A stretch of DNA of 64,000 nt from Dehalococcoidia bacterium (GCA_965203675.1 CBDBDE010000002.1:600990-664989), one strand, 5' to 3'. Counted from the first letter of the stretch, positions 1 to 64,000 are shown. Made by a program: numbers and translations. Notes: a model not told the origin generated them from the sequence alone.

Positions 1-9460: not shown

Positions 9461-11755
9461 CTATCCCCGCGCTTCCTCTATCGCCTCCATGATGTTGGTT
9501 GGGGAAAGGGGAAGCTTGGTCATGCGGACGCCGGTGGCGTGGGACACCGCGTTGGCTAGGGCCGCCAGCGGCGGAATGATGGGGCCTTCGCCGACTCCGC
9601 GCAGTCCGAAAGGATGGCGGGGGTTGGGCACCTCGATAATCACCGCTTCGATCATGGGAAGGTCCAACGCTGTGGGCATCCGGTAGTCCAGGAAGCTGGA
9701 GTTGGCCATCGTCCCGTCGGGCTGGTAGAAGTATTCCTCGTTCATAGCCCAGCCGATCCCCTGCACCGTCGCACCCTGGATCTGCCCCTCCACGAAGTCG
9801 GGATGGACCGCCTGCCCGGCGTCCAGAAAGGCGGTGTACCGGAGGATCTGCACCTTTCCGGTGTCCGGGTCAACCTCCACGTCCACGATGTTGCCGCCGA
9901 AAATGGGGCCCACGCCGGTGGACGGGGCCGAGGCGGAACAGGTCACCGGCCCGCCGGTTCGCATCAAGCGGGCGGCCAGCTCCTTGAAGGTAAAGCGGTC
10001 CTCGGAGTTCTTGGTGCAGATGAAGTTCCCCTTCTCGAACTCCACGTCCTCGTCCTGCACCTCCCACAGCAGCGCCGCTCGGCCCTTCATCCGCTCGATG
10101 ACCTCCTCGGCGGCGGCGATGGCGGCCAGTCCGGTGTCGAAGGCGGTGCGGCTTCCGCCGGTGTTGGCGGTGTAGCCAACGGCGTCGGTGTCTCCCACCG
10201 AGGGATTGACGTCCTCGGAGTCGATTCCCAGGATCTCGGCGGCCTGCATCGCTACCGCCGTGCGCGTCCCGCCGATGTCCACTGATCCGGTTATCAGGTT
10301 GATGGTTCCGTTGCTGTTCACGTTGATGGTCGCCGACGACATCTGGCCGCCCTGGGCGCGGAAGGACACCGCGACGCCCCGGCCTTGGTTGGGGCCGGTC
10401 AGCGGGGTGTTGTAGTGGGGATGGTTCTTCATCGCCTCTTCCAGCTCAATGCATCCGAAAACGGCGTGGGGGACGCCGTTGGGCATCCGGTCGCCCACCT
10501 CGACCGCGTTCCTCAGGCGCAGGTCCATGGGGTCTATCCCCAGCTTCCCCGCCAGTTCGTCCATGGCGGACTCGACGGCGAAGGCCGCCTGGGGCTGGCC
10601 CGGGGCCCGGTAGGCTTGGGCCTTCTGCTTGTTGCAGACCACGTCGTAGCCGTTTACCAGCATATTCTCGCACTTGTACGACCCGAAGGTCGTCACCGCT
10701 CCGCCGCCCACCGGCGACCCGGGGAAGGCTCCGGCCTCGTAGACCATGTACGCTTCGGCAGCGGTCATGGTGCCGTCGTTCTTTGCTCCCAGCTTGACCC
10801 GGATGAAGGTGGCCGACGCGGGGCCGCTGCCCTCGAAAACCTCTTTCCGGCTCATGGCTATCTTCACCGGGCGGCCCGCCTTCTGGGCCAGCACCGCCGT
10901 CACCGGGGCCAGGTAGGTCACGCCCTTGGCGCCGAACCCGCCGCCGATCTCCATGGGCACCACCTTGCACATGGACTCGGGGATCTGCAGGATGCCGCAG
11001 GTGGTGGCCCGCACTCCGAAGGCTCCCTGCGTACTGGTCCAGATGGTCACCCGCCCGTCGGTGGACCAGGAAGCGGTGGAAACGTGGGGCTCGATATACC
11101 CCTGGTGGACGGTCTGCGTCTCGTACTCGTTCTCGAAGATGACATCCGCTTCCCGGAACCCCTTTTCCACATCCCCCAGCCGGTGCTGCAGGTGTCCGGC
11201 GATATTGCCCTTCTGCCCCGTGTCCTCGCCGGGGCCGGCCCGGTCCATGCGGAAGCGGGTGGTCATGTCCTCGTGGAGCACCGCGGCGTCGTCCGCCATC
11301 GCCTCACGCCATCCCAGGACGGTGGGCAGGACCTCGTAGTCCACCTCGACAAGCTCCAGGGCCTGCTCGGCGACGTGGGGGTTCACCGCCGCCACGGCCG
11401 CCACCGCGTGTCCCTTGTACAGCACCTTCTGGTTAGCCAGGATGTTCTCGGCAATCAGGCGGGGATTGCCCTGGAAGTTCTCGTAGTCCAGCGGACGCGC
11501 CTTGATAACCGGGAAGTCCGCCGACGTAGCCACCGCCAGCACCCCGGGCATGGCCTCCGCCTTGGATGTGTCAATGGCGCGGATGCGGGCATGGGAGTAG
11601 GGGCTGCGCAGGACCTTCCCGTGGAGCATCCCCGGGAGGTTCAGGTCGGCGCCGAACCTGGCCGCTCCGGTAACCTTGTCGTAGGCGTCGTGACGCATGG
11701 GACGGGTTCCCAGTACCCGGTACTCGCCGCTGCTCGGTTGCGCGGTAGTAGTCAT
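9461..11755 (-). CDS. Xanthine dehydrogenase family protein, molybdopterin-binding (large) subunit
   Basis: 'RHDAYDKVTGAARFGADLNLPGMLHGKVLRSPYSHARIRAID' plus an aldehyde oxidase/XDH-type C-terminal region ('GVGEGPIIPPLAALANAV'). Start set at ATG 11755 with a GAAGGAGG RBS. Confidence 0.85.
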   Translation of the reverse strand: MTTTAQPSSGEYRVLGTRPMRHDAYDKVTGAARFGADLNLPGMLHGKVLRSPYSHARIRAIDTSKAEAMPGVLAVATSADFPVIKARPLDYENFQGNPRLIAENILANQKVLYKGHAVAAVAAVNPHVAEQALELVEVDYEVLPTVLGWREAMADDAAVLHEDMTTRFRMDRAGPGEDTGQKGNIAGHLQHRLGDVEKGFREADVIFENEYETQTVHQGYIEPHVSTASWSTDGRVTIWTSTQGAFGVRATTCGILQIPESMCKVVPMEIGGGFGAKGVTYLAPVTAVLAQKAGRPVKIAMSRKEVFEGSGPASATFIRVKLGAKNDGTMTAAEAYMVYEAGAFPGSPVGGGAVTTFGSYKCENMLVNGYDVVCNKQKAQAYRAPGQPQAAFAVESAMDELAGKLGIDPMDLRLRNAVEVGDRMPNGVPHAVFGCIELEEAMKNHPHYNTPLTGPNQGRGVAVSFRAQGGQMSSATINVNSNGTINLITGSVDIGGTRTAVAMQAAEILGIDSEDVNPSVGDTDAVGYTANTGGSRTAFDTGLAAIAAAEEVIERMKGRAALLWEVQDEDVEFEKGNFICTKNSEDRFTFKELAARLMRTGGPVTCSASAPSTGVGPIFGGNIVDVEVDPDTGKVQILRYTAFLDAGQAVHPDFVEGQIQGATVQGIGWAMNEEYFYQPDGTMANSSFLDYRMPTALDLPMIEAVIIEVPNPRHPFGLRGVGEGPIIPPLAALANAVSHATGVRMTKLPLSPTNIMEAIEEARG

Positions 11756-11800
11756 CGAATGGCCCTCCTTCAATACGCGTAAGGTACGCAAAAATAAGTG

Positions 11801-11826
11801 GGAAAAGGCCGGAACAAGCCCCGGCC
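11801..11826 (-). terminator. Candidate rho-independent terminator after the PIN gene
   Basis: The minus strand reads GGCCGG-GGCTTGTT-CCGGCC-TTTTCC. A second 8-bp hairpin (ggttgccg/cggcaacc) lies at about 11828-11855. Confidence 0.5.
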
Positions 11827-11890
11827 CGGTTGCCGTGTACGCTATACCGGCAACCCGGCGGCGTCAAGTGCGGTATGGCTTTGGCAACCG

Positions 11891-12367
11891 TTACAGCAAC
11901 CCCAACGCCCCTTCCGGTGGGACTACGAAGAGGTTGTATTCCGACCGAATCCCGGAGGACTCCAAATCCTTGCGAAGCGGCGTATCTGTTGTTACAAGGA
12001 TCGCCCCTGTTTCCACCGCTAACCTGACGAGATACGTGTCGTCTTGGCTTCCTGAAGGGATATCCAGTTCTTCGTCAAATGGGGAAGAGGTATGCCCGAG
12101 TCCAACGATCTTTCCGTCGATTTGGAGCGCGTTCAGAAATGCCCTCAAGAGAGAAGGTCCTGGTTGCGGATAATAATGCTCCGGGCGATTTAGTTGGGCA
12201 AACATTTTGTCCCATAGGACATCATCCACCACTATCGTGTGGCAAATCTCGATTATCTGTTGGATTAGGTCAGCGCAAACAGGGCTGGGGTTTCCGTGCT
12301 CATCCAATCCTTGTTGCGCCAGGATGACCACGTTTTCGTCCAGGATGAAGCGGGGAGCGGGAGTCAT
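11891..12367 (-). CDS. PIN-domain-like nuclease (putative effector/toxin)
   Basis: 158 aa. N-terminal 'RFILDENVVILAQ' (first acidic residue), 'IQQIIEICH' (E), 'QDDTYLVRLAVETGAILVTTDTPL' (third and fourth acidic residues in the typical '..A.A...ga.LvT.D' context). Its ATG overlaps the ATPase stop (ATGA). Sampled lines are low GC (about 45-50%). Confidence 0.65.
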   Translation of the reverse strand: MTPAPRFILDENVVILAQQGLDEHGNPSPVCADLIQQIIEICHTIVVDDVLWDKMFAQLNRPEHYYPQPGPSLLRAFLNALQIDGKIVGLGHTSSPFDEELDIPSGSQDDTYLVRLAVETGAILVTTDTPLRKDLESSGIRSEYNLFVVPPEGALGLL

Positions 12368-13605
12368 GCCTTGGCGCGCAGGGCGTCGACATACCTCCGC
12401 ATCTCATCCAGGTCTGTTTCGAAGAAGCTCTTCAACCCTCCGGTAACCTGTCCCCGCTCGTTCACCTCGATCTCGCTGGCCGAGCAAACTCCCTCGTCGT
12501 CTTTCTCGAAGGAGTATATTGCCAGTTCGTCGGAGGACAGCTTCCCCTCCGCCACCGAGGTCAGAAGCCTCCCCACGATGTGTTCGCTATGGGTTGTCAT
12601 GATCAGTTGTTTTTCATCGGCCTTGGCCTGCTCCACCAGCACCGATGCCAGATCCGCCTGTGCTTTCGGATGCAAATGAATCTCCGGTTCCTCAATCAAC
12701 ACCGTCGCCCCCGGCACGGCCCTCACTGCCTCAAACAAAAGGTGAACCAGAGCGTTAGTTCCGAACCCTTCCATTGACAAACTGAAGTCACCCAATTTCG
12801 ATTCGGAGACCGGCTTTGCAGATTGCGGCGGAACTGTATCCGTTCTGAACCCGACTCCGGTCACCCTCTTCATTAAACGAGAAACCTTCTCAACATCGCG
12901 GCGGGAATATGCCAGCGTCGTGGCGGTCTTATCTTCCTGCGATCCTAACCCCTTGGCCCCAGATATATCCGTTGTAGCTTCAATCCCTAATGGGTAGACT
13001 CCACGGGTCAACCCCCTGCCAACTGGAACCGTTTTCATGTTGGACAAAAATCGTGTTGGCGCATTGGAAAGTTGATCCCAAATTGGTTGGTTTGGATTTT
13101 CACCTCCCGATCCATAACTAACCCTGAATCTATTGATTCCTCGCAATACCTCGTATCCAATTGAACCGTTTGGCGTTCTCGCTTCAAGGTTTCTACGATT
13201 CCGGGAGAACCGAATTTGGTGTTGTTGATCAGTGGTTTCCCATGTTGTGGATCCACGATCTTCCAGAAGGTCTGCCTTGCCAGAATACTCCAGGTTCACC
13301 TCAAATTTTATTGGTTTTTCGAGAACTTCCGTATCTGGAGAGAAGTATCCTGCGAACGACAACTTTGATTTGTCTTTGGCAGGGTTAATTGCACGAAAAG
13401 CAAGTGCTTCCGAATCGAAGGTTACCAACTCCCCTTCCAACCGCAACGGGTCAACGTCGTCCCTAGACTGCTTCAGTAACAACAACGCCTGCAAGACGCC
13501 AGACTTCCCGGTGCCGTTCGGGCCGATGAACACCGTAATCAGCTTGGGGTCGATGCTGACATGGCGGAAGCACTTGAAATTTTCCAGGGTGATGTTCGTT
13601 ATCAT
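12364..13605 (-). CDS. ABC/SMC-like AAA ATPase (AAA_15/AAA_21 type; C-terminus possibly DUF3696-like)
   Basis: 'MITNITLENFKCFRHVSIDPKLITVFIGPNGTGKSGVLQALLLLKQS' (Walker A), 'MEGFGTNALVHLL' (signature-like), 'ATVLIEEPEIHLHPKAQ' (Walker B/D-loop), 'IMTTHSEHIV' (H-loop). Start trimmed to ATG 13605 (GGAGAGG RBS). The 513-aa track ORF runs into the upstream gene. Confidence 0.8.
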   Translation of the reverse strand: MITNITLENFKCFRHVSIDPKLITVFIGPNGTGKSGVLQALLLLKQSRDDVDPLRLEGELVTFDSEALAFRAINPAKDKSKLSFAGYFSPDTEVLEKPIKFEVNLEYSGKADLLEDRGSTTWETTDQQHQIRFSRNRRNLEARTPNGSIGYEVLRGINRFRVSYGSGGENPNQPIWDQLSNAPTRFLSNMKTVPVGRGLTRGVYPLGIEATTDISGAKGLGSQEDKTATTLAYSRRDVEKVSRLMKRVTGVGFRTDTVPPQSAKPVSESKLGDFSLSMEGFGTNALVHLLFEAVRAVPGATVLIEEPEIHLHPKAQADLASVLVEQAKADEKQLIMTTHSEHIVGRLLTSVAEGKLSSDELAIYSFEKDDEGVCSASEIEVNERGQVTGGLKSFFETDLDEMRRYVDALRAKA

Positions 13606-13639
13606 GGCGACTGTCCTCTCCGCCAATTGTACACCAGGC

Positions 13640-14704
13640 CTACTCCACCAACTCCACCGCCCTCTGCGTCGCCGACCAGGGCAGCAGCCACGAGGAGTGC
13701 CGTCCGTCGCCGCCGGCCACCACGATGACGAACTTGTCCGGGTCCGTCGCCATGGGGATGAGAAAATCGTCGTCCTGAGTCTCCCACTCTTCTGGCCAGG
13801 CCCGCTCTCCGTAATGGCCCCGCCCCCGCAGTTGGCCCAAAGGCAAGCGGGCGTTTTCAAAGATGTACTGCTTGAGGCTGGAGCGGGTGTAACCCGCGGC
13901 GGCAATTTCGGCGGCGTGTTCCGGTCCGAGGACCAGGATGGGGGATGATCCCCGTCCCTGGTAGTGGTAGGCCGAAATGCCGACCGACCTCACCGAGTTG
14001 ACCAGAGTCTCCAGTACCCCTTGTCCGGTCTCCTGGGTGGCCTCGACAAAGGAGTAGATGCCCCGAACGGCGGACACTGTCACCGTGCTCTGCGAAGGTT
14101 CGTATCCTTGCTCAACGTGGAGCGGCTCCCAGGGATTGGCCTCCTGGTTTTCCGAGAAACAGAGGGTGTACTTGCCCGGCCAGCCCTGGGTGGACTTCTC
14201 CATCGTACGCACCGTTGCCCCGCCCATGTTCCGCATCGTCAGTCTGAGCGCGCGCCCGATGGTGGCGTTGGCTTGGTAGCCGGACCCGAAAACCGCCGTC
14301 CCCCCGTGGATGCCCAGCCGGTCCGCCGCCGGCCCGCTCACGATCACAGCCGGAGCCGCCCCGCCGGTGGTCGTGGTGATCGAGCCCACGTTGAACTGGG
14401 GCTGCATCACCGCGCGCACCGCCGCCAGGACCACCGGCATGTAGTCTGGAATGCAGCCAGCCATTACTGCATTGATGGCAACCTTTTCCGCCGTCACCGT
14501 CCCGTTGGCCGGCGGCATCCGCCCCAAGCTGTGCTCGGCGGACACCGGACAGGCTTCCAGCATGTCCAGCACCAGGTCCTCGGTGGGCGGGATGATGGGC
14601 AACCCATCTGTCCAGCCCTGTTCATAGAAGTGCTGGTTAATGTCGATGATGGAGCCGGAAACTTCCAGCTTGCTGGCCCGCGGGGCTGCGCTCTCCGAAC
14701 TCAA
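13640..14704 (-). CDS. Conserved hypothetical protein co-oriented with the UGSC selenoprotein gene
   Basis: 354-aa ORF with high GC3 and coherent sequence ('GWTDGLPIIPPTEDLVLDML', 'INAVMAGCIPDYMPVVLAAV', 'GSITTTTGGAAPAVIVSGP'). I recognise no family. TTG start at 14704 is uncertain. Confidence 0.6.
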   Translation of the reverse strand: MSSESAAPRASKLEVSGSIIDINQHFYEQGWTDGLPIIPPTEDLVLDMLEACPVSAEHSLGRMPPANGTVTAEKVAINAVMAGCIPDYMPVVLAAVRAVMQPQFNVGSITTTTGGAAPAVIVSGPAADRLGIHGGTAVFGSGYQANATIGRALRLTMRNMGGATVRTMEKSTQGWPGKYTLCFSENQEANPWEPLHVEQGYEPSQSTVTVSAVRGIYSFVEATQETGQGVLETLVNSVRSVGISAYHYQGRGSSPILVLGPEHAAEIAAAGYTRSSLKQYIFENARLPLGQLRGRGHYGERAWPEEWETQDDDFLIPMATDPDKFVIVVAGGDGRHSSWLLPWSATQRAVELVE

Positions 14705-14814
14705 ACCTTACCCCCGTATTCCCTTGTAACCCGCATTCCCTGGTAAACGGATAAACGGGCCGGAGGCAGCAAGTCCGTCCGGCCCGTCTTGTTCCATCCA
14801 TCAATGGTCCTTGA

Positions 14815-15354
14815 TCAGCGGATCAGCCCCTCGGCTATCTCCCCCGCCCGGTCCCGCGCCGTGGCCTGTATCTGGCCCCGGGTCTTGCTGGCGATGGGAT
14901 GCTCAATTACCACCACCGGATGGTCCGTCATCCCCAGCGTCCGCGCGCGGATTTCCGCCGAGCGGACAAACGCCTGGGTGATTACCGTCACCGCCGGGCG
15001 GCCCCGCTTTTCCGACTCTACCCCGTCGTGGAGACCCCACGTCGTGCAGGACCCTCAATCCGCAACGGCATGGATGATTGCGTCGCACTTGGCGGCCATT
15101 TCATCCAGCACCGAGGGTGGAGTGGGCATGCTCTGGCTGATCTTGCGGTAGGCCATGACCTCGGCCACGCCGTACTGCTCTTGCAGCACCCGGCCCAACT
15201 CTTCAAGGAACACGTCGGAGTTCTTCTTCCGGTTGTCGATCAACCCTATCTTCATCCCCTCCAGCCCGGACAGGCGGCTGGCGACGCCGTGGGTTTCGGC
15301 AACGTCCTCCGCCGCCGGATGCAGCAGCGCGTTCATCTGGGCAGCAGCCATCAT
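14815..15354 (-). CDS. UGSC-family selenoprotein (in-frame UGA read as selenocysteine at codon 100)
   Basis: The track ORF 15055-15354 stops at TGA (15055-15057). The same frame stays open for 79 more codons to TGA 14815-14817. I checked this codon by codon. The junction reads '...IIHAVAD-U-GSCTTWGLHDG...RPAVTVITQAFVRSAEIRARTLGMTDHPVVVIEHPIAS...'. AGGAGG RBS before ATG 15354. Confidence 0.75.
15022..15046 (-). promoter_or_regulatory. Candidate bacterial SECIS hairpin
   Basis: The mRNA after UGA is GGGUCCUG-CACGACGUGG-GGUCU-CCACGACGGG. The apical stem CGUGG/CCACG carries a GGUCU loop (compare the GGUC-containing loop of E. coli fdhF SECIS). It starts about 13 nt after UGA and the lower stem is imperfect. 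Confidence 0.45.
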
Positions 15355-15846
15355 CGTTCCTCCTGTGCTCCTTCCGCCGGAGCGGTCGTCCCTGCGATCT
15401 GAGCCGAGTGTATTGGCCGGGTGGAGGGGCAGTCAAGCGGCCCGCCGTTGCGGTGAAGCCGGAAAAAGGCTAAATGTGTGTCATAAGTGCCATTGGAGCG
15501 ATATTGAGCACGAAAATAGGGGGTTTGATGGCTCGCGGCGTGTCGCCAAGGGTCTTTGTTGTGCCATGGTCGCCGCATAATTGTGTCATTTTGTAGCAAA
15601 TTGTCGCATGAATGTCGCATCCTTCTCTGCAACTTCTGGAAGGGGCGACGGCATGAGGGGATCCGGTTGGAATATCACGTTCTAATGATACGTGGTAAGC
15701 CGGGAACTGGTAAGGGGCCGAGTGTCAGCCGCCGCCCTTGCACCCGACAACCCGGTGACAATTCCCGCCCGCCAATTGGGAAATTCGGCAGGCGGATAAT
15801 ATACTGTCACCAGCTTCCCTTGACTAAACCCAGCGGGGAGGACGAG

Positions 15847-16548
15847 GTGCCCAACGAAAGCGTACTGGTCATCGAGGACGAGGAGAACCTGGTCGAGGCG
15901 TTGCGGTACAACCTGGAGCGGGAGGGTTACCAGGTGGAAGCCTGTCTCGATGGGGCGGAAGGGCTGGACTCGGCCCGCCTTTCCCCTCCCGACCTCATTA
16001 TCCTGGATGTGATGCTGCCCGGTCTGGACGGCTTTGAAATCTGCCGCATCCTCCGCCGCGAGTCCGACGTCCCCATTCTCTTCCTGACCGCCCGGGGTGA
16101 GGAGATAGACAAGGTGGTGGGGTTGGAACTGGGAGCCGACGACTACGTCACCAAGCCCTTCAGCGTCCGCGAGGTGGTGGCCCGGGTCAAGGGAATGCTT
16201 CGCCGGTCCCGGGCCGCCGCCAGGGAGGGCGCCGCCGAGCCGGCCCGCCGCGTAATCCGGGCCGGCGACCTGGAGCTGGACTTGGACGGCCATTCCGCCA
16301 CTCTTCAGGGTGAGCCCTTGGGCCTGAAGCCGAGGGAGTTCGACCTGCTGGCCATGCTTGCCTCCAACCGGGGCCGCGCTCTCACCCGCGACCAGATGCT
16401 GGAACAAGTCTGGGGCCACGACTACTATGGCGACACCCGCACCGTGGATGTCCACATCCGCTGGCTTCGGGAAAAGATCCAGCATTACCCCCAGGCCCCC
16501 CAGCGCATCATCACCATTCGGGGAGTGGGCTACCGCTTCGAGGCCTAG
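15847..16548 (+). CDS. OmpR/PhoB-family response regulator
   Basis: 'VLVIEDEENLVEALRYNLEREGYQVE...DLIILDVMLPGLDGFEICRILR...DDYVTKPFSVREVVARV' receiver domain plus winged-helix domain ('TRTVDVHIRWLREKI...IITIRGVGYRF'). GTG start 15847 after GGGGAGGA. The longer track ORF is an upstream extension. Confidence 0.9.
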   Translation: MPNESVLVIEDEENLVEALRYNLEREGYQVEACLDGAEGLDSARLSPPDLIILDVMLPGLDGFEICRILRRESDVPILFLTARGEEIDKVVGLELGADDYVTKPFSVREVVARVKGMLRRSRAAAREGAAEPARRVIRAGDLELDLDGHSATLQGEPLGLKPREFDLLAMLASNRGRALTRDQMLEQVWGHDYYGDTRTVDVHIRWLREKIQHYPQAPQRIITIRGVGYRFEA

Positions 16549-16584
16549 CCCATCCCTCTAAACAGCAGCCGGACCGGCGTCAAC

Positions 16585-17856
16585 GTGGAAATCCTCGGCT
16601 TCGCTGCGGGCGTCATCGGATTGGCCCTCGCTGCCCTCGTCTTCCTCGTCTGTCGCGGCGCAGTCAGGGAACGCCGCTCCAACCGGGCCGTCCTGGAGGC
16701 TTCCCGGCGCTTGTCCCGGGGCGAACTCGACTTTCGGATACTCGGCCAATGGGACGGACCGGCGGGCCAACTCCCTGAAGCCTTCAACACCATGGCCCAG
16801 CGGCTGGAAGACGCCCACCGGGCCCTTTCTGCCGAGCGGGACAAGCTGTCCCGGGTGGTGGCCTCCATGGCCGAGGGGGTGGTGGTCATTGACGCGGCCG
16901 GGCGGATCGTCATCTCGAACCCGGCGGCATCGGCCGCTCTTGGATTGCGGCCCGGCCAGCTTCTTGGGCGGGACTTCTCCGAAGCGGTCCCTGAACACCG
17001 CCTGCAGGAGATCGTTGCTCACTGTGCGGCCGGCGGTGAGGTACAGGCCGCCCGAATCGAACTTCAGCGGCCCCGCAAAGCGCTGAACGTAGCGGCCATA
17101 CCCCTGTCCGAACCCCCGTCCGCTGATATCCTTCTCACCATCCACGACTCTACGGAGGTGGTGCAAGCCGAGACCAGCCGGCGGGAATTCGTCAGCAACG
17201 TCTCTCACGAACTCCGCAATCCCCTGGCCGCCATCCGGGCGATGGTCGAAACCCTGGAAACCGGCGAGGTGGACGACCGGGAGGTCGTGCGAAACTTCCT
17301 GGAGCGCATCAGCCGGGACGTGGACCGGATGTCCACCCTGGTGGACGACCTGTTGGAACTCTCCCGTCTGGAGAGCGGTCAGATCCCCCTCCAGTTGGCG
17401 GAAGTATCCCCGGCCACCCTGCTGCGGGACGCATCGGCCCGGTTTGAACCGCTGGCCAGGGAACGGGACATTACCCTGACCCTCGCTCCTCCTCCGCCCC
17501 TGCCCTCCCTGAACGCCGACCCGGACCGGCTAAATCAGGTGCTGATCAACCTGTTGGAAAACGCCCTGCGGTTCACCCCGCCCGGCGGCCGCATCACCCT
17601 GTCAGTGTCAGAAGCCGATAACTTGGTGGAATTCCGGGTCGAGGACAGCGGGGTTGGCATCGCCCGCGAACACCTGCCCCACCTCTTTGAACGGTTCTAC
17701 AAGGTGGACCGCTCCCGCCGGGACACCGGCACCGGGCTGGGACTGGCCATCGTGCGCCAGATCGTCGAGGCCCACGATGGCGCCGTGTCCGTCACCAGCG
17801 ATGAGGGCGTCGGCAGCGTGTTCTCCTTCGTTCTTCCGTCAGCCCGGCTTCCCTGA
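16585..17856 (+). CDS. PhoR-like sensor histidine kinase
   Basis: N-terminal TM, HAMP/PAS-like region, H-box 'FVSNVSHELRNPL', and HATPase_c N/G boxes ('LINLLENALRFTP', 'DSGVGI', 'GTGLGLAIV'). Adjacent to the response regulator and the pst operon. Confidence 0.85.
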   Translation: MEILGFAAGVIGLALAALVFLVCRGAVRERRSNRAVLEASRRLSRGELDFRILGQWDGPAGQLPEAFNTMAQRLEDAHRALSAERDKLSRVVASMAEGVVVIDAAGRIVISNPAASAALGLRPGQLLGRDFSEAVPEHRLQEIVAHCAAGGEVQAARIELQRPRKALNVAAIPLSEPPSADILLTIHDSTEVVQAETSRREFVSNVSHELRNPLAAIRAMVETLETGEVDDREVVRNFLERISRDVDRMSTLVDDLLELSRLESGQIPLQLAEVSPATLLRDASARFEPLARERDITLTLAPPPPLPSLNADPDRLNQVLINLLENALRFTPPGGRITLSVSEADNLVEFRVEDSGVGIAREHLPHLFERFYKVDRSRRDTGTGLGLAIVRQIVEAHDGAVSVTSDEGVGSVFSFVLPSARLP

Positions 17857-17937
17857 ACTGCCCCGGGGCGTCCCGGGAATGTACTGTTTCCGTCATCCGG
17901 TGAACGTCCCGAGTCTCAGGCCATCCGATGTGGTCCG

Positions 17938-17954
17938 TTAACAATCCGTTAATC
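17938..17954 (+). promoter_or_regulatory. Candidate Pho box (direct hexamer repeat, 11-bp period)
   Basis: 'TTAACAatccgTTAATC' lies about 115 nt upstream of pstS. It matches the Bacillus-type PhoP repeat TT(A/T/C)ACA-N5-TT(A/T/C)ACA in 10 of 12 positions. Confidence 0.35.
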
Positions 17955-18069
17955 TTTTCATAATCGGGGGTTCAAAATCGGGGAGTAACCTACCGGCGTT
18001 GCCCAAGGTAAGCGGAGCCGCCCAAAAGCGGCGACCCTTGTAAGGTAAAGCTAGGAGGTATCTTTCGAT

Positions 18070-20271
18070 ATGAGTGTCCCCGGAGGGAATACCAACCCAC
18101 AGAGGAAACAGCAGCGTCGGCTGCTCATGTTTTCCATACCAACGGCCCTCGTCGCCATTACCCTGGTGATCGTCCTCATTGCCTGCGGCCCGTCCGCCGG
18201 GTCCAATGAACCGGCCGGAGCCACGGACTCAGGTTCTGCGCCTGCCGCCAGTTCCGCGTCTGAGACCTCGTCTTCTGCGGGAATGTCTTCTTCCAGCGGC
18301 GGTTCCTCCTCGATGGCGGCCGGTTCCAGCGGCGGCGCCACCGCCCCCAAGCCCGCTCCGGTTGAGGCCCCCAGCCCCAGCCTCAGCGGCGACATCGCTA
18401 TCGACGGCTCCAGCACCGTCTTCCCCATCACCGAGGCGGTGGCCGAGGAGTTCGGCAACCTGACCGGCGGCAACGTCCGGGTCACGGTGGGCGTCTCGGG
18501 CACCGGCGGCGGCTTCAAGAAGTTCTGCAACTCCGAAACGGTAGTCTCCGACGCCTCCCGCCCGGTCAAGGCCAAGGAAGTCACAATGTGCGGCGACGCC
18601 GGAATCGAGTTCATCGAGCTTCCGGTGGCCATCGACGGGCTGACCGTCATGGTCAACCCCGGCAACGACTTCGTCAGCTGCGTCACCGTCGACGAGCTTC
18701 ATACCGTCTGGGCCCCGGAGGCCGAGGGCGTGGTCACCAACTGGAACCAGGTGCGGGACAGCTTCCCTGACATGGAGCTGGACCTGTACGCTCCCGGAAC
18801 TGCCTCCGGCACCTTCGACTACTTCACCGAGACGGTGAACGACGAAGCGCAGGCCTCCCGGGCGGACATGACCTCCTCCGAGGACGACAACGTCCTGGTG
18901 CAGGGCATCGCCGGCAACAAGGGGAGCATGGGCTACTTCGGATATGCCTACTACGCAGAGAACACCGGCAAGCTCAAGGCCCTGGGCATCGACGGGGGCA
19001 GCGGCTGTGTGGTTCCCACCGACGAGACCATCAACAACGGGAGCTACGCGCCCCTGTCGAGGCCGCTGTTCATCTACGTGCGGAGCGACGTGGCGCAGGA
19101 GCCGCACATCAAGAGCTTCATCGAGTACTACCTGAGCCCGGAGGGGCGGCAGTTGGTGTCCGAAGTTGGGTACATACCCTACCCGGACGAGGTGTACGAC
19201 CTGGCCCTGGTGCGCTTCCAGCAGGGCATCACCGGCACCCTGTTCGGCGGTGAGAACCCACAGAAGGGTCCCGTGGCCGACGTTCTGGCCGGCCGTACCA
19301 CCGCCATGATGGACAAGCCCGCCGGAGAGGCCATGATGATGGACTACTCCAGTCTGAAGGGCGACATCGCTATCGACGGCTCCAGCACCGTCTTCCCCAT
19401 CACCGAGGCCGTGGCCGAGGAGTTCGGCAACCTGACCGGCGGCAACGTCCGGGTCACCGTCGGCGTCTCCGGCACCGGCGGAGGTTTCAAGAAGTTCTGC
19501 AACTCCGAGACGGTTGTCTCCGACGCCTCCCGCCCGGTCAAGGCCAAGGAGGTCGCCATGTGCGGCGACGCCGGCATCGAGTTCATCGAGCTTCCGGTGG
19601 CCATCGACGGACTGACCGTCATGGTCAACCCTGACAACGACTTCGTGAGCTGTGTCACCGTCGACGAGCTTCACACCGTCTGGGCCCCCGAGGCCGAGGG
19701 CGTGGTCACCAACTGGAACCAGGTGCGGGACAGCTTCCCCGACATGGAGCTGGACCTGTACGCTCCCGGAACTGCCTCCGGCACCTTCGACTACTTCACC
19801 GAGACCGTGAACGACGAAGCGCAGGCCTCCCGGGCGGACATGACCTCCTCCGAGGACGACAACGTCCTGGTGCAGGGCATCGCCGGCAACAAGGGGAGCA
19901 TGGGCTACTTCGGATATGCCTACTACGCAGAGAACACCGGCAAGCTCAAGGCCCTGGGCATCGACGGGGGCAGCGGCTGTGTGGTTCCCACCGACGAGAC
20001 CATCAACAACGGGAGCTACGCGCCCCTGTCGAGGCCGCTGTTCATCTACGTGCGGAGCGACGTGGCGCAGGAGCCGCACATCAAGAGCTTCATCGAGTAC
20101 TACCTGAGCCCGGAGGGGCGGCAGTTGGTGTCCGAAGTCGGGTACATACCCTACCCGGACGAGGTGTACGACCTGGCCCTGGTCCGCTTCCAGCAGGGCA
20201 TCACCGGCACCCTGTTCGGCGGTGAGAACCCTCAGAAGGGTCCCGTGGCCGACGTTCTGGCCGGCGGCTAA
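18070..20271 (+). CDS. pstS: Phosphate ABC transporter substrate-binding lipoprotein, tandem double PstS domain
   Basis: AGGAGG RBS. Signal/lipobox '[10 protein letters not shown]', then a low-complexity S/A/G linker, then two complete PstS-like domains ('[23 protein letters not shown]...[12 protein letters not shown]...RPLFIYV') in one 733-aa ORF. Confidence 0.85.
18388..19293 (+). repeat. PstS-domain repeat copy 1 (906 nt)
   Basis: Aligns without gaps to 19360-20265 at an offset of exactly 972 nt (324 codons). By eye there are roughly two dozen mismatches, most in the first ~385 nt. Confidence 0.95.
19360..20265 (+). repeat. PstS-domain repeat copy 2 (906 nt)
   Basis: See copy 1. Only two amino-acid differences were noted (T/A in 'KEV[T/A]MCG', G/D in 'NP[G/D]NDF'). 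Confidence 0.95.
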
Positions 20272-20287
20272 ATCACTGCTTGCTAGT

Positions 20288-20345
20288 ATGCCGGGAGGCG
20301 GCACCGGAGCGTCGGAGCTCCCGCTTGATGCCCGCCTCCCGGCAT
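20288..20345 (+). promoter_or_regulatory. Intercistronic stem-loop between pstS and pstC
   Basis: Perfect 14-bp stem, 'atgccgggaggcgg' (20288-20301) with 'ccgcctcccggcat' (20332-20345), enclosing a 30-nt loop. No U-tract follows. Confidence 0.6.
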
Positions 20346-20415
20346 CCCATCCCCCGGGTTGTGCGATAATCCGTCCATGCCAACTCCAAGGCCCGGGAAT
20401 ACTCGAGGAAACGAA

Positions 20416-21375
20416 ATGAGAGTTGACACTGCGGGACGAGCGGAGGATGCCGCCGGCATCAGCCGGATGCTCGATGCCCGGAGCGGCCATCGCTGGCGAC
20501 AGCGGCTCATAGAGAGCGCCATCAAGACGGGCCTCTTTTTCTGCGCCATCCTGTCCATCTTCACCACCGTTGGTATCGTTTCGGTCCTGCTCTTTGAGGC
20601 GATCCTCTTCTTCCAGGAAGTATCCATCCTTGAGTTCCTGGGAAGCACCCGTTGGACCCCGCTGTTTGCATCCAAGCAGTTCGGAATCTGGGCCCTGGTG
20701 TCGGCCACGCTGCTGACCTCCATAGGAGCCATGTTCATCGCCCTTCCCCTGGGACTGCTCAGCGCCATCTATCTTGCCGAGTATGCTCCTGACCAGGTCC
20801 GGAAGGTCGTCAAGCCGGTCCTGGAGGTGCTGGCCGGCATCCCCACCGTGGTCTACGGTTACTTCGCCCTCCTGTTCGTTACCCCCATCCTGCGGGCCAT
20901 CTCGGACGACATTTCCATCTTCAACGGCCTCAGCGCCTCCATCGTCATGGGCATCATGATTCTACCCATGGTCTCCAGCCTCAGCGAGGATGCAATGCAG
21001 GCGGTCCCTCGTTCCCTGCGGGAAGGGGCCTACGCCCTGGGAGCCACCAAGTTGGAGGTTGCCACCAAGGTTGTGGTCCCGGCCGCCCTCTCCGGCATCG
21101 TCGCCGCCTTCATTCTTTCCATGTCCCGGGCCATCGGCGAAACGATGATCGTGACCATCGCCGCCGGACAGAACCCCAAATTCACCTTCAATCCCTTCGT
21201 CCCCATCGAGACCATGACCGCCTACATCGTGCAGGTCAGCATGGGAGACGCTCCCACCGGCAGCCTGGAGTTCAAGACCATCTTCGCGGTGGGATTGAGC
21301 CTCTTTGTCATAACCCTGGCAATGAACCTGTTGAGCCAGTACTTCGTCCGCAGGTTCCGGGAGGAGTACGAATGA
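20416..21375 (+). CDS. pstC: Phosphate ABC transporter permease PstC
   Basis: Multi-TM protein with the ABC permease EAA-type loop ('[25 protein letters not shown]') and operon position after pstS. Start set at ATG 20416 (GAGGAAA RBS). Confidence 0.85.
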
Positions 21376-21463
21376 TTTCTTGCCTGATCTCCCGCCGCCT
21401 TCGCTCCCGGCGTGGGCAACTTGTCTTTGGGCAGCTTGTTTAAGGAAGCTGGAGGCTCGACTA

Positions 21464-22348
21464 ATGGCCATAATCACCCAGGCCGAGTTTCAGAGGCGCA
21501 AGCGTTCCCGGCAGGTCAAGGGGCAGATTTTCTACGTCCTCTGCCTGCTCTCAATTCTAATCGGCGTCGGGATGCTGGCCGCCCTGCTGTACAACATAAT
21601 TTCCGACGGGATAACCCGGGTCAACTGGGACTTCCTCAACAGCTTCCCCTCCCGCCACGCCGATCAGGCCGGCATCAAGGCCGCCCTGCTGGGCAGCATC
21701 TACGTCGTGGGCCTGGCCGGAGTGTTGGCCTTCACCCTGGGGGTCGGAGCTGCCATCTATCTTGAGGAATACGCGGCCCGCAGTTGGTTCGCCCGGATCA
21801 TCCAGGTGAACATCGCCAACCTGGCCGGCGTCCCGTCCATTGTCTACGGCATCCTGGGGCTGGAAATATTCGTCCGCATCATGATGATGGGCAAGAGCGT
21901 CCTGGCTGGAGGCCTCACCCTGGCCCTGCTGGTTCTGCCCATAGTGATCATCGCCGCCCAGGAAGCCATCCGCGCCGTTCCTCCGTCCCTCCGGGAGGGA
22001 GGCTTCGCCCTTGGGGCCACCCGGTGGCAGGTGATCCGCACCCTGGTGCTGCCCTACGCCTTCCCCGGGATCCTTACCGGAGTCATCCTTGCCGTCAGCC
22101 GGGCTGTGGGCGAGACGGCTCCTCTCATCGTAATGGGAGCCTTGACCTTCGTTCCCTTCGCTCCCGACGGCCCGTTGAGCCCCTTCACCGTCCTTCCCAT
22201 CCAGATTTTCAACTGGGTTTCCCGGCCCCAGGAAGACTTCCACACCGCCGCCGCCGCGGGAATCATCGTCCTGCTGGTGGTCCTGCTGACCATGAACGCA
22301 TTGGCGGTATTCCTGCGCAACAAGTTCCAGAAGCGGTCCGAGATCTAA
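21464..22348 (+). CDS. pstA: Phosphate ABC transporter permease PstA
   Basis: 'QEAIRAVPPSLREGGFALGATRWQVI' permease loop and operon position. Start at ATG 21464 with GGAGG RBS. Confidence 0.85.
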   Translation: MAIITQAEFQRRKRSRQVKGQIFYVLCLLSILIGVGMLAALLYNIISDGITRVNWDFLNSFPSRHADQAGIKAALLGSIYVVGLAGVLAFTLGVGAAIYLEEYAARSWFARIIQVNIANLAGVPSIVYGILGLEIFVRIMMMGKSVLAGGLTLALLVLPIVIIAAQEAIRAVPPSLREGGFALGATRWQVIRTLVLPYAFPGILTGVILAVSRAVGETAPLIVMGALTFVPFAPDGPLSPFTVLPIQIFNWVSRPQEDFHTAAAAGIIVLLVVLLTMNALAVFLRNKFQKRSEI

Positions 22349-22379
22349 CTTAGAAGCGTAATTCAGAGGTCTAAACTTC

Positions 22380-23159
22380 ATGATTCAAGCAGCCACCGAC
22401 CTGATCATCGAAGCCAGCGGCGTTTCCGTCTATTACGCCGAGAAGCCGGCGGTCAGGGACATCAACCTGAATATCGAGCGCAACAGGATAACCGCCCTCA
22501 TCGGCCCATCCGGGTGCGGCAAGACCACCCTGCTGCGGTCCTTCAACCGCATGAACGACTTGGTCCCCATCGCCCGCACCGAGGGCCGGATTCTATTCGA
22601 GGGCGAGGACCTCTACTCGCCCTTCGTCGACCCTACCGAAATCCGGTACAAGATTGGCATGGTGTTCCAGCGCCCCAACCCCTTCCCCAAGAGCATCTAC
22701 GACAACATTGCCTTCGGGCCCCGCATCAACGGGTTCCGGGGCAACATGGACGAGCTGGTGGAACGCTCGCTGCGGGGAGCCGCCCTGTGGGACGAGGTCA
22801 AGGACCGCCTCCGTGCCAGCGGCCTGTCTCTGTCCGGCGGTCAGCAGCAGCGGCTGTGCATCGCCCGCACCCTGGCGGTGGAACCCACCGTCATCCTGAT
22901 GGACGAACCCTGCTCGGCCCTGGACCCCATCGCCACCCTGGCCATCGAGGACCTGATGCGGGAGTTGTCCCAGCAATACTCCATCATCATCGTCACCCAC
23001 AACATGCAGCAGGCGGCCCGCGTGTCCGACTACACCGCCTTCATAACTGCCGACGAGAGGCGCATCGGAGAGCTGGTGGAGTACGGGGAGACCGGGCAGA
23101 TTTTCACCAATCCCAGGGATGAACGCACCGAGGCGTACATAACGGGAAGATTCGGATAA
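22380..23159 (+). CDS. pstB: Phosphate ABC transporter ATP-binding protein PstB
   Basis: 'GPSGCGKTT' Walker A, '[16 protein letters not shown]' signature, '[12 protein letters not shown]' Walker B. PstB-typical '[19 protein letters not shown]'. Confidence 0.9.
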
Positions 23160-23201
23160 TCTATTGGGGCCGAAAGCGGCGGGATTTAGGAAGGAAAGGC
23201 T

Positions 23202-23396
23202 ATGTTCAAGTTGAAGGGATGCCCCCGCTGCGGCGGTGATTTGCGGGAAGAACGGGACAAGTACGGGGCCTATGACATCTGTCTCCAGTGCGGGTTTCAC
23301 CAGAGCGACAGCGCCGATGTGTCCCCTCCCGTTCTTCCCCTGGTTAGCAGGCGGGGGCGGCCCAGGAAGGTAGCTTCCGAACCCGTGGCAAACTGA
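23202..23396 (+). CDS. Small zinc-ribbon protein with AT-hook-like tail
   Basis: 64 aa. Two CxxC knuckles ('CPRCGG' and 'CLQCGF'), C-terminal 'RRGRPRK' (GRP core of AT-hooks), reasonable GC3, GGAAGGAAAGG RBS. Located between pstB and phoU. Confidence 0.5.
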   Translation: MFKLKGCPRCGGDLREERDKYGAYDICLQCGFHQSDSADVSPPVLPLVSRRGRPRKVASEPVAN

Positions 23397-23494
23397 CCCC
23401 GGCACTCTGGCGTTGGCCGGACATTCGGCCTGGGAAACCGGCGGCTCCCCATAACATGCCATTGGATTTGAAACGGGTCTCCTGAGGAGTAGTT

Positions 23495-24187
23495 ATGATT
23501 AGGGCAGATTTCAACCGCAGCCTGAAGCGACTGGAAAGCGAACTGATTGTCCTGGGCAAGCTGGTTGAGGGAGCGGTGGAAAAGTCCGTTATCTCCCTTA
23601 AGGACAGGGACCTGGAGACATCCAAGGTCGTCATCGCTGAGGACGACATAATCGACCTGAAGCGCTTCGAGCTGGAGGACCAGTGCGTCCATCTCGTGGC
23701 TACCCAGCAGCCTCTGGCCACCGACCTGCGTACCATAATCACCGTCCTCCACGTTTCCGTGGAGCTTGAGCGCATCGGCGACTACGCTGAGGGCATCGCC
23801 AAAATCAGCCTGATGATGGGCAACGAGCCTCCCCTCAAGCCCCTGATCGACATCCCCCGCATGGCCAACTGTTCCATCGATATGATGCACCGGGGCATGG
23901 ACGCGCTGATCCGTGCCATCGACGCCGAAGAAGATGTGGAGTCTATCAAGCAGGACGCCTTGAAGGTCTGCGACGACGATGACGAGGTGGACAGCCTCTA
24001 TGACCAGGTCTACCGGGAACTCTTGCTCTTCATGATGCAGGACCCCCAGGCCATCCAGCGGGCCACCTACCTGCTGTGGGTAGCCCACAACCTGGAGCGC
24101 ATCGCCGACCGGGCTACCAACATCGCGGAACGGGTCATATATCTCGTTACCGGCAGCCTTTCCAAGGTCAATGCCTCTAGGTACTAG
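23495..24187 (+). CDS. phoU: Phosphate signalling complex protein PhoU
   Basis: 230 aa with two PhoU repeats carrying the conserved 'ERIGDYAEGIAK' and 'LERIADRATNIAE' motifs. GAGGAG RBS. Confidence 0.9.
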   Translation: MIRADFNRSLKRLESELIVLGKLVEGAVEKSVISLKDRDLETSKVVIAEDDIIDLKRFELEDQCVHLVATQQPLATDLRTIITVLHVSVELERIGDYAEGIAKISLMMGNEPPLKPLIDIPRMANCSIDMMHRGMDALIRAIDAEEDVESIKQDALKVCDDDDEVDSLYDQVYRELLLFMMQDPQAIQRATYLLWVAHNLERIADRATNIAERVIYLVTGSLSKVNASRY

Positions 24188-24238
24188 CCCCGGTACCGGG
24201 ACTTCCCTTCCTGCTCGGCTTCCTGACGCACCTTGACC

Positions 24239-24967
24239 ATGCTCAGACGCTGCCTCGCCGAATTCGTCGCCACCTTCGGCCTCGTCTTCGTCTCCGCCGG
24301 CGTCGTGATGGCCGACGCCCTCTCTGTAGGCGCCGTCGGACACCTGGCCATTAGCCTGGCCCCCGGATTGATGGTCGCCGCCATGATCTACGCCACCGGG
24401 CACATCTGCGGGGCCCACATGAATCCCGCCATCACCCTTGCCTTTGCCCTGTCCGACCGCTTCCCCTGGCGTGACGTCCCCGTCTACTGGGCCGTGCAGT
24501 TTGCCGCCGGAATCGCCGCCGGCCTGGCCCTGCGGGGAATCATGGGGGACGTGGGAGGAATGGGAGCGACGCTGCCGTCCGTCGACGTTTTCCGCGGTGC
24601 GGCGGTGGAATTTGGGTTGACCTTCTTCCTCGCCCTGGTGGTCATGGCCGTCGCCACCGACAGTCGGGCCGAGGGCCCCGGCGCCGCCTTCGCCATTGGA
24701 GGCATCGTCGCCCTGGAGATTATGGTCGCCGGACCGGTTTCCGGAGCTTCCATGAACCCGGCCCGCTCCCTCGGCCCTGCCCTGGCCGCCCTCAACTGGG
24801 AAGCCCACTGGATCTACTGGGTGGGCCCCACCGCCGGGGCTGCCGCTGCGGCCCTCTTCTACCGCTTCGTCCGCCAACCTGAGCCCCGCAGCGAAACGGT
24901 TGCACCCCAGCCTGCTCCTGGACCCTCGGGCGCACCCACACCCGATCCAGTCCCCGGCGAGGACTAG
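24239..24967 (+). CDS. MIP/aquaporin family channel
   Basis: Two NPA boxes ('GAHMNPAITLAF', 'GASMNPARSLGPA') in a 6-TM protein. ATG 24239 was preferred over the TTG at 24233. Confidence 0.85.
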   Translation: MLRRCLAEFVATFGLVFVSAGVVMADALSVGAVGHLAISLAPGLMVAAMIYATGHICGAHMNPAITLAFALSDRFPWRDVPVYWAVQFAAGIAAGLALRGIMGDVGGMGATLPSVDVFRGAAVEFGLTFFLALVVMAVATDSRAEGPGAAFAIGGIVALEIMVAGPVSGASMNPARSLGPALAALNWEAHWIYWVGPTAGAAAAALFYRFVRQPEPRSETVAPQPAPGPSGAPTPDPVPGED

Positions 24968-25716
24968 CCCTTGGGCATGAAGAACTCCCGCGTCCCGTCC
25001 TCGAATCCCGGGATAACCGTGGGAGTCACCCCTTCGCTGCCCAGCGCCGCCGTCACGATGCTCTTGTTGAAGACGCTGACTTCCTCGGAGCCAAGGAAGT
25101 CGTCCACCGGCAGCCACCGGCAGTCCTCGATCTCGTCTTCCTGCATCGTGATGTCCTGGCTCAGTGGGTGCAGCCGGCACACGAAGTAGATGTCCGACTT
25201 GCCGTACCGGTAACCGTGCCAGTGCCGGAAGCACACCAGCGCATCGAACCGGGTGTGTACACCCGTCTCCTCCAGCACCTCCCGGATGACCGCATCCTCC
25301 AGATGCTCCCCGGGCTGCAGCGCCCCTCCCGGCAGCTTGTAGAAGGGAGGCTGCCCCGGATTGCGATGCCTCTCGCACACCACCAGCAGCTCCCGCTGCC
25401 GGTTCAGCACCACTCCCCCGGCGCCTATGTAGTGTGTCGCGTAGGGCGGGATGAAGGCGCTATCCACCAGCCGCAGCGACATCATCACATATTCTTCCCC
25501 GGAATGATGGAACCGGAAGCCGGCTGCCGCGGCCGCTGGAATAACCGCCGTCCTGGCCAGGGGGACCTCCAGCCACACCGCCAGCAGCCCCTGGTCCCGC
25601 CACGCCGCCAGGGACTCCTCCAGCCGCGCTCCAAACTCCCCCGCGTCCTCCGGCAGCCACTCCGGGTCCACCACCACCCCCCGGAATTGATTGACGGCCG
25701 CCGCGAGAATAGCCAT
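24964..25716 (-). CDS. NUDIX hydrolase with N-terminal accessory domain
   Basis: Nudix box 'GGALQPGEHLEDAVIREVLEETG'. Convergent 4-nt overlap with the aquaporin gene. Confidence 0.8.
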   Translation of the reverse strand: MAILAAAVNQFRGVVVDPEWLPEDAGEFGARLEESLAAWRDQGLLAVWLEVPLARTAVIPAAAAAGFRFHHSGEEYVMMSLRLVDSAFIPPYATHYIGAGGVVLNRQRELLVVCERHRNPGQPPFYKLPGGALQPGEHLEDAVIREVLEETGVHTRFDALVCFRHWHGYRYGKSDIYFVCRLHPLSQDITMQEDEIEDCRWLPVDDFLGSEEVSVFNKSIVTAALGSEGVTPTVIPGFEDGTREFFMPKG

Positions 25717-25943
25717 TGCCGGACCTCCGAGTTAACCCTGGCGGGCGGGGAAATTGCCCTGGAACACTTGCTCCCGGGGACGGCCAAGTATAGCACGGGT
25801 CAGCCTGGACTCTGCCGGAACACTGCCGCACTTGCTCATCCCTCCAACTCGACCGTCGCCGCTTGGGACACGCTCCCGCCCAACCCGTATAATTGGAATT
25901 AAATGTCCTTTCTACACTGATTAACCCCGACCAAGTGATTGCC

Positions 25944-26936
25944 ATGACTACCAAGCCCGACATCAAGTCCCAACCTCAACCCTCGGAACGGCCCCGCCCG
26001 AAATATCTCTGGCACGGCGGCGAACTCGTTGAATGGGACCAGGCCACCGTCCACATCTCCATGATGGGCTGGACTTCCATCTCCTCCGTCTTCGAAGGAA
26101 TCCGCGCCTACTGGAACGAGGAACAGGAGCAGCTCTTCGTCTTCCACCTCGACGCCCACCTCAAGCGCCTGTACCAGTCCATGAAAATCATGCGGATGGA
26201 CTGCCTCTATTCCCTGGAACAGCTCACGGATGCCATTACCGGACTGCTGGAGGCCAACGACTTCCGCGCCGACGCCTACGTCCAGCCCTTGGCCTACTTC
26301 ACCGGCGGCATCCCAGGCTACCAGGCCGTCTGGGAAGACCCCGCCGAGGTCGTTATTACCCCCCGTCTTGCCCCCTCCAACCTGGGATCGGGGAAGCTGG
26401 CCCACTGCAACGTCAGCAGTTGGAACCGCATCTCGGACAACGTGATGCCGCCCCGCGCCAAGGCCATCAGCAACTACCAGAACAGCCGCTACGTCTCCAC
26501 CGAGTCCAGGGTCAACGGATACGACTACGGCATCATCCTCAACCAGCAGGGCAAGGTGGCCGAGGCCAGCTACGCCTGTATCTTCATCATCCGGGACGGC
26601 GTCGCCATCACCCCGCCCGTCAGCGCCGGTATCCTGGAAAGCATCACCCGCGAGACCGCCCGCGAGCTGCTGGAAAACGAACTCGATGTGCCCGTCCTGG
26701 AGCGGGATGTGGAGCGCACCGAGCTCTACATCGCCGACGAGGTCTTCCTCTGCGGCACCGCTGTTGAAGTCCAGCCCGTGGTCAGCGTCGACCGCTACCG
26801 GGTCGGAGACGGGGAGACCGGTCCCATCGTCTCCCGTCTGGAAGCGCTGTTCCACCAGGTGACCCGGGGCAATCACCCCACTTACTCCCACTGGCTCCAC
26901 CCCGTTTATTCCCCGGGCATGAAGGAGACGCCATGA
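25944..26936 (+). CDS. Class IV aminotransferase (branched-chain amino acid aminotransferase-like)
   Basis: 'EGIRAYWNEEQEQLFVFHLDAHLKRLYQS' and 'EASYACIFIIRDGVAITPP..AGILESITRE' are typical fold-type IV PLP enzyme segments. Confidence 0.8.
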   Translation: MTTKPDIKSQPQPSERPRPKYLWHGGELVEWDQATVHISMMGWTSISSVFEGIRAYWNEEQEQLFVFHLDAHLKRLYQSMKIMRMDCLYSLEQLTDAITGLLEANDFRADAYVQPLAYFTGGIPGYQAVWEDPAEVVITPRLAPSNLGSGKLAHCNVSSWNRISDNVMPPRAKAISNYQNSRYVSTESRVNGYDYGIILNQQGKVAEASYACIFIIRDGVAITPPVSAGILESITRETARELLENELDVPVLERDVERTELYIADEVFLCGTAVEVQPVVSVDRYRVGDGETGPIVSRLEALFHQVTRGNHPTYSHWLHPVYSPGMKETP

Positions 26937-27817
26937 AGCCCGCCGACCTGGACGCCTTCTGGCAGGACACCCTGGACGAGTTGGGGAAGACCGCCCCCAA
27001 CCCGAGGCTCACCGAGTTGCCCGATCAGACCCACCGCGAGTTCATCACCAGCGCCGTCACCCTGGACAGCTTCGGTGGACAGCGCATCCGGGGCTGGTAT
27101 TCGGTCCCGGCCCACTCTTTCGGCCGGCCGGCCCCCGCCATCCTCGCCGTCCCCGGCTACGGCGGCGCCAAGGCCATTCCTTTAAACCTGGCCCTGGCCG
27201 GATACGCCGTCCTCACCCTCTTTCCCCGGGGTCAGGGGGAGAGCCTCCAGGACTGGCAGGTGGACCCGGGAACAACCAAGCTGACTCACCGGCTGGGCGA
27301 CAAGGACCGGTACTACTACCGGGCCGCTTTCATGGACTGCGTCCGGGGCATTGACTTCCTCAGTTCCCGCGCCGAGGTTGACTCTGCCCGCATCGGGATG
27401 TGGAGCCGTAGCCAGGGAGGCGGGTTCACCCTGACCACGGCCTCCCTCGACCCTCGCCTGAGCGCGGCTGTGGCCGAGGAACCCTTCCTCTGCGACTACC
27501 CTGAGTCCGTCGGAATCACCACCAGCCCCTACTGCGAACTCACCGACTACATGGCCGCTCACCCGGACCGCCGACAACAGGCAATGGAGATGCTGGCCTA
27601 CTTCGACCCCATCAACCTCGTGGATCGGATAACCTGTCCCACCCTGGTCAACATCGGCATGGATGACCCGGTGTGCCCCTTCCGCACCATCATGCCGGTG
27701 TTCGAGCGGATTACCTGCCTCAAGTCCCTGTCCGTTTACCCGGGCTTGGCCCACTCTCCCTGCGCCGACTTCAACCAGCAGGCCATGGACTGGCTTCGCC
27801 GCCACCTCGGCGGCTAG
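26933..27817 (+). CDS. Acetylxylan esterase / cephalosporin-C deacetylase family (AXE1) alpha/beta hydrolase
   Basis: N-terminal 'PADLDAFWQDTLDEL', 'VPGYGG' and nucleophile elbow 'WSRSQGGG'. ATGA overlap with the upstream gene. Confidence 0.75.
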   Translation: MKPADLDAFWQDTLDELGKTAPNPRLTELPDQTHREFITSAVTLDSFGGQRIRGWYSVPAHSFGRPAPAILAVPGYGGAKAIPLNLALAGYAVLTLFPRGQGESLQDWQVDPGTTKLTHRLGDKDRYYYRAAFMDCVRGIDFLSSRAEVDSARIGMWSRSQGGGFTLTTASLDPRLSAAVAEEPFLCDYPESVGITTSPYCELTDYMAAHPDRRQQAMEMLAYFDPINLVDRITCPTLVNIGMDDPVCPFRTIMPVFERITCLKSLSVYPGLAHSPCADFNQQAMDWLRRHLGG

Positions 27818-27860
27818 CCTTTCATCTTCCGCCCCTGACCCGAACGGAGGCCATTTCGCC

Positions 27861-29318
27861 ATGCCAGCTCGCACCGGAAACGACTACCTCAACGGCCTCC
27901 GGGAAACGCCCCGGGAAATCCACATCGCCGGGCAGCAGGTTGATGACGTAACCACCTTCCCCGGGCTTGCCGGCGGCGCCCGTTCCATCGCCGCGCTGTA
28001 CGACCTCCAGTGCGATCCCCAGTTCCGCGATGAGATGACCTACCCATCGCCCACCAGCGGCGACCCGGTGGGCCTGTCCTTCATCATTCCCCGCACCGGC
28101 GAAGACCTGGACCGTCGTCGCCTGATGATGTCCCGCTGGGCCCGCACCAGCTACGGCATGATGGGCCGCACTCCCGACTTCCTCAACGTCAGCATGGCCG
28201 CCATGGCCGGCGCCGCCGATTACTTCGCCCGGAACCGTCCCGAGTTCAGGGAAAACATCGTCAGCTACTACCAGCACGTCCGGGAAAACGACCTTACCCT
28301 GACCCACACCCTCGTCAACCTCCAGCGCAATCGCGCCCCCGCCGCCACGTCTATGAATTACAGCACCGACGTCGCCCTAGCCGTCGTCAACGAAACGGAT
28401 GAGGGGCTTGTGGTGCGCGGCCCCCGGGTGCTGGCTACCCTCGGCCCCCTGTCCGATGAGATTGCCGTCTATCCCACCAGCCGCTCCCTCCTCGGTGGCG
28501 GGGACGAGTCCCGCCGCTACGCCTTCGCCTTCGCGATCCCCTGCTCCACCCCCGGCCTGAAGTTCCTCTGCCGGGACAGCCTCGACCTGGGAAAGTCCAG
28601 CTTCGACCATCCCCTGGGCTCCCGGTTCGAGGAAATGGACGCCATCGTCTTTTTCGACAACGTTCTGGTGCCCTGGGAGCGGGTCTTTCTCTACGGCGAC
28701 CAGGAGCTGTGCAACAACCTGGCCGTCGCCACCAACCAGTACACCCATTCCGGTCACCAGGTGGTGACCAAGAACGTGGCCAAGTGCGAGTTTGTCGCCG
28801 GACTGGCCAGCCTGGTCACCCACACCCTCGGCTCCGGCAGCATCCCCCAGGTGCAGGCCCTGCTGGCCGAAACTCTGGAAAACCTGGAGATAATGAAGGC
28901 GTTGCTCCAGACTGCCGAGGCCAACGCCGAACTCGACCAGTGGGGGGTGATGTGCCCGGCCCGCATCCCCATCGTCGTCGCCCGCAGCCTGTTCATTCGG
29001 ATGTATCCCCGGATGGCGGAGATAGTTCAGTTGCTCGGTTCCAGCAGCCTCATGGCCCTTCCCTCCGAGGTGGACTTGGACGGCCCTTTGGCCGAGCACA
29101 TCGAAAAGTACCTGGACACCGACACCGCTTCCGCCCGCGACCGTATCCACCTTTTCCACCTGGCGTGGGACCTGGCCTGCAGCGCCTTCGGTTCAAGGCA
29201 GGTGCTCTACGAAAGGTTCTTCCAGGGCGACTGGATGCGCAACGCCGCGGCCCTCTGCGCCGCCTACGACACCGCCCCGCTGCGCCGGCAGATAGAGGAC
29301 TTCCTGGCGGACGCCTGA
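27861..29318 (+). CDS. 4-hydroxyphenylacetate 3-monooxygenase oxygenase-component (HpaB) family protein
   Basis: 'RTGNDYLNGLRETPREIHIAGQQVDDVTTFP' is a typical HpaB-family N-terminus. 485 aa. Start trimmed to ATG 27861 (GGAGG RBS). Confidence 0.8.
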   Translation: MPARTGNDYLNGLRETPREIHIAGQQVDDVTTFPGLAGGARSIAALYDLQCDPQFRDEMTYPSPTSGDPVGLSFIIPRTGEDLDRRRLMMSRWARTSYGMMGRTPDFLNVSMAAMAGAADYFARNRPEFRENIVSYYQHVRENDLTLTHTLVNLQRNRAPAATSMNYSTDVALAVVNETDEGLVVRGPRVLATLGPLSDEIAVYPTSRSLLGGGDESRRYAFAFAIPCSTPGLKFLCRDSLDLGKSSFDHPLGSRFEEMDAIVFFDNVLVPWERVFLYGDQELCNNLAVATNQYTHSGHQVVTKNVAKCEFVAGLASLVTHTLGSGSIPQVQALLAETLENLEIMKALLQTAEANAELDQWGVMCPARIPIVVARSLFIRMYPRMAEIVQLLGSSSLMALPSEVDLDGPLAEHIEKYLDTDTASARDRIHLFHLAWDLACSAFGSRQVLYERFFQGDWMRNAAALCAAYDTAPLRRQIEDFLADA

Positions 29319-29465
29319 GTCCTCTTTCGCCCGGGTCCTCGCTGGTCTCAACGCCTCGAATGGCCCAGGCGGAGTGCTACTGACAGGTTGGCCCTTCCCA
29401 ACCTCGTCCTTCGTCCGGTACCATGAATCCAGGGAGGGTTTCCGGCCCGGCCTTCTCCTCAGAAA

Positions 29466-29484
29466 TGCATCAAATTGCATCAAA
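29466..29484 (+). repeat. Direct repeat TGCATCAAA x2 at 10-bp spacing
   Basis: Read directly: 29466-29474 and 29476-29484, in an AT-rich intergenic region. Confidence 0.9.
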
Positions 29485-29586
29485 ATGTAGCAGGAAAAAT
29501 TCTCCCTGCCCGGTAACAACGTTCCAACACCCGGTTTCCAATGGTGATAAAACCGGACAAAAACGTGACATCCGGCGGAAAAACGA

Positions 29587-29676
29587 GGACATTTAGCGGA
29601 CATTTCGGGGACAGAATCCTCCGGCCCCACGCTCGAATGTCCTGGAATGTCCGGTTTTGGGAGATCCGGCATGTCC
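29587..29676. repeat. Phased GGACAT / ATGTCC word array (3 + 3 copies in opposite orientation)
   Basis: GGACAT/GGACAG start at 29587, 29598 and 29609 (11-bp steps). ATGTCC starts at 29637, 29647 and 29671 (10 and 24 bp). A further ATGTCC lies at 29842. Confidence 0.85.
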
Positions 29677-29872
29677 CGGTCGCTGCCGGGCAGTCGGCCT
29701 CCGCCCTCGCCGGTTGATCGACGGTAGTTCATTGACGGTATTCGTTGCCCAAATCTATACTCGACTTGTGTCCCTGCTCGTCCGGTCCGGCGGTGCGTCA
29801 CCCGTAGCCCGCCCGTCAACCCGGACTTCGCAGCAGGTTCCATGTCCCGCAACAACTTGAGGGGGTAAAGTC

Positions 29873-30808
29873 ATGCCGCTAGACCCGCAAGCCCAGGCCG
29901 TTATGGATGCCGTCGCGGCCCTCGGATTCCCGGCCAACCACACCGTCTCTCCTGAAGAGGCCCGCGCCAACGGACGCGCCCGTCCCCGCGCCCCGGGCCC
30001 CGATGTCGCCCGGGTTGAAGACCGCACCATCCCCGGGCCGGACACCGAGCTTCCCGTCCGCATCTACACCCCGGAAGGGGAGGGCCCCTTCCCCATCCTG
30101 GCCTGGTTCCACGGCGGCGGCTGGGTGGTCGGAGATCTGGACTCCGCCGACGCCACCGCCCGCAGCCTGACCGTCGGCGCTCAGTGCGTCGTTGTCTCCG
30201 TGGACTACCGCCTGGCTCCCGACACCAAGTTCCCCGGCCCGGCCGAGGACTGCTACGTTGCTACCCAGTGGTGCTCCAACCACGCTGCCAGCCTGAACGC
30301 CGACCCGTCCCGGCTGGCCGTTGGCGGCGACAGCGCCGGCGGGAATCTTGCCGCTGCCGTCAGCCTTATGGCCCGGGACAGGGGCGGTCCTGACATCGGC
30401 TTCCAGTTGCTGGTCTACCCGGTGACCGAACGCAACTTCGACACTGTGTCCTACACCGACAACGCCGACGGCTACCAGTTGTCCCGGGACGGGATGATTT
30501 GGTACTGGGACCATTACCTGGCCTCCGACGCCGACGCTTCCAATCCCTACGCCGCTCCCCTGCAGGCCGGCGACCTTTCCAACCTGCCCCCGGCCCTGGT
30601 CATCACCGCCGAGTACGATCCATTGCGGGACGAGGGAGAGGCCTATGCGAAAGCGTTGGAAGCTGCGGGCGTTCTCACCACCTGCACCCGCTACGACGGC
30701 ATGATCCACGGCTTCTTCGGCATGGCCGCGGCGGTGGACAAGGGACGGCAGGCGGTGGACCAGGCGTCGTCGCTGCTCCGGTCTGCCTTTTCCCAGCCCG
30801 TCGCCTAG
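29873..30808 (+). CDS. Alpha/beta hydrolase, hormone-sensitive-lipase-like esterase
   Basis: Oxyanion 'FHGGGW', nucleophile 'GGDSAGGNLA', C-terminal 'DPLRDEG' and 'MIHGF' catalytic motifs. Confidence 0.85.
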   Translation: MPLDPQAQAVMDAVAALGFPANHTVSPEEARANGRARPRAPGPDVARVEDRTIPGPDTELPVRIYTPEGEGPFPILAWFHGGGWVVGDLDSADATARSLTVGAQCVVVSVDYRLAPDTKFPGPAEDCYVATQWCSNHAASLNADPSRLAVGGDSAGGNLAAAVSLMARDRGGPDIGFQLLVYPVTERNFDTVSYTDNADGYQLSRDGMIWYWDHYLASDADASNPYAAPLQAGDLSNLPPALVITAEYDPLRDEGEAYAKALEAAGVLTTCTRYDGMIHGFFGMAAAVDKGRQAVDQASSLLRSAFSQPVA

Positions 30809-30821
30809 AAATCCCCTGCCG

Positions 30822-31517
30822 CTATTCGGCGGCGGACGGCTCCCCGGATACTTCTGTTGCGCCGCCGCCGGGTTCCCCCGGGTTCTGGGACACCATTTCC
30901 GCCTGCTGTCGGGCCATCCACGCTTGGAGCCACCGCCGGAATTCGTCCAGCGCGGGCGGCGCAACGTAGAACACTTCGATGTCGTTGGCGAACTGGACCT
31001 GGTGCCGCTCCCCTATCAGCAGCAGCCCCGTCTCATCGGCCTGCAACGTCGAGTCAATCCTCTGGCCGATGGCCTCGTAGCGGCTGCGGTTGGCCTCAGT
31101 GAACCACTCCTGGATGCGGGACGCCACCCGCTCGCTGATCATCGGCCCCATCAGGATGCGCTGCAGGTCTATGATCTCGAACAGGACTTCCGGGTCTTCC
31201 GTGGGTTCCAGCGCCGCCCCTCTCTCAGCCTTCTCCCTCACCAGCCCGGCGCTGTGGAGGTCGGCCCCTTCCAGGTACTTGATGCCCTCGTCTCCGCCTT
31301 CCACCAGGCTTTCGCAGTAGATCCGGTGCAGGCCGCCCAGGCTGGACTCCAGCGCCGCGGTCTGGGCTTGGACCTGTTCCCAGTACCGGCCCACGATTGC
31401 TGCCCCGTCTCCATCTTCGGCATGGGGAGCGTAGAGCAGAGGCACCAGCAGCAGCTTGCGCTTACCTTGGTACTGGTCGGCGGTCGGTCGTTCGACCTGG
31501 CCTAGATGCTGGGTCAT
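30822..31517 (-). CDS. Hypothetical protein
   Basis: 231 aa from ATG 31517 (GGAGG RBS) with coding-like composition. No family recognised. Divergent from the fur-family gene. Confidence 0.5.
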   Translation of the reverse strand: MTQHLGQVERPTADQYQGKRKLLLVPLLYAPHAEDGDGAAIVGRYWEQVQAQTAALESSLGGLHRIYCESLVEGGDEGIKYLEGADLHSAGLVREKAERGAALEPTEDPEVLFEIIDLQRILMGPMISERVASRIQEWFTEANRSRYEAIGQRIDSTLQADETGLLLIGERHQVQFANDIEVFYVAPPALDEFRRWLQAWMARQQAEMVSQNPGEPGGGATEVSGEPSAAE

Positions 31518-31594
31518 GTCCTGCCTCCAAGCGGATTCGCTGTCACAATTTCCGGTCTTAAAGTATAGACAAGCCGCTGGCCTGTCGAGAACAT

Positions 31595-31645
31595 TTGACA
31601 CCGAAATTGCGCCGTGTTAACTTCACTTTTAGATACTAAGTATCT
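31595..31645 (+). promoter_or_regulatory. Candidate promoter plus operator palindrome upstream of the Fur-family gene
   Basis: -35 TTGACA (31595-31600), 17-nt spacer, -10-like TAACTT (31618-31623), then the 6-3-6 inverted repeat AGATAC-taa-GTATCT (31631-31645), 14 nt before the ATG. Confidence 0.35.
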
Positions 31646-31658
31646 TGTAATTGGAGCG

Positions 31659-32105
31659 ATGATGTCCAAGCGTGACTCTCCCATCGTAGCCCATATGTTG
31701 GATGCCCTTGGAGAGAAAGGGTACCGCGACACTGCCCCTCGCCGGGCCATCGTGCAGGCCGTCGCGCAGACGGAAAGGCATTTCACCGCCGAAGACCTGC
31801 GGGCCCAACTTCCGGAAGTGGGACGTGCCACCATCTATCGTTCCCTGAAGCTGCTGCTCGATGCCGGCGTCGTCTGCCGGGTGCTGCTGGAAGACGGCAA
31901 CCTCCACTACCAGTTGAGCCACCGCGGCCACCACCACCACCTGCTGTGCGTGGAGTGTGGCGCGTCGGAAGACCTGACCGGCTGCGATATAGAAGACCAG
32001 CTCAAGACCGTCGCCGCCGCCCACGAATTCCAGGTCAGCGGACACTGGCTTGAGATTTACGGCCGTTGCCTCAACTGCGCTATTCCTGCCGCCGCTTCGC
32101 TATAA
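31659..32105 (+). CDS. Fur-family transcriptional regulator (Zur/PerR/Fur type not resolved)
   Basis: 'RRAIVQAVAQTERHFTAEDL...ATIYRSLKLLLDAGVV' winged helix, 'HHHHLLCVECG' and 'CLNC' metal-site cysteines. Confidence 0.85.
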   Translation: MMSKRDSPIVAHMLDALGEKGYRDTAPRRAIVQAVAQTERHFTAEDLRAQLPEVGRATIYRSLKLLLDAGVVCRVLLEDGNLHYQLSHRGHHHHLLCVECGASEDLTGCDIEDQLKTVAAAHEFQVSGHWLEIYGRCLNCAIPAAASL

Positions 32106-32309
32106 CCCGCCTGGCCGGGTTATAGTCTCCTGTCCCTATAGTGCGGAGTCCTTCCTGTCGGGCTTGGCTTGCCAAGTCCGCAGTCCCGGCTCCACAATTT
32201 CCGCACACTTCCCGCATACTATTGCTTGTGCCCCCTTGCCACGAGGACAACCGCCCGGCTGGCCTCGTGATAAGGTGAGCCCGAATGTTGATGCTTGGAG
32301 GCCCGGCTG

Positions 32310-33206
32310 ATGGAACAGCGGCAATACCCTAACCCTTGGACCCCTGCCCGGTCCCGGCCAGCGGGCATCCTGGCGCCTCTGACCCTGATGTTGCTCGTGG
32401 CGTCCCTCTTGGCCTTGGGGTGCAGCGCATCCGCCACGCCTGAGGAGCCTACGGAACCAAGTCCTGCCGCAACTCCCACTGCCCCCGTCGCCGCCGCAGC
32501 TTCTCCCCTGCCAACGTCTGCAATGCCGGAAGCTTCTGGTTCCACCGACGCCCCCGCTGCCACCGCCGTCCCCGTGCCTGCCGACACGCCTGAGCCCACG
32601 AACACTCCGGCTCCGGCGGCTGCTCCAACGGAGGAAGCCGGCTCAGGCTCCGAAACCACCGTTGCCGGCGGGACCGAATTTGCAATTCAGGCCGGGGCCC
32701 GGGCCCGTTACCTCATCAGGGAACAACTGGCCAGTCTGGACTTTCCCAACGACGCCATCGGAGAAACCGGCGACGTGTCCGGCTCGATCATCTTCGACGC
32801 CGGCGGAGGGATAGTTTCTCCCGGCTCGAAAATCGTGGTCGACCTGCGGGGCCTGAGGAGCGACTCGGACCGGCGGGACGTGTACGTTAGGAACCGTTCC
32901 CTGGAGACCGACACCTATCCGAATGCCGAGTTCATTATCCGCGAGGCCGCCGGTCTGTCCTGGCCGTTGCCGTCCCAGGGGGAAGCGTCTTTCCAATTGC
33001 TGGGCGATATGACGGTGCATGGGGTGACCAGGCCCCTGACTTGGGATGTAGCCGGAAGTTTCGACGGAGATTCCTTCACCGGCCAGGCCAAGACCAATTT
33101 CACCTTTGAAGAGTTTGAAATAGACGTTCCCCGGGTGCGGGTAGTCCTCAGCGTGGACAACGACATCCGCCTGGAAGTCGACTTCACGGCGGCTGCTTCT
33201 CCTTAG
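32310..33206 (+). CDS. YceI-family lipoprotein
   Basis: Lipobox 'LLALGC', a Pro/Ala/Thr-rich linker, then a YceI-like domain ('ARYLIREQLASLDFPNDAIGETGDVSGSI', 'LLGDMTVHGVTRPLTWDV'). Confidence 0.75.
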   Translation: MEQRQYPNPWTPARSRPAGILAPLTLMLLVASLLALGCSASATPEEPTEPSPAATPTAPVAAAASPLPTSAMPEASGSTDAPAATAVPVPADTPEPTNTPAPAAAPTEEAGSGSETTVAGGTEFAIQAGARARYLIREQLASLDFPNDAIGETGDVSGSIIFDAGGGIVSPGSKIVVDLRGLRSDSDRRDVYVRNRSLETDTYPNAEFIIREAAGLSWPLPSQGEASFQLLGDMTVHGVTRPLTWDVAGSFDGDSFTGQAKTNFTFEEFEIDVPRVRVVLSVDNDIRLEVDFTAAASP

Positions 33207-33232
33207 TTCGTAAAAAGGCGGAATAAGGCGCA

Positions 33233-35335
33233 ATGATGTGGGGGCTCCAGCAGATACTGCGTCCGGTGCAATGGCTCGTCTCGTCCCTGGCTTCCCTCGG
33301 ATTCTGGCGTTACCTGGCCCTCCTGGCAATCCTGCTTGGCTCCGCCGCCGGGACTTTCGCCGTTTACGACGACTATACGGCTCCTGAGCCCAGCGCCCTG
33401 TCCGAGGAGGAACAGTTAATTCCGGTCCGCATGGGAGACCTGGTCAACAAGGTCTCCACCAGCGGCAGCCTGGCTTTCCCGGAAAGAGAGTCGGTCGCGT
33501 TCAACTCCGATGGCCGCCTTGGACGCCTTGCCGTCGCCGAGGGGCAGTGGGTTGACCGGGGCGACGCCGTGGCACGTCTGGACGATTCGTCGTTGGCCTA
33601 CCTGGGGGATGCCGTGTTGCGGGCCGAGGCCGAGCTCTGGGAGGCCGAGGATGCCCTGGGCGGCCAGGAGTTCGAGTTTGCCGTCGAGGTGCTGGCCGCC
33701 GAGGAGAAGGTACTGGCCGCCGATTCCGCCCTGGAGCAGGCTAGGGAAGCGTTGGCCGACGCCCAACAGCCCTACACCAATGATCAACTGCAGGCCCAGT
33801 ACGAGGTGGTAGCCGCGGCGGAGCTCGATTGGCAGGATGCCCGGGATGCCCTGGAAGCCCTCATCATAGACAATTCCCAGGAGCTGATCGTGGCTCTGCG
33901 GGAAGTGGCCGGGGCCGAGCTTGCCCTGGACACTTCGCGGACCAGCCTGTCCGAGTATGCCGCCGACCTGGAGTTCCAGATCCCCGAAGCTTCTCAGGCA
34001 TTCATCAACGCCACCATCGCCTTGAACGATGCGGAAAATGCTTTCGAGGAGTACGAGGACAGGAATCAGGAATGGTTGGTCCTGCGCCTCCGGGAGCTGG
34101 AAGAAATCCAGGATGACCTGGCCTCCACCCGGGGCGATCTCCAGCGCTTCCGCGCCTACGAGGAAGACCATCCCAACGCTTTCAGCCACCTGGTCAGCCA
34201 GTGGGAATTCTTCGTCGAAACCTACGAGGAGGATGAGGAGGGTCTGCTGGACCTGCTGGTGGAGCACCGCCGCTTGAAGGCCAACGTGGTGGTGGCGCGG
34301 GAAGAGTTGCGCCGCGCTGCCGAGAACCTGGGTGAGCTGCAACAGGGGCCGGACCTGCTGATGTTGGGGGATCTGGAGGCGGCCGTACAGTTGGCCGAGC
34401 TGGAGTTGGAGCAGGCCAGAGACCGGGTAACGGAGCTGGAGGAAGGCGTCGACCCTCTGCTGGTCGGCCTCCGGCAGCGCCAGGTGGAAGCGGCCGGGGC
34501 CGCTTGGGAACAGGCCCGCACCGACCTGGACGAGATGCTCGCCGGTGGAGACCCAATTGACATAAGCCTGAAGGAGAAACAGGTACAGTTGGCCGAGACC
34601 ACCCTGGAGCAGGCCCGGTACGAGTTGTCCCTGCTGTCTCAGCGGGACCGGGATCGGGAACTGGCCCTGCTGGAAGCCGACATTGCCCTGGCCCGCCAGA
34701 AGATCGCCGACGCCCGCCGGGCGTTGGAAGAGGCAACCCTGCTGGCGCCCATCGCCGGCATCGTCTCCGCAGTACACCTGGAGGAAGGGGATAACGTGGA
34801 GGCGGAGACCGTGGTAGCCGAAATCGTGGATACCAGGGTGGTGGAGATTGACGGGGTGGTGGACGAGATCGATGTGCTGTCCATCGCGGTCGGGACGGAG
34901 GCCGGGGTGACTTTCGACGCGCTCAAGGGGGAGGTGTTCGACGGGGTCGTTACGGAGATCGCCGAGGAAGGAGCCAACCAGCAGGGGGTGGTGACCTATG
35001 CGGTGAAGTCCCGGGTGGACCTCCCTGAGGGAATCGAGCTGCGGGAGGGTCTGACGGCCGTGGTGGAAATGGTGCTGAACGAGGAACGGAACGTCCTCCT
35101 GGTCCCGCAGCAGGCCCTCTATGGAACGTTCGATTCGCCAACGGTGCGGGTCATGACGGACACTGGCGCGGTGGAGCGTCCAATAACGCTGGGCAACAGC
35201 GACGATTTCTGGGTGGCGGTGCGGACCGGTCTGCAGGAGGGCGATACCATAGTCATGGAAACCGCCGAGGTGACCACCTCCGGCGCGGGGTTCCGTCAGC
35301 TCCGCACGGTATCCGGTGGGGGCCGCCGCCGTTAG
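33233..35335 (+). CDS. HlyD/MacA-type periplasmic adaptor with very long coiled coil
   Basis: N-terminal TM, barrel-sandwich segments ('GQWVDRGDAVARLDD', 'TLLAPIAGIVSAVHLEEGDNV'), about 400 aa of E/A/L/Q-rich heptad-like sequence in between. Precedes the MacB-like ABC genes. Confidence 0.75.
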   Translation: MMWGLQQILRPVQWLVSSLASLGFWRYLALLAILLGSAAGTFAVYDDYTAPEPSALSEEEQLIPVRMGDLVNKVSTSGSLAFPERESVAFNSDGRLGRLAVAEGQWVDRGDAVARLDDSSLAYLGDAVLRAEAELWEAEDALGGQEFEFAVEVLAAEEKVLAADSALEQAREALADAQQPYTNDQLQAQYEVVAAAELDWQDARDALEALIIDNSQELIVALREVAGAELALDTSRTSLSEYAADLEFQIPEASQAFINATIALNDAENAFEEYEDRNQEWLVLRLRELEEIQDDLASTRGDLQRFRAYEEDHPNAFSHLVSQWEFFVETYEEDEEGLLDLLVEHRRLKANVVVAREELRRAAENLGELQQGPDLLMLGDLEAAVQLAELELEQARDRVTELEEGVDPLLVGLRQRQVEAAGAAWEQARTDLDEMLAGGDPIDISLKEKQVQLAETTLEQARYELSLLSQRDRDRELALLEADIALARQKIADARRALEEATLLAPIAGIVSAVHLEEGDNVEAETVVAEIVDTRVVEIDGVVDEIDVLSIAVGTEAGVTFDALKGEVFDGVVTEIAEEGANQQGVVTYAVKSRVDLPEGIELREGLTAVVEMVLNEERNVLLVPQQALYGTFDSPTVRVMTDTGAVERPITLGNSDDFWVAVRTGLQEGDTIVMETAEVTTSGAGFRQLRTVSGGGRRR

Positions 35336-35364
35336 GTCCAAGTCTGCCGACAGGGATTCGCAGC

Positions 35365-36048
35365 GTGATCGAACTGCAGGACATAACCAAGGTCTACCGG
35401 ATGGGAAACGTCGAGGTGGCGGCCCTGCGGGGGGTCAGCCTGTCGGTGGCGGCCGGCGAGATGACGGCCATCATGGGGGCGTCCGGCTCGGGCAAGTCCA
35501 CGCTGATGAACATACTGGGCTGCCTGGACGTGCCGACTTCCGGCGCCTACTTGCTGGAAGGCGAGGACGTGGGAAAGCTGGGGGACGACCGGCTGGCGGG
35601 GATCCGCAACCACAAGATCGGGTTCGTGTTCCAGACCTACAACCTGCTGCCCCGCCTGTCGGCCCTGGCCAACGTGGAGCTTCCCCTGCTCTACGGCAAC
35701 GGCTCCAACCGGCGCCGCCGGGCCATGGAAGCGCTGGAGCGCGTGGGCCTGGGAGACCGGGTCCACCACAAGCCGACGGAGCTTTCCGGAGGACAGCAGC
35801 AGCGGGTGGGCATCGCCCGGGCCCTGGTCAAGGACCCGTCCCTGCTGATGGCCGACGAGCCAACGGGCAACCTGGACAGCCAGTCCAGCGAGGAGATCGT
35901 CCGAATCCTGCAGGGGCTGAACCGGGAGCAGGGACTAACGGTGGTCATCATCACCCACGAAGCGGACATCGCCGCCGCCACCAGCCGGGTGATAACCCTG
36001 CGGGACGGCCTGGTGGTGGAGGACCGGGCGCGAGCGGAGGCGGCTTGA
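35365..36048 (+). CDS. ABC transporter ATP-binding protein (MacB/LolD type)
   Basis: 'GASGSGKST', 'FVFQTYNLLPRLSALANVELP', '[15 protein letters not shown]', 'LLMADEPTGNLD'. Confidence 0.9.
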   Translation: MIELQDITKVYRMGNVEVAALRGVSLSVAAGEMTAIMGASGSGKSTLMNILGCLDVPTSGAYLLEGEDVGKLGDDRLAGIRNHKIGFVFQTYNLLPRLSALANVELPLLYGNGSNRRRRAMEALERVGLGDRVHHKPTELSGGQQQRVGIARALVKDPSLLMADEPTGNLDSQSSEEIVRILQGLNREQGLTVVIITHEADIAAATSRVITLRDGLVVEDRARAEAA

Positions 36049-36123
36049 CGGTTGACACGGCGCCGGGGAGCCGGGGAATATCCGCTACAGGATACGGGGT
36101 ATGAATCAGGCCAACGGGTGGGA

Positions 36124-39027
36124 ATGATGCCGCACCAGACGGAACCCAGCGCCAATAACGCCCTGGGGAACCTGCTCCGCAAGATGATGCGGGGCAGCGG
36201 GATTTACTCGGAAACAACGCAGACTTTCCCCGATTATCCGGGGCGGCACGCCGACGTGCTGCTGACGGCGCCGGGGCGGTCGCCGGTGGCCATCGAGGCG
36301 GAGTACCTGCCGGCGCCGGAGGCAGAAGACGACGCGAGGGCCCGGCTGGGCCTTCGCGTGGGCGGAGAGCCCCGGACAATAGAGGCGGCCGTCGCCGTGC
36401 GGTACCCGGCGGAGGTGGAGGGTGCCTACGACCTGGAAAAGACCCTGGCGGAGTGCCGCCTGTCCTACTGCGTGCTGTACGAGGACGGCAGCCGCTTCCC
36501 CGAATCCGGCTGGCTGAAAGGCGGGGTAGAGGACCTGGCCGACCTGGTGCGGCTGGTGTCGGTGCCCCAGAAGGAGGTGGACCTGGCGGCGGACAACTTG
36601 CAACAGGGCATCGAGACTGCGGCAACGGTCTTTGACCAACTGGACGGGACCTCCCCGGGGATTCCGCAGTCGCTGGCGCGGACGCTGGGCATGGCCAACG
36701 TGCCGCAGACCCGGCGGATGGCCTGCGCCATCATCGCCAACGCCCTGATTTTCCACGAGCGCATCGCGGGGATGTACGAGGGCATCAGGCCGCTGAACCT
36801 GGTGTGCGGGCCGGGAGTGGCTAATCCGCAGACCGTCACGCTGGCGGCGTGGGCGGACATCCTGAAAATCAACTACTGGCCGATCTTCGCCATCGCCCGG
36901 GACCTGCTGGGACAGGTATCGGCGGGAACGGCGGCGGAGATCCTGGCCACGCTGCGGGAGACGGCGCAACAGGTGGACTCGGCGGGAGTGACCAACGCCC
37001 ACGACCTGACGGGCCGCATCTTCCAGCGGCTCATCGCGGACCGGAAGTACCTGGCGACCTTCTACACCCTCCCCGCCTCGGCGGCCCTGCTGGCCCGGCT
37101 GGCGGTGGCGAAGATGGACGGGGTGGACTGGTCGGACGCAGAGGCCATCGGCAAGCTGCGGATTGGGGACTTCGCCTGCGGCACCGGGGCGCTGCTGTCG
37201 GCGGTGTACGAACAGATAGCGGCCCGCCACGAACGGGCCGGGGGAGACCCGGCGGCGTTGCACCGGGTGATGATGGAGGAAGTGCTGTACGGGTGCGACG
37301 TAATGCCCTCGGCGGCCCACATCACCAGCGCCACCCTTTCGGGGGTCCAGCCCGGCGTGGGATTCGGCAAGTCCCGGGTCTACACCATGCCCTACGGACG
37401 GCAATCGGACGGCACGGTAGCCATCGGGTCGCTGGAACTGCTGCAATCGTCCAACACGATGACGCTGTTCAACACCAGCGATCCGGCCTTGCAGACCGGG
37501 AGCCAGGGGGAAGAGACGGCGGCGCAGGTAAACGTGGACATTCCCGACGAGGGATTTGACCTGGTGATAATGAACCCGCCGTTCACCAGTAATACAAAAC
37601 ATCACGATGCTGACGACGGTGTGTTGAATGCTGCTTTCGCCGGCTACAACTCATCGGAAGTTGACCAGAACGAAATGGCTAACCGGCTCAGGAGATTGGC
37701 CCGCGGCATGACCTATCATGGGCACGCTGGGTTGGCGTCAGCTTTTGCATCGTTAGCACACCGAAAGCTCAAGCTAGGGGGTGTGATTGCTTTGGTTTTG
37801 CCCTTCACTGCTATCAACGGGGCATCATGGGGCAAGTTCAGAGAATTATTGGCAAAAAATTATTCTGAACTGGAGATTCTAAGCATCACCGCATCCGGGA
37901 ATGACATGTCATTTTCATCGGATACCGATATAGCGGAATGCCTAGTCATTGGTAGAAAGAATGTGGAGATCGAAAAAGAGTCTGAACTCCCACGAGCAAA
38001 TTTCACTTCTCTACGGAGACGGGCACAGGGATTCGCTCATGCGGCAACAGTTGCAAGCAGGGTAATTGGGAGAATATCCGCGCGTAGTATAGAGGATGGA
38101 CCATACGGCGGGACACCGTTAATGGTCGGAAATGAAATGGCAGGAGAGACGATTGCAGCACCTCTTTCGGATTACGAAAGCGGTTGGGGAACAGCCCGTC
38201 TAGCCGATGCCACCGTGTCACAAGTGGGACATTACCTAGCTGTTGGCAAGCTTTGGCTACCAAATATGCAGTCAGGCTTAGAGGTTCCCATGGTGCAGCT
38301 GGGCGAAATAGGACAATTAGGCGTCCACGACTCCATGTTGACATTGGCCACCCATCTTGGCCCGTTCACGAAAGAGCCACCCAGTCCGACGGCAACATAC
38401 CCAGCCCTTTACAACCACAATGCAAAGAGAGAAACCAGGCTGATTTGCGAACCTGATTCACAAATGCGTGTAAAGCAAGGGATGGAGGAAAGGGCTATCA
38501 AGCTTTGGGATACAGCCTCACGGTGTCTGATCAGCAGGGGGTTCCGTTTCAATTCACAACCTCTTGCAGTAGCTTTTGCGCAAAGCATTTGCCTCGGCGG
38601 GAGGGCATGGCCAAATGTAAAGTTGTCGAGCGAAAGGTTCGACTACGCATTTTCTATTTGGTGCAATAGCACCTTGGGGGTTATGGGCTATTGGCGCCAC
38701 TCGACCCGTCAGCAAGCAGGCCGAGGAGAAATGACTCGCGGTGGAATACGTCTTTTGCCCGTCCTGGACTTCCGCGAATTAACCGATTCGCAGTTGGCGA
38801 AGGCGGAGGAAATCTTCAACGAGTTCCGGGACAGGGAGCTGATGCCGGCCTACCTGGCGGATGCGGACCCGAACCGGGCCCTGCTGGACCGGCGGGTGGT
38901 GTGCGATCTGCTGGGGTTCGGGGAGGATGTTTACCAGGGGGTGCGGCGGCTGGCGGCCAAGTGGTGCGCCGAGCCATCGGTCCACGGCGGGAAGGCACGC
39001 CCCAAGGACGCGGGGCTGGTGATGTGA
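36124..39027 (+). CDS. Large gamma-class N6-adenine DNA methyltransferase, MmeI-like (type IIG-style) architecture
   Basis: 'ATFYTLPASAALLARL', motif I 'IGDFACGTGALLSAV', 'LYGCDVMPSAAHITSATL', motif IV 'FDLVIMNPPFTS', 'GGVIALVLPFTAI'. N-terminal 'HADVLL...VAIEAEY' resembles a PD-(D/E)xK core but lacks the Lys. About 400 aa of C-terminal TRD-like region. ATG 36124 preferred over TTG 36052. Confidence 0.8.
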   Translation: MMPHQTEPSANNALGNLLRKMMRGSGIYSETTQTFPDYPGRHADVLLTAPGRSPVAIEAEYLPAPEAEDDARARLGLRVGGEPRTIEAAVAVRYPAEVEGAYDLEKTLAECRLSYCVLYEDGSRFPESGWLKGGVEDLADLVRLVSVPQKEVDLAADNLQQGIETAATVFDQLDGTSPGIPQSLARTLGMANVPQTRRMACAIIANALIFHERIAGMYEGIRPLNLVCGPGVANPQTVTLAAWADILKINYWPIFAIARDLLGQVSAGTAAEILATLRETAQQVDSAGVTNAHDLTGRIFQRLIADRKYLATFYTLPASAALLARLAVAKMDGVDWSDAEAIGKLRIGDFACGTGALLSAVYEQIAARHERAGGDPAALHRVMMEEVLYGCDVMPSAAHITSATLSGVQPGVGFGKSRVYTMPYGRQSDGTVAIGSLELLQSSNTMTLFNTSDPALQTGSQGEETAAQVNVDIPDEGFDLVIMNPPFTSNTKHHDADDGVLNAAFAGYNSSEVDQNEMANRLRRLARGMTYHGHAGLASAFASLAHRKLKLGGVIALVLPFTAINGASWGKFRELLAKNYSELEILSITASGNDMSFSSDTDIAECLVIGRKNVEIEKESELPRANFTSLRRRAQGFAHAATVASRVIGRISARSIEDGPYGGTPLMVGNEMAGETIAAPLSDYESGWGTARLADATVSQVGHYLAVGKLWLPNMQSGLEVPMVQLGEIGQLGVHDSMLTLATHLGPFTKEPPSPTATYPALYNHNAKRETRLICEPDSQMRVKQGMEERAIKLWDTASRCLISRGFRFNSQPLAVAFAQSICLGGRAWPNVKLSSERFDYAFSIWCNSTLGVMGYWRHSTRQQAGRGEMTRGGIRLLPVLDFRELTDSQLAKAEEIFNEFRDRELMPAYLADADPNRALLDRRVVCDLLGFGEDVYQGVRRLAAKWCAEPSVHGGKARPKDAGLVM

Positions 39028-39046
39028 TGACGGGCCGGGGTAAGCC

Positions 39047-40270
39047 GTGAACCCGCTGGCGACCCTCAGCGTCGCACTGGCTTCCCTGGCAGCGAACAAG
39101 CTGCGGGCGGCGCTGACCCTGCTGGGGATAATCATCGGGGTCTCGGCGGTGATAACGCTGATGGCCATCGGCCGGGGCGTCCAGGACTCGATTACGGAAA
39201 ACCTGCGCTCCCTGGGGACCAACCTGCTGTTCGTGCAGCCCGCCGCATCAGGGGATGCAGCCGGAATGCTCACCCTGGAGGACGCTCTGGCCCTGGAAGA
39301 CCCCCTGTTCGCCCCCTCGGTGGTGGGGGTGGCCCCGGAACTCCGCAACAGCGGAACGGCCGTGGCGGGAAGGAACAACACCAACACCCAGATCGTGGGC
39401 GTCACCCCGCCCTACCAGGAGGTGCGCAACTTTCCCGTTGCCTCCGGCCAGTTCATCACCCACGGGCACGTTGACCAGATATCCCAGGTGGCGGTGCTGG
39501 GCTCCGAGGTGGCGCAGACGCTGTACGGCTTCCGCGACCCGGTGGGCCAGGCCCTGCGGCTGAACGGCCGGCAGTTCCAGGTGGTCGGGGTGCTGGAAAG
39601 CAAGGGCGGGTCCTTCCTGGGGTCCTTCGACGAGCAGGTGCTGGTGCCGATCACGACGGCCTACTACCGGCTGGGCGGAGAGCGGACGCCCCACGGCGGA
39701 GTCCAGGTGGGCAACATCAACGTCCAGGTTGCCAGCGTTGAGCAGGTGGACCAGGCAGTCCAGGAGGTCGCCACCGTGCTCCGGCTGCGGCACCGCATCA
39801 CCCGGGAGGACGACTTCGTCATCACCAGCCAGCAGGACACGGTGGAGGCGCTGACCGAGACCACCGACACCTTCATCATGTTCCTGGGCTCCATCGCCGG
39901 GATTTCCCTGCTGGTCGGCGGCATCGGGATCATGAACATCATGCTGGTGTCGGTGACGGAGAGGACCAGGGAAATCGGCATCCGCAAGGCCGTGGGGGCC
40001 AAGCGCCGGGACATCCTGCTCCAGTTCGTAGCCGAAGCGACGCTGCTGAGCCTGGGCGGGGGGGCCGCCGGGGTGGTGCTGGGCTGGCTCCTGGCCAACG
40101 CGCTGAACGGATCGGCTATCCTGGGAGGGCGTCCCACGCCCACCGCGGCCAGCCCGGACATCGCCATCCTGGCCTTGGCGGTGTCGGCGGGCATCGGGCT
40201 GTTCTTCGGGATTTACCCGGCCATCCGCGCGGCGTCGCTGCATCCCATCGAAGCCCTGCGGCACGAGTAG
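39047..40270 (+). CDS. ABC transporter permease (MacB/FtsX type)
   Basis: N-terminal TM, MacB periplasmic domain, and FtsX-type C-terminal 3-TM bundle with 'VSVTERTREIGIRKAVGAKRRDILLQF'. Confidence 0.85.
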   Translation: MNPLATLSVALASLAANKLRAALTLLGIIIGVSAVITLMAIGRGVQDSITENLRSLGTNLLFVQPAASGDAAGMLTLEDALALEDPLFAPSVVGVAPELRNSGTAVAGRNNTNTQIVGVTPPYQEVRNFPVASGQFITHGHVDQISQVAVLGSEVAQTLYGFRDPVGQALRLNGRQFQVVGVLESKGGSFLGSFDEQVLVPITTAYYRLGGERTPHGGVQVGNINVQVASVEQVDQAVQEVATVLRLRHRITREDDFVITSQQDTVEALTETTDTFIMFLGSIAGISLLVGGIGIMNIMLVSVTERTREIGIRKAVGAKRRDILLQFVAEATLLSLGGGAAGVVLGWLLANALNGSAILGGRPTPTAASPDIAILALAVSAGIGLFFGIYPAIRAASLHPIEALRHE

Positions 40271-40290
40271 GCCCGGCGAGGGAGGGAAAG

Positions 40291-40995
40291 GTGACCAAGT
40301 CATTCATAGCCCTGGCGATCATCGCAGCATTCCTGGGAGCAAGCTGGGGAGGAGCATTCATCGGCGGCATCGTCTACGGGGAGTACAGATCGGATGGCGG
40401 CCAACCCCAGGCCGCTCCCCGGTCGCCGGGCGGAGGACAGTTCACCCAGGCGGGGCGGAGCGGCGATGGGAGTGGTGGTGCAGGCGGAAGCGCGGGGCAA
40501 TCGCGCCAGGCCGGTTCAGGCCGTGGCGGGCCGAGCAACGGGGTGTTTACCCGGCAGGACGGGCGTACCGGCCAGCCGGGCGCCCAACCCGCACCGGGAC
40601 AGGACCGGGGCCCGGGATCAGATGCTGGAATGGATGCCCAGTCCTCCGCAGATGAGGCCGGCGGGCCTCCGACCCGTCCGGGTGCGGGACGGGGCGGCGT
40701 CCTGATGGGAACGATCAAGGGCGTGGCGGAAGGGAGCGTTCTCATCGTGACGGAGAGCGAAATGGAAGGCGGGACGGTATCAGCCGCCCTGTCGGAGGAA
40801 ACGGTGATCGTGACCGTGCGGAAAGCTGGGATTGATGACCTTTCCGAAGGAGTCCAGGTTGTGGCGCTGGGGCGGCGGGCCGGCGAGGAACTCACCGCAC
40901 GAGCCCTGCTTCTCAACCCGGATGGTGTGGACGTTTCCTTCCTGGGAGGGAAGCTATCCGGAGGGAGAGAGGACAGGGGAGTGCCGCAACCGTAG
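40291..40995 (+). CDS. Membrane-anchored Gly/Pro/Ser/Gln-rich hypothetical protein
   Basis: GTG start after GAGGGAGGGAAAG. One N-terminal TM, about 110 aa of low-complexity sequence, then a roughly 90-aa C-terminal globular-looking segment. Confidence 0.5.
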   Translation: MTKSFIALAIIAAFLGASWGGAFIGGIVYGEYRSDGGQPQAAPRSPGGGQFTQAGRSGDGSGGAGGSAGQSRQAGSGRGGPSNGVFTRQDGRTGQPGAQPAPGQDRGPGSDAGMDAQSSADEAGGPPTRPGAGRGGVLMGTIKGVAEGSVLIVTESEMEGGTVSAALSEETVIVTVRKAGIDDLSEGVQVVALGRRAGEELTARALLLNPDGVDVSFLGGKLSGGREDRGVPQP

Positions 40996-41043
40996 GGGTG
41001 GTACAATCCCGGTCACATTCTGGCCGGTTTTTCAGGTGATGCG

Positions 41044-42573
41044 ATGCGATACGACGTGGTGATTGTGGGAGCAGGTTCGGCTGGATGCGTCCTGGCGTCC
41101 CGGTTGTCCGAGGACCCGAACCGGACGGTGCTGCTGCTGGAAGCTGGGCCGGACTATCCCGACCCGTCGGCGGTGCCGGACGAGATCCGGTACGACATGA
41201 ACCAGGCGGCGTCCCAGGTGGACGCCCCGCACAACTGGTCTTTCGTGGGGCAGGCCACGCCGCAGGCGCGCGGACACGCCGCCGTGGCCCGGGGGAAGGT
41301 GGTCGGCGGGACCAGCTCCATCAACCACCAGATTTTCCTGCGGGGCGCCCCGGAGGACTACGACAACTGGGCGGCGCTGGGCAATGATGAATGGTCCTAC
41401 GTGAAGGTGCTGCCCTTCTTCCGCAAGCTGGAGACTGACACGGACATAACGGACGACTTTCACGGCTCCGACGGGCCGATCCCGGTGAGGCGGCACCCGA
41501 GGGAGTCGTGGCTGCCCATCCACGCGGCTTTCCACCGCGCTTGCATCGACGCCGGCTTCCCCGAGGACCCGGACATGAACCATCCCGACGGGACCGGGGT
41601 TGGGGCCGTTCCGCTGAACAACCCGGGCGGCGTGCGGATGAGCACGGCCCTCACCTACCTGAACGACTGCCGCCACCGCCTCAACCTGACCATCCGGGGC
41701 GGCGTCATGGTACACCGGGTGCTGTTCCAGGGCGAGCGGGCCGTGGGAGTGGAGGTGGGCAGCGGGGAAGAGACCTTCATCGTGGAGGGGCAGGAGATTA
41801 TCCTGAGCGCGGGGGCCATCCAGTCGCCGCAGCTATTGATGCTGTCCGGCGTGGGGCCGGCCGCCGAGCTGGAGCGGGTGGGGATTCCTCTGGTGAAGGA
41901 CCTCCCCGGGGTGGGGCAAAACATGAAGAACCACCCATCCGCGTCCATCCGGTTCCAGCCCGCCGAGGGCTTGACCCTGGACCCGGGAGCGCCCCGCAAC
42001 CAGGTGGCGCTCCGGTTTGCGCCCGCCGGATCGCGCACCCGCAATGACGTTCAGGTGCAGACCACATCGTCCAATCCGGTGGGCCAGCAGACGGTGGACA
42101 TTCGCATCGGCTGCCGGTTGGAGCTTCCCGACAGCCAGGGGAGCTTGACCCTGGAATCGGCCGACCCGTACCAGCAGCCCCGCCTGGACTACCAGTTCCT
42201 GTCCGAGCCGTGGGACCGGGAGCGAATGAGGGACGCGGTGCGTCGGATGGTGGAGCTGTTCAATCATCCGGCCTTCGAGGGCATCACCGGGGCGCGAATG
42301 GAGCCGGCGGAGGAGACCCTGGCCTCGGACGATGCCCTGGACCTGTGGCTGCAGCAGACGGTGTCCATCGCCGGTCACACGGCCTGCACCTGCCGGATGG
42401 GGCCGGAGGATGATCCGATGGCGGTGGTGGACCAGCACTGCCGGGTCTACGGCGTGGAGGGACTGCGGGTCGTCGATGCGTCGATAATGCCCGACTTGGT
42501 GCGGGCCAACACCAACGCGACGGCAATAATGATCGGAGAGAGAGCGGCGGATTTGATCCGGCAGGGGAAGTAA
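41044..42573 (+). CDS. GMC family oxidoreductase (choline dehydrogenase-like)
   Basis: 'YDVVIVGAGSAGCVLASRLSEDPNRTVLLLEAG' FAD fold, 'GKVVGGTSSINHQIF', and C-terminal 'GHTACTCRMGP...VVDASIMP'. Confidence 0.9.
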   Translation: MRYDVVIVGAGSAGCVLASRLSEDPNRTVLLLEAGPDYPDPSAVPDEIRYDMNQAASQVDAPHNWSFVGQATPQARGHAAVARGKVVGGTSSINHQIFLRGAPEDYDNWAALGNDEWSYVKVLPFFRKLETDTDITDDFHGSDGPIPVRRHPRESWLPIHAAFHRACIDAGFPEDPDMNHPDGTGVGAVPLNNPGGVRMSTALTYLNDCRHRLNLTIRGGVMVHRVLFQGERAVGVEVGSGEETFIVEGQEIILSAGAIQSPQLLMLSGVGPAAELERVGIPLVKDLPGVGQNMKNHPSASIRFQPAEGLTLDPGAPRNQVALRFAPAGSRTRNDVQVQTTSSNPVGQQTVDIRIGCRLELPDSQGSLTLESADPYQQPRLDYQFLSEPWDRERMRDAVRRMVELFNHPAFEGITGARMEPAEETLASDDALDLWLQQTVSIAGHTACTCRMGPEDDPMAVVDQHCRVYGVEGLRVVDASIMPDLVRANTNATAIMIGERAADLIRQGK

Positions 42574-42636
42574 GCTTATAGAAAGGTGGTTGGGGGCTTT
42601 GGCAGTATATCCAGCCGGGTGAATGAGGTCCAAAAC

Positions 42637-43023
42637 ATGGTCGCGACGGAAGAAGCTAGAAAAGTTTTCCAAGATGCGCGGGCGTTATATGAAGACGCCC
42701 TCGAAATGCTGGCCCAGGACAGAATCCGCAATGCCGCGGAAAAAGCGTGGGGAGCCACCAAGAGAGCAACGGACGCGCTGGTTCTGGCACGTACCGGGGA
42801 GTTGCCTGAACTACCGGCAGAGACGGCTCATGGCCTGCGCCTCCTACAGGCAGAGGATGAATCTGTTGAGGAAGCCCGTCTCGTTGCCAGGTACTACACC
42901 CGCCAGGGGTCACTCCACGGCCACTGTTTCTACATGGGTCTCTGCGACCCTATTGCAGACACGGAGCGCCGGATACGCGAGACAATTGACTATATCCGGG
43001 ACGCTGAGAACTTGGCATCATAA
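42637..43023 (+). CDS. Small helical protein, PaREP1/HEPN-like (tentative)
   Basis: 128 aa. 'AAEKAWGATKRATDALVLA' and 'GSLHGHCFYMG' align with 'ASEKVWGAANYALKAVAVQ' and 'ARAIHFNFYEN' of the paralog at 54819-55346. Confidence 0.5.
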   Translation: MVATEEARKVFQDARALYEDALEMLAQDRIRNAAEKAWGATKRATDALVLARTGELPELPAETAHGLRLLQAEDESVEEARLVARYYTRQGSLHGHCFYMGLCDPIADTERRIRETIDYIRDAENLAS

Positions 43024-43049
43024 ACTTGAGATTTCCCAAAGGAAGCAGA

Positions 43050-45281
43050 ATGGTTGTCACCAAGAACATCGGCCTGGCGACGCCCCGGCAGGACGGTGAG
43101 GCCAAGGTGACCGGGGCCACGCGGTACACCCAGGACCTGTCCCTCCCCGGGACGCTGTGGGGACGGTGCCTGCGCAGCCCGTTACCCCACGCGCGCATTA
43201 CCAGTATCGATACCTCGGCGGCGGAAGGACTGCCCGGCGTCCACGCCGTAATCACCGGGGCCGACGTGCGGGGACTGCGCTACGGCCGGCGCCTGCACGA
43301 CGTTCCGGTGCTGGCGGATGACCGGGTCCGGTTTGTGGGGGAGCGCGTGGTGGCGGTCGCGGCTGAGGACCGGGAAACGGCGGAGGCGGCGCTGCTGCTC
43401 ATCGACGTGACCTACGAGGAGCTTCCTGCCGTCTTCGACCCGAAGGAAGCCCTGGCCGGCGGAGCACCGGTCCTGCATCCCGACTATAACTCCTACGCGG
43501 GTATTCCCCGTCCTCTGGAGACGCTGTCCAACGCCTTTGTCACGGATACCTGGGGCAAGGGCAACGTGGAGGTCGGTTTCCTGGAAGCGGACCTGATCTT
43601 GGAGGGGACCTACTCGGTGCCCAGGCAGCACCAGGCCTACCTGGAAGGACACTCCTGCCTGGTGTGGGTCGACGAAGACGACCGGATCCAGGTGTGGGCC
43701 TCCAACAAGGTCCCATTCCAGGTGAAGGAACAGTTGACCATCGGGCTGGGCTTGCCGGAGGGCCGTATCCGGCTGAACCCGGTGGACATCGGCGGCGACT
43801 ATGGGGGGAAGGGCTCGCCGATGGACATTCCCGTGGCCTACTACCTGGCGGCGAAGACGGCGCGTCCGGTGCGGATGGCTATGGACTCGCTGGAGGAGTT
43901 CACCGCGGGCAATCCCCGTCACGCTGCGACCATCCACCTGAAAACAGGAGTCAAGCGGGACGGAACGCTGACCGCCCAGGAATCCCAGGTTTGGTTCAAC
44001 AGCGGCGCCTACGGGGGGTTCAAGCCGGCCCCCGGCTGCAACCTGGGCGGAGCGGCCAAGGCCGGCGGCCCTTACCGGATTCCCCACGTCCGGCTAACCG
44101 GCACCCAGGTCTACACCAACACCGTACCGGGCGGGTTCATGCGGGCGCCGGGGGAGCCCCAGGTAGTTTTCGCCGCCGAGTCGCACATGGACGAGATTGC
44201 CGCTCAACTGGGGTTGGATCCGGTGGAGTTCCGGCTCAAGAACCTGCTGCGTGAGGGGGACGTTGATCCGGTGGGGATGAGGTACCAGAACATACGGGCG
44301 CGCCAGACGGTGGAATCGGCGGTGGGGGCGTCCGGCTACCGGTCGCCCAAGCCTGACAACGTGGGCCGGGGGATAGCGGTGGGCGAGCGCACGACGGCCG
44401 GGGGCGAGTCCCACACGGCAGTAACCCTCCACCTCGACGGGTCGGTGGTGGTCAACTCATCCATCTTCGAGCCGGGCACCGGGACCTACACGGTCCTGAG
44501 CAAGATCGTGGCGGAGGAACTGGGCCTTCCGGTGGACCGGGTCTCGGTGGAGGTCTGGGACACCGACGCCGTTCCCTTCGACACGGGAGTGGGCGGCAGC
44601 CGGTCAACGCGCATGGCGGGAATGGCGGCCCTGGAGGCGTCGGCGGATGTGTCCCAGCAGTTGTACCGGGTGACCGGCGACCTGTTGGGGTGGCCGGAAG
44701 GCGAACTGTCCATCGAGGGGGACGACATCGTCCGGCGGGATACGGGAGAACGCTCACCGTGGGTAGACATCCTGGCTCGGATCGGCGGTCCGGTTTCCGG
44801 GCGGGGGACGGCGATGGATCCGGACCGGTCGCCGATAACGTCGTTTACGGCCCAGGTGGCGGAGGTGTCGGTGGACCCGGAGACGGGAGCGGTGCGTCTG
44901 GAGCGGCTGACCACCGCGCACGACGTGGGAACGGTGCTCAACCCGCTAGACCACCAGGGCCAGATAGAAGGCGCCGTGATCCAGGGAGTCGGGTTTGCGC
45001 TGACGGAAGAGCTGGGCGTTGAAGAGGGAAGGGTCTCCACTGTCAGCTTCGGGGACTACAAGATTCCGAATGTAGCGGATGTTCCTGTGCTGGATACGGT
45101 GGTGCTGGAGTCGGGTATGGGTTCGGGTCCGTACAACGCGAGGGGGATCGGGGAGAACCCCAGCGGGTGCGTCGCTCCCGCCATCGCCAACGCCGTAGCC
45201 GACGCGGTGGGGGCGCGGGTCAAGGAGCTGCCGGTGACGGCGGAGAGGGTGTACCGGGCCTTAAATGGTGAGGGCAGCTAG
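43050..45281 (+). CDS. Xanthine dehydrogenase family protein, molybdopterin-binding (large) subunit
   Basis: 'RQDGEAKVTGATRYTQDLSLPGTLWGRCLRSPLPHARITSID' and the XDH/aldehyde oxidase C-terminal region ('RGIGENPSGCVAPAIANAV'). Confidence 0.85.
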   Translation: MVVTKNIGLATPRQDGEAKVTGATRYTQDLSLPGTLWGRCLRSPLPHARITSIDTSAAEGLPGVHAVITGADVRGLRYGRRLHDVPVLADDRVRFVGERVVAVAAEDRETAEAALLLIDVTYEELPAVFDPKEALAGGAPVLHPDYNSYAGIPRPLETLSNAFVTDTWGKGNVEVGFLEADLILEGTYSVPRQHQAYLEGHSCLVWVDEDDRIQVWASNKVPFQVKEQLTIGLGLPEGRIRLNPVDIGGDYGGKGSPMDIPVAYYLAAKTARPVRMAMDSLEEFTAGNPRHAATIHLKTGVKRDGTLTAQESQVWFNSGAYGGFKPAPGCNLGGAAKAGGPYRIPHVRLTGTQVYTNTVPGGFMRAPGEPQVVFAAESHMDEIAAQLGLDPVEFRLKNLLREGDVDPVGMRYQNIRARQTVESAVGASGYRSPKPDNVGRGIAVGERTTAGGESHTAVTLHLDGSVVVNSSIFEPGTGTYTVLSKIVAEELGLPVDRVSVEVWDTDAVPFDTGVGGSRSTRMAGMAALEASADVSQQLYRVTGDLLGWPEGELSIEGDDIVRRDTGERSPWVDILARIGGPVSGRGTAMDPDRSPITSFTAQVAEVSVDPETGAVRLERLTTAHDVGTVLNPLDHQGQIEGAVIQGVGFALTEELGVEEGRVSTVSFGDYKIPNVADVPVLDTVVLESGMGSGPYNARGIGENPSGCVAPAIANAVADAVGARVKELPVTAERVYRALNGEGS

Positions 45282-45402
45282 TCAAGGGAAGCACTGGCTT
45301 GCCTTCCGTCGACAGAGTGTATAATTCCTGCAAGTCCCCTCCGAATGGGGAATCACGAGTTGGCCCATGTTTGGGCCGAGATTATGGAAGGAGGAACCTG
45401 GC

Positions 45403-45945
45403 ATGGGTATTCAGATTAAGCGTGTTGGACATGTGGGGATCCTGGTATCCGATTTCGAGCGGTCATTCAAGTTCTACACCGAGGTCCTGGGCTGCAAGGT
45501 GACCTCGCGGCGCCGCCGGCCCGACGGAGCGGAGACGGCCTTCCTGCGGTTTGAAGAGACCCACCACGACTTCGTCATCGCCACCGCTCCCGACGACGTG
45601 GACGTTTCCGAGAACGTTGCCGCGCGGGCCCGTTTGGTGCAACAGGTGGCCTTCGAGGTGGAGAACCGGGATGAGTTCATGAAGGCTCTGGCCCACATCC
45701 ACACCCACGGCGCGGAGATTGTCAGCGGTCCCCTCACCCACGGCATCGAGTCCGGCGGGAACCTGGAGGGCAGCGGCAGCCGTTCCTTCTACTTCCTGGA
45801 CCCGGACGGCAACCGGCTGGAGATCTTCTGCGACGGAATGAAGGTGCCCAACGGGGAGCAGTTCCCCCGGGCCGAGTACGCCGACGCCATCAAGGACTTC
45901 ATGGACAAGAAGGCGGGCAAGGTCCCGGTCTCCGCGGACGACTAA
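45403..45945 (+). CDS. VOC-family protein (glyoxalase / extradiol dioxygenase fold)
   Basis: 'IKRVGHVGILVSDFERSFKFYTEVLG' and 'FYFLDPDGNRLEIF' are VOC beta-alpha-beta-beta-beta module signatures. GGAAGGAGG RBS. Confidence 0.8.
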   Translation: MGIQIKRVGHVGILVSDFERSFKFYTEVLGCKVTSRRRRPDGAETAFLRFEETHHDFVIATAPDDVDVSENVAARARLVQQVAFEVENRDEFMKALAHIHTHGAEIVSGPLTHGIESGGNLEGSGSRSFYFLDPDGNRLEIFCDGMKVPNGEQFPRAEYADAIKDFMDKKAGKVPVSADD

Positions 45946-45986
45946 ACAAAGCCGGCCGGACCTTCCGGCAGTCAGGCCAAAGAATG

Positions 45987-46018
45987 GACGGCGGGGAATT
46001 TCCCCGCCGTCCTGTTTT
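45987..46018. terminator. Rho-independent (probably bidirectional) terminator between convergent genes
   Basis: Perfect 10-bp stem gacggcgggg/ccccgccgtc with loop aattt, followed by ctgtttt. Confidence 0.7.
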
Positions 46019-46050
46019 CATGGAATGTCGTTACGGGAGCGCCGGAGTGG

Positions 46051-47397
46051 CTAGAAGCCCGCTTTCTCTGTCGCCCCCAACCCGGGGAGGTCGGCGTTTG
46101 CAGGGGCTGAGCCGTTGCCGTTGGATGGATACATCTCGTCCAGGATGGCGTCCCGCCACTCCACGCCGGGGCCGAGGAGCCGCTCGATGGCTCGAATGCG
46201 GTAGTAGCTGGTGCCGGTCCCGGGAGGGTCGCCTCCGTCGGCCACGGTGCGGGTGGCTTCCAGTAGCAGGCGGCGGGCGTGGACGATGGCCATGTCGCTG
46301 CGGGACAGGTTCTCCAGGGAGCGGTCCACGATGGAACCCATGCTCTCCTGCACCGCCACGTCCTGGGCGTTGATGCCCTCGATGCCGGTGAAGGTCTCGT
46401 GCTTCTGGACGGTCCTGTCTATCAGCCAGTCGTTGCCCCGGTTGCCCACGGTGCGGTAGTCGGGGAGGATATGCTGCGCGCCCCGGCCGTATCCTTCCTC
46501 CATCGCCACCCATTCCTCCTCGGTGATGGGCTGGTCGTCATAGCTGTAGGTGAAGTTGTAAATCATGCAATTGTGGTCGTCCATGGGGACCCACATGTGG
46601 CCGGAGATGATGGCGTGGGCGGAACGTCCCCGGAAGGCTGACTGGCTGGGCCGCAACTGGTGGAAGGGCATGACATAGTGGTAGCCCCGCACGATGCTGC
46701 CCCGCTCTCCCAGTGAGCGGACGCCGGAATAACGGTAGCCGTAGTCGGTGACATCCACCTCGACCAGGGGAGCACCCCCCTTGACCAGGTCGGAGTCAAT
46801 GCGGATGCCCGCCTTGTCGGTGTCTGAGGTTATGGTGCGGTGCAGGATGGGCGCGTGGGCGGTGTCGATTCCGCCCTCCAGTCCCTGAAGCCAGTTGCAT
46901 TCCTGCATGTTCTTGGAGACGTGGCGGTGGGTCTCGGGAAGCAGGGTCCACTCGAAATTGGGCGGTGGGGGCTGCTTGCCCGGCCCTCCCAGGTAGGCCC
47001 AGATGACGCCGCCCTGCTCGATGGTGGGGTAGTTCTTGATGGTGACCTTGTCCTTGAAATCGCTGTCCGTCGGCTCATTCATCATGTCCAGGCACCTGCC
47101 CTCCACGTCGAACTTCCACCCGTGGTAGACGCAGCGGATGCCGCACTCCTCGTTGCGGGCCAGGAAGAGGGACGCCCGCCGGTGGGGGCAGTATTCGTCC
47201 AGCAGCCCGATGCGGCCCTCGGAGTCGCGGAAGGCGATGAGGTCCTCACCCAGCAGCCGCACCCGCACCGGGGCCCCGTCGGGTTCCGGCAGCTCGACGG
47301 ACAGGGCTGCGGGCATCCAGTACCGGCGCATGGTCTCGCCCATAGGCGTGCCGGCGTCGGTCAGGGTCAGGGTCATGTTGTCCATCCGGGTAAGCAT
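46051..47397 (-). CDS. Rieske (2Fe-2S) aromatic-ring-hydroxylating oxygenase, alpha subunit (phthalate/KshA-like family)
   Basis: Rieske motif 'CPHRRASL...GIRCVYHGWKF' and a mononuclear-iron region ('NWLQGLEGGIDTAHAPILH'). No beta-subunit gene is adjacent. AGGAGG RBS. Confidence 0.85.
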   Translation of the reverse strand: MLTRMDNMTLTLTDAGTPMGETMRRYWMPAALSVELPEPDGAPVRVRLLGEDLIAFRDSEGRIGLLDEYCPHRRASLFLARNEECGIRCVYHGWKFDVEGRCLDMMNEPTDSDFKDKVTIKNYPTIEQGGVIWAYLGGPGKQPPPPNFEWTLLPETHRHVSKNMQECNWLQGLEGGIDTAHAPILHRTITSDTDKAGIRIDSDLVKGGAPLVEVDVTDYGYRYSGVRSLGERGSIVRGYHYVMPFHQLRPSQSAFRGRSAHAIISGHMWVPMDDHNCMIYNFTYSYDDQPITEEEWVAMEEGYGRGAQHILPDYRTVGNRGNDWLIDRTVQKHETFTGIEGINAQDVAVQESMGSIVDRSLENLSRSDMAIVHARRLLLEATRTVADGGDPPGTGTSYYRIRAIERLLGPGVEWRDAILDEMYPSNGNGSAPANADLPGLGATEKAGF

Positions 47398-47592
47398 GGT
47401 CTCCTCCTACAAGGGCCCGGCGTTGAGCGTGATGCGCCTGCGGAATTTCAAGGGAGTATAGGATTGGCCCCATCGGGCGTCAATCGGCCCATCAGGAGCG
47501 GTGCCGGATAACGAGACTGGCCGGAGCATTTTCGCTCCGGCCGGTTTTCTTTCCCTTGGCCGGTCGTGGGTACGGCCTGACGCCGGCCGGGG

Positions 47593-48471
47593 TTACCCCT
47601 GCCGCACGAACTTGTCGATGCCGGTGCCGTCGCTGAGGCCGACGTAGATATCGCCCCGTGAGTCCACCCAGCTGCCGTGCCCCGGGCCGCGGCAGGGGAA
47701 GCGGGCCAGGACGTTGCCCGATGTGTCCAGTACGCTGACCCTGGCCGAGGAGTCTTCAACCGGACCCTCGCTAATGACCAGGACGCCCTCGCTGTCCACG
47801 GAGATGTCCATGGGCCGCTGGATGTCGTCCCAGATGGCGATGAACTCGCCGTCCAGGGTGAAGAGCTGCATCCGGTGGTTCTCCCGGTCGCAGAGGAAGA
47901 TGGTGTCGTTGTGGATCAGAAGGCTGTGGGGCAGGTGGAAGTGCCCCGGCTCGGTCTTCCCCGGCGCTCCCCAGGACTGCTTGAGCTGGCCGTCCCAGGT
48001 GAAGCGATGGATGCGGGCGTTGCGGTACCCGTCGGAGACGTAGAGGTCGCCGGAGGGGGAGGGGATCATCTCGGTGGGATAGTTGAAGGGTCCGGCGGCC
48101 CGGGGGCACAAGTCCCCGGGGTTCTCGCAGCCGGTGTCCGAGTGGACGCCGTGGCGTCCCAGCATCTGGATGGGCTTGCCGTCAATGGTGTAGACCAGGC
48201 ACACGGAGTTGTCCCGGTCGGTGAGATAGACGGTGTCGTCTTCGATGTAGATGCCGTGGGCGAAGGAAAAGGCCCCGTTGCCCCAGCTGTCCAGCAGGTT
48301 CCCGTCCCGGTCGAAGATGAGGATGGGCGGGTCTTTGCGCTGGAAGGCGAATACCCGGTCCTGGGAGTCCGCGGCCATGGCGCTGACCATGGCAAAGGTC
48401 TCGCCCTCGGGCAGCTTGGCCCAGTTTTCCACCATCTCATAGGTATACTTGCCGCTTCCTACCGTGGTCAT
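47593..48471 (-). CDS. NHL-repeat / PAL-like six-bladed beta-propeller protein
   Basis: Repeated 'D..G.(I/V)YV.D..N.R(I/V)..F' blades ('DTVYLTDRDNSVCLVY', 'GDLYVSDGYRNARIHRF', 'DTIFLCDRENHRMQLF'). AAGGAGG RBS. Confidence 0.7.
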   Translation of the reverse strand: MTTVGSGKYTYEMVENWAKLPEGETFAMVSAMAADSQDRVFAFQRKDPPILIFDRDGNLLDSWGNGAFSFAHGIYIEDDTVYLTDRDNSVCLVYTIDGKPIQMLGRHGVHSDTGCENPGDLCPRAAGPFNYPTEMIPSPSGDLYVSDGYRNARIHRFTWDGQLKQSWGAPGKTEPGHFHLPHSLLIHNDTIFLCDRENHRMQLFTLDGEFIAIWDDIQRPMDISVDSEGVLVISEGPVEDSSARVSVLDTSGNVLARFPCRGPGHGSWVDSRGDIYVGLSDGTGIDKFVRQG

Positions 48472-48543
48472 GCTTCTGGCCTCCTTATAGGTGGGTTGGA
48501 TGGGGTGACTTGGATGACGCTATTGTAACGCGGGAGCCTGTGT

Positions 48544-49587
48544 TTATTTCAGGTGGGGCATTACCTCTTCGGAAAACAGCTTCATGGAACGCAAAACCTT
48601 TTCGTGCTCCATGCCGCCGAAGTCGAAATTGCAGCCGAAGTATTCGATGCCCTCGGCGCGGAGGGCGTTGATCCTGTCCAGGCATTGCCGGGGAGTGCCG
48701 ATGATGGCCCGGTTGTCGGCCAGGTATTCGTAGCTGAGGGGAAGCTGGTGCCGGGAGCGGCGCCAGTTGTCCATCTGCTGGTAGACTTCGCTGCCTTCTT
48801 CGATGTTGTTGCGCCACTGCATGATGTCGATTACCCAGTTAAGCTTGTCCAGGGTGTCGCGCCGGGCCTCATCCTCGCTCTCGGCAACGTAGAAGTAGCG
48901 GAAGAAGGGAATCTCCGACTTGGGCAGGTTGAATCCCGTATCGGCGGACTTGTCCACGAACCGTTGGCACAGGTCCAGGGCCTCCGAAGTGTCCTGCACC
49001 ACGGCGATGCAGAGGCTGTGTCCCGTGGATACCACGAAGTCCAGCGTGACCGGATTCCTGGTGGCGGCCAGGTAGATAGGGGGATGGGGTTGCTGGGCCG
49101 GTGTGGGCACTAGGTTGGCATGGCTGGCCTGGAAGTGCTTCCCGTCCATGGTGAAGTCGGGGGTCGTCCACAGGCCCTGGATCATTCTCACTGATTCCTG
49201 GAACCGGCTCTGGCTCTCGTCGGGGTCGACGTTGTATCCCCGGTACTCGTAGCCCGAGCCGGAGCCTCGCCCGAAGCCCACGTCCAGCCGGCCGCCGCTG
49301 ATCAGGTCCAGTGTGGCGGTGTCCTCGGCCAGGCGGAGTGGGTTGTGCAGCGGGGAAACGAGGACCGCGGTGCCGAGGCGTATCCGCTGGGTTCGGGCGG
49401 CGAGATGGGTGGCGACGATGAGCGACGAGGAGCCGATGCAGTAGCGGGTAAAATGGTGCTCGGCCAGCCAGGCGCTGTGGAATCCCAATTCCTCGGCATA
49501 CTGGACCTGCTCCGTGGTGTCGGCGATTACAGCGGCGGCCTCCCGGCCCTCGGGCCAGGGCAGGTGGGTGAAAAAGGCGAACTTCAT
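48544..49587 (-). CDS. LLM-class flavin-dependent oxidoreductase
   Basis: 'LGFHSAWLAEHHFTRY...ARTQRIRLGTAVLVSPLHNPLRLAEDTATLDLISGGRLDVGFGRG'. Confidence 0.85.
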   Translation of the reverse strand: MKFAFFTHLPWPEGREAAAVIADTTEQVQYAEELGFHSAWLAEHHFTRYCIGSSSLIVATHLAARTQRIRLGTAVLVSPLHNPLRLAEDTATLDLISGGRLDVGFGRGSGSGYEYRGYNVDPDESQSRFQESVRMIQGLWTTPDFTMDGKHFQASHANLVPTPAQQPHPPIYLAATRNPVTLDFVVSTGHSLCIAVVQDTSEALDLCQRFVDKSADTGFNLPKSEIPFFRYFYVAESEDEARRDTLDKLNWVIDIMQWRNNIEEGSEVYQQMDNWRRSRHQLPLSYEYLADNRAIIGTPRQCLDRINALRAEGIEYFGCNFDFGGMEHEKVLRSMKLFSEEVMPHLK

Positions 49588-49675
49588 GAGGGGAGTTTAA
49601 GGGGTGCGGGTTGCTTGCGCCAGTGTCTTTTCGGTCCATGACCGGAACCGGTCTGGGTTGACCCGCCGGCCGGCG

Positions 49676-51715
49676 TTAACCCAATGCGAACCATCCCAGG
49701 TGCCGGTGGCTCAGCAACCCGGCGTAAATCACGACAATGCCTATCCCGACGATGATGGAAAGCCACCGATCCGAGAGTTGGTGGCGGGTCTCGGGGAACA
49801 CGACCACATAGGGGGCTTGGGCCTCCGGTTCGTCCTGCCGGGGTTGTTGTTCCAACTGTCTCATGCCGCGCTCGTGGTGCAGGTCCCAAACGTTAATGGT
49901 TAGGAAAATGATGACGGCGGAGATCAGCATGGCGAACACGTCGATGAGGAACATGGAAAACGGTTGCTTCTCAGCATCGAATTCGGGACGGGAGAGCAGC
50001 GCGAAGAAAATAGTGATCCCGGCGAAGATGATCAGGGCGAACAGTTCTCCGAGGACCAGTCCCAACTGCTTGGAACGGGCCATGGCATCCAGGTCTGCTT
50101 CAGCCTCGTTGAAGGCTAACCGTTCCTCGACGTCGTTCAGAAAGACGGCGGAATTGAAGTAGCCCCGGGCTTGGGAATACGCTTCTTTGAGATCGGCCTG
50201 ATTCCTGGGTGCGTCGATGCGGATAACGCACTCCAGGATAGCGCGGTCTATGACGCCTCTCTTGGCAAACATGTCGAGCCTTCGGAATAGACTGAAGGCC
50301 TGCGCTTCTTCCGCGTGGCTGCGGGACACCAGGGTTGCGATTCGAAAGGCCAGCAACAGGGTGAATATGGTGGCCGAGAGTCCAACCACTTCGAAGTAAT
50401 GATCGGTCACCCAGGAATTATCACCATTGCTCAGGAAACCCTTGAATAGACTGCTCCGAAAATACACAAAAGTGCCACACGCGCCCAGCGCGATCATGAG
50501 CGCTTTGAATCCCCAGCGGATCTCGGCTTCGAAAATGAGGAGCAGGTTGGCGATGATGATGGCGACAACGCCGATGATTAGGTAATCTCCTGCGACCGAG
50601 ATTTTTTCGATCAGATACTCCCCGTTGACCACGGTTAACGAGAGAGCCAGGAGCCACAGCAGGGTCAATATGGGCCTCATGTGTTCCAGCGCGTTTATCC
50701 CGGGGTTGTGGGCCAACAGAATGCTGGACTGTCTCCAGGCTATCCCCGCGATGGGCTGGATCAATGCTCCCCCAATGATGATGAGTACTAGCGCACTGAC
50801 GGGAATAATTTCATTGATGGAAACGCTCTTGTCGAGAATGGTCTCACCGGAGTTGATGCCGATCAGCAGGCTCAGGGGAACTATCAGCAAGGTGGCGATG
50901 AGACCGGCGGCTGTGGCGCAAAACAGATCTATTGAGCGGGACTCATAGCCGCTGCGTTCGATCAAGTCGTCGGGCAGGGCTCCCCTCAAGCTGGCCCCCC
51001 AGGCCAGCGAACGCCTGTTGAGGCCGTAGATGATCGCTGAACCAACGGCGAGCAAAATACCCAGGGCCAATAGCCAGAGGGTCGGGTCCGCCGAGGAAGA
51101 TGCCGACCCCTGCAATGTGTCGGCGAGTTGTGTGACCCAGGCCGTCGGGCCAACTGAAGATGGCGTGGCCTCCCGCACTCCAGCTACGAGTTGGCCGGAT
51201 AGCACGAAGGCAGTGCCAACCACCCCTAGACCGATGAAGAGCACCTTTGCCGGGGTCATCGTCACGGAAGTCTCGTTGCCTTCCAGATCATGGTGCGACA
51301 GCCAGCTTGCCAGAATCGCAACGATTGGCGCGATTTCAAACAGGATAACGGCCACGGCCACGTCCAGATACCTCAGGGACATGGCGAACAGGGCTATGTT
51401 GAAATACGAGATGGCTATCAGCAGAATCTGAAAGCTGAACATCCTGCGGAAGACTGTTTTCCACACTGTCCAGTTGAAGAACAGCTTCGAAAAGCACGCC
51501 GCCAGGAACAGCGCGTATACAATGGCGATGCCGCCCCTCCACCCCATGGTGAACAAGAAGGGGTGGTCCTTGCTGTCGGTCAGCACGACGGCCACTGGTA
51601 TGAAGGAGTAGCAAAGGACGGCGAAGAGCATAAGCCCGGCGCTCTTCAGGTTGCTCTCCGGCCCTTCGGCATCCGCGCCTCTCGGAGTTAGGGCTGTTGT
51701 CAGATCTAATGCCAC
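49676..51715 (-). CDS. Large polytopic membrane protein, N-terminal half EamA/DMT-like (tentative); low GC
   Basis: 679 aa with more than 14 hydrophobic segments. A sampled line is about 50% GC versus about 65-70% in neighbours. GTG start at 51715 is uncertain. Confidence 0.55.
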   Translation of the reverse strand: MALDLTTALTPRGADAEGPESNLKSAGLMLFAVLCYSFIPVAVVLTDSKDHPFLFTMGWRGGIAIVYALFLAACFSKLFFNWTVWKTVFRRMFSFQILLIAISYFNIALFAMSLRYLDVAVAVILFEIAPIVAILASWLSHHDLEGNETSVTMTPAKVLFIGLGVVGTAFVLSGQLVAGVREATPSSVGPTAWVTQLADTLQGSASSSADPTLWLLALGILLAVGSAIIYGLNRRSLAWGASLRGALPDDLIERSGYESRSIDLFCATAAGLIATLLIVPLSLLIGINSGETILDKSVSINEIIPVSALVLIIIGGALIQPIAGIAWRQSSILLAHNPGINALEHMRPILTLLWLLALSLTVVNGEYLIEKISVAGDYLIIGVVAIIIANLLLIFEAEIRWGFKALMIALGACGTFVYFRSSLFKGFLSNGDNSWVTDHYFEVVGLSATIFTLLLAFRIATLVSRSHAEEAQAFSLFRRLDMFAKRGVIDRAILECVIRIDAPRNQADLKEAYSQARGYFNSAVFLNDVEERLAFNEAEADLDAMARSKQLGLVLGELFALIIFAGITIFFALLSRPEFDAEKQPFSMFLIDVFAMLISAVIIFLTINVWDLHHERGMRQLEQQPRQDEPEAQAPYVVVFPETRHQLSDRWLSIIVGIGIVVIYAGLLSHRHLGWFALG

Positions 51716-52092
51716 GTTGGGATTATAACACGCCGGTATGCTGACGCCTTTCGGCGGTTTGGCCCCTCAGGATGATTGTAAAGTGCCTTATAGCACCTCT
51801 ACATCCAGTAACCTCAGTCCAGACCTTTCGTCCCGTCTCTTTCCCGCGCATGAGGGAATCCACACCCCCATCACCCCTCCCTGGTTCCCCGCCGCCGTCG
51901 GCGTTAACTTACCCGTTTACACTTCCCAGTCAATTGGTTAGTCCCTTGCCGCTCCTTTCCTAGAGTGCACGTTGCGGCTATAATCTACGGGTAAATTAAC
52001 GCCGTTCGCCGGGCTGGGTATGTGCGGAAAGAGGGCGTCGGAAATTCCGGCGGAACGGCAAGCCCTAAACATTTGGAAGCGGAGGGCGTGCA

Positions 52093-53496
52093 ATGCCAGG
52101 CAAGGAAGACATTGCCCTGATGGCCCACCTGATGCGCCGCGCCGGGTTCGGTGCGGGGCGCGACGAACTGGAGGCCAGGGCGGAGCAGGGCTATGAAGCC
52201 ACTGTGGAGGACCTGCTGAATCCCGACAATCACCCGCCGGTGGACGACGACGTGCTGTTCCGGTACTTCCCCAACTACGAAGGTGGGATGGCGCCGGTGC
52301 AGTCCCAGGCCCACTGGCTCTACCGCATGGTCAACACCCAGCGGCCGCTGGAGGAGAAGATGGTCCTCTTCTGGCACCAGCTTTTCGCCACCGGCAACTC
52401 TAAAATCGACAATCCGCCGGAGATGGTGCAGCAGATCGCCATGTTCCGCAGCCATGCCCTGGACCGGTTCCCCGACATCCTGGTCGAGCTGGCGAAAAAT
52501 CCGGCGATGATCTACTGGCTGGACAACAACGGCAACCACAAGGGTGCCATCAACGAGAACTGGGGACGGGAGCTGCTGGAGCTCTTCTCCATGGGCGTCG
52601 GCAACTACTCCGAGGACGACATCAAGGAAGCGTCCCGGGCCTTCACCGGCTGGACCATCGCCCCCAAGATTCCACGCCTGCCCCTGGGACGGTTCTACTG
52701 GGAGTTCGAGTACGATCCCGCGGACCACGACTTCGAGGAAAAGACCTTCCTTGGCGAGAAGGGAAACTTCAACGGCGACGACATCATCAATATCATTGTG
52801 CGGCAGCCGGCCACGGCCAGGTTCCTCTGCCGCCACCTGTACAACTTCTTCGTGGCTGACGAGGTCCAGGTGCCGGCGTGGAATGACACCCCGCCCAAGG
52901 ACCCCGAGGCAATCGAAATCCTGACCCAGTCCTACTTCGAGTCGGACTACGACCTGAAGGCCGTCCTGCGGACTCTGTTCAACTCGGACTTCTTCAAGAA
53001 TTCCCGCTTCACCCGGGTCAAGAGTCCCGCCGAGCTGGTGGTCAGCACCCTGCGGCTGTCGGGCGGCTTCAACGGGCCGCGGGAAGGCTATCAGGCCGCC
53101 GCCGCCGAGTGCGCCTTCCAGGGACAGGAACTGCTGAATCCCCCCAGCGTGGAAAGCTGGCACACCGGCGAGGAGTGGATTGACGGCGGCGCCCTGGTGC
53201 GCCGGGTCAACTTTGCCGCCAGGTACCTTTCCGACACCCGTATGCCGGGCATCAGCGCCATCGTCCAGCGCCTGAGGGAGCAGGGCAGCCTGACCCCGGA
53301 GCGGTTCGTGGACGAGTGCCTGGACCAGATGGGCCCTCTGAAAGTCGAGGAACCCACCCGCCGGGAGTTGGTCAACCAGGTCAGCGACGGCGGCGATATC
53401 CGCTGGGACAGCGACGAGGCCGCAGCGGACGCGGAGCGCCGGGCGGGAATAACGCTGGCGCTGGTGGCCGCGTCGAGAGAGTATCAGTTTGCCTAA
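52093..53496 (+). CDS. DUF1800 domain-containing protein (cassette A)
   Basis: 'HLMRRAGFGAGRDELE', 'MVLFWHQLFAT', 'PAMIYWLDNN...NENWGRELLELFSMGVGNYSEDDIKEASRAFTGWT' are hallmark DUF1800 segments. No signal peptide is evident. Confidence 0.8.
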   Translation: MPGKEDIALMAHLMRRAGFGAGRDELEARAEQGYEATVEDLLNPDNHPPVDDDVLFRYFPNYEGGMAPVQSQAHWLYRMVNTQRPLEEKMVLFWHQLFATGNSKIDNPPEMVQQIAMFRSHALDRFPDILVELAKNPAMIYWLDNNGNHKGAINENWGRELLELFSMGVGNYSEDDIKEASRAFTGWTIAPKIPRLPLGRFYWEFEYDPADHDFEEKTFLGEKGNFNGDDIINIIVRQPATARFLCRHLYNFFVADEVQVPAWNDTPPKDPEAIEILTQSYFESDYDLKAVLRTLFNSDFFKNSRFTRVKSPAELVVSTLRLSGGFNGPREGYQAAAAECAFQGQELLNPPSVESWHTGEEWIDGGALVRRVNFAARYLSDTRMPGISAIVQRLREQGSLTPERFVDECLDQMGPLKVEEPTRRELVNQVSDGGDIRWDSDEAAADAERRAGITLALVAASREYQFA

Positions 53497-53568
53497 ATCC
53501 CCCTGAGCCGGTGCGCCGGCTCTCCCCAACCAGTTTGCCCAAACAGCAAACCGCGGCAGGAGGAGATA

Positions 53569-54705
53569 ATGACCGCAACCAAGAAAGACCCCGTCCTGGT
53601 GATCCTGCAGCTCACCGGGGCCAACGATCCGCTGAGCACCGTCGTTCCCTACACCAATCCCCACTACCATGACGCACGGCCCAACGTGGGCATCGCCGCC
53701 GACAAGGTGCTGCCCATCAACGACACGCTGGGATTCAACCCCCACGTCGGAGCAGTCAAGCACCTGTGGGACCAGGGCAAGGTCGCCATCATTCAGGGCA
53801 TCGGCTACGAGAACTCGCCCCGATCCCACTTCCGCTCCATGGACATTTGGCACACCTGCGAGCCGGACAAGGTGGGGACGGAGGGCTGGGTCGGACGGGT
53901 CATCCGCGACCTGGACCCCAACGGATCCAACGTGCTCAAGGGAATCAACGTGGGACAGGGGCTGCCCCGGGCCATGGCCCTCAAGGGCGTTCCGGTGACG
54001 TCGGTGTCCGACCTGGAGTCCTACGGCGTGCTTACAGACGTTCCGGTGGTGGACAATCAGGCCGAGCGGGAACGGATGCTGGACATCTTCTCCCGCATTT
54101 ACTCCCCGACCATCGGCTCCGGCCCGGTAATGGACTACCTGAGCCAGACCGGGCGGAACGTGCTGGACGGAGCGGACGTCCTCAAGACCGCTCCCGATAA
54201 GTACAGCTCCAACGTGGAGTACGCTGCCTCTCCCATCGCCCAGGCTCTAAAAACCGTGGCGCAGGTGCACCTGGCCGATCTCGGGGCGCAGGTCTTCTAC
54301 ACCCAGCATGGCAGCTTCGACACCCACTTCAACCAGGTCATGATGCACACGCGCCTGTGGACGGACGTGGGGCAGGCCATCGGCAACTTCTTCGATGACC
54401 TGCGGGAGCACGACGCAGCGGACAACGTCATCATGATGCTGTTCACCGAGTTCGGGCGCCGGGTCAAGGACAACGGCACCGGCACCGACCACGGCGCAGG
54501 CGGTGTCGCCTTCGTCATCGGCGATCCGGTCCAGGGCGGGCTGTACGGGACCTATCCCTCGCTGGCTCCTGAGGATCTGACCCAGGGCGACCTTGCTCCC
54601 AGCTACGACTTCCGCGGCTTCTACGCCTCGCTGTGCGAGCGTTGGCTGGGGCTGGATTCGGCGACCATCGTCGGCGGAACCTACGAGCAGATGGCCTTCG
54701 TCTAG
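53569..54705 (+). CDS. DUF1501 domain-containing protein (sulfatase/alkaline-phosphatase-like fold) (cassette A)
   Basis: 'YTQHGSFDTHFNQ' and 'FTEFGRRVKDNGTGTDHGAGG' are typical DUF1501 motifs. GGAGGAG RBS directly before ATG, with no Tat or Sec leader. Confidence 0.8.
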   Translation: MTATKKDPVLVILQLTGANDPLSTVVPYTNPHYHDARPNVGIAADKVLPINDTLGFNPHVGAVKHLWDQGKVAIIQGIGYENSPRSHFRSMDIWHTCEPDKVGTEGWVGRVIRDLDPNGSNVLKGINVGQGLPRAMALKGVPVTSVSDLESYGVLTDVPVVDNQAERERMLDIFSRIYSPTIGSGPVMDYLSQTGRNVLDGADVLKTAPDKYSSNVEYAASPIAQALKTVAQVHLADLGAQVFYTQHGSFDTHFNQVMMHTRLWTDVGQAIGNFFDDLREHDAADNVIMMLFTEFGRRVKDNGTGTDHGAGGVAFVIGDPVQGGLYGTYPSLAPEDLTQGDLAPSYDFRGFYASLCERWLGLDSATIVGGTYEQMAFV

Positions 54706-54818
54706 CCGAGGACCGAACACGGCAGGATACTCGGGCAGACCGCTGGCGGCCAAGCTGGGAATCAGGGCTGGCGCTGCGGTCTGCTTCTTCAGTGTGCTTC
54801 TGGAAATGGGCGAACCCC

Positions 54819-55346
54819 ATGAGGGTGGATGACTTGACCACGGAATTACCTGATCCCGGCTCCGCTTCGTCGGAAGACTACGCGGCCATTAGCCGGCGTT
54901 TCGCTGCCCATGCCCGGGATGAATTGAGCCTGGGGAACCGGCTGCAAGCGTCCGAGAAGGTTTGGGGAGCGGCCAACTACGCTCTCAAAGCCGTAGCCGT
55001 CCAGCGGGGCTGGCGGCACCGCGGCCAGCGAAACGTGTTTGCCGTGGCTGACCAGTTGGCGGCGGAACGCAACCGCCCCGCCTTCAAGGAATACCTGATG
55101 ATGGCGCGTGCGATACACTTTAACTTCTATGAGAATGACCTGGAAGCTTCGGATGTTGAAGAAGGGATTGATGCCGTCGATCGGTACCTTGCCGACCTGG
55201 ACGCGGTAAGGGCTTCTCCACCGCAGCCGTTCCGAATCTCCGACAGGAGAGACCAAAACCGGATTGCCCGCCTGGTAGGGGAAACCTTCCCCATCGGCAC
55301 TTACTCGGAAGAGGGGTTTATTCAACCGCTTGGTTCAACGAACTGA
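54819..55346 (+). CDS. Small helical protein, PaREP1/HEPN-like (tentative), paralog of 42637-43023
   Basis: 175 aa from ATG 54819. Contains 'ASEKVWGAANYALKAVAVQRGW' and 'ARAIHFNFYEN'. Confidence 0.5.
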   Translation: MRVDDLTTELPDPGSASSEDYAAISRRFAAHARDELSLGNRLQASEKVWGAANYALKAVAVQRGWRHRGQRNVFAVADQLAAERNRPAFKEYLMMARAIHFNFYENDLEASDVEEGIDAVDRYLADLDAVRASPPQPFRISDRRDQNRIARLVGETFPIGTYSEEGFIQPLGSTN

Positions 55347-55373
55347 ATTCTCTGATTACCTTTCGGGGGGATC

Positions 55374-56372
55374 ATGCTTACAACCATCGCGGCGGGCCGC
55401 GTAATCAACTTCAGCCACTGCTTAGGGATGTACTCCATGGGCGGCCTGGGTTTCTGGGACCCGGTGGACTTCGCCTTCGGCGCCGACGACCGGCTGTACG
55501 TGGTCAACCGGGGCGCTGAGGAATTGGGACAGCGGGTCAGCATCTGCACCCGGGACCATGAGTTCATCTCTCAATTCGGCTCCTTTGGATACGGAGACGG
55601 ACAGTTCATCTGGCCGTCATCCCTGGACATCGACGGCGACGGCAACGTCTACGTTTCCGACGAGAACCTGCACCGCATCAACATCTACGACGCCGGCGGG
55701 CAGTTCCTGTCCAGGTGGGGCGAGGCCGGGTCCGGGGAAGGCCAGCTTCAGGGCCCCTCCGGCGTGGCAGTTGCCCCGGACGGCAATGTCTACGTCGTAG
55801 AGAGCGGAAACAACCGCATCCAGAAGTTCACCAGGGATGGGGAGTTCCTCGGCGGATGGGGCGAAGCCGGTGACGGCCGTGGCCAGTTCAACATGCCCTG
55901 GGGCATCGCCATGGACCAATCTGGCAACGTCTACGTGGCGGACTGGAAGAACAGCCGAGTCCGGAAGTTCAGTGCCAACGGGCTTTTCCTGGCCTCCTTC
56001 CAGGCCGATGCTCAGGGACTGGGGGAGCTTAACCGTCCCACCAGCGTTGCAGTGGACAGCGACGGCGACGTTTACGTAACTGACTGGGGCAGCCACGTCG
56101 TGCAGATTTATGCGCCGGATGGGTCATTCATCACCTCCCTGGTCGGCGACGCCCAGGAGCCCTCGCCCTGGACCCAGACATACCTGGACGCCAACCCGGA
56201 GATCCTGAAGCAGCGGCGCCGGGTTGACCTGACCCCGGAGTGGCGGTTCCGCCGTCCCGTGGCCATCAACGTAGATGAGCAGGACAACATCTACGTCCTG
56301 GAGTCGGTGCGGCACCGCTTTCAGATCTACCAGAAGGAAAAGGACTACGAGGAAGCGGCCCTTAACCTGTAG
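55374..56372 (+). CDS. NHL-repeat beta-propeller protein (cassette A)
   Basis: Six blades of 'G.G.GQF..P.G(I/V)A.D..GN(I/V)YV.D..N.R(I/V)QKF', e.g. 'GNVYVVESGNNRIQKF' and 'GNVYVADWKNSRVRKF'. Confidence 0.8.
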   Translation: MLTTIAAGRVINFSHCLGMYSMGGLGFWDPVDFAFGADDRLYVVNRGAEELGQRVSICTRDHEFISQFGSFGYGDGQFIWPSSLDIDGDGNVYVSDENLHRINIYDAGGQFLSRWGEAGSGEGQLQGPSGVAVAPDGNVYVVESGNNRIQKFTRDGEFLGGWGEAGDGRGQFNMPWGIAMDQSGNVYVADWKNSRVRKFSANGLFLASFQADAQGLGELNRPTSVAVDSDGDVYVTDWGSHVVQIYAPDGSFITSLVGDAQEPSPWTQTYLDANPEILKQRRRVDLTPEWRFRRPVAINVDEQDNIYVLESVRHRFQIYQKEKDYEEAALNL

Positions 56373-56419
56373 TCTAGGCTCGAATCCCGCAACGGCGGCA
56401 ACCCATCATCGGAGTTTTC

Positions 56420-57592
56420 ATGTCTTTGGAATTTGGCGTTTTCGACCACATCGAACCCGTCCCTGGCCTGCCACTGGACGAGATTTACCGTCTAAGGCTG
56501 AAACAACTGGAGCGGCTGGACTCGGCCGGGTTCTACTCCTACCACTTGGCGGAGCACCACACTCCGGCAGTCCACAGCCTGGCCCCGTCGCAGAACATAT
56601 TTCTGGCGGCGGCGGCCCAGCGCACCAGCCGCATCCACTTGGGGCCGTGTATCTACGTCCTGCCCCTGCATCACCCGCTGCGACTCATCGAAGAAATCTG
56701 TATGCTGGACAACCTGTGCGACGGTCGGATGGAGATTGGCGTCGGCCGTGGCGGAGTCCTGGAAGCCTACTTCTGGGGGCAGGAGTCCGACGTCGAGATC
56801 AACTTCGCCCGTTACCGGGAGAACCTGGATATCATCCAGTACGGTCTGAGCCACGAGGAACTGGACTACGATGGGGAGTTCTTCAAGTTCGAGAGGCTTC
56901 CCATGCGGCTGCGTCCCAAGCAGACACCCTATCCGCCCTTCTGGTACATGAGGAACGTGGAGACCGCGGCGATGGATGGGATGAACACCATCATCGTCGG
57001 CGGACTGGACAGCTTCGAGGCCAACGTCCGCAGATACAAGGAGCTTTGGGAGGAGTACCAGGGCAAGGGCGCACTGACCCTCCAGGGTACCAAGCCCAAG
57101 ATTAGCCTGGTGAACCACCTGGTCCTGGCGGAGACGGACGAGGAAGCCCGCCGCATCGGCGAGCCGGCCTGGGATCACTACAAGTGGAACCTGGGAACGC
57201 CGCGCCGCCTGGAGGCGGAGAGCCGGGGGCTGACCCAGTTCCTGGTGCCCAATGACCAGATGCGTCCCCGGGGCGCGCCGGACCGGGAGGCCCGCCGCGA
57301 CCTCTACTGGGAAATGGAGCAGCGTTCCGAGGAACAGCAGCGGCGGCGCCAGGCCCCCGGCGGTCTGGGAGGTGTGGCCGGACAGGGCGCCGGTTTCGGA
57401 GTCATCGCCGGCTCACCGGCCAGCGTGCGCGAGTACATGGATGAGTACGTCAGCACCGGGGCCAACTACTTCGTCTGCTCCTTCCAGTGGGGCGACCTGA
57501 CCCACGAACAGGCCATGCAGTCCCTGGAGCTGTTCGTCCAGGAGATAATGCCCCACTACTCCGGGACGGTTGAGGTAGCCGCCTCAGTCTGA
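56420..57592 (+). CDS. LLM-class flavin-dependent oxidoreductase (cassette A)
   Basis: 'AGFYSYHLAEHHTPAVHSLAPS...QRTSRIHLGPCIYVLPLHHPLRLIEEICMLDNLCDGRMEIGVGRG'. Confidence 0.85.
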   Translation: MSLEFGVFDHIEPVPGLPLDEIYRLRLKQLERLDSAGFYSYHLAEHHTPAVHSLAPSQNIFLAAAAQRTSRIHLGPCIYVLPLHHPLRLIEEICMLDNLCDGRMEIGVGRGGVLEAYFWGQESDVEINFARYRENLDIIQYGLSHEELDYDGEFFKFERLPMRLRPKQTPYPPFWYMRNVETAAMDGMNTIIVGGLDSFEANVRRYKELWEEYQGKGALTLQGTKPKISLVNHLVLAETDEEARRIGEPAWDHYKWNLGTPRRLEAESRGLTQFLVPNDQMRPRGAPDREARRDLYWEMEQRSEEQQRRRQAPGGLGGVAGQGAGFGVIAGSPASVREYMDEYVSTGANYFVCSFQWGDLTHEQAMQSLELFVQEIMPHYSGTVEVAASV

Positions 57593-57631
57593 GCGGTCGT
57601 ACCCGATAACCCGGTCCAGCCAGAGAAGGGG

Positions 57632-57680
57632 GACGGGCAGGCCCAGCTTGTTGCCTGGAGCCTGCCCGTCCTTCTTCTGC
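57632..57680. terminator. Hairpin between convergent genes (candidate bidirectional terminator)
   Basis: 11-bp stem gacgggcaggc/gcctgcccgtc with a 17-nt loop, followed by a cttcttct tract. Confidence 0.5.
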
Positions 57681-57686
57681 TGGGAG

Positions 57687-58025
57687 TTATTCCTCCGACG
57701 GCCTTATCTGGAGGGTGACGTTGTATCCGTCCGGGTAAGTGGTGGTGTGGCCCTGCCCCGTGGTGTCCTCGATCAGCCGCACGTCCCCCACCTCGAAGGT
57801 GTGCGACGTCCCGTCGGCCAGCCCGATGATCGTCCTTCCCACCAGTCCCACCTGCCAGCGTCTGAAGGGAGCGGGATGGTAGTCGGAGAAATGCCCCGGC
57901 TCCCGCTGGGACACGGCGAAGCTCATCCTCGCTCCCTCGACCCGGATCTCCTTCAGGGCATCCTCGGCCAATTCCTCAATGTGGCTCTTGCCGTCGTCGC
58001 CGGAATAAAGGCGGTAAACTCCCAT
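57687..58025 (-). CDS. Small cupin-like protein (tentative)
   Basis: 112 aa from ATG 58025 (GGAGAAG RBS). 'GDVRLIEDTTGQGHTT' resembles a cupin-type beta-barrel family. Confidence 0.45.
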   Translation of the reverse strand: MGVYRLYSGDDGKSHIEELAEDALKEIRVEGARMSFAVSQREPGHFSDYHPAPFRRWQVGLVGRTIIGLADGTSHTFEVGDVRLIEDTTGQGHTTTYPDGYNVTLQIRPSEE

Positions 58026-58371
58026 GATGCTTCTCCACGCGGTGTTTTCCCGGGTTTCACCGACCCGGCGGGGCTGTTTAGCATACCGGGAAGGGATGGC
58101 TGTCGCATTTGGATTTGGCAGGCGGCGCGGGACCCGGTGTGGAGCCGTCGCCCCATGCACCCTGTTCCCCTGGGATTGCTGACAGCAGCCCGTTGACGCC
58201 AGGCCCGGAGCAGGGTAGCGTAAATAATGTTGGACAAGATCATCCCTGCCTCTACTCGTCTTCCTCTAGTCCGTATGGCGTATCATCAGTTTTCACTGTC
58301 CTTCTTTGGGACGGCGACCCGGCCGCTGGGCCCGCCTGGTTTATCGGAATGGTTCCTGGGTACTTGCCGGA

Positions 58372-58512
58372 ATGTCTCGAAAATGTCCCAAAATGTCTCA
58401 CCATGTCCCAATTCCCGTCCCGATATGTCCCGTAGGCGGCACCAAAAAGCCTCCAAATGGCACTGAAATCACAGGAATTCAGGGGATTTACGCACAAAAC
58501 GGCCAAATGTCC
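58372..58512 (+). repeat. Phased ATGTC(C/T) word array, 6 copies on one strand
   Basis: Copies start at 58372, 58383, 58393, 58403 and 58425 (steps of 11, 10, 10 and 22 bp), plus one at 58507. AT-rich divergent intergenic region upstream of DUF1800 cassette B. Confidence 0.85.
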
Positions 58513-58740
58513 CACAAGTAAATTTTCCTCAGTTTCCCTTGGTGCGATAACCCTGGCCCGGGAGGCATTCCGGTCGGCCACCCTTCCGCGGTTGAACCCG
58601 TATTTCTGCTGGACTGAGAAGGGGCAATCGTGTACCATTTGGGGCAACATCGGGGAGTCCGGGTTTCGTAAACTTGGGCTCGTTCCGGGGAACATTTCAA
58701 GCGTCCCGGGGCGTTTGGCTCCGGGGAAAGGACAGAGAAT

Positions 58741-60150
58741 ATGCCCGGTGGTGAAGACCTGGCCTTGATGGCCCACCTGATGCGCCGCGCCGGGTTCGGC
58801 GCCAACCGCGACGAACTGGAAAGAAGGCTGGCCAAGGGATACGAAGCCACGGTGGAGGAACTGCTCAACCCGGAGCAGCAGCCGCCCTTCGACGACGACC
58901 TGGCCTACCGCTACATTCCCTACTACCGCATGGGGACGGGTGTCCCCTCCTACCAGACCTACTGGATGTACCGCATGGTGGCGACCCAGCGGCCGCTGGA
59001 AGAGAAGATGACCCTGTTCTGGCACCACATCTTCGCCACCAGCCACTCCAAGATGAACCGCAACCCGCAGATGAACCAGCAGCTGCAGCTTTTCCGCGGG
59101 TTCGCCCTGGGCAGCTTCCGCACCATCCTTATCGAGCTGTCCAAGGACCCGGCCATGATCTACTGGCTCGACAACAACGAGAACCACAACGGCGCTCCCA
59201 ACGAGAACTACGGCCGGGAGCTGCTGGAGTTGTTCTCCATGGGCGTCGGCAAGGACATGGAGTTCAACTACTCCGAGGACGATGTCAAGGAGTGCGCCCG
59301 GGCCTTCACCGGCTGGACGATGGCACCCCAGCTGCCGCGCTATCCCTATGGCGACTACTGCTGGCAGTTCGAGTACCGTTCCGATGACCATGACCACGGC
59401 GAGAAGACCTTCCTTGGCGAGAGTGGGCGGTTCAACGGCGAGGATGTCGTTGACATCATCGTCCGCCAGCCGGCCACCGCCCGGTTCGTGGCCCGCCACT
59501 TGTACAACTTCTTCGTCGCCGACGAGCCCCAGGTGCCGGCTTGGCAGACCACGCCGCCCCAGGATATGGACGCCATCCAGGCCCTGGAGGACGAGTACTT
59601 CCGCTCGAACGGAGACATCCGCTGTATGCTGCGGGTGCTGTTTAACTCGGACTTCTTCAAGGAAGCCCGCTATAAGAAAGTCAAGAGCCCGGCGGAGTTG
59701 GTGGCCGGCGTGATGCGCTTGGTGGACGACTACACGTCGCCCAAGCCCAACAGCCACGAGATCACCTTCGCCTCCGCCTATATGGGACAGGACCTGCTCA
59801 ACCCGCCGACCGTCGAAGGCTGGCACACCGGCCGCGAGTGGATCGACAGCGGCGCCCTGGTGGAGCGGGTTAACTTCGCCGCCGACCGGGTGGGCAACAT
59901 CGACAACCCCGGCGTCCGGCGGATGGTTGACCGCCTGCGGCCCGAAGCCGAGACCCTGACCGCCGAGGAGCTGGTGGACGCCTGCCTGGACCTGGCCGGT
60001 CCGGTGGTGGTTTCCGACGACCGGCGGGCGGAGCTGGTGGCCCACGTCCAGCGGGACCAGGCCGCCAAGCCCGGGGGTGACGCCTTCGAGCAGCGGGTTA
60101 CCGGCCTGCTCCGGCTCATCGTATCTTCCCGCGAATACCAGTTCGCGTAG
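58741..60150 (+). CDS. DUF1800 domain-containing protein (cassette B)
   Basis: Alignable along its full length with 52093-53496. Shared runs include 'LMAHLMRRAGFGA', 'PAMIYWLDNN', 'GRELLELFSMGVG' and 'IIVRQPATARF'. Confidence 0.8.
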   Translation: MPGGEDLALMAHLMRRAGFGANRDELERRLAKGYEATVEELLNPEQQPPFDDDLAYRYIPYYRMGTGVPSYQTYWMYRMVATQRPLEEKMTLFWHHIFATSHSKMNRNPQMNQQLQLFRGFALGSFRTILIELSKDPAMIYWLDNNENHNGAPNENYGRELLELFSMGVGKDMEFNYSEDDVKECARAFTGWTMAPQLPRYPYGDYCWQFEYRSDDHDHGEKTFLGESGRFNGEDVVDIIVRQPATARFVARHLYNFFVADEPQVPAWQTTPPQDMDAIQALEDEYFRSNGDIRCMLRVLFNSDFFKEARYKKVKSPAELVAGVMRLVDDYTSPKPNSHEITFASAYMGQDLLNPPTVEGWHTGREWIDSGALVERVNFAADRVGNIDNPGVRRMVDRLRPEAETLTAEELVDACLDLAGPVVVSDDRRAELVAHVQRDQAAKPGGDAFEQRVTGLLRLIVSSREYQFA

Positions 60151-60162
60151 GGAGGTGACAGC

Positions 60163-61152
60163 GTGACTTCGACTGCAACCAGGACGCCAACCTATCGTTA
60201 TAGCTACACCATCGGCAACCAGGCTACGCCGCCGGCTCACGGCTTTTCCGGCCCGGTCAGTGTCGCCTGCGCCGGTGACGGCCTGCTGTACGTGATGTGC
60301 AGCTACTACGAGTACCAGCCCGCCTGGAAGTTCGTCGCCAAGTGCAACATGGACGAGGACTACCTGGGTGCCTTCGGTTCCTACGGGGCGGGCGATGGCC
60401 AGTTCACTTGGCCCAACACCGTCGCCGTTGACCGCACCGGCCTGGTCTACGTTTCCGACGAATGGCTCCAGCGCATCTCTGTCTTCGACGGGGACGGGCA
60501 GTTCATCAGGAAAATGGAGCAGCAAGGATTCTCCGACGGCCAGTGGGACCGGCCCGCCGGGATCATCTTCGATGCCGACGATAACATGCTGGTGGTGGAC
60601 AGCCTGAACAGCCGCGTTCAGAAACTCACCAAGGACGGCGAGTTCATCAGCAAGTTCGGGGAGTTCGGAGATGGCGAAGGCCAGTTCAACACTCCCTGGG
60701 GCATCAACCTGGACCGGGACGGCAACATCTACGTTGCCGACTGGCGCAACGACCGCATCCAGAAGTTCGACCCCGAGGGCCGCTTCCTCCAGCAGTTCGG
60801 CGGTCCCGGGGACGGGGAAGGCGGCCTGCGCCGTCCCAGCGGCGTGGCGGTGGACTCCCAGGGCTACGTTTACGTCTCCGACTGGGGCCACGACATCGTG
60901 CAGGTCTTCGACCCCCAGGGCGCATACGTAACCAGGTTCATCGGCGACTGCCACGGCTACTCCAAGTGGGCCGTAGCCCGCATGGCCTCCGACCCGGAGG
61001 GCATGTCCAAGGAGCGGGCGGTGGTCAAGGACTTCACCGTCGAGCGCGTGTTCTTCCAGCCAACCACGGTAAGAGTTGACGACCAGGACCGCATCCTGGT
61101 CGTGGATACCGGGCGGCACCGCATCCAGATTTACGAGCGGGTCCCCGAATAG
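60163..61152 (+). CDS. NHL-repeat beta-propeller protein (cassette B)
   Basis: GTG start after GGGAGG. Blades include 'GLVYVSDEWLQRISVF', 'NMLVVDSLNSRVQKL', 'GNIYVADWRNDRIQKF', 'GYVYVSDWGHDIVQVF'. Confidence 0.8.
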   Translation: MTSTATRTPTYRYSYTIGNQATPPAHGFSGPVSVACAGDGLLYVMCSYYEYQPAWKFVAKCNMDEDYLGAFGSYGAGDGQFTWPNTVAVDRTGLVYVSDEWLQRISVFDGDGQFIRKMEQQGFSDGQWDRPAGIIFDADDNMLVVDSLNSRVQKLTKDGEFISKFGEFGDGEGQFNTPWGINLDRDGNIYVADWRNDRIQKFDPEGRFLQQFGGPGDGEGGLRRPSGVAVDSQGYVYVSDWGHDIVQVFDPQGAYVTRFIGDCHGYSKWAVARMASDPEGMSKERAVVKDFTVERVFFQPTTVRVDDQDRILVVDTGRHRIQIYERVPE

Positions 61153-61216
61153 CGTCTCCCGGACCACCAGCGCTGGCCGCCAGGCCGCGACTCTCACAAC
61201 AAGAGGAGCAAACAAC

Positions 61217-62344
61217 ATGACCTCAACCCACAAGGACCCGATCCTGGTAGTCATCCAGCTCACCGGTGGCAACGACTACCTGAACACGCTGATTCCCTAC
61301 GGTGACCCGCTGTACTACGACAACCGCAGCAACGTGGCCATCCCAGCCGAGGAAGTGCTCCCGCTGGACGGCCATTTCGGGTTTCACCCTGCAGCGGCCC
61401 CCATCAAGGGCCTGTACGACCAGGGCAAGGTAGCCATCATTAACGGCGTCGGCTACCCCAACCCTAACCGGTCCCACTTCCGCTCCATGGACATCTGGCA
61501 CACCTGCGAGCCGGACAAGGTCGGCACCGAGGGCTGGCTGGGACGGGTCATCCGAGACCTGGACCCCAAGGCGGAGAACGTGCTGACCGGCGTTAACTTC
61601 GGACGCGGCCTTCCCCGGGCCCTGGCCCTCTCCGGCGTTCCTGTTGCCTCCGTCGCCGTCTTGGAGACCTACGGCGTCCTGACAGGCATCAGCGAGGAGC
61701 CGGACCGGAGCGAGGCGCTAGACGTCTTTGCCCGCATGTACGCCCCGACGCTGGGCAGCGGTCCGGTGATGGAGTACTTGGGGCAGACCGGGCTGGACGC
61801 GCTCAAGGGAGCGGACATCCTGAAGACGGCCCCGGAAAAGTACAACACCGAGATCGAGTACGCCGACTCCCCCATCGGGCGCAACCTGCAGGGCATCTCC
61901 AAGGTCCTGACCGCCGGCCTGGGCACCCGCATCTTCTACACCCAGCACGGCGGCTATGACACCCACGCCAACCAGGGGCCGGTGCATCCCAAGCTGTGGA
62001 CCGAGCTTTCCCAGGGCGTGTCTGACTTCTACGCCGACCTCAGGGCCCACGACATGGCCGACAACGTGCTGATGTTCGTGTTCACCGAATTCGGCCGCCG
62101 GGTCCGGGACAACGGCTCCGGCACCGACCACGGCTCGGGCGGACTCGCCCTGGCCATTGGCGACCCGGTGAAAGGCGGCATGTACAGCGAGTACCCGTCC
62201 CTTAAGGACGAGGACCTGCTGGAAGGCGACCTGCACTTCAACATGGACTACCGGGGCGTCTACGGGACCATGGTAGAGAAGTGGCTGGGCCTGGACGCCA
62301 ACGCTGTCACCGGCGGCAACTTCGAGCAACTCGACTTTGTCTAG
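61217..62344 (+). CDS. DUF1501 domain-containing protein (cassette B)
   Basis: Shares 'RSHFRSMDIWHTCEPDKVGTEGW', 'GRVIRDLDP', 'YTQHGG.DTH.NQ' and 'FTEFGRRV.DNG.GTDHG' with 53569-54705. Start at ATG 61217 (GAGGAG RBS), with no leader peptide. Confidence 0.8.
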   Translation: MTSTHKDPILVVIQLTGGNDYLNTLIPYGDPLYYDNRSNVAIPAEEVLPLDGHFGFHPAAAPIKGLYDQGKVAIINGVGYPNPNRSHFRSMDIWHTCEPDKVGTEGWLGRVIRDLDPKAENVLTGVNFGRGLPRALALSGVPVASVAVLETYGVLTGISEEPDRSEALDVFARMYAPTLGSGPVMEYLGQTGLDALKGADILKTAPEKYNTEIEYADSPIGRNLQGISKVLTAGLGTRIFYTQHGGYDTHANQGPVHPKLWTELSQGVSDFYADLRAHDMADNVLMFVFTEFGRRVRDNGSGTDHGSGGLALAIGDPVKGGMYSEYPSLKDEDLLEGDLHFNMDYRGVYGTMVEKWLGLDANAVTGGNFEQLDFV

Positions 62345-62465
62345 ACCAGTCCCCCTATTGAGAAATACGGTCAAGACACCGGGGCGCACCCGACGAGGTG
62401 TGCCCCTTCTTTCTCCCCGCAAAGCGTCCCAACGTGCCAGCCCTATGTAAGGAGCCGAACCACCC

Positions 62466-63821
62466 TTGTCCCAACGCAACCCCAAGCAGATGGTTCTGGT
62501 GGGATTCATTCAGGCTTCCAACTGTTCCAACTACCCGGGTTCCTGGCGGCACCGGGACGGGTCCGGCGATTTTTTGCTCCCGGGGTACTACCAGCACATC
62601 GCTCAGACGCTGGAAAAGGGCAAGTTCCACCTGGCCTTCGTGGACGACCGGCTGGCCATGCCCGACCGCTACGGCGACTCCATCGCGGCGACGGTGGAGC
62701 ACGGCATACGGACGGTCAAGCTGGACCTGGGACCGGTGGTCACGGCCATGGTCTTGGCTACGGAGCGTATCGGGACCGGCGCTACCTATTCCACGACCTA
62801 CCACACCCCCTTCCACGTCGCCCGCCTCTTCGCCACCCTGGACCACTTCAGCGGGGGGCGCATCGCCTGGAACGTGGTCACGTCCCTGAATGATTCGGAA
62901 GCGTTGAACTTCGGGGAGGATGCCCACCTTCCCCACGACCTGCGCTACGACCGGGCCGACGAGTTCATGGAGACCGCCTTCGGCCTGTGGGACACCTGGG
63001 GCGAGGAGGCGTTGGTCCTGGACCGGGTGGAAGGGCGGTTCGCCGATCCTTCCCGGGTGCGCCGCCTGGACCACAGCGGCGAGTGGTTCAAGTCCCGGGG
63101 CCCACTGACCGTCCCACGCTGCCCTCAGGGGCGGCCGGTAATCATCCAGGCGGGACAGAGCGGCCGCGGGCGGGAGTTCGCCGCCCGGTGGGGTGAGCTG
63201 GTGTTTGTAATCGTTCCCACCCTGGAAGCCTGCCGCGTCCACCGCATGACCATCCGGGAAAAGGCCGCCGACCAGGGCCGCGACCCGGACACGGCCATCG
63301 TATCGCCGGCGGTCTACGTAGTGGTCGACGAAACCGAAGACCGGGCGCGGGACAAGCTGGAGGCGTTGAGAGCGCTGGCCCATCCGATGGACTCGGTGGT
63401 GCTGCTGTCGGAGGTCTTCAACTACGACTTCTCAGCCCATCCGCTGGACGAGCCCCTTTCCGACGACGTGCTGGGATCGATATCCGGCCTGAGGGGTTTC
63501 CTCGACCGGGTCACGCAGCGCAGCGCCGGGGGCAACCCATCGGTGCGGGACTTCATCCGATTCAGTGGGCGGGGGACGCTGGACGAGTTGCCCACCTTCG
63601 CGGGCACTTCTGCCCAAGTGGCCGATGGCTTGGAAAAATGGTTCCGGGAGGGGGCTTGTGACGGATTCGTGCTGGCGGCTACCCACATCCCGGGCGCCTA
63701 CGAGGACTTCGTGGAGATGGTGGTCCCGGAATTGCAGCGGCGGGGATTGTTCCGCACTGGCTACCGGGGAGCGACCCTGCGGGAAAACCTGGGTCTGGAG
63801 CGGCCCGAAGCCTGGAGCTAG
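62466..63821 (+). CDS. LLM-class flavin-dependent monooxygenase, NtaA/SnaA/DszA-like subfamily (cassette B)
   Basis: 'KQMVLVGFIQASNCSNYPGSWRH', 'ATERIGTGATYSTTYHTPFHVARLFATLDHFSGGRIAWNVVTS' and 451-aa length are typical of nitrilotriacetate-monooxygenase component A relatives. TTG start is tentative. Confidence 0.8.
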   Translation: MSQRNPKQMVLVGFIQASNCSNYPGSWRHRDGSGDFLLPGYYQHIAQTLEKGKFHLAFVDDRLAMPDRYGDSIAATVEHGIRTVKLDLGPVVTAMVLATERIGTGATYSTTYHTPFHVARLFATLDHFSGGRIAWNVVTSLNDSEALNFGEDAHLPHDLRYDRADEFMETAFGLWDTWGEEALVLDRVEGRFADPSRVRRLDHSGEWFKSRGPLTVPRCPQGRPVIIQAGQSGRGREFAARWGELVFVIVPTLEACRVHRMTIREKAADQGRDPDTAIVSPAVYVVVDETEDRARDKLEALRALAHPMDSVVLLSEVFNYDFSAHPLDEPLSDDVLGSISGLRGFLDRVTQRSAGGNPSVRDFIRFSGRGTLDELPTFAGTSAQVADGLEKWFREGACDGFVLAATHIPGAYEDFVEMVVPELQRRGLFRTGYRGATLRENLGLERPEAWS

Positions 63822-64000
63822 GGAGCGGTACTCTCCCGCTGCAGGCTTTCCAGGGATTCCACCGAGACGGTGTCGGGGCCGATCAATTCCTGGAGCCGCT
63901 GGTCCAGGTCGGAGCAGTACTCGGTGCTGACCACGGGAAGCTCCATCAGCACCCGCCGCCCGCCGGTGTAGATTTCCAGGTGGACCCGGTCCTTCCCGGG
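63818..64000 (-). CDS. Partial CDS (3' end only) of unknown function running off the window
   Basis: The minus frame is open from the window edge to TAG (63818-63820): '...GKDRVHLEIYTGGRRVLMELPVVSTEYCSDLDQRLQELIGPDTVSVESLESLQRESTAP*'. Its stop overlaps the stop of the convergent LLM gene. Confidence 0.3.
   Translation of the reverse strand, partial: PGKDRVHLEIYTGGRRVLMELPVVSTEYCSDLDQRLQELIGPDTVSVESLESLQRESTAP

Follow-up and report, generated by a model that had tools for sequence, protein, structure and literature searches.

A leaderless gene triad of DUF1800, DUF1501 and NHL-propeller proteins in SAR202 bacteria and its relation to Tat-exported DUF1800–DUF1501 pairs

Pairs of DUF1800 and DUF1501 genes whose products are exported through the Tat pathway have been described in Proteobacteria, Bacteroidota, Actinomycetota and PVC bacteria (PMC5122149, PMC3542564). 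A 64,000-nucleotide stretch of DNA from a Dehalococcoidia bacterium, hereafter the window, carries two gene cassettes built from the same two Pfam families. As in the Tat-exported pairs, the SAR202 triad represented by these cassettes has DUF1800 upstream of DUF1501, and the invariant Asp, Ser-His and Asp-His residues of DUF1501 are shared between the two systems. In contrast, 110 of 120 full-length representatives from outside the SAR202 group (identity ≤43%) bear a twin-arginine motif in a leader of ~40–60 residues, whereas the SAR202 DUF1501 has no leader, carries a clade-specific cysteine (Cys97), matches the Pfam DUF1501 model partially, unlike the Tat-type proteins, and is accompanied by an NHL propeller encoded by a third gene.

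The closest precedent within SAR202 is a pangenome survey in which the abundances of COG3391, COG4102 and COG5267 were correlated, all three ranking among the 50 most abundant SAR202 COGs (Saw et al., 2020; PMC6946804). That set was treated in a single sentence, without gene-level analysis (PMC6946804). To it we add that the triad is leaderless, that it falls into paralogous lineages and that it differs from Tat-type pairs. We take COG4102 to be DUF1501, COG5267 to be DUF1800 and COG3391 to be the beta-propeller; by this mapping the correlated set comprises the same three protein families as the window triad, and a three-gene operon would explain the correlation.

More distant parallels exist for the individual proteins. 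Enzymes of the alkaline-phosphatase superfamily, such as nucleotide pyrophosphatase/phosphodiesterases and sulfatases, share with DUF1501 the order of putative active-site elements, namely, an Asp after strand 1, a Ser/Thr-type nucleophile position, Asp-x-His, and Asp-His. However, the two show no significant sequence or structure match, and known superfamily members have neither an obligatory DUF1800 partner nor a propeller partner. The ScyF-type and TRIM/PknD-type propellers are six-bladed NHL proteins like the triad NHL (E down to 3e-57 for TRIM71, Thin and PknD). Unlike them, the triad protein stands alone at ~330 aa, without a signal, PEP-CTERM tag or RING/B-box, and it scores 192 bits against the ScyF model, under the equivalog cutoff of 350 bits.

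Two divergent cassettes and a three-gene operon

The preliminary description of the window had proposed two paralogous cassettes with a permuted gene order in the second, and both are present as claimed, with every domain call confirmed by Pfam (Table 1). Both DUF1501 copies are members of PF07394, above its gathering cutoff of 27 bits. In cassette A, DUF1501 is the next gene after DUF1800 on that strand, with a gap of 72 nt; in cassette B, the NHL gene sits between them, its GTG start preceded by a GGGAGGTGA ribosome-binding site (RBS) and located 12 nt past the DUF1800_B stop. This permuted order recurs in loci L001 and L046. The small PaREP1-like gene, whose Pfam match falls inside an open reading frame at 54633-55346 and whose start is likely ATG 54819, separates DUF1501 from NHL in the window and in loci L001 and L002 but in no other, and is not part of the conserved module.

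Table 1. Features of the two cassettes and of a third NHL–LLM pair, numbered from the first nucleotide of the window
Feature	Position	Strand	Description
NHL_C and LLM_C	47593-49587	-	NHL_C 47593-48471, LLM_C 48544-49587; Pfam matches
DUF1800_A	52093-53496	+	467 aa; PF08811, 342.7 bits; opens triad A; without leader
DUF1501_A	53569-54705	+	378 aa; PF07394, 80.5 bits; leaderless; putative alkaline-phosphatase-like family
PaREP1-like small gene	54819-55346	+	PF05942, E = 1.8e-13; within operon A
NHL_A	55374-56372	+	Pfam NHL, 137.5 bits; closes triad A
LLM_A	56420-57592	+	Bac_luciferase, 142.6 bits; neighbour peculiar to window lineage
Very stable hairpin	57615-57684	+	3′ of LLM_A stop
DUF1800_B	58741-60150	+	PF08811, 352.5 bits; opens triad B
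NHL_B	60163-61152	+	Pfam NHL, 101.4 bits; middle position in triad B
DUF1501_B	61217-62344	+	375 aa; PF07394, 83.3 bits; leaderless
GC-rich terminator-like hairpin	62381-62406	+	DUF1501_B / LLM_B intergenic
LLM_B	62466-63821	+	Bac_luciferase, 123.9 bits; TIGR03860, 473 bits

Full-length BLASTP between the cassettes gives 59% identity for DUF1800, 60% for DUF1501 and 42% for NHL, in agreement with the proposed alignment of the three pairs along their whole lengths, and each of the three identical peptides that had been quoted occurs in both copies. The larger segmental duplication that had been raised as an objection does not take the form of a recent event: at ~60% identity, cassettes A and B fall in different orthologous clusters, and they appear to be old, anciently diverged paralogues.

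The linkage of the three families extends well beyond the window genome. Among the best 80 loci, drawn from 71 Dehalococcoidia/SAR202 assemblies of which nine occur twice, there are 73 DUF1800>DUF1501>NHL triads, with median intergenic gaps of 51 nt and 73 nt. Of 77 DUF1800 genes, 51 have a sigma-70-like promoter match (TTGAC[AT]-N15-19-TAnnnT) ~100 nt before them, compared with 1/86 for DUF1501 and 0/78 for NHL, and 54% of triads have a stable hairpin past the NHL stop versus 18% past DUF1800. The bit scores of the three proteins covary across loci (Spearman 0.86–0.89). We regard the triad as very probably a true conserved three-gene operon that is present in multiple copies in marine SAR202. 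The DUF1501 sequences split into four paralogous clusters, and the triad seems to comprise at least four paralogous lineages. Triads also hold three distant leaderless relatives, P0241, P0246 and P0264 (identities of 56%, 43% and 38% among them), while leaderless P0268 belongs to a DUF1800–DUF1501 pair without propeller. Between six and eight DUF1501 genes of the B type stand alone, and thus joint action of the three proteins is not always required.

Export leaders and the location of the triad proteins

Both DUF1501 proteins had been described as beginning directly at the mature domain with an adjacent RBS, and the gene starts bear this out. The start of DUF1501_A is the first start codon past a stop in the same frame and closely follows a GGAGGAG RBS, and that of DUF1501_B, ATG 61217, is preceded by AAGAGGAG. 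The only possible extension of DUF1501_B, of 47 codons, overlaps the 3′ end of NHL_B and contains neither an RR motif nor a hydrophobic stretch. By simple motif and hydrophobicity checks, which define all leader calls here, all six cassette proteins are free of Tat-like leaders and of hydrophobic segments of 19 residues, and neither window DUF1501 gives a TAT_signal match, as found in relative P0253; the consensus of 125 diverse DUF1501 sequences opens MxxxxRRxFL. Leaders reached through alternative starts, the other objection anticipated, were sought in ~80 orthologues of each triad family: the possible N-terminal extension has a median of 0–1 residue and none is Tat-like. The absence of leaders thus holds clade-wide.

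Gene neighbourhoods follow the same division. All six Tat-bearing relatives with informative neighbourhoods are DUF1800–DUF1501 pairs without NHL, and in each of the nine outgroup neighbourhoods that show the gene preceding DUF1501, that gene is DUF1800. The propeller goes with the leaderless clade and is absent beside the sampled Tat-bearing relatives. The SAR202 triad would be derived from the widespread DUF1800/DUF1501 pair by loss of the leader. In the absence of recognisable signals, the triad proteins are quite likely cytoplasmic.

An alternative is that the triad works outside the cytoplasm and does the same job as the Tat-exported pair, its proteins either hitch-hiking on an unlinked, signal-bearing partner or leaving by a non-classical route. 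Signals are also missing from some DUF1800 proteins that partner a Tat-bearing DUF1501, as in Chondrinema, which suggests that hitch-hiking already occurs within the family, and the catalytic residues are unchanged between leaderless and Tat-type proteins. Nevertheless, we consider export unlikely, given the complete lack of leaders for all three proteins across the orthologues and of a conserved signal-bearing gene flanking the triad in the neighbourhoods examined. The composition of DUF1501 itself also speaks for the cytoplasm: C97 (residue numbers follow DUF1501_A) is invariant in the clade, where 118 of 121 Tat-type relatives have Ala or Gly, and an invariant cysteine better suits a reducing compartment.

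Putative chemistry of DUF1501 and the roles of its partners

The best PF07394 stretch of the window copies covers only profile positions ~228–379 of 390. Most of the 120 relatives listed, at 71–97% identity, share the 378-aa length of DUF1501_A. Across the 125 diverse sequences D20, H87, D251, H253, D307 and H308 are invariant and S86 is nearly so, and the same holds for 87 of 87 clade members; both window copies have the complete set of D20, S86/H87, D251/H253 and D307/H308. The structure model of DUF1501 is poor (pLDDT 48.6); all 50 of its listed Foldseek matches belong to the alkaline-phosphatase superfamily, each with E > 0.1. HMM searches against PDB sequences returned no solved DUF1501 relative, and placement in the superfamily therefore rests on the residue pattern together with the Pfam clan of DUF1501, which we take to be that of the alkaline-phosphatase superfamily. 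On this basis we infer a metal-dependent hydrolase or transferase; hydrolysis of phospho- or sulfo-esters is a more tentative proposal, somewhat less likely than not.

Both DUF1800 copies match PF08811 over profile positions 1–418 of 419, and the AF2 model of DUF1800_A (pLDDT 73.6) is all-alpha and matches no fold in the PDB. NHL_A is a six-bladed NHL beta-propeller, matched best in the PDB by the NHL domains from Thin, TRIM71 and TRIM2 (E 3e-57 to 5e-50) and by the sensor domain of PknD. What is invariant among the NHL proteins belongs to the usual structural repeat motifs and gives no sign of catalysis; the proteins also share a conserved insertion near the last blade.

These features could also be read as a non-catalytic assembly of structural, regulatory or ligand-sensing function, in which the propeller would offer a binding platform and DUF1501 would be a pseudo-enzyme. 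Indeed, the solved structures nearest to the propeller, TRIM-NHL and the PknD sensor, are binding domains, the propeller has no obvious catalytic residues, and DUF1800 has no known fold relative. However, the putative metal and nucleophile residues of DUF1501 are invariant from ~33% to 97% identity, and invariance over such a long divergence is typical of active enzymes. The many paralogues beside diverse catabolic genes, moreover, resemble other SAR202 enzyme expansions (PMC6946804). A non-catalytic role is about as improbable as export of the triad.

Our best guess is that the triad forms a cytoplasmic hydrolase complex of the alkaline-phosphatase superfamily. DUF1800 would serve as the obligatory all-alpha partner of DUF1501, and the NHL propeller would be a clade-specific third subunit, either the substrate-binding part or a scaffold. 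Each paralogous triad may have its own imported substrate in the cytoplasm, of ester type (a phospho-, sulfo- or comparable ester), the substrate class being a guess. If true, such specialisation would match the SAR202 habit of enzyme-paralogue expansion. The combined reading of a three-gene operon, derived in leaderless form from the Tat-type pair and not including the LLM genes, is in our judgement likely.

LLM genes as neighbours of the triad

A four-component module had been proposed, of which the linkage of DUF1800, DUF1501 and NHL stands; LLM as the fourth component was largely refuted by the neighbourhoods. Of 65 triads outside the window clade, none has an LLM at +1; by Pfam, one lies directly downstream in 1 of 64, that of a relative 97% identical. 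Locus L001 preserves the arrangement of both cassettes and L002 that of cassette A, and no other loci have an LLM downstream of the triad. About half of all downstream neighbours lie on the opposite strand. LLMs make up 4.8% of the genes in the loci and 4 of the 46 window genes, and five partial SAR202 genomes hold 152 FMNO/LLM genes, a huge expansion (PMC5395668). A frequency of ~5% near triads is as expected for SAR202, and the flanking LLMs are ordinary neighbours.

Within the window, an LLM does lie 3′ of both cassettes, and each belongs to the luciferase-like monooxygenases (PF00296). As had been noted, the two belong to different subfamilies: pairwise BLASTP detects no significant similarity between them, and LLM_B, an NtaA/DmoA-family FMN monooxygenase, clears the TIGR03860 cutoff of 279.7 bits, while LLM_A exceeds no NCBIfam subfamily cutoff. 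The gap between NHL_A and LLM_A is 47 nt and free of hairpins, and the region past LLM_A (57593-57720) folds at -69.7 kcal/mol (z = -4.76; 0/200 shuffles equally stable), its very stable hairpin being a probable terminator of the cassette A transcript; LLM_A may thus be co-transcribed, in the window lineage only. Ahead of LLM_B, the terminator-like hairpin has 8 GC pairs in its 10-bp stem and a T-rich tail behind it; the MFE fold and the centroid fold both contain it. Elsewhere, the genes 3′ of B-type DUF1501 orthologues are MFS, NYN or radical-SAM genes. Taken with the unrelated subfamilies and the hairpin before LLM_B, the neighbourhoods make a catabolic module that joins a flavin monooxygenase to the three triad proteins highly improbable.

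The third NHL–LLM pair of the preliminary description is present but does not behave as a further instance of the module, since the LLM adjacency is not conserved. NHL_C shares only 24–28% identity with NHL_A, and it and LLM_C are best viewed as an unrelated, non-conserved pair. Across 16 metagenome loci the presence of an LLM beside NHL_C relatives is inconsistent; in L086, whose NHL_C relative is 91% identical, an aminotransferase gene stands where the LLM would be.

A conserved three-gene operon of SAR202 bacteria

DUF1800 and DUF1501 are large protein families found in Pseudomonadota, Bacteroidota, Actinomycetota, PVC bacteria, and Chloroflexota, and we know of no characterised member of either. 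The SAR202 bacteria are among the most abundant dark-ocean bacterial clades, and degradation of recalcitrant organic matter is the role proposed for their expanded enzyme families. The DUF1800–DUF1501 operon pair and a Tat motif are on record without an assigned function (PMC5122149, PMC3542564). In the window, two cassettes, A and B, join these families to an NHL beta-propeller (together, the triad) and to a luciferase-like flavin monooxygenase (LLM). An ORF map and Pfam scans reproduced exactly the gene list of the preliminary description, whose reading of the cassettes as end-to-end paralogues is borne out by A versus B identities of 59% (DUF1800), 60% (DUF1501), and 42% (NHL) and by the presence of its quoted identical peptides in both copies. 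The two LLMs, as it had also stated, belong to different subfamilies and share no significant similarity. Rfam and tRNA scans found no RNA genes within the window.

Genes of the two cassettes, in window coordinates
Feature	Coordinates	Strand	Basis and remarks
DUF1800_A	52093-53496	+	ORF map, Pfam scan
DUF1501_A	53569-54705	+	ORF map, Pfam scan
PaREP1-like small gene	54819-55346	+	Inside operon A, between DUF1501_A and NHL_A
NHL_A propeller	55374-56372	+	ORF map, Pfam scan
LLM_A	56420-57592	+	ORF map, Pfam scan; generic LLM
DUF1800_B	58741-60150	+	ORF map, Pfam scan
NHL_B propeller	60163-61152	+	ORF map, Pfam scan
DUF1501_B	61217-62344	+	ORF map, Pfam scan
LLM_B	62466-63821	+	ORF map, Pfam scan; NtaA/DmoA-family enzyme

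The triad is real, conserved, and abundant, and its three families make up a compact operon that runs from promoter to terminator, without an export signal and with an added propeller. A scan of GTDB species genomes returned at least 588 related stretches, of which the best 80 loci, from 71 assemblies, were analysed by calling genes and searching these with the window proteins. All taxon-named loci among these 80 are Dehalococcoidia, Chloroflexota/Chloroflexi, or SAR202; a homologue search with both DUF proteins likewise gave 8000 candidates, all significant, the named ones coming from SAR202 or Dehalococcoidia (Chloroflexota) metagenome genomes. The 80 loci hold 73 same-strand triads in the order DUF1800, DUF1501, NHL, the two intergenic gaps having medians of 51 and 73 nt. 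For DUF1800, 51 of 77 cases show a promoter match (TTGAC[AT]-N15-19-TAnnnT) about 100 nt 5′, whereas the same pattern precedes DUF1501 in 1 of 86 and NHL in none of 78. In 54% of triads the NHL stop codon is followed by a stable hairpin, compared with 18% for DUF1800.

Similarity scores of the three proteins against the window copies co-vary strongly across loci (Spearman 0.86–0.89); the triad is thus inherited and duplicated as a unit. Among four paralogous clusters of DUF1501 sequences, the A-type cluster (n = 50) shows the canonical order in every case, whereas the B-type cluster (n = 18) is variable, being canonical, permuted, arranged as DUF1501-DUF1800-NHL (locus L073), or reduced to a solo DUF1501. 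DUF1800-DUF1501-NHL is thus the ancestral order, and the permuted cassette B, whose arrangement recurs in locus L001 (97% identical to the window and fully syntenic) and in the divergent locus L046, is an old rearrangement and not an artefact. Three tandem triads plus an extra propeller gene at locus L078 (3134-16787), together with two tandem triads in one genome at locus L045 (3947-12173), show local tandem duplication of the entire operon; nine assemblies occur twice among the best 80 loci. Within operon A, the PaREP1-like gene, of an archaeal-type family, stretches the DUF1501_A-NHL_A gap from the usual ~70 nt to 668 nt. It holds this position in the window, L001, and L002 only, with other copies elsewhere in L002, L066, and L072, and resembles a small inserted element, mobile or selfish.

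The LLM genes and their surroundings

The preliminary description had gone further and proposed a cytoplasmic four-component module that includes the LLM. Its linkage of DUF1800, DUF1501, and NHL stands on the 73 triads, but LLM membership does not: among 65 triads from beyond the window's clade, iterative HMM searches placed an LLM directly 3′ of the triad in none (background, 52 of 1094 genes, or 4.8%), and a Pfam scan of that position in 64 triads found a single LLM, in L001. The other genes found there are diverse (menaquinone-biosynthesis-like, aminotransferase IV, isochorismatase, RadC, and hydrolase genes), about half of them on the opposite strand. The LLM is therefore no module member, and the four-gene module shrinks to three genes. 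LLMs make up 4 of the 46 genes called in the window, and five partial SAR202 genomes have been reported to carry 152 LLM/FMNO genes, a large expansion (PMC5395668).

In the window's own lineage, LLM_A may be co-transcribed with triad A, an arrangement limited to close relatives. A gap of 47 nt separates it from NHL_A, and directly after its stop codon comes a GC-rich hairpin of very high stability (57615-57684; −69.7 kcal/mol for 57593-57720, z = −4.76). Between DUF1501_B and LLM_B lies a GC-rich terminator-like hairpin. Beyond the LLM_A hairpin, a minus-strand ORF (57687-58160, 157 aa) has no Pfam match.

A third NHL and LLM pair (NHL_C+LLM_C; 47593-49587, minus strand) was considered as a further conserved unit and rejected. 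NHL_C is only 24–28% identical to NHL_A, a 91% relative (locus L086) has an aminotransferase in the LLM position, and LLM adjacency was inconsistent over 16 loci of a metagenome scan. The region 5′ of the cassettes also encodes oxidative enzymes (43026-47397), namely, the large subunit of a molybdenum hydroxylase, a protein with a glyoxalase fold, and a Rieske LigXa-like oxygenase. The third pair is separated from cassette A by a protein of 679 aa (49676-51715) that weakly matches the EamA transporter family. G+C drops locally to 0.564 at 50-52 kb, and the window's lowest value, 0.545, is at 12001-14000, where simple gene calling is ambiguous between a 513-aa ORF at 12364-13905 (minus strand) and one at 13640-14704.

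Leader loss and the propeller

Both DUF1501 proteins start at the mature domain, as initially described. For DUF1501_A, no other start codon lies between an in-frame stop and the one used, which has GGAGGAG 5′ of it; DUF1501_B starts at ATG 61217 with AAGAGGAG 5′, and a longer ORF from 61076 is mere read-through of the NHL_B 3′ end. Simple motif and hydropathy checks found a twin-arginine leader, Sec-like hydrophobic N-terminus, or membrane segment in none of the six window proteins. Nor did leaders emerge through alternative starts: among approximately 80 orthologues per family, the N-terminus could be extended by a median of 0–1 residue, and the few longer ORF extensions in the three families are unconserved read-through. 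An arginine pair in the DUF1800 N-terminus (LMRRAGFGA) was dismissed as a Tat signal, since it belongs to a motif of the mature protein that is conserved in the family, has charged residues after it, and is not kept as RR in other DUF1800 proteins.

The next relatives of these DUF1501 proteins, sought among 1.84 billion cluster representatives, are at most 43% identical and 400–440 aa long, with the match beginning near residue 40–55. The general expectation that DUF1501 carries a Tat leader is borne out by these relatives, with an RR motif in the leader of 110 of 120 full-length representatives and a consensus of 125 sequences that begins MxxxxRRxFL. All six informative neighbourhoods of such Tat-type proteins (Chondrinema, Miltoncostaea, and Vibrio plasmids and three metagenome proteins) hold a DUF1800–DUF1501 pair without a propeller, whereas the distant leaderless relatives P0241 (56%), P0246 (43%), and P0264 (38%) each sit in a triad with one. 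Exceptions are the leaderless P0268, which forms a pair only, and two proteins with short non-RR N-termini and no propeller, whose starts are possibly miscalled. Some DUF1800 partners of Tat-type DUF1501 likewise lack signals, so the notable loss is that of the DUF1501 leader. Absence of this leader characterises the clade and is linked to the propeller; in contrast to the Tat-exported pairs, the SAR202 form lacks an export signal and has gained a propeller.

Significance and candidate chemistry

We take COG4102 to be DUF1501, COG5267 to be DUF1800, and COG3391 to be the beta-propeller. Saw et al. (2020) found these three uncharacterised COGs correlated among the 50 most abundant in SAR202 (PMC6946804), so their co-expansion is already on record; the three-gene operon explains this published, unexplored copy-number correlation. 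Our literature search found no paper joining DUF1501 with SAR202 and, as far as can be seen, the operon structure, leader loss, propeller-leaderless link, and LLM exclusion are new. The triad offers a tractable entry to two large DUF families and to a gene expansion that ranks among the larger unexplained ones of SAR202. The unit to express and test is three proteins, not four, and leaderless proteins should be easier to make in E. coli than Tat-dependent ones, a route to a first DUF1800/DUF1501 function.

In the best-supported model, the three proteins would form a cytoplasmic complex with DUF1501 as its putative metal-dependent hydrolase, the chemistry being a guess, DUF1800 as the universal partner of DUF1501, and the propeller as a clade-specific third subunit; paralogous triads would handle different imported substrates. 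DUF1501 residues D20, H87, D251-x-H253, and D307-H308 (DUF1501_A numbering) are invariant and S86 nearly so, both across 125 diverse sequences and in all 87 clade members, and their order appears to match the bimetal site and Ser/Thr nucleophile of alkaline-phosphatase-superfamily enzymes. A poor DUF1501 model (pLDDT 48.6, 11-sequence alignment) gave 50 listed Foldseek matches, all to sulfatases, NPP/autotaxin, or LtaS-type proteins and each non-significant. Cys97 (53857-53859; motif WHTCEP), with an equivalent in DUF1501_B, is invariant in all 87 leaderless SAR202-clade proteins, whereas 118 of 121 mostly Tat-bearing relatives have Ala or Gly there. The DUF1800 model is all-alpha (pLDDT 73.6, pTM 0.80), with no fold relative by Foldseek in the PDB (best E = 1.3); polar residues R16, E155, N156, R159, E160, Y172, D176, and H212 are invariant family-wide. 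Searches for solved relatives with DUF1501 profiles (11 and 125 sequences) and DUF1800 gave nothing meaningful, only spurious stathmin and NS3 matches, and NCBIfam has no model for either family. The propeller is a canonical NHL protein, nearest to binding domains; a search for catalytic residues found invariance only in its standard repeat motifs. It is conceivable, if rather improbable, that Tat-leader loss and NHL recruitment in SAR202 converted an exported system of two proteins into a cytoplasmic three-subunit metallo-hydrolase complex whose many paralogues strip phosphate, sulfate, or related esters from imported refractory dissolved organic matter.

Six loci (L053, L058, L066, L072, L075, and L076; ~10001-11130 each) carry solo DUF1501_B orthologues, lacking both DUF1800 and a propeller within 10 kb. 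At four of these loci, DUF1501 lies upstream of an NYN-domain gene, a radical-SAM/HhH gene, or both. The neighbourhoods of solo B-type genes revealed no common alternative partner, the adjoining genes being NYN, radical-SAM/HHH, TauE exporter, or ABC transporter genes. At L048, a TauE/SafE sulfite-exporter family gene (11290-12036) directly follows a solo leaderless DUF1501, a single case that could hint at sulfur-ester chemistry. The window's pstS-pstC-pstA-pstB-phoU phosphate-uptake cluster (18070-24187) was discarded as a phosphorus clue, being 28 kb upstream, too far, and not recurring near triads. At 733 aa, the PstS of this cluster is unusually long and has two periplasmic-binding-protein domains, and an MIP channel gene follows the cluster at 24233-24967.
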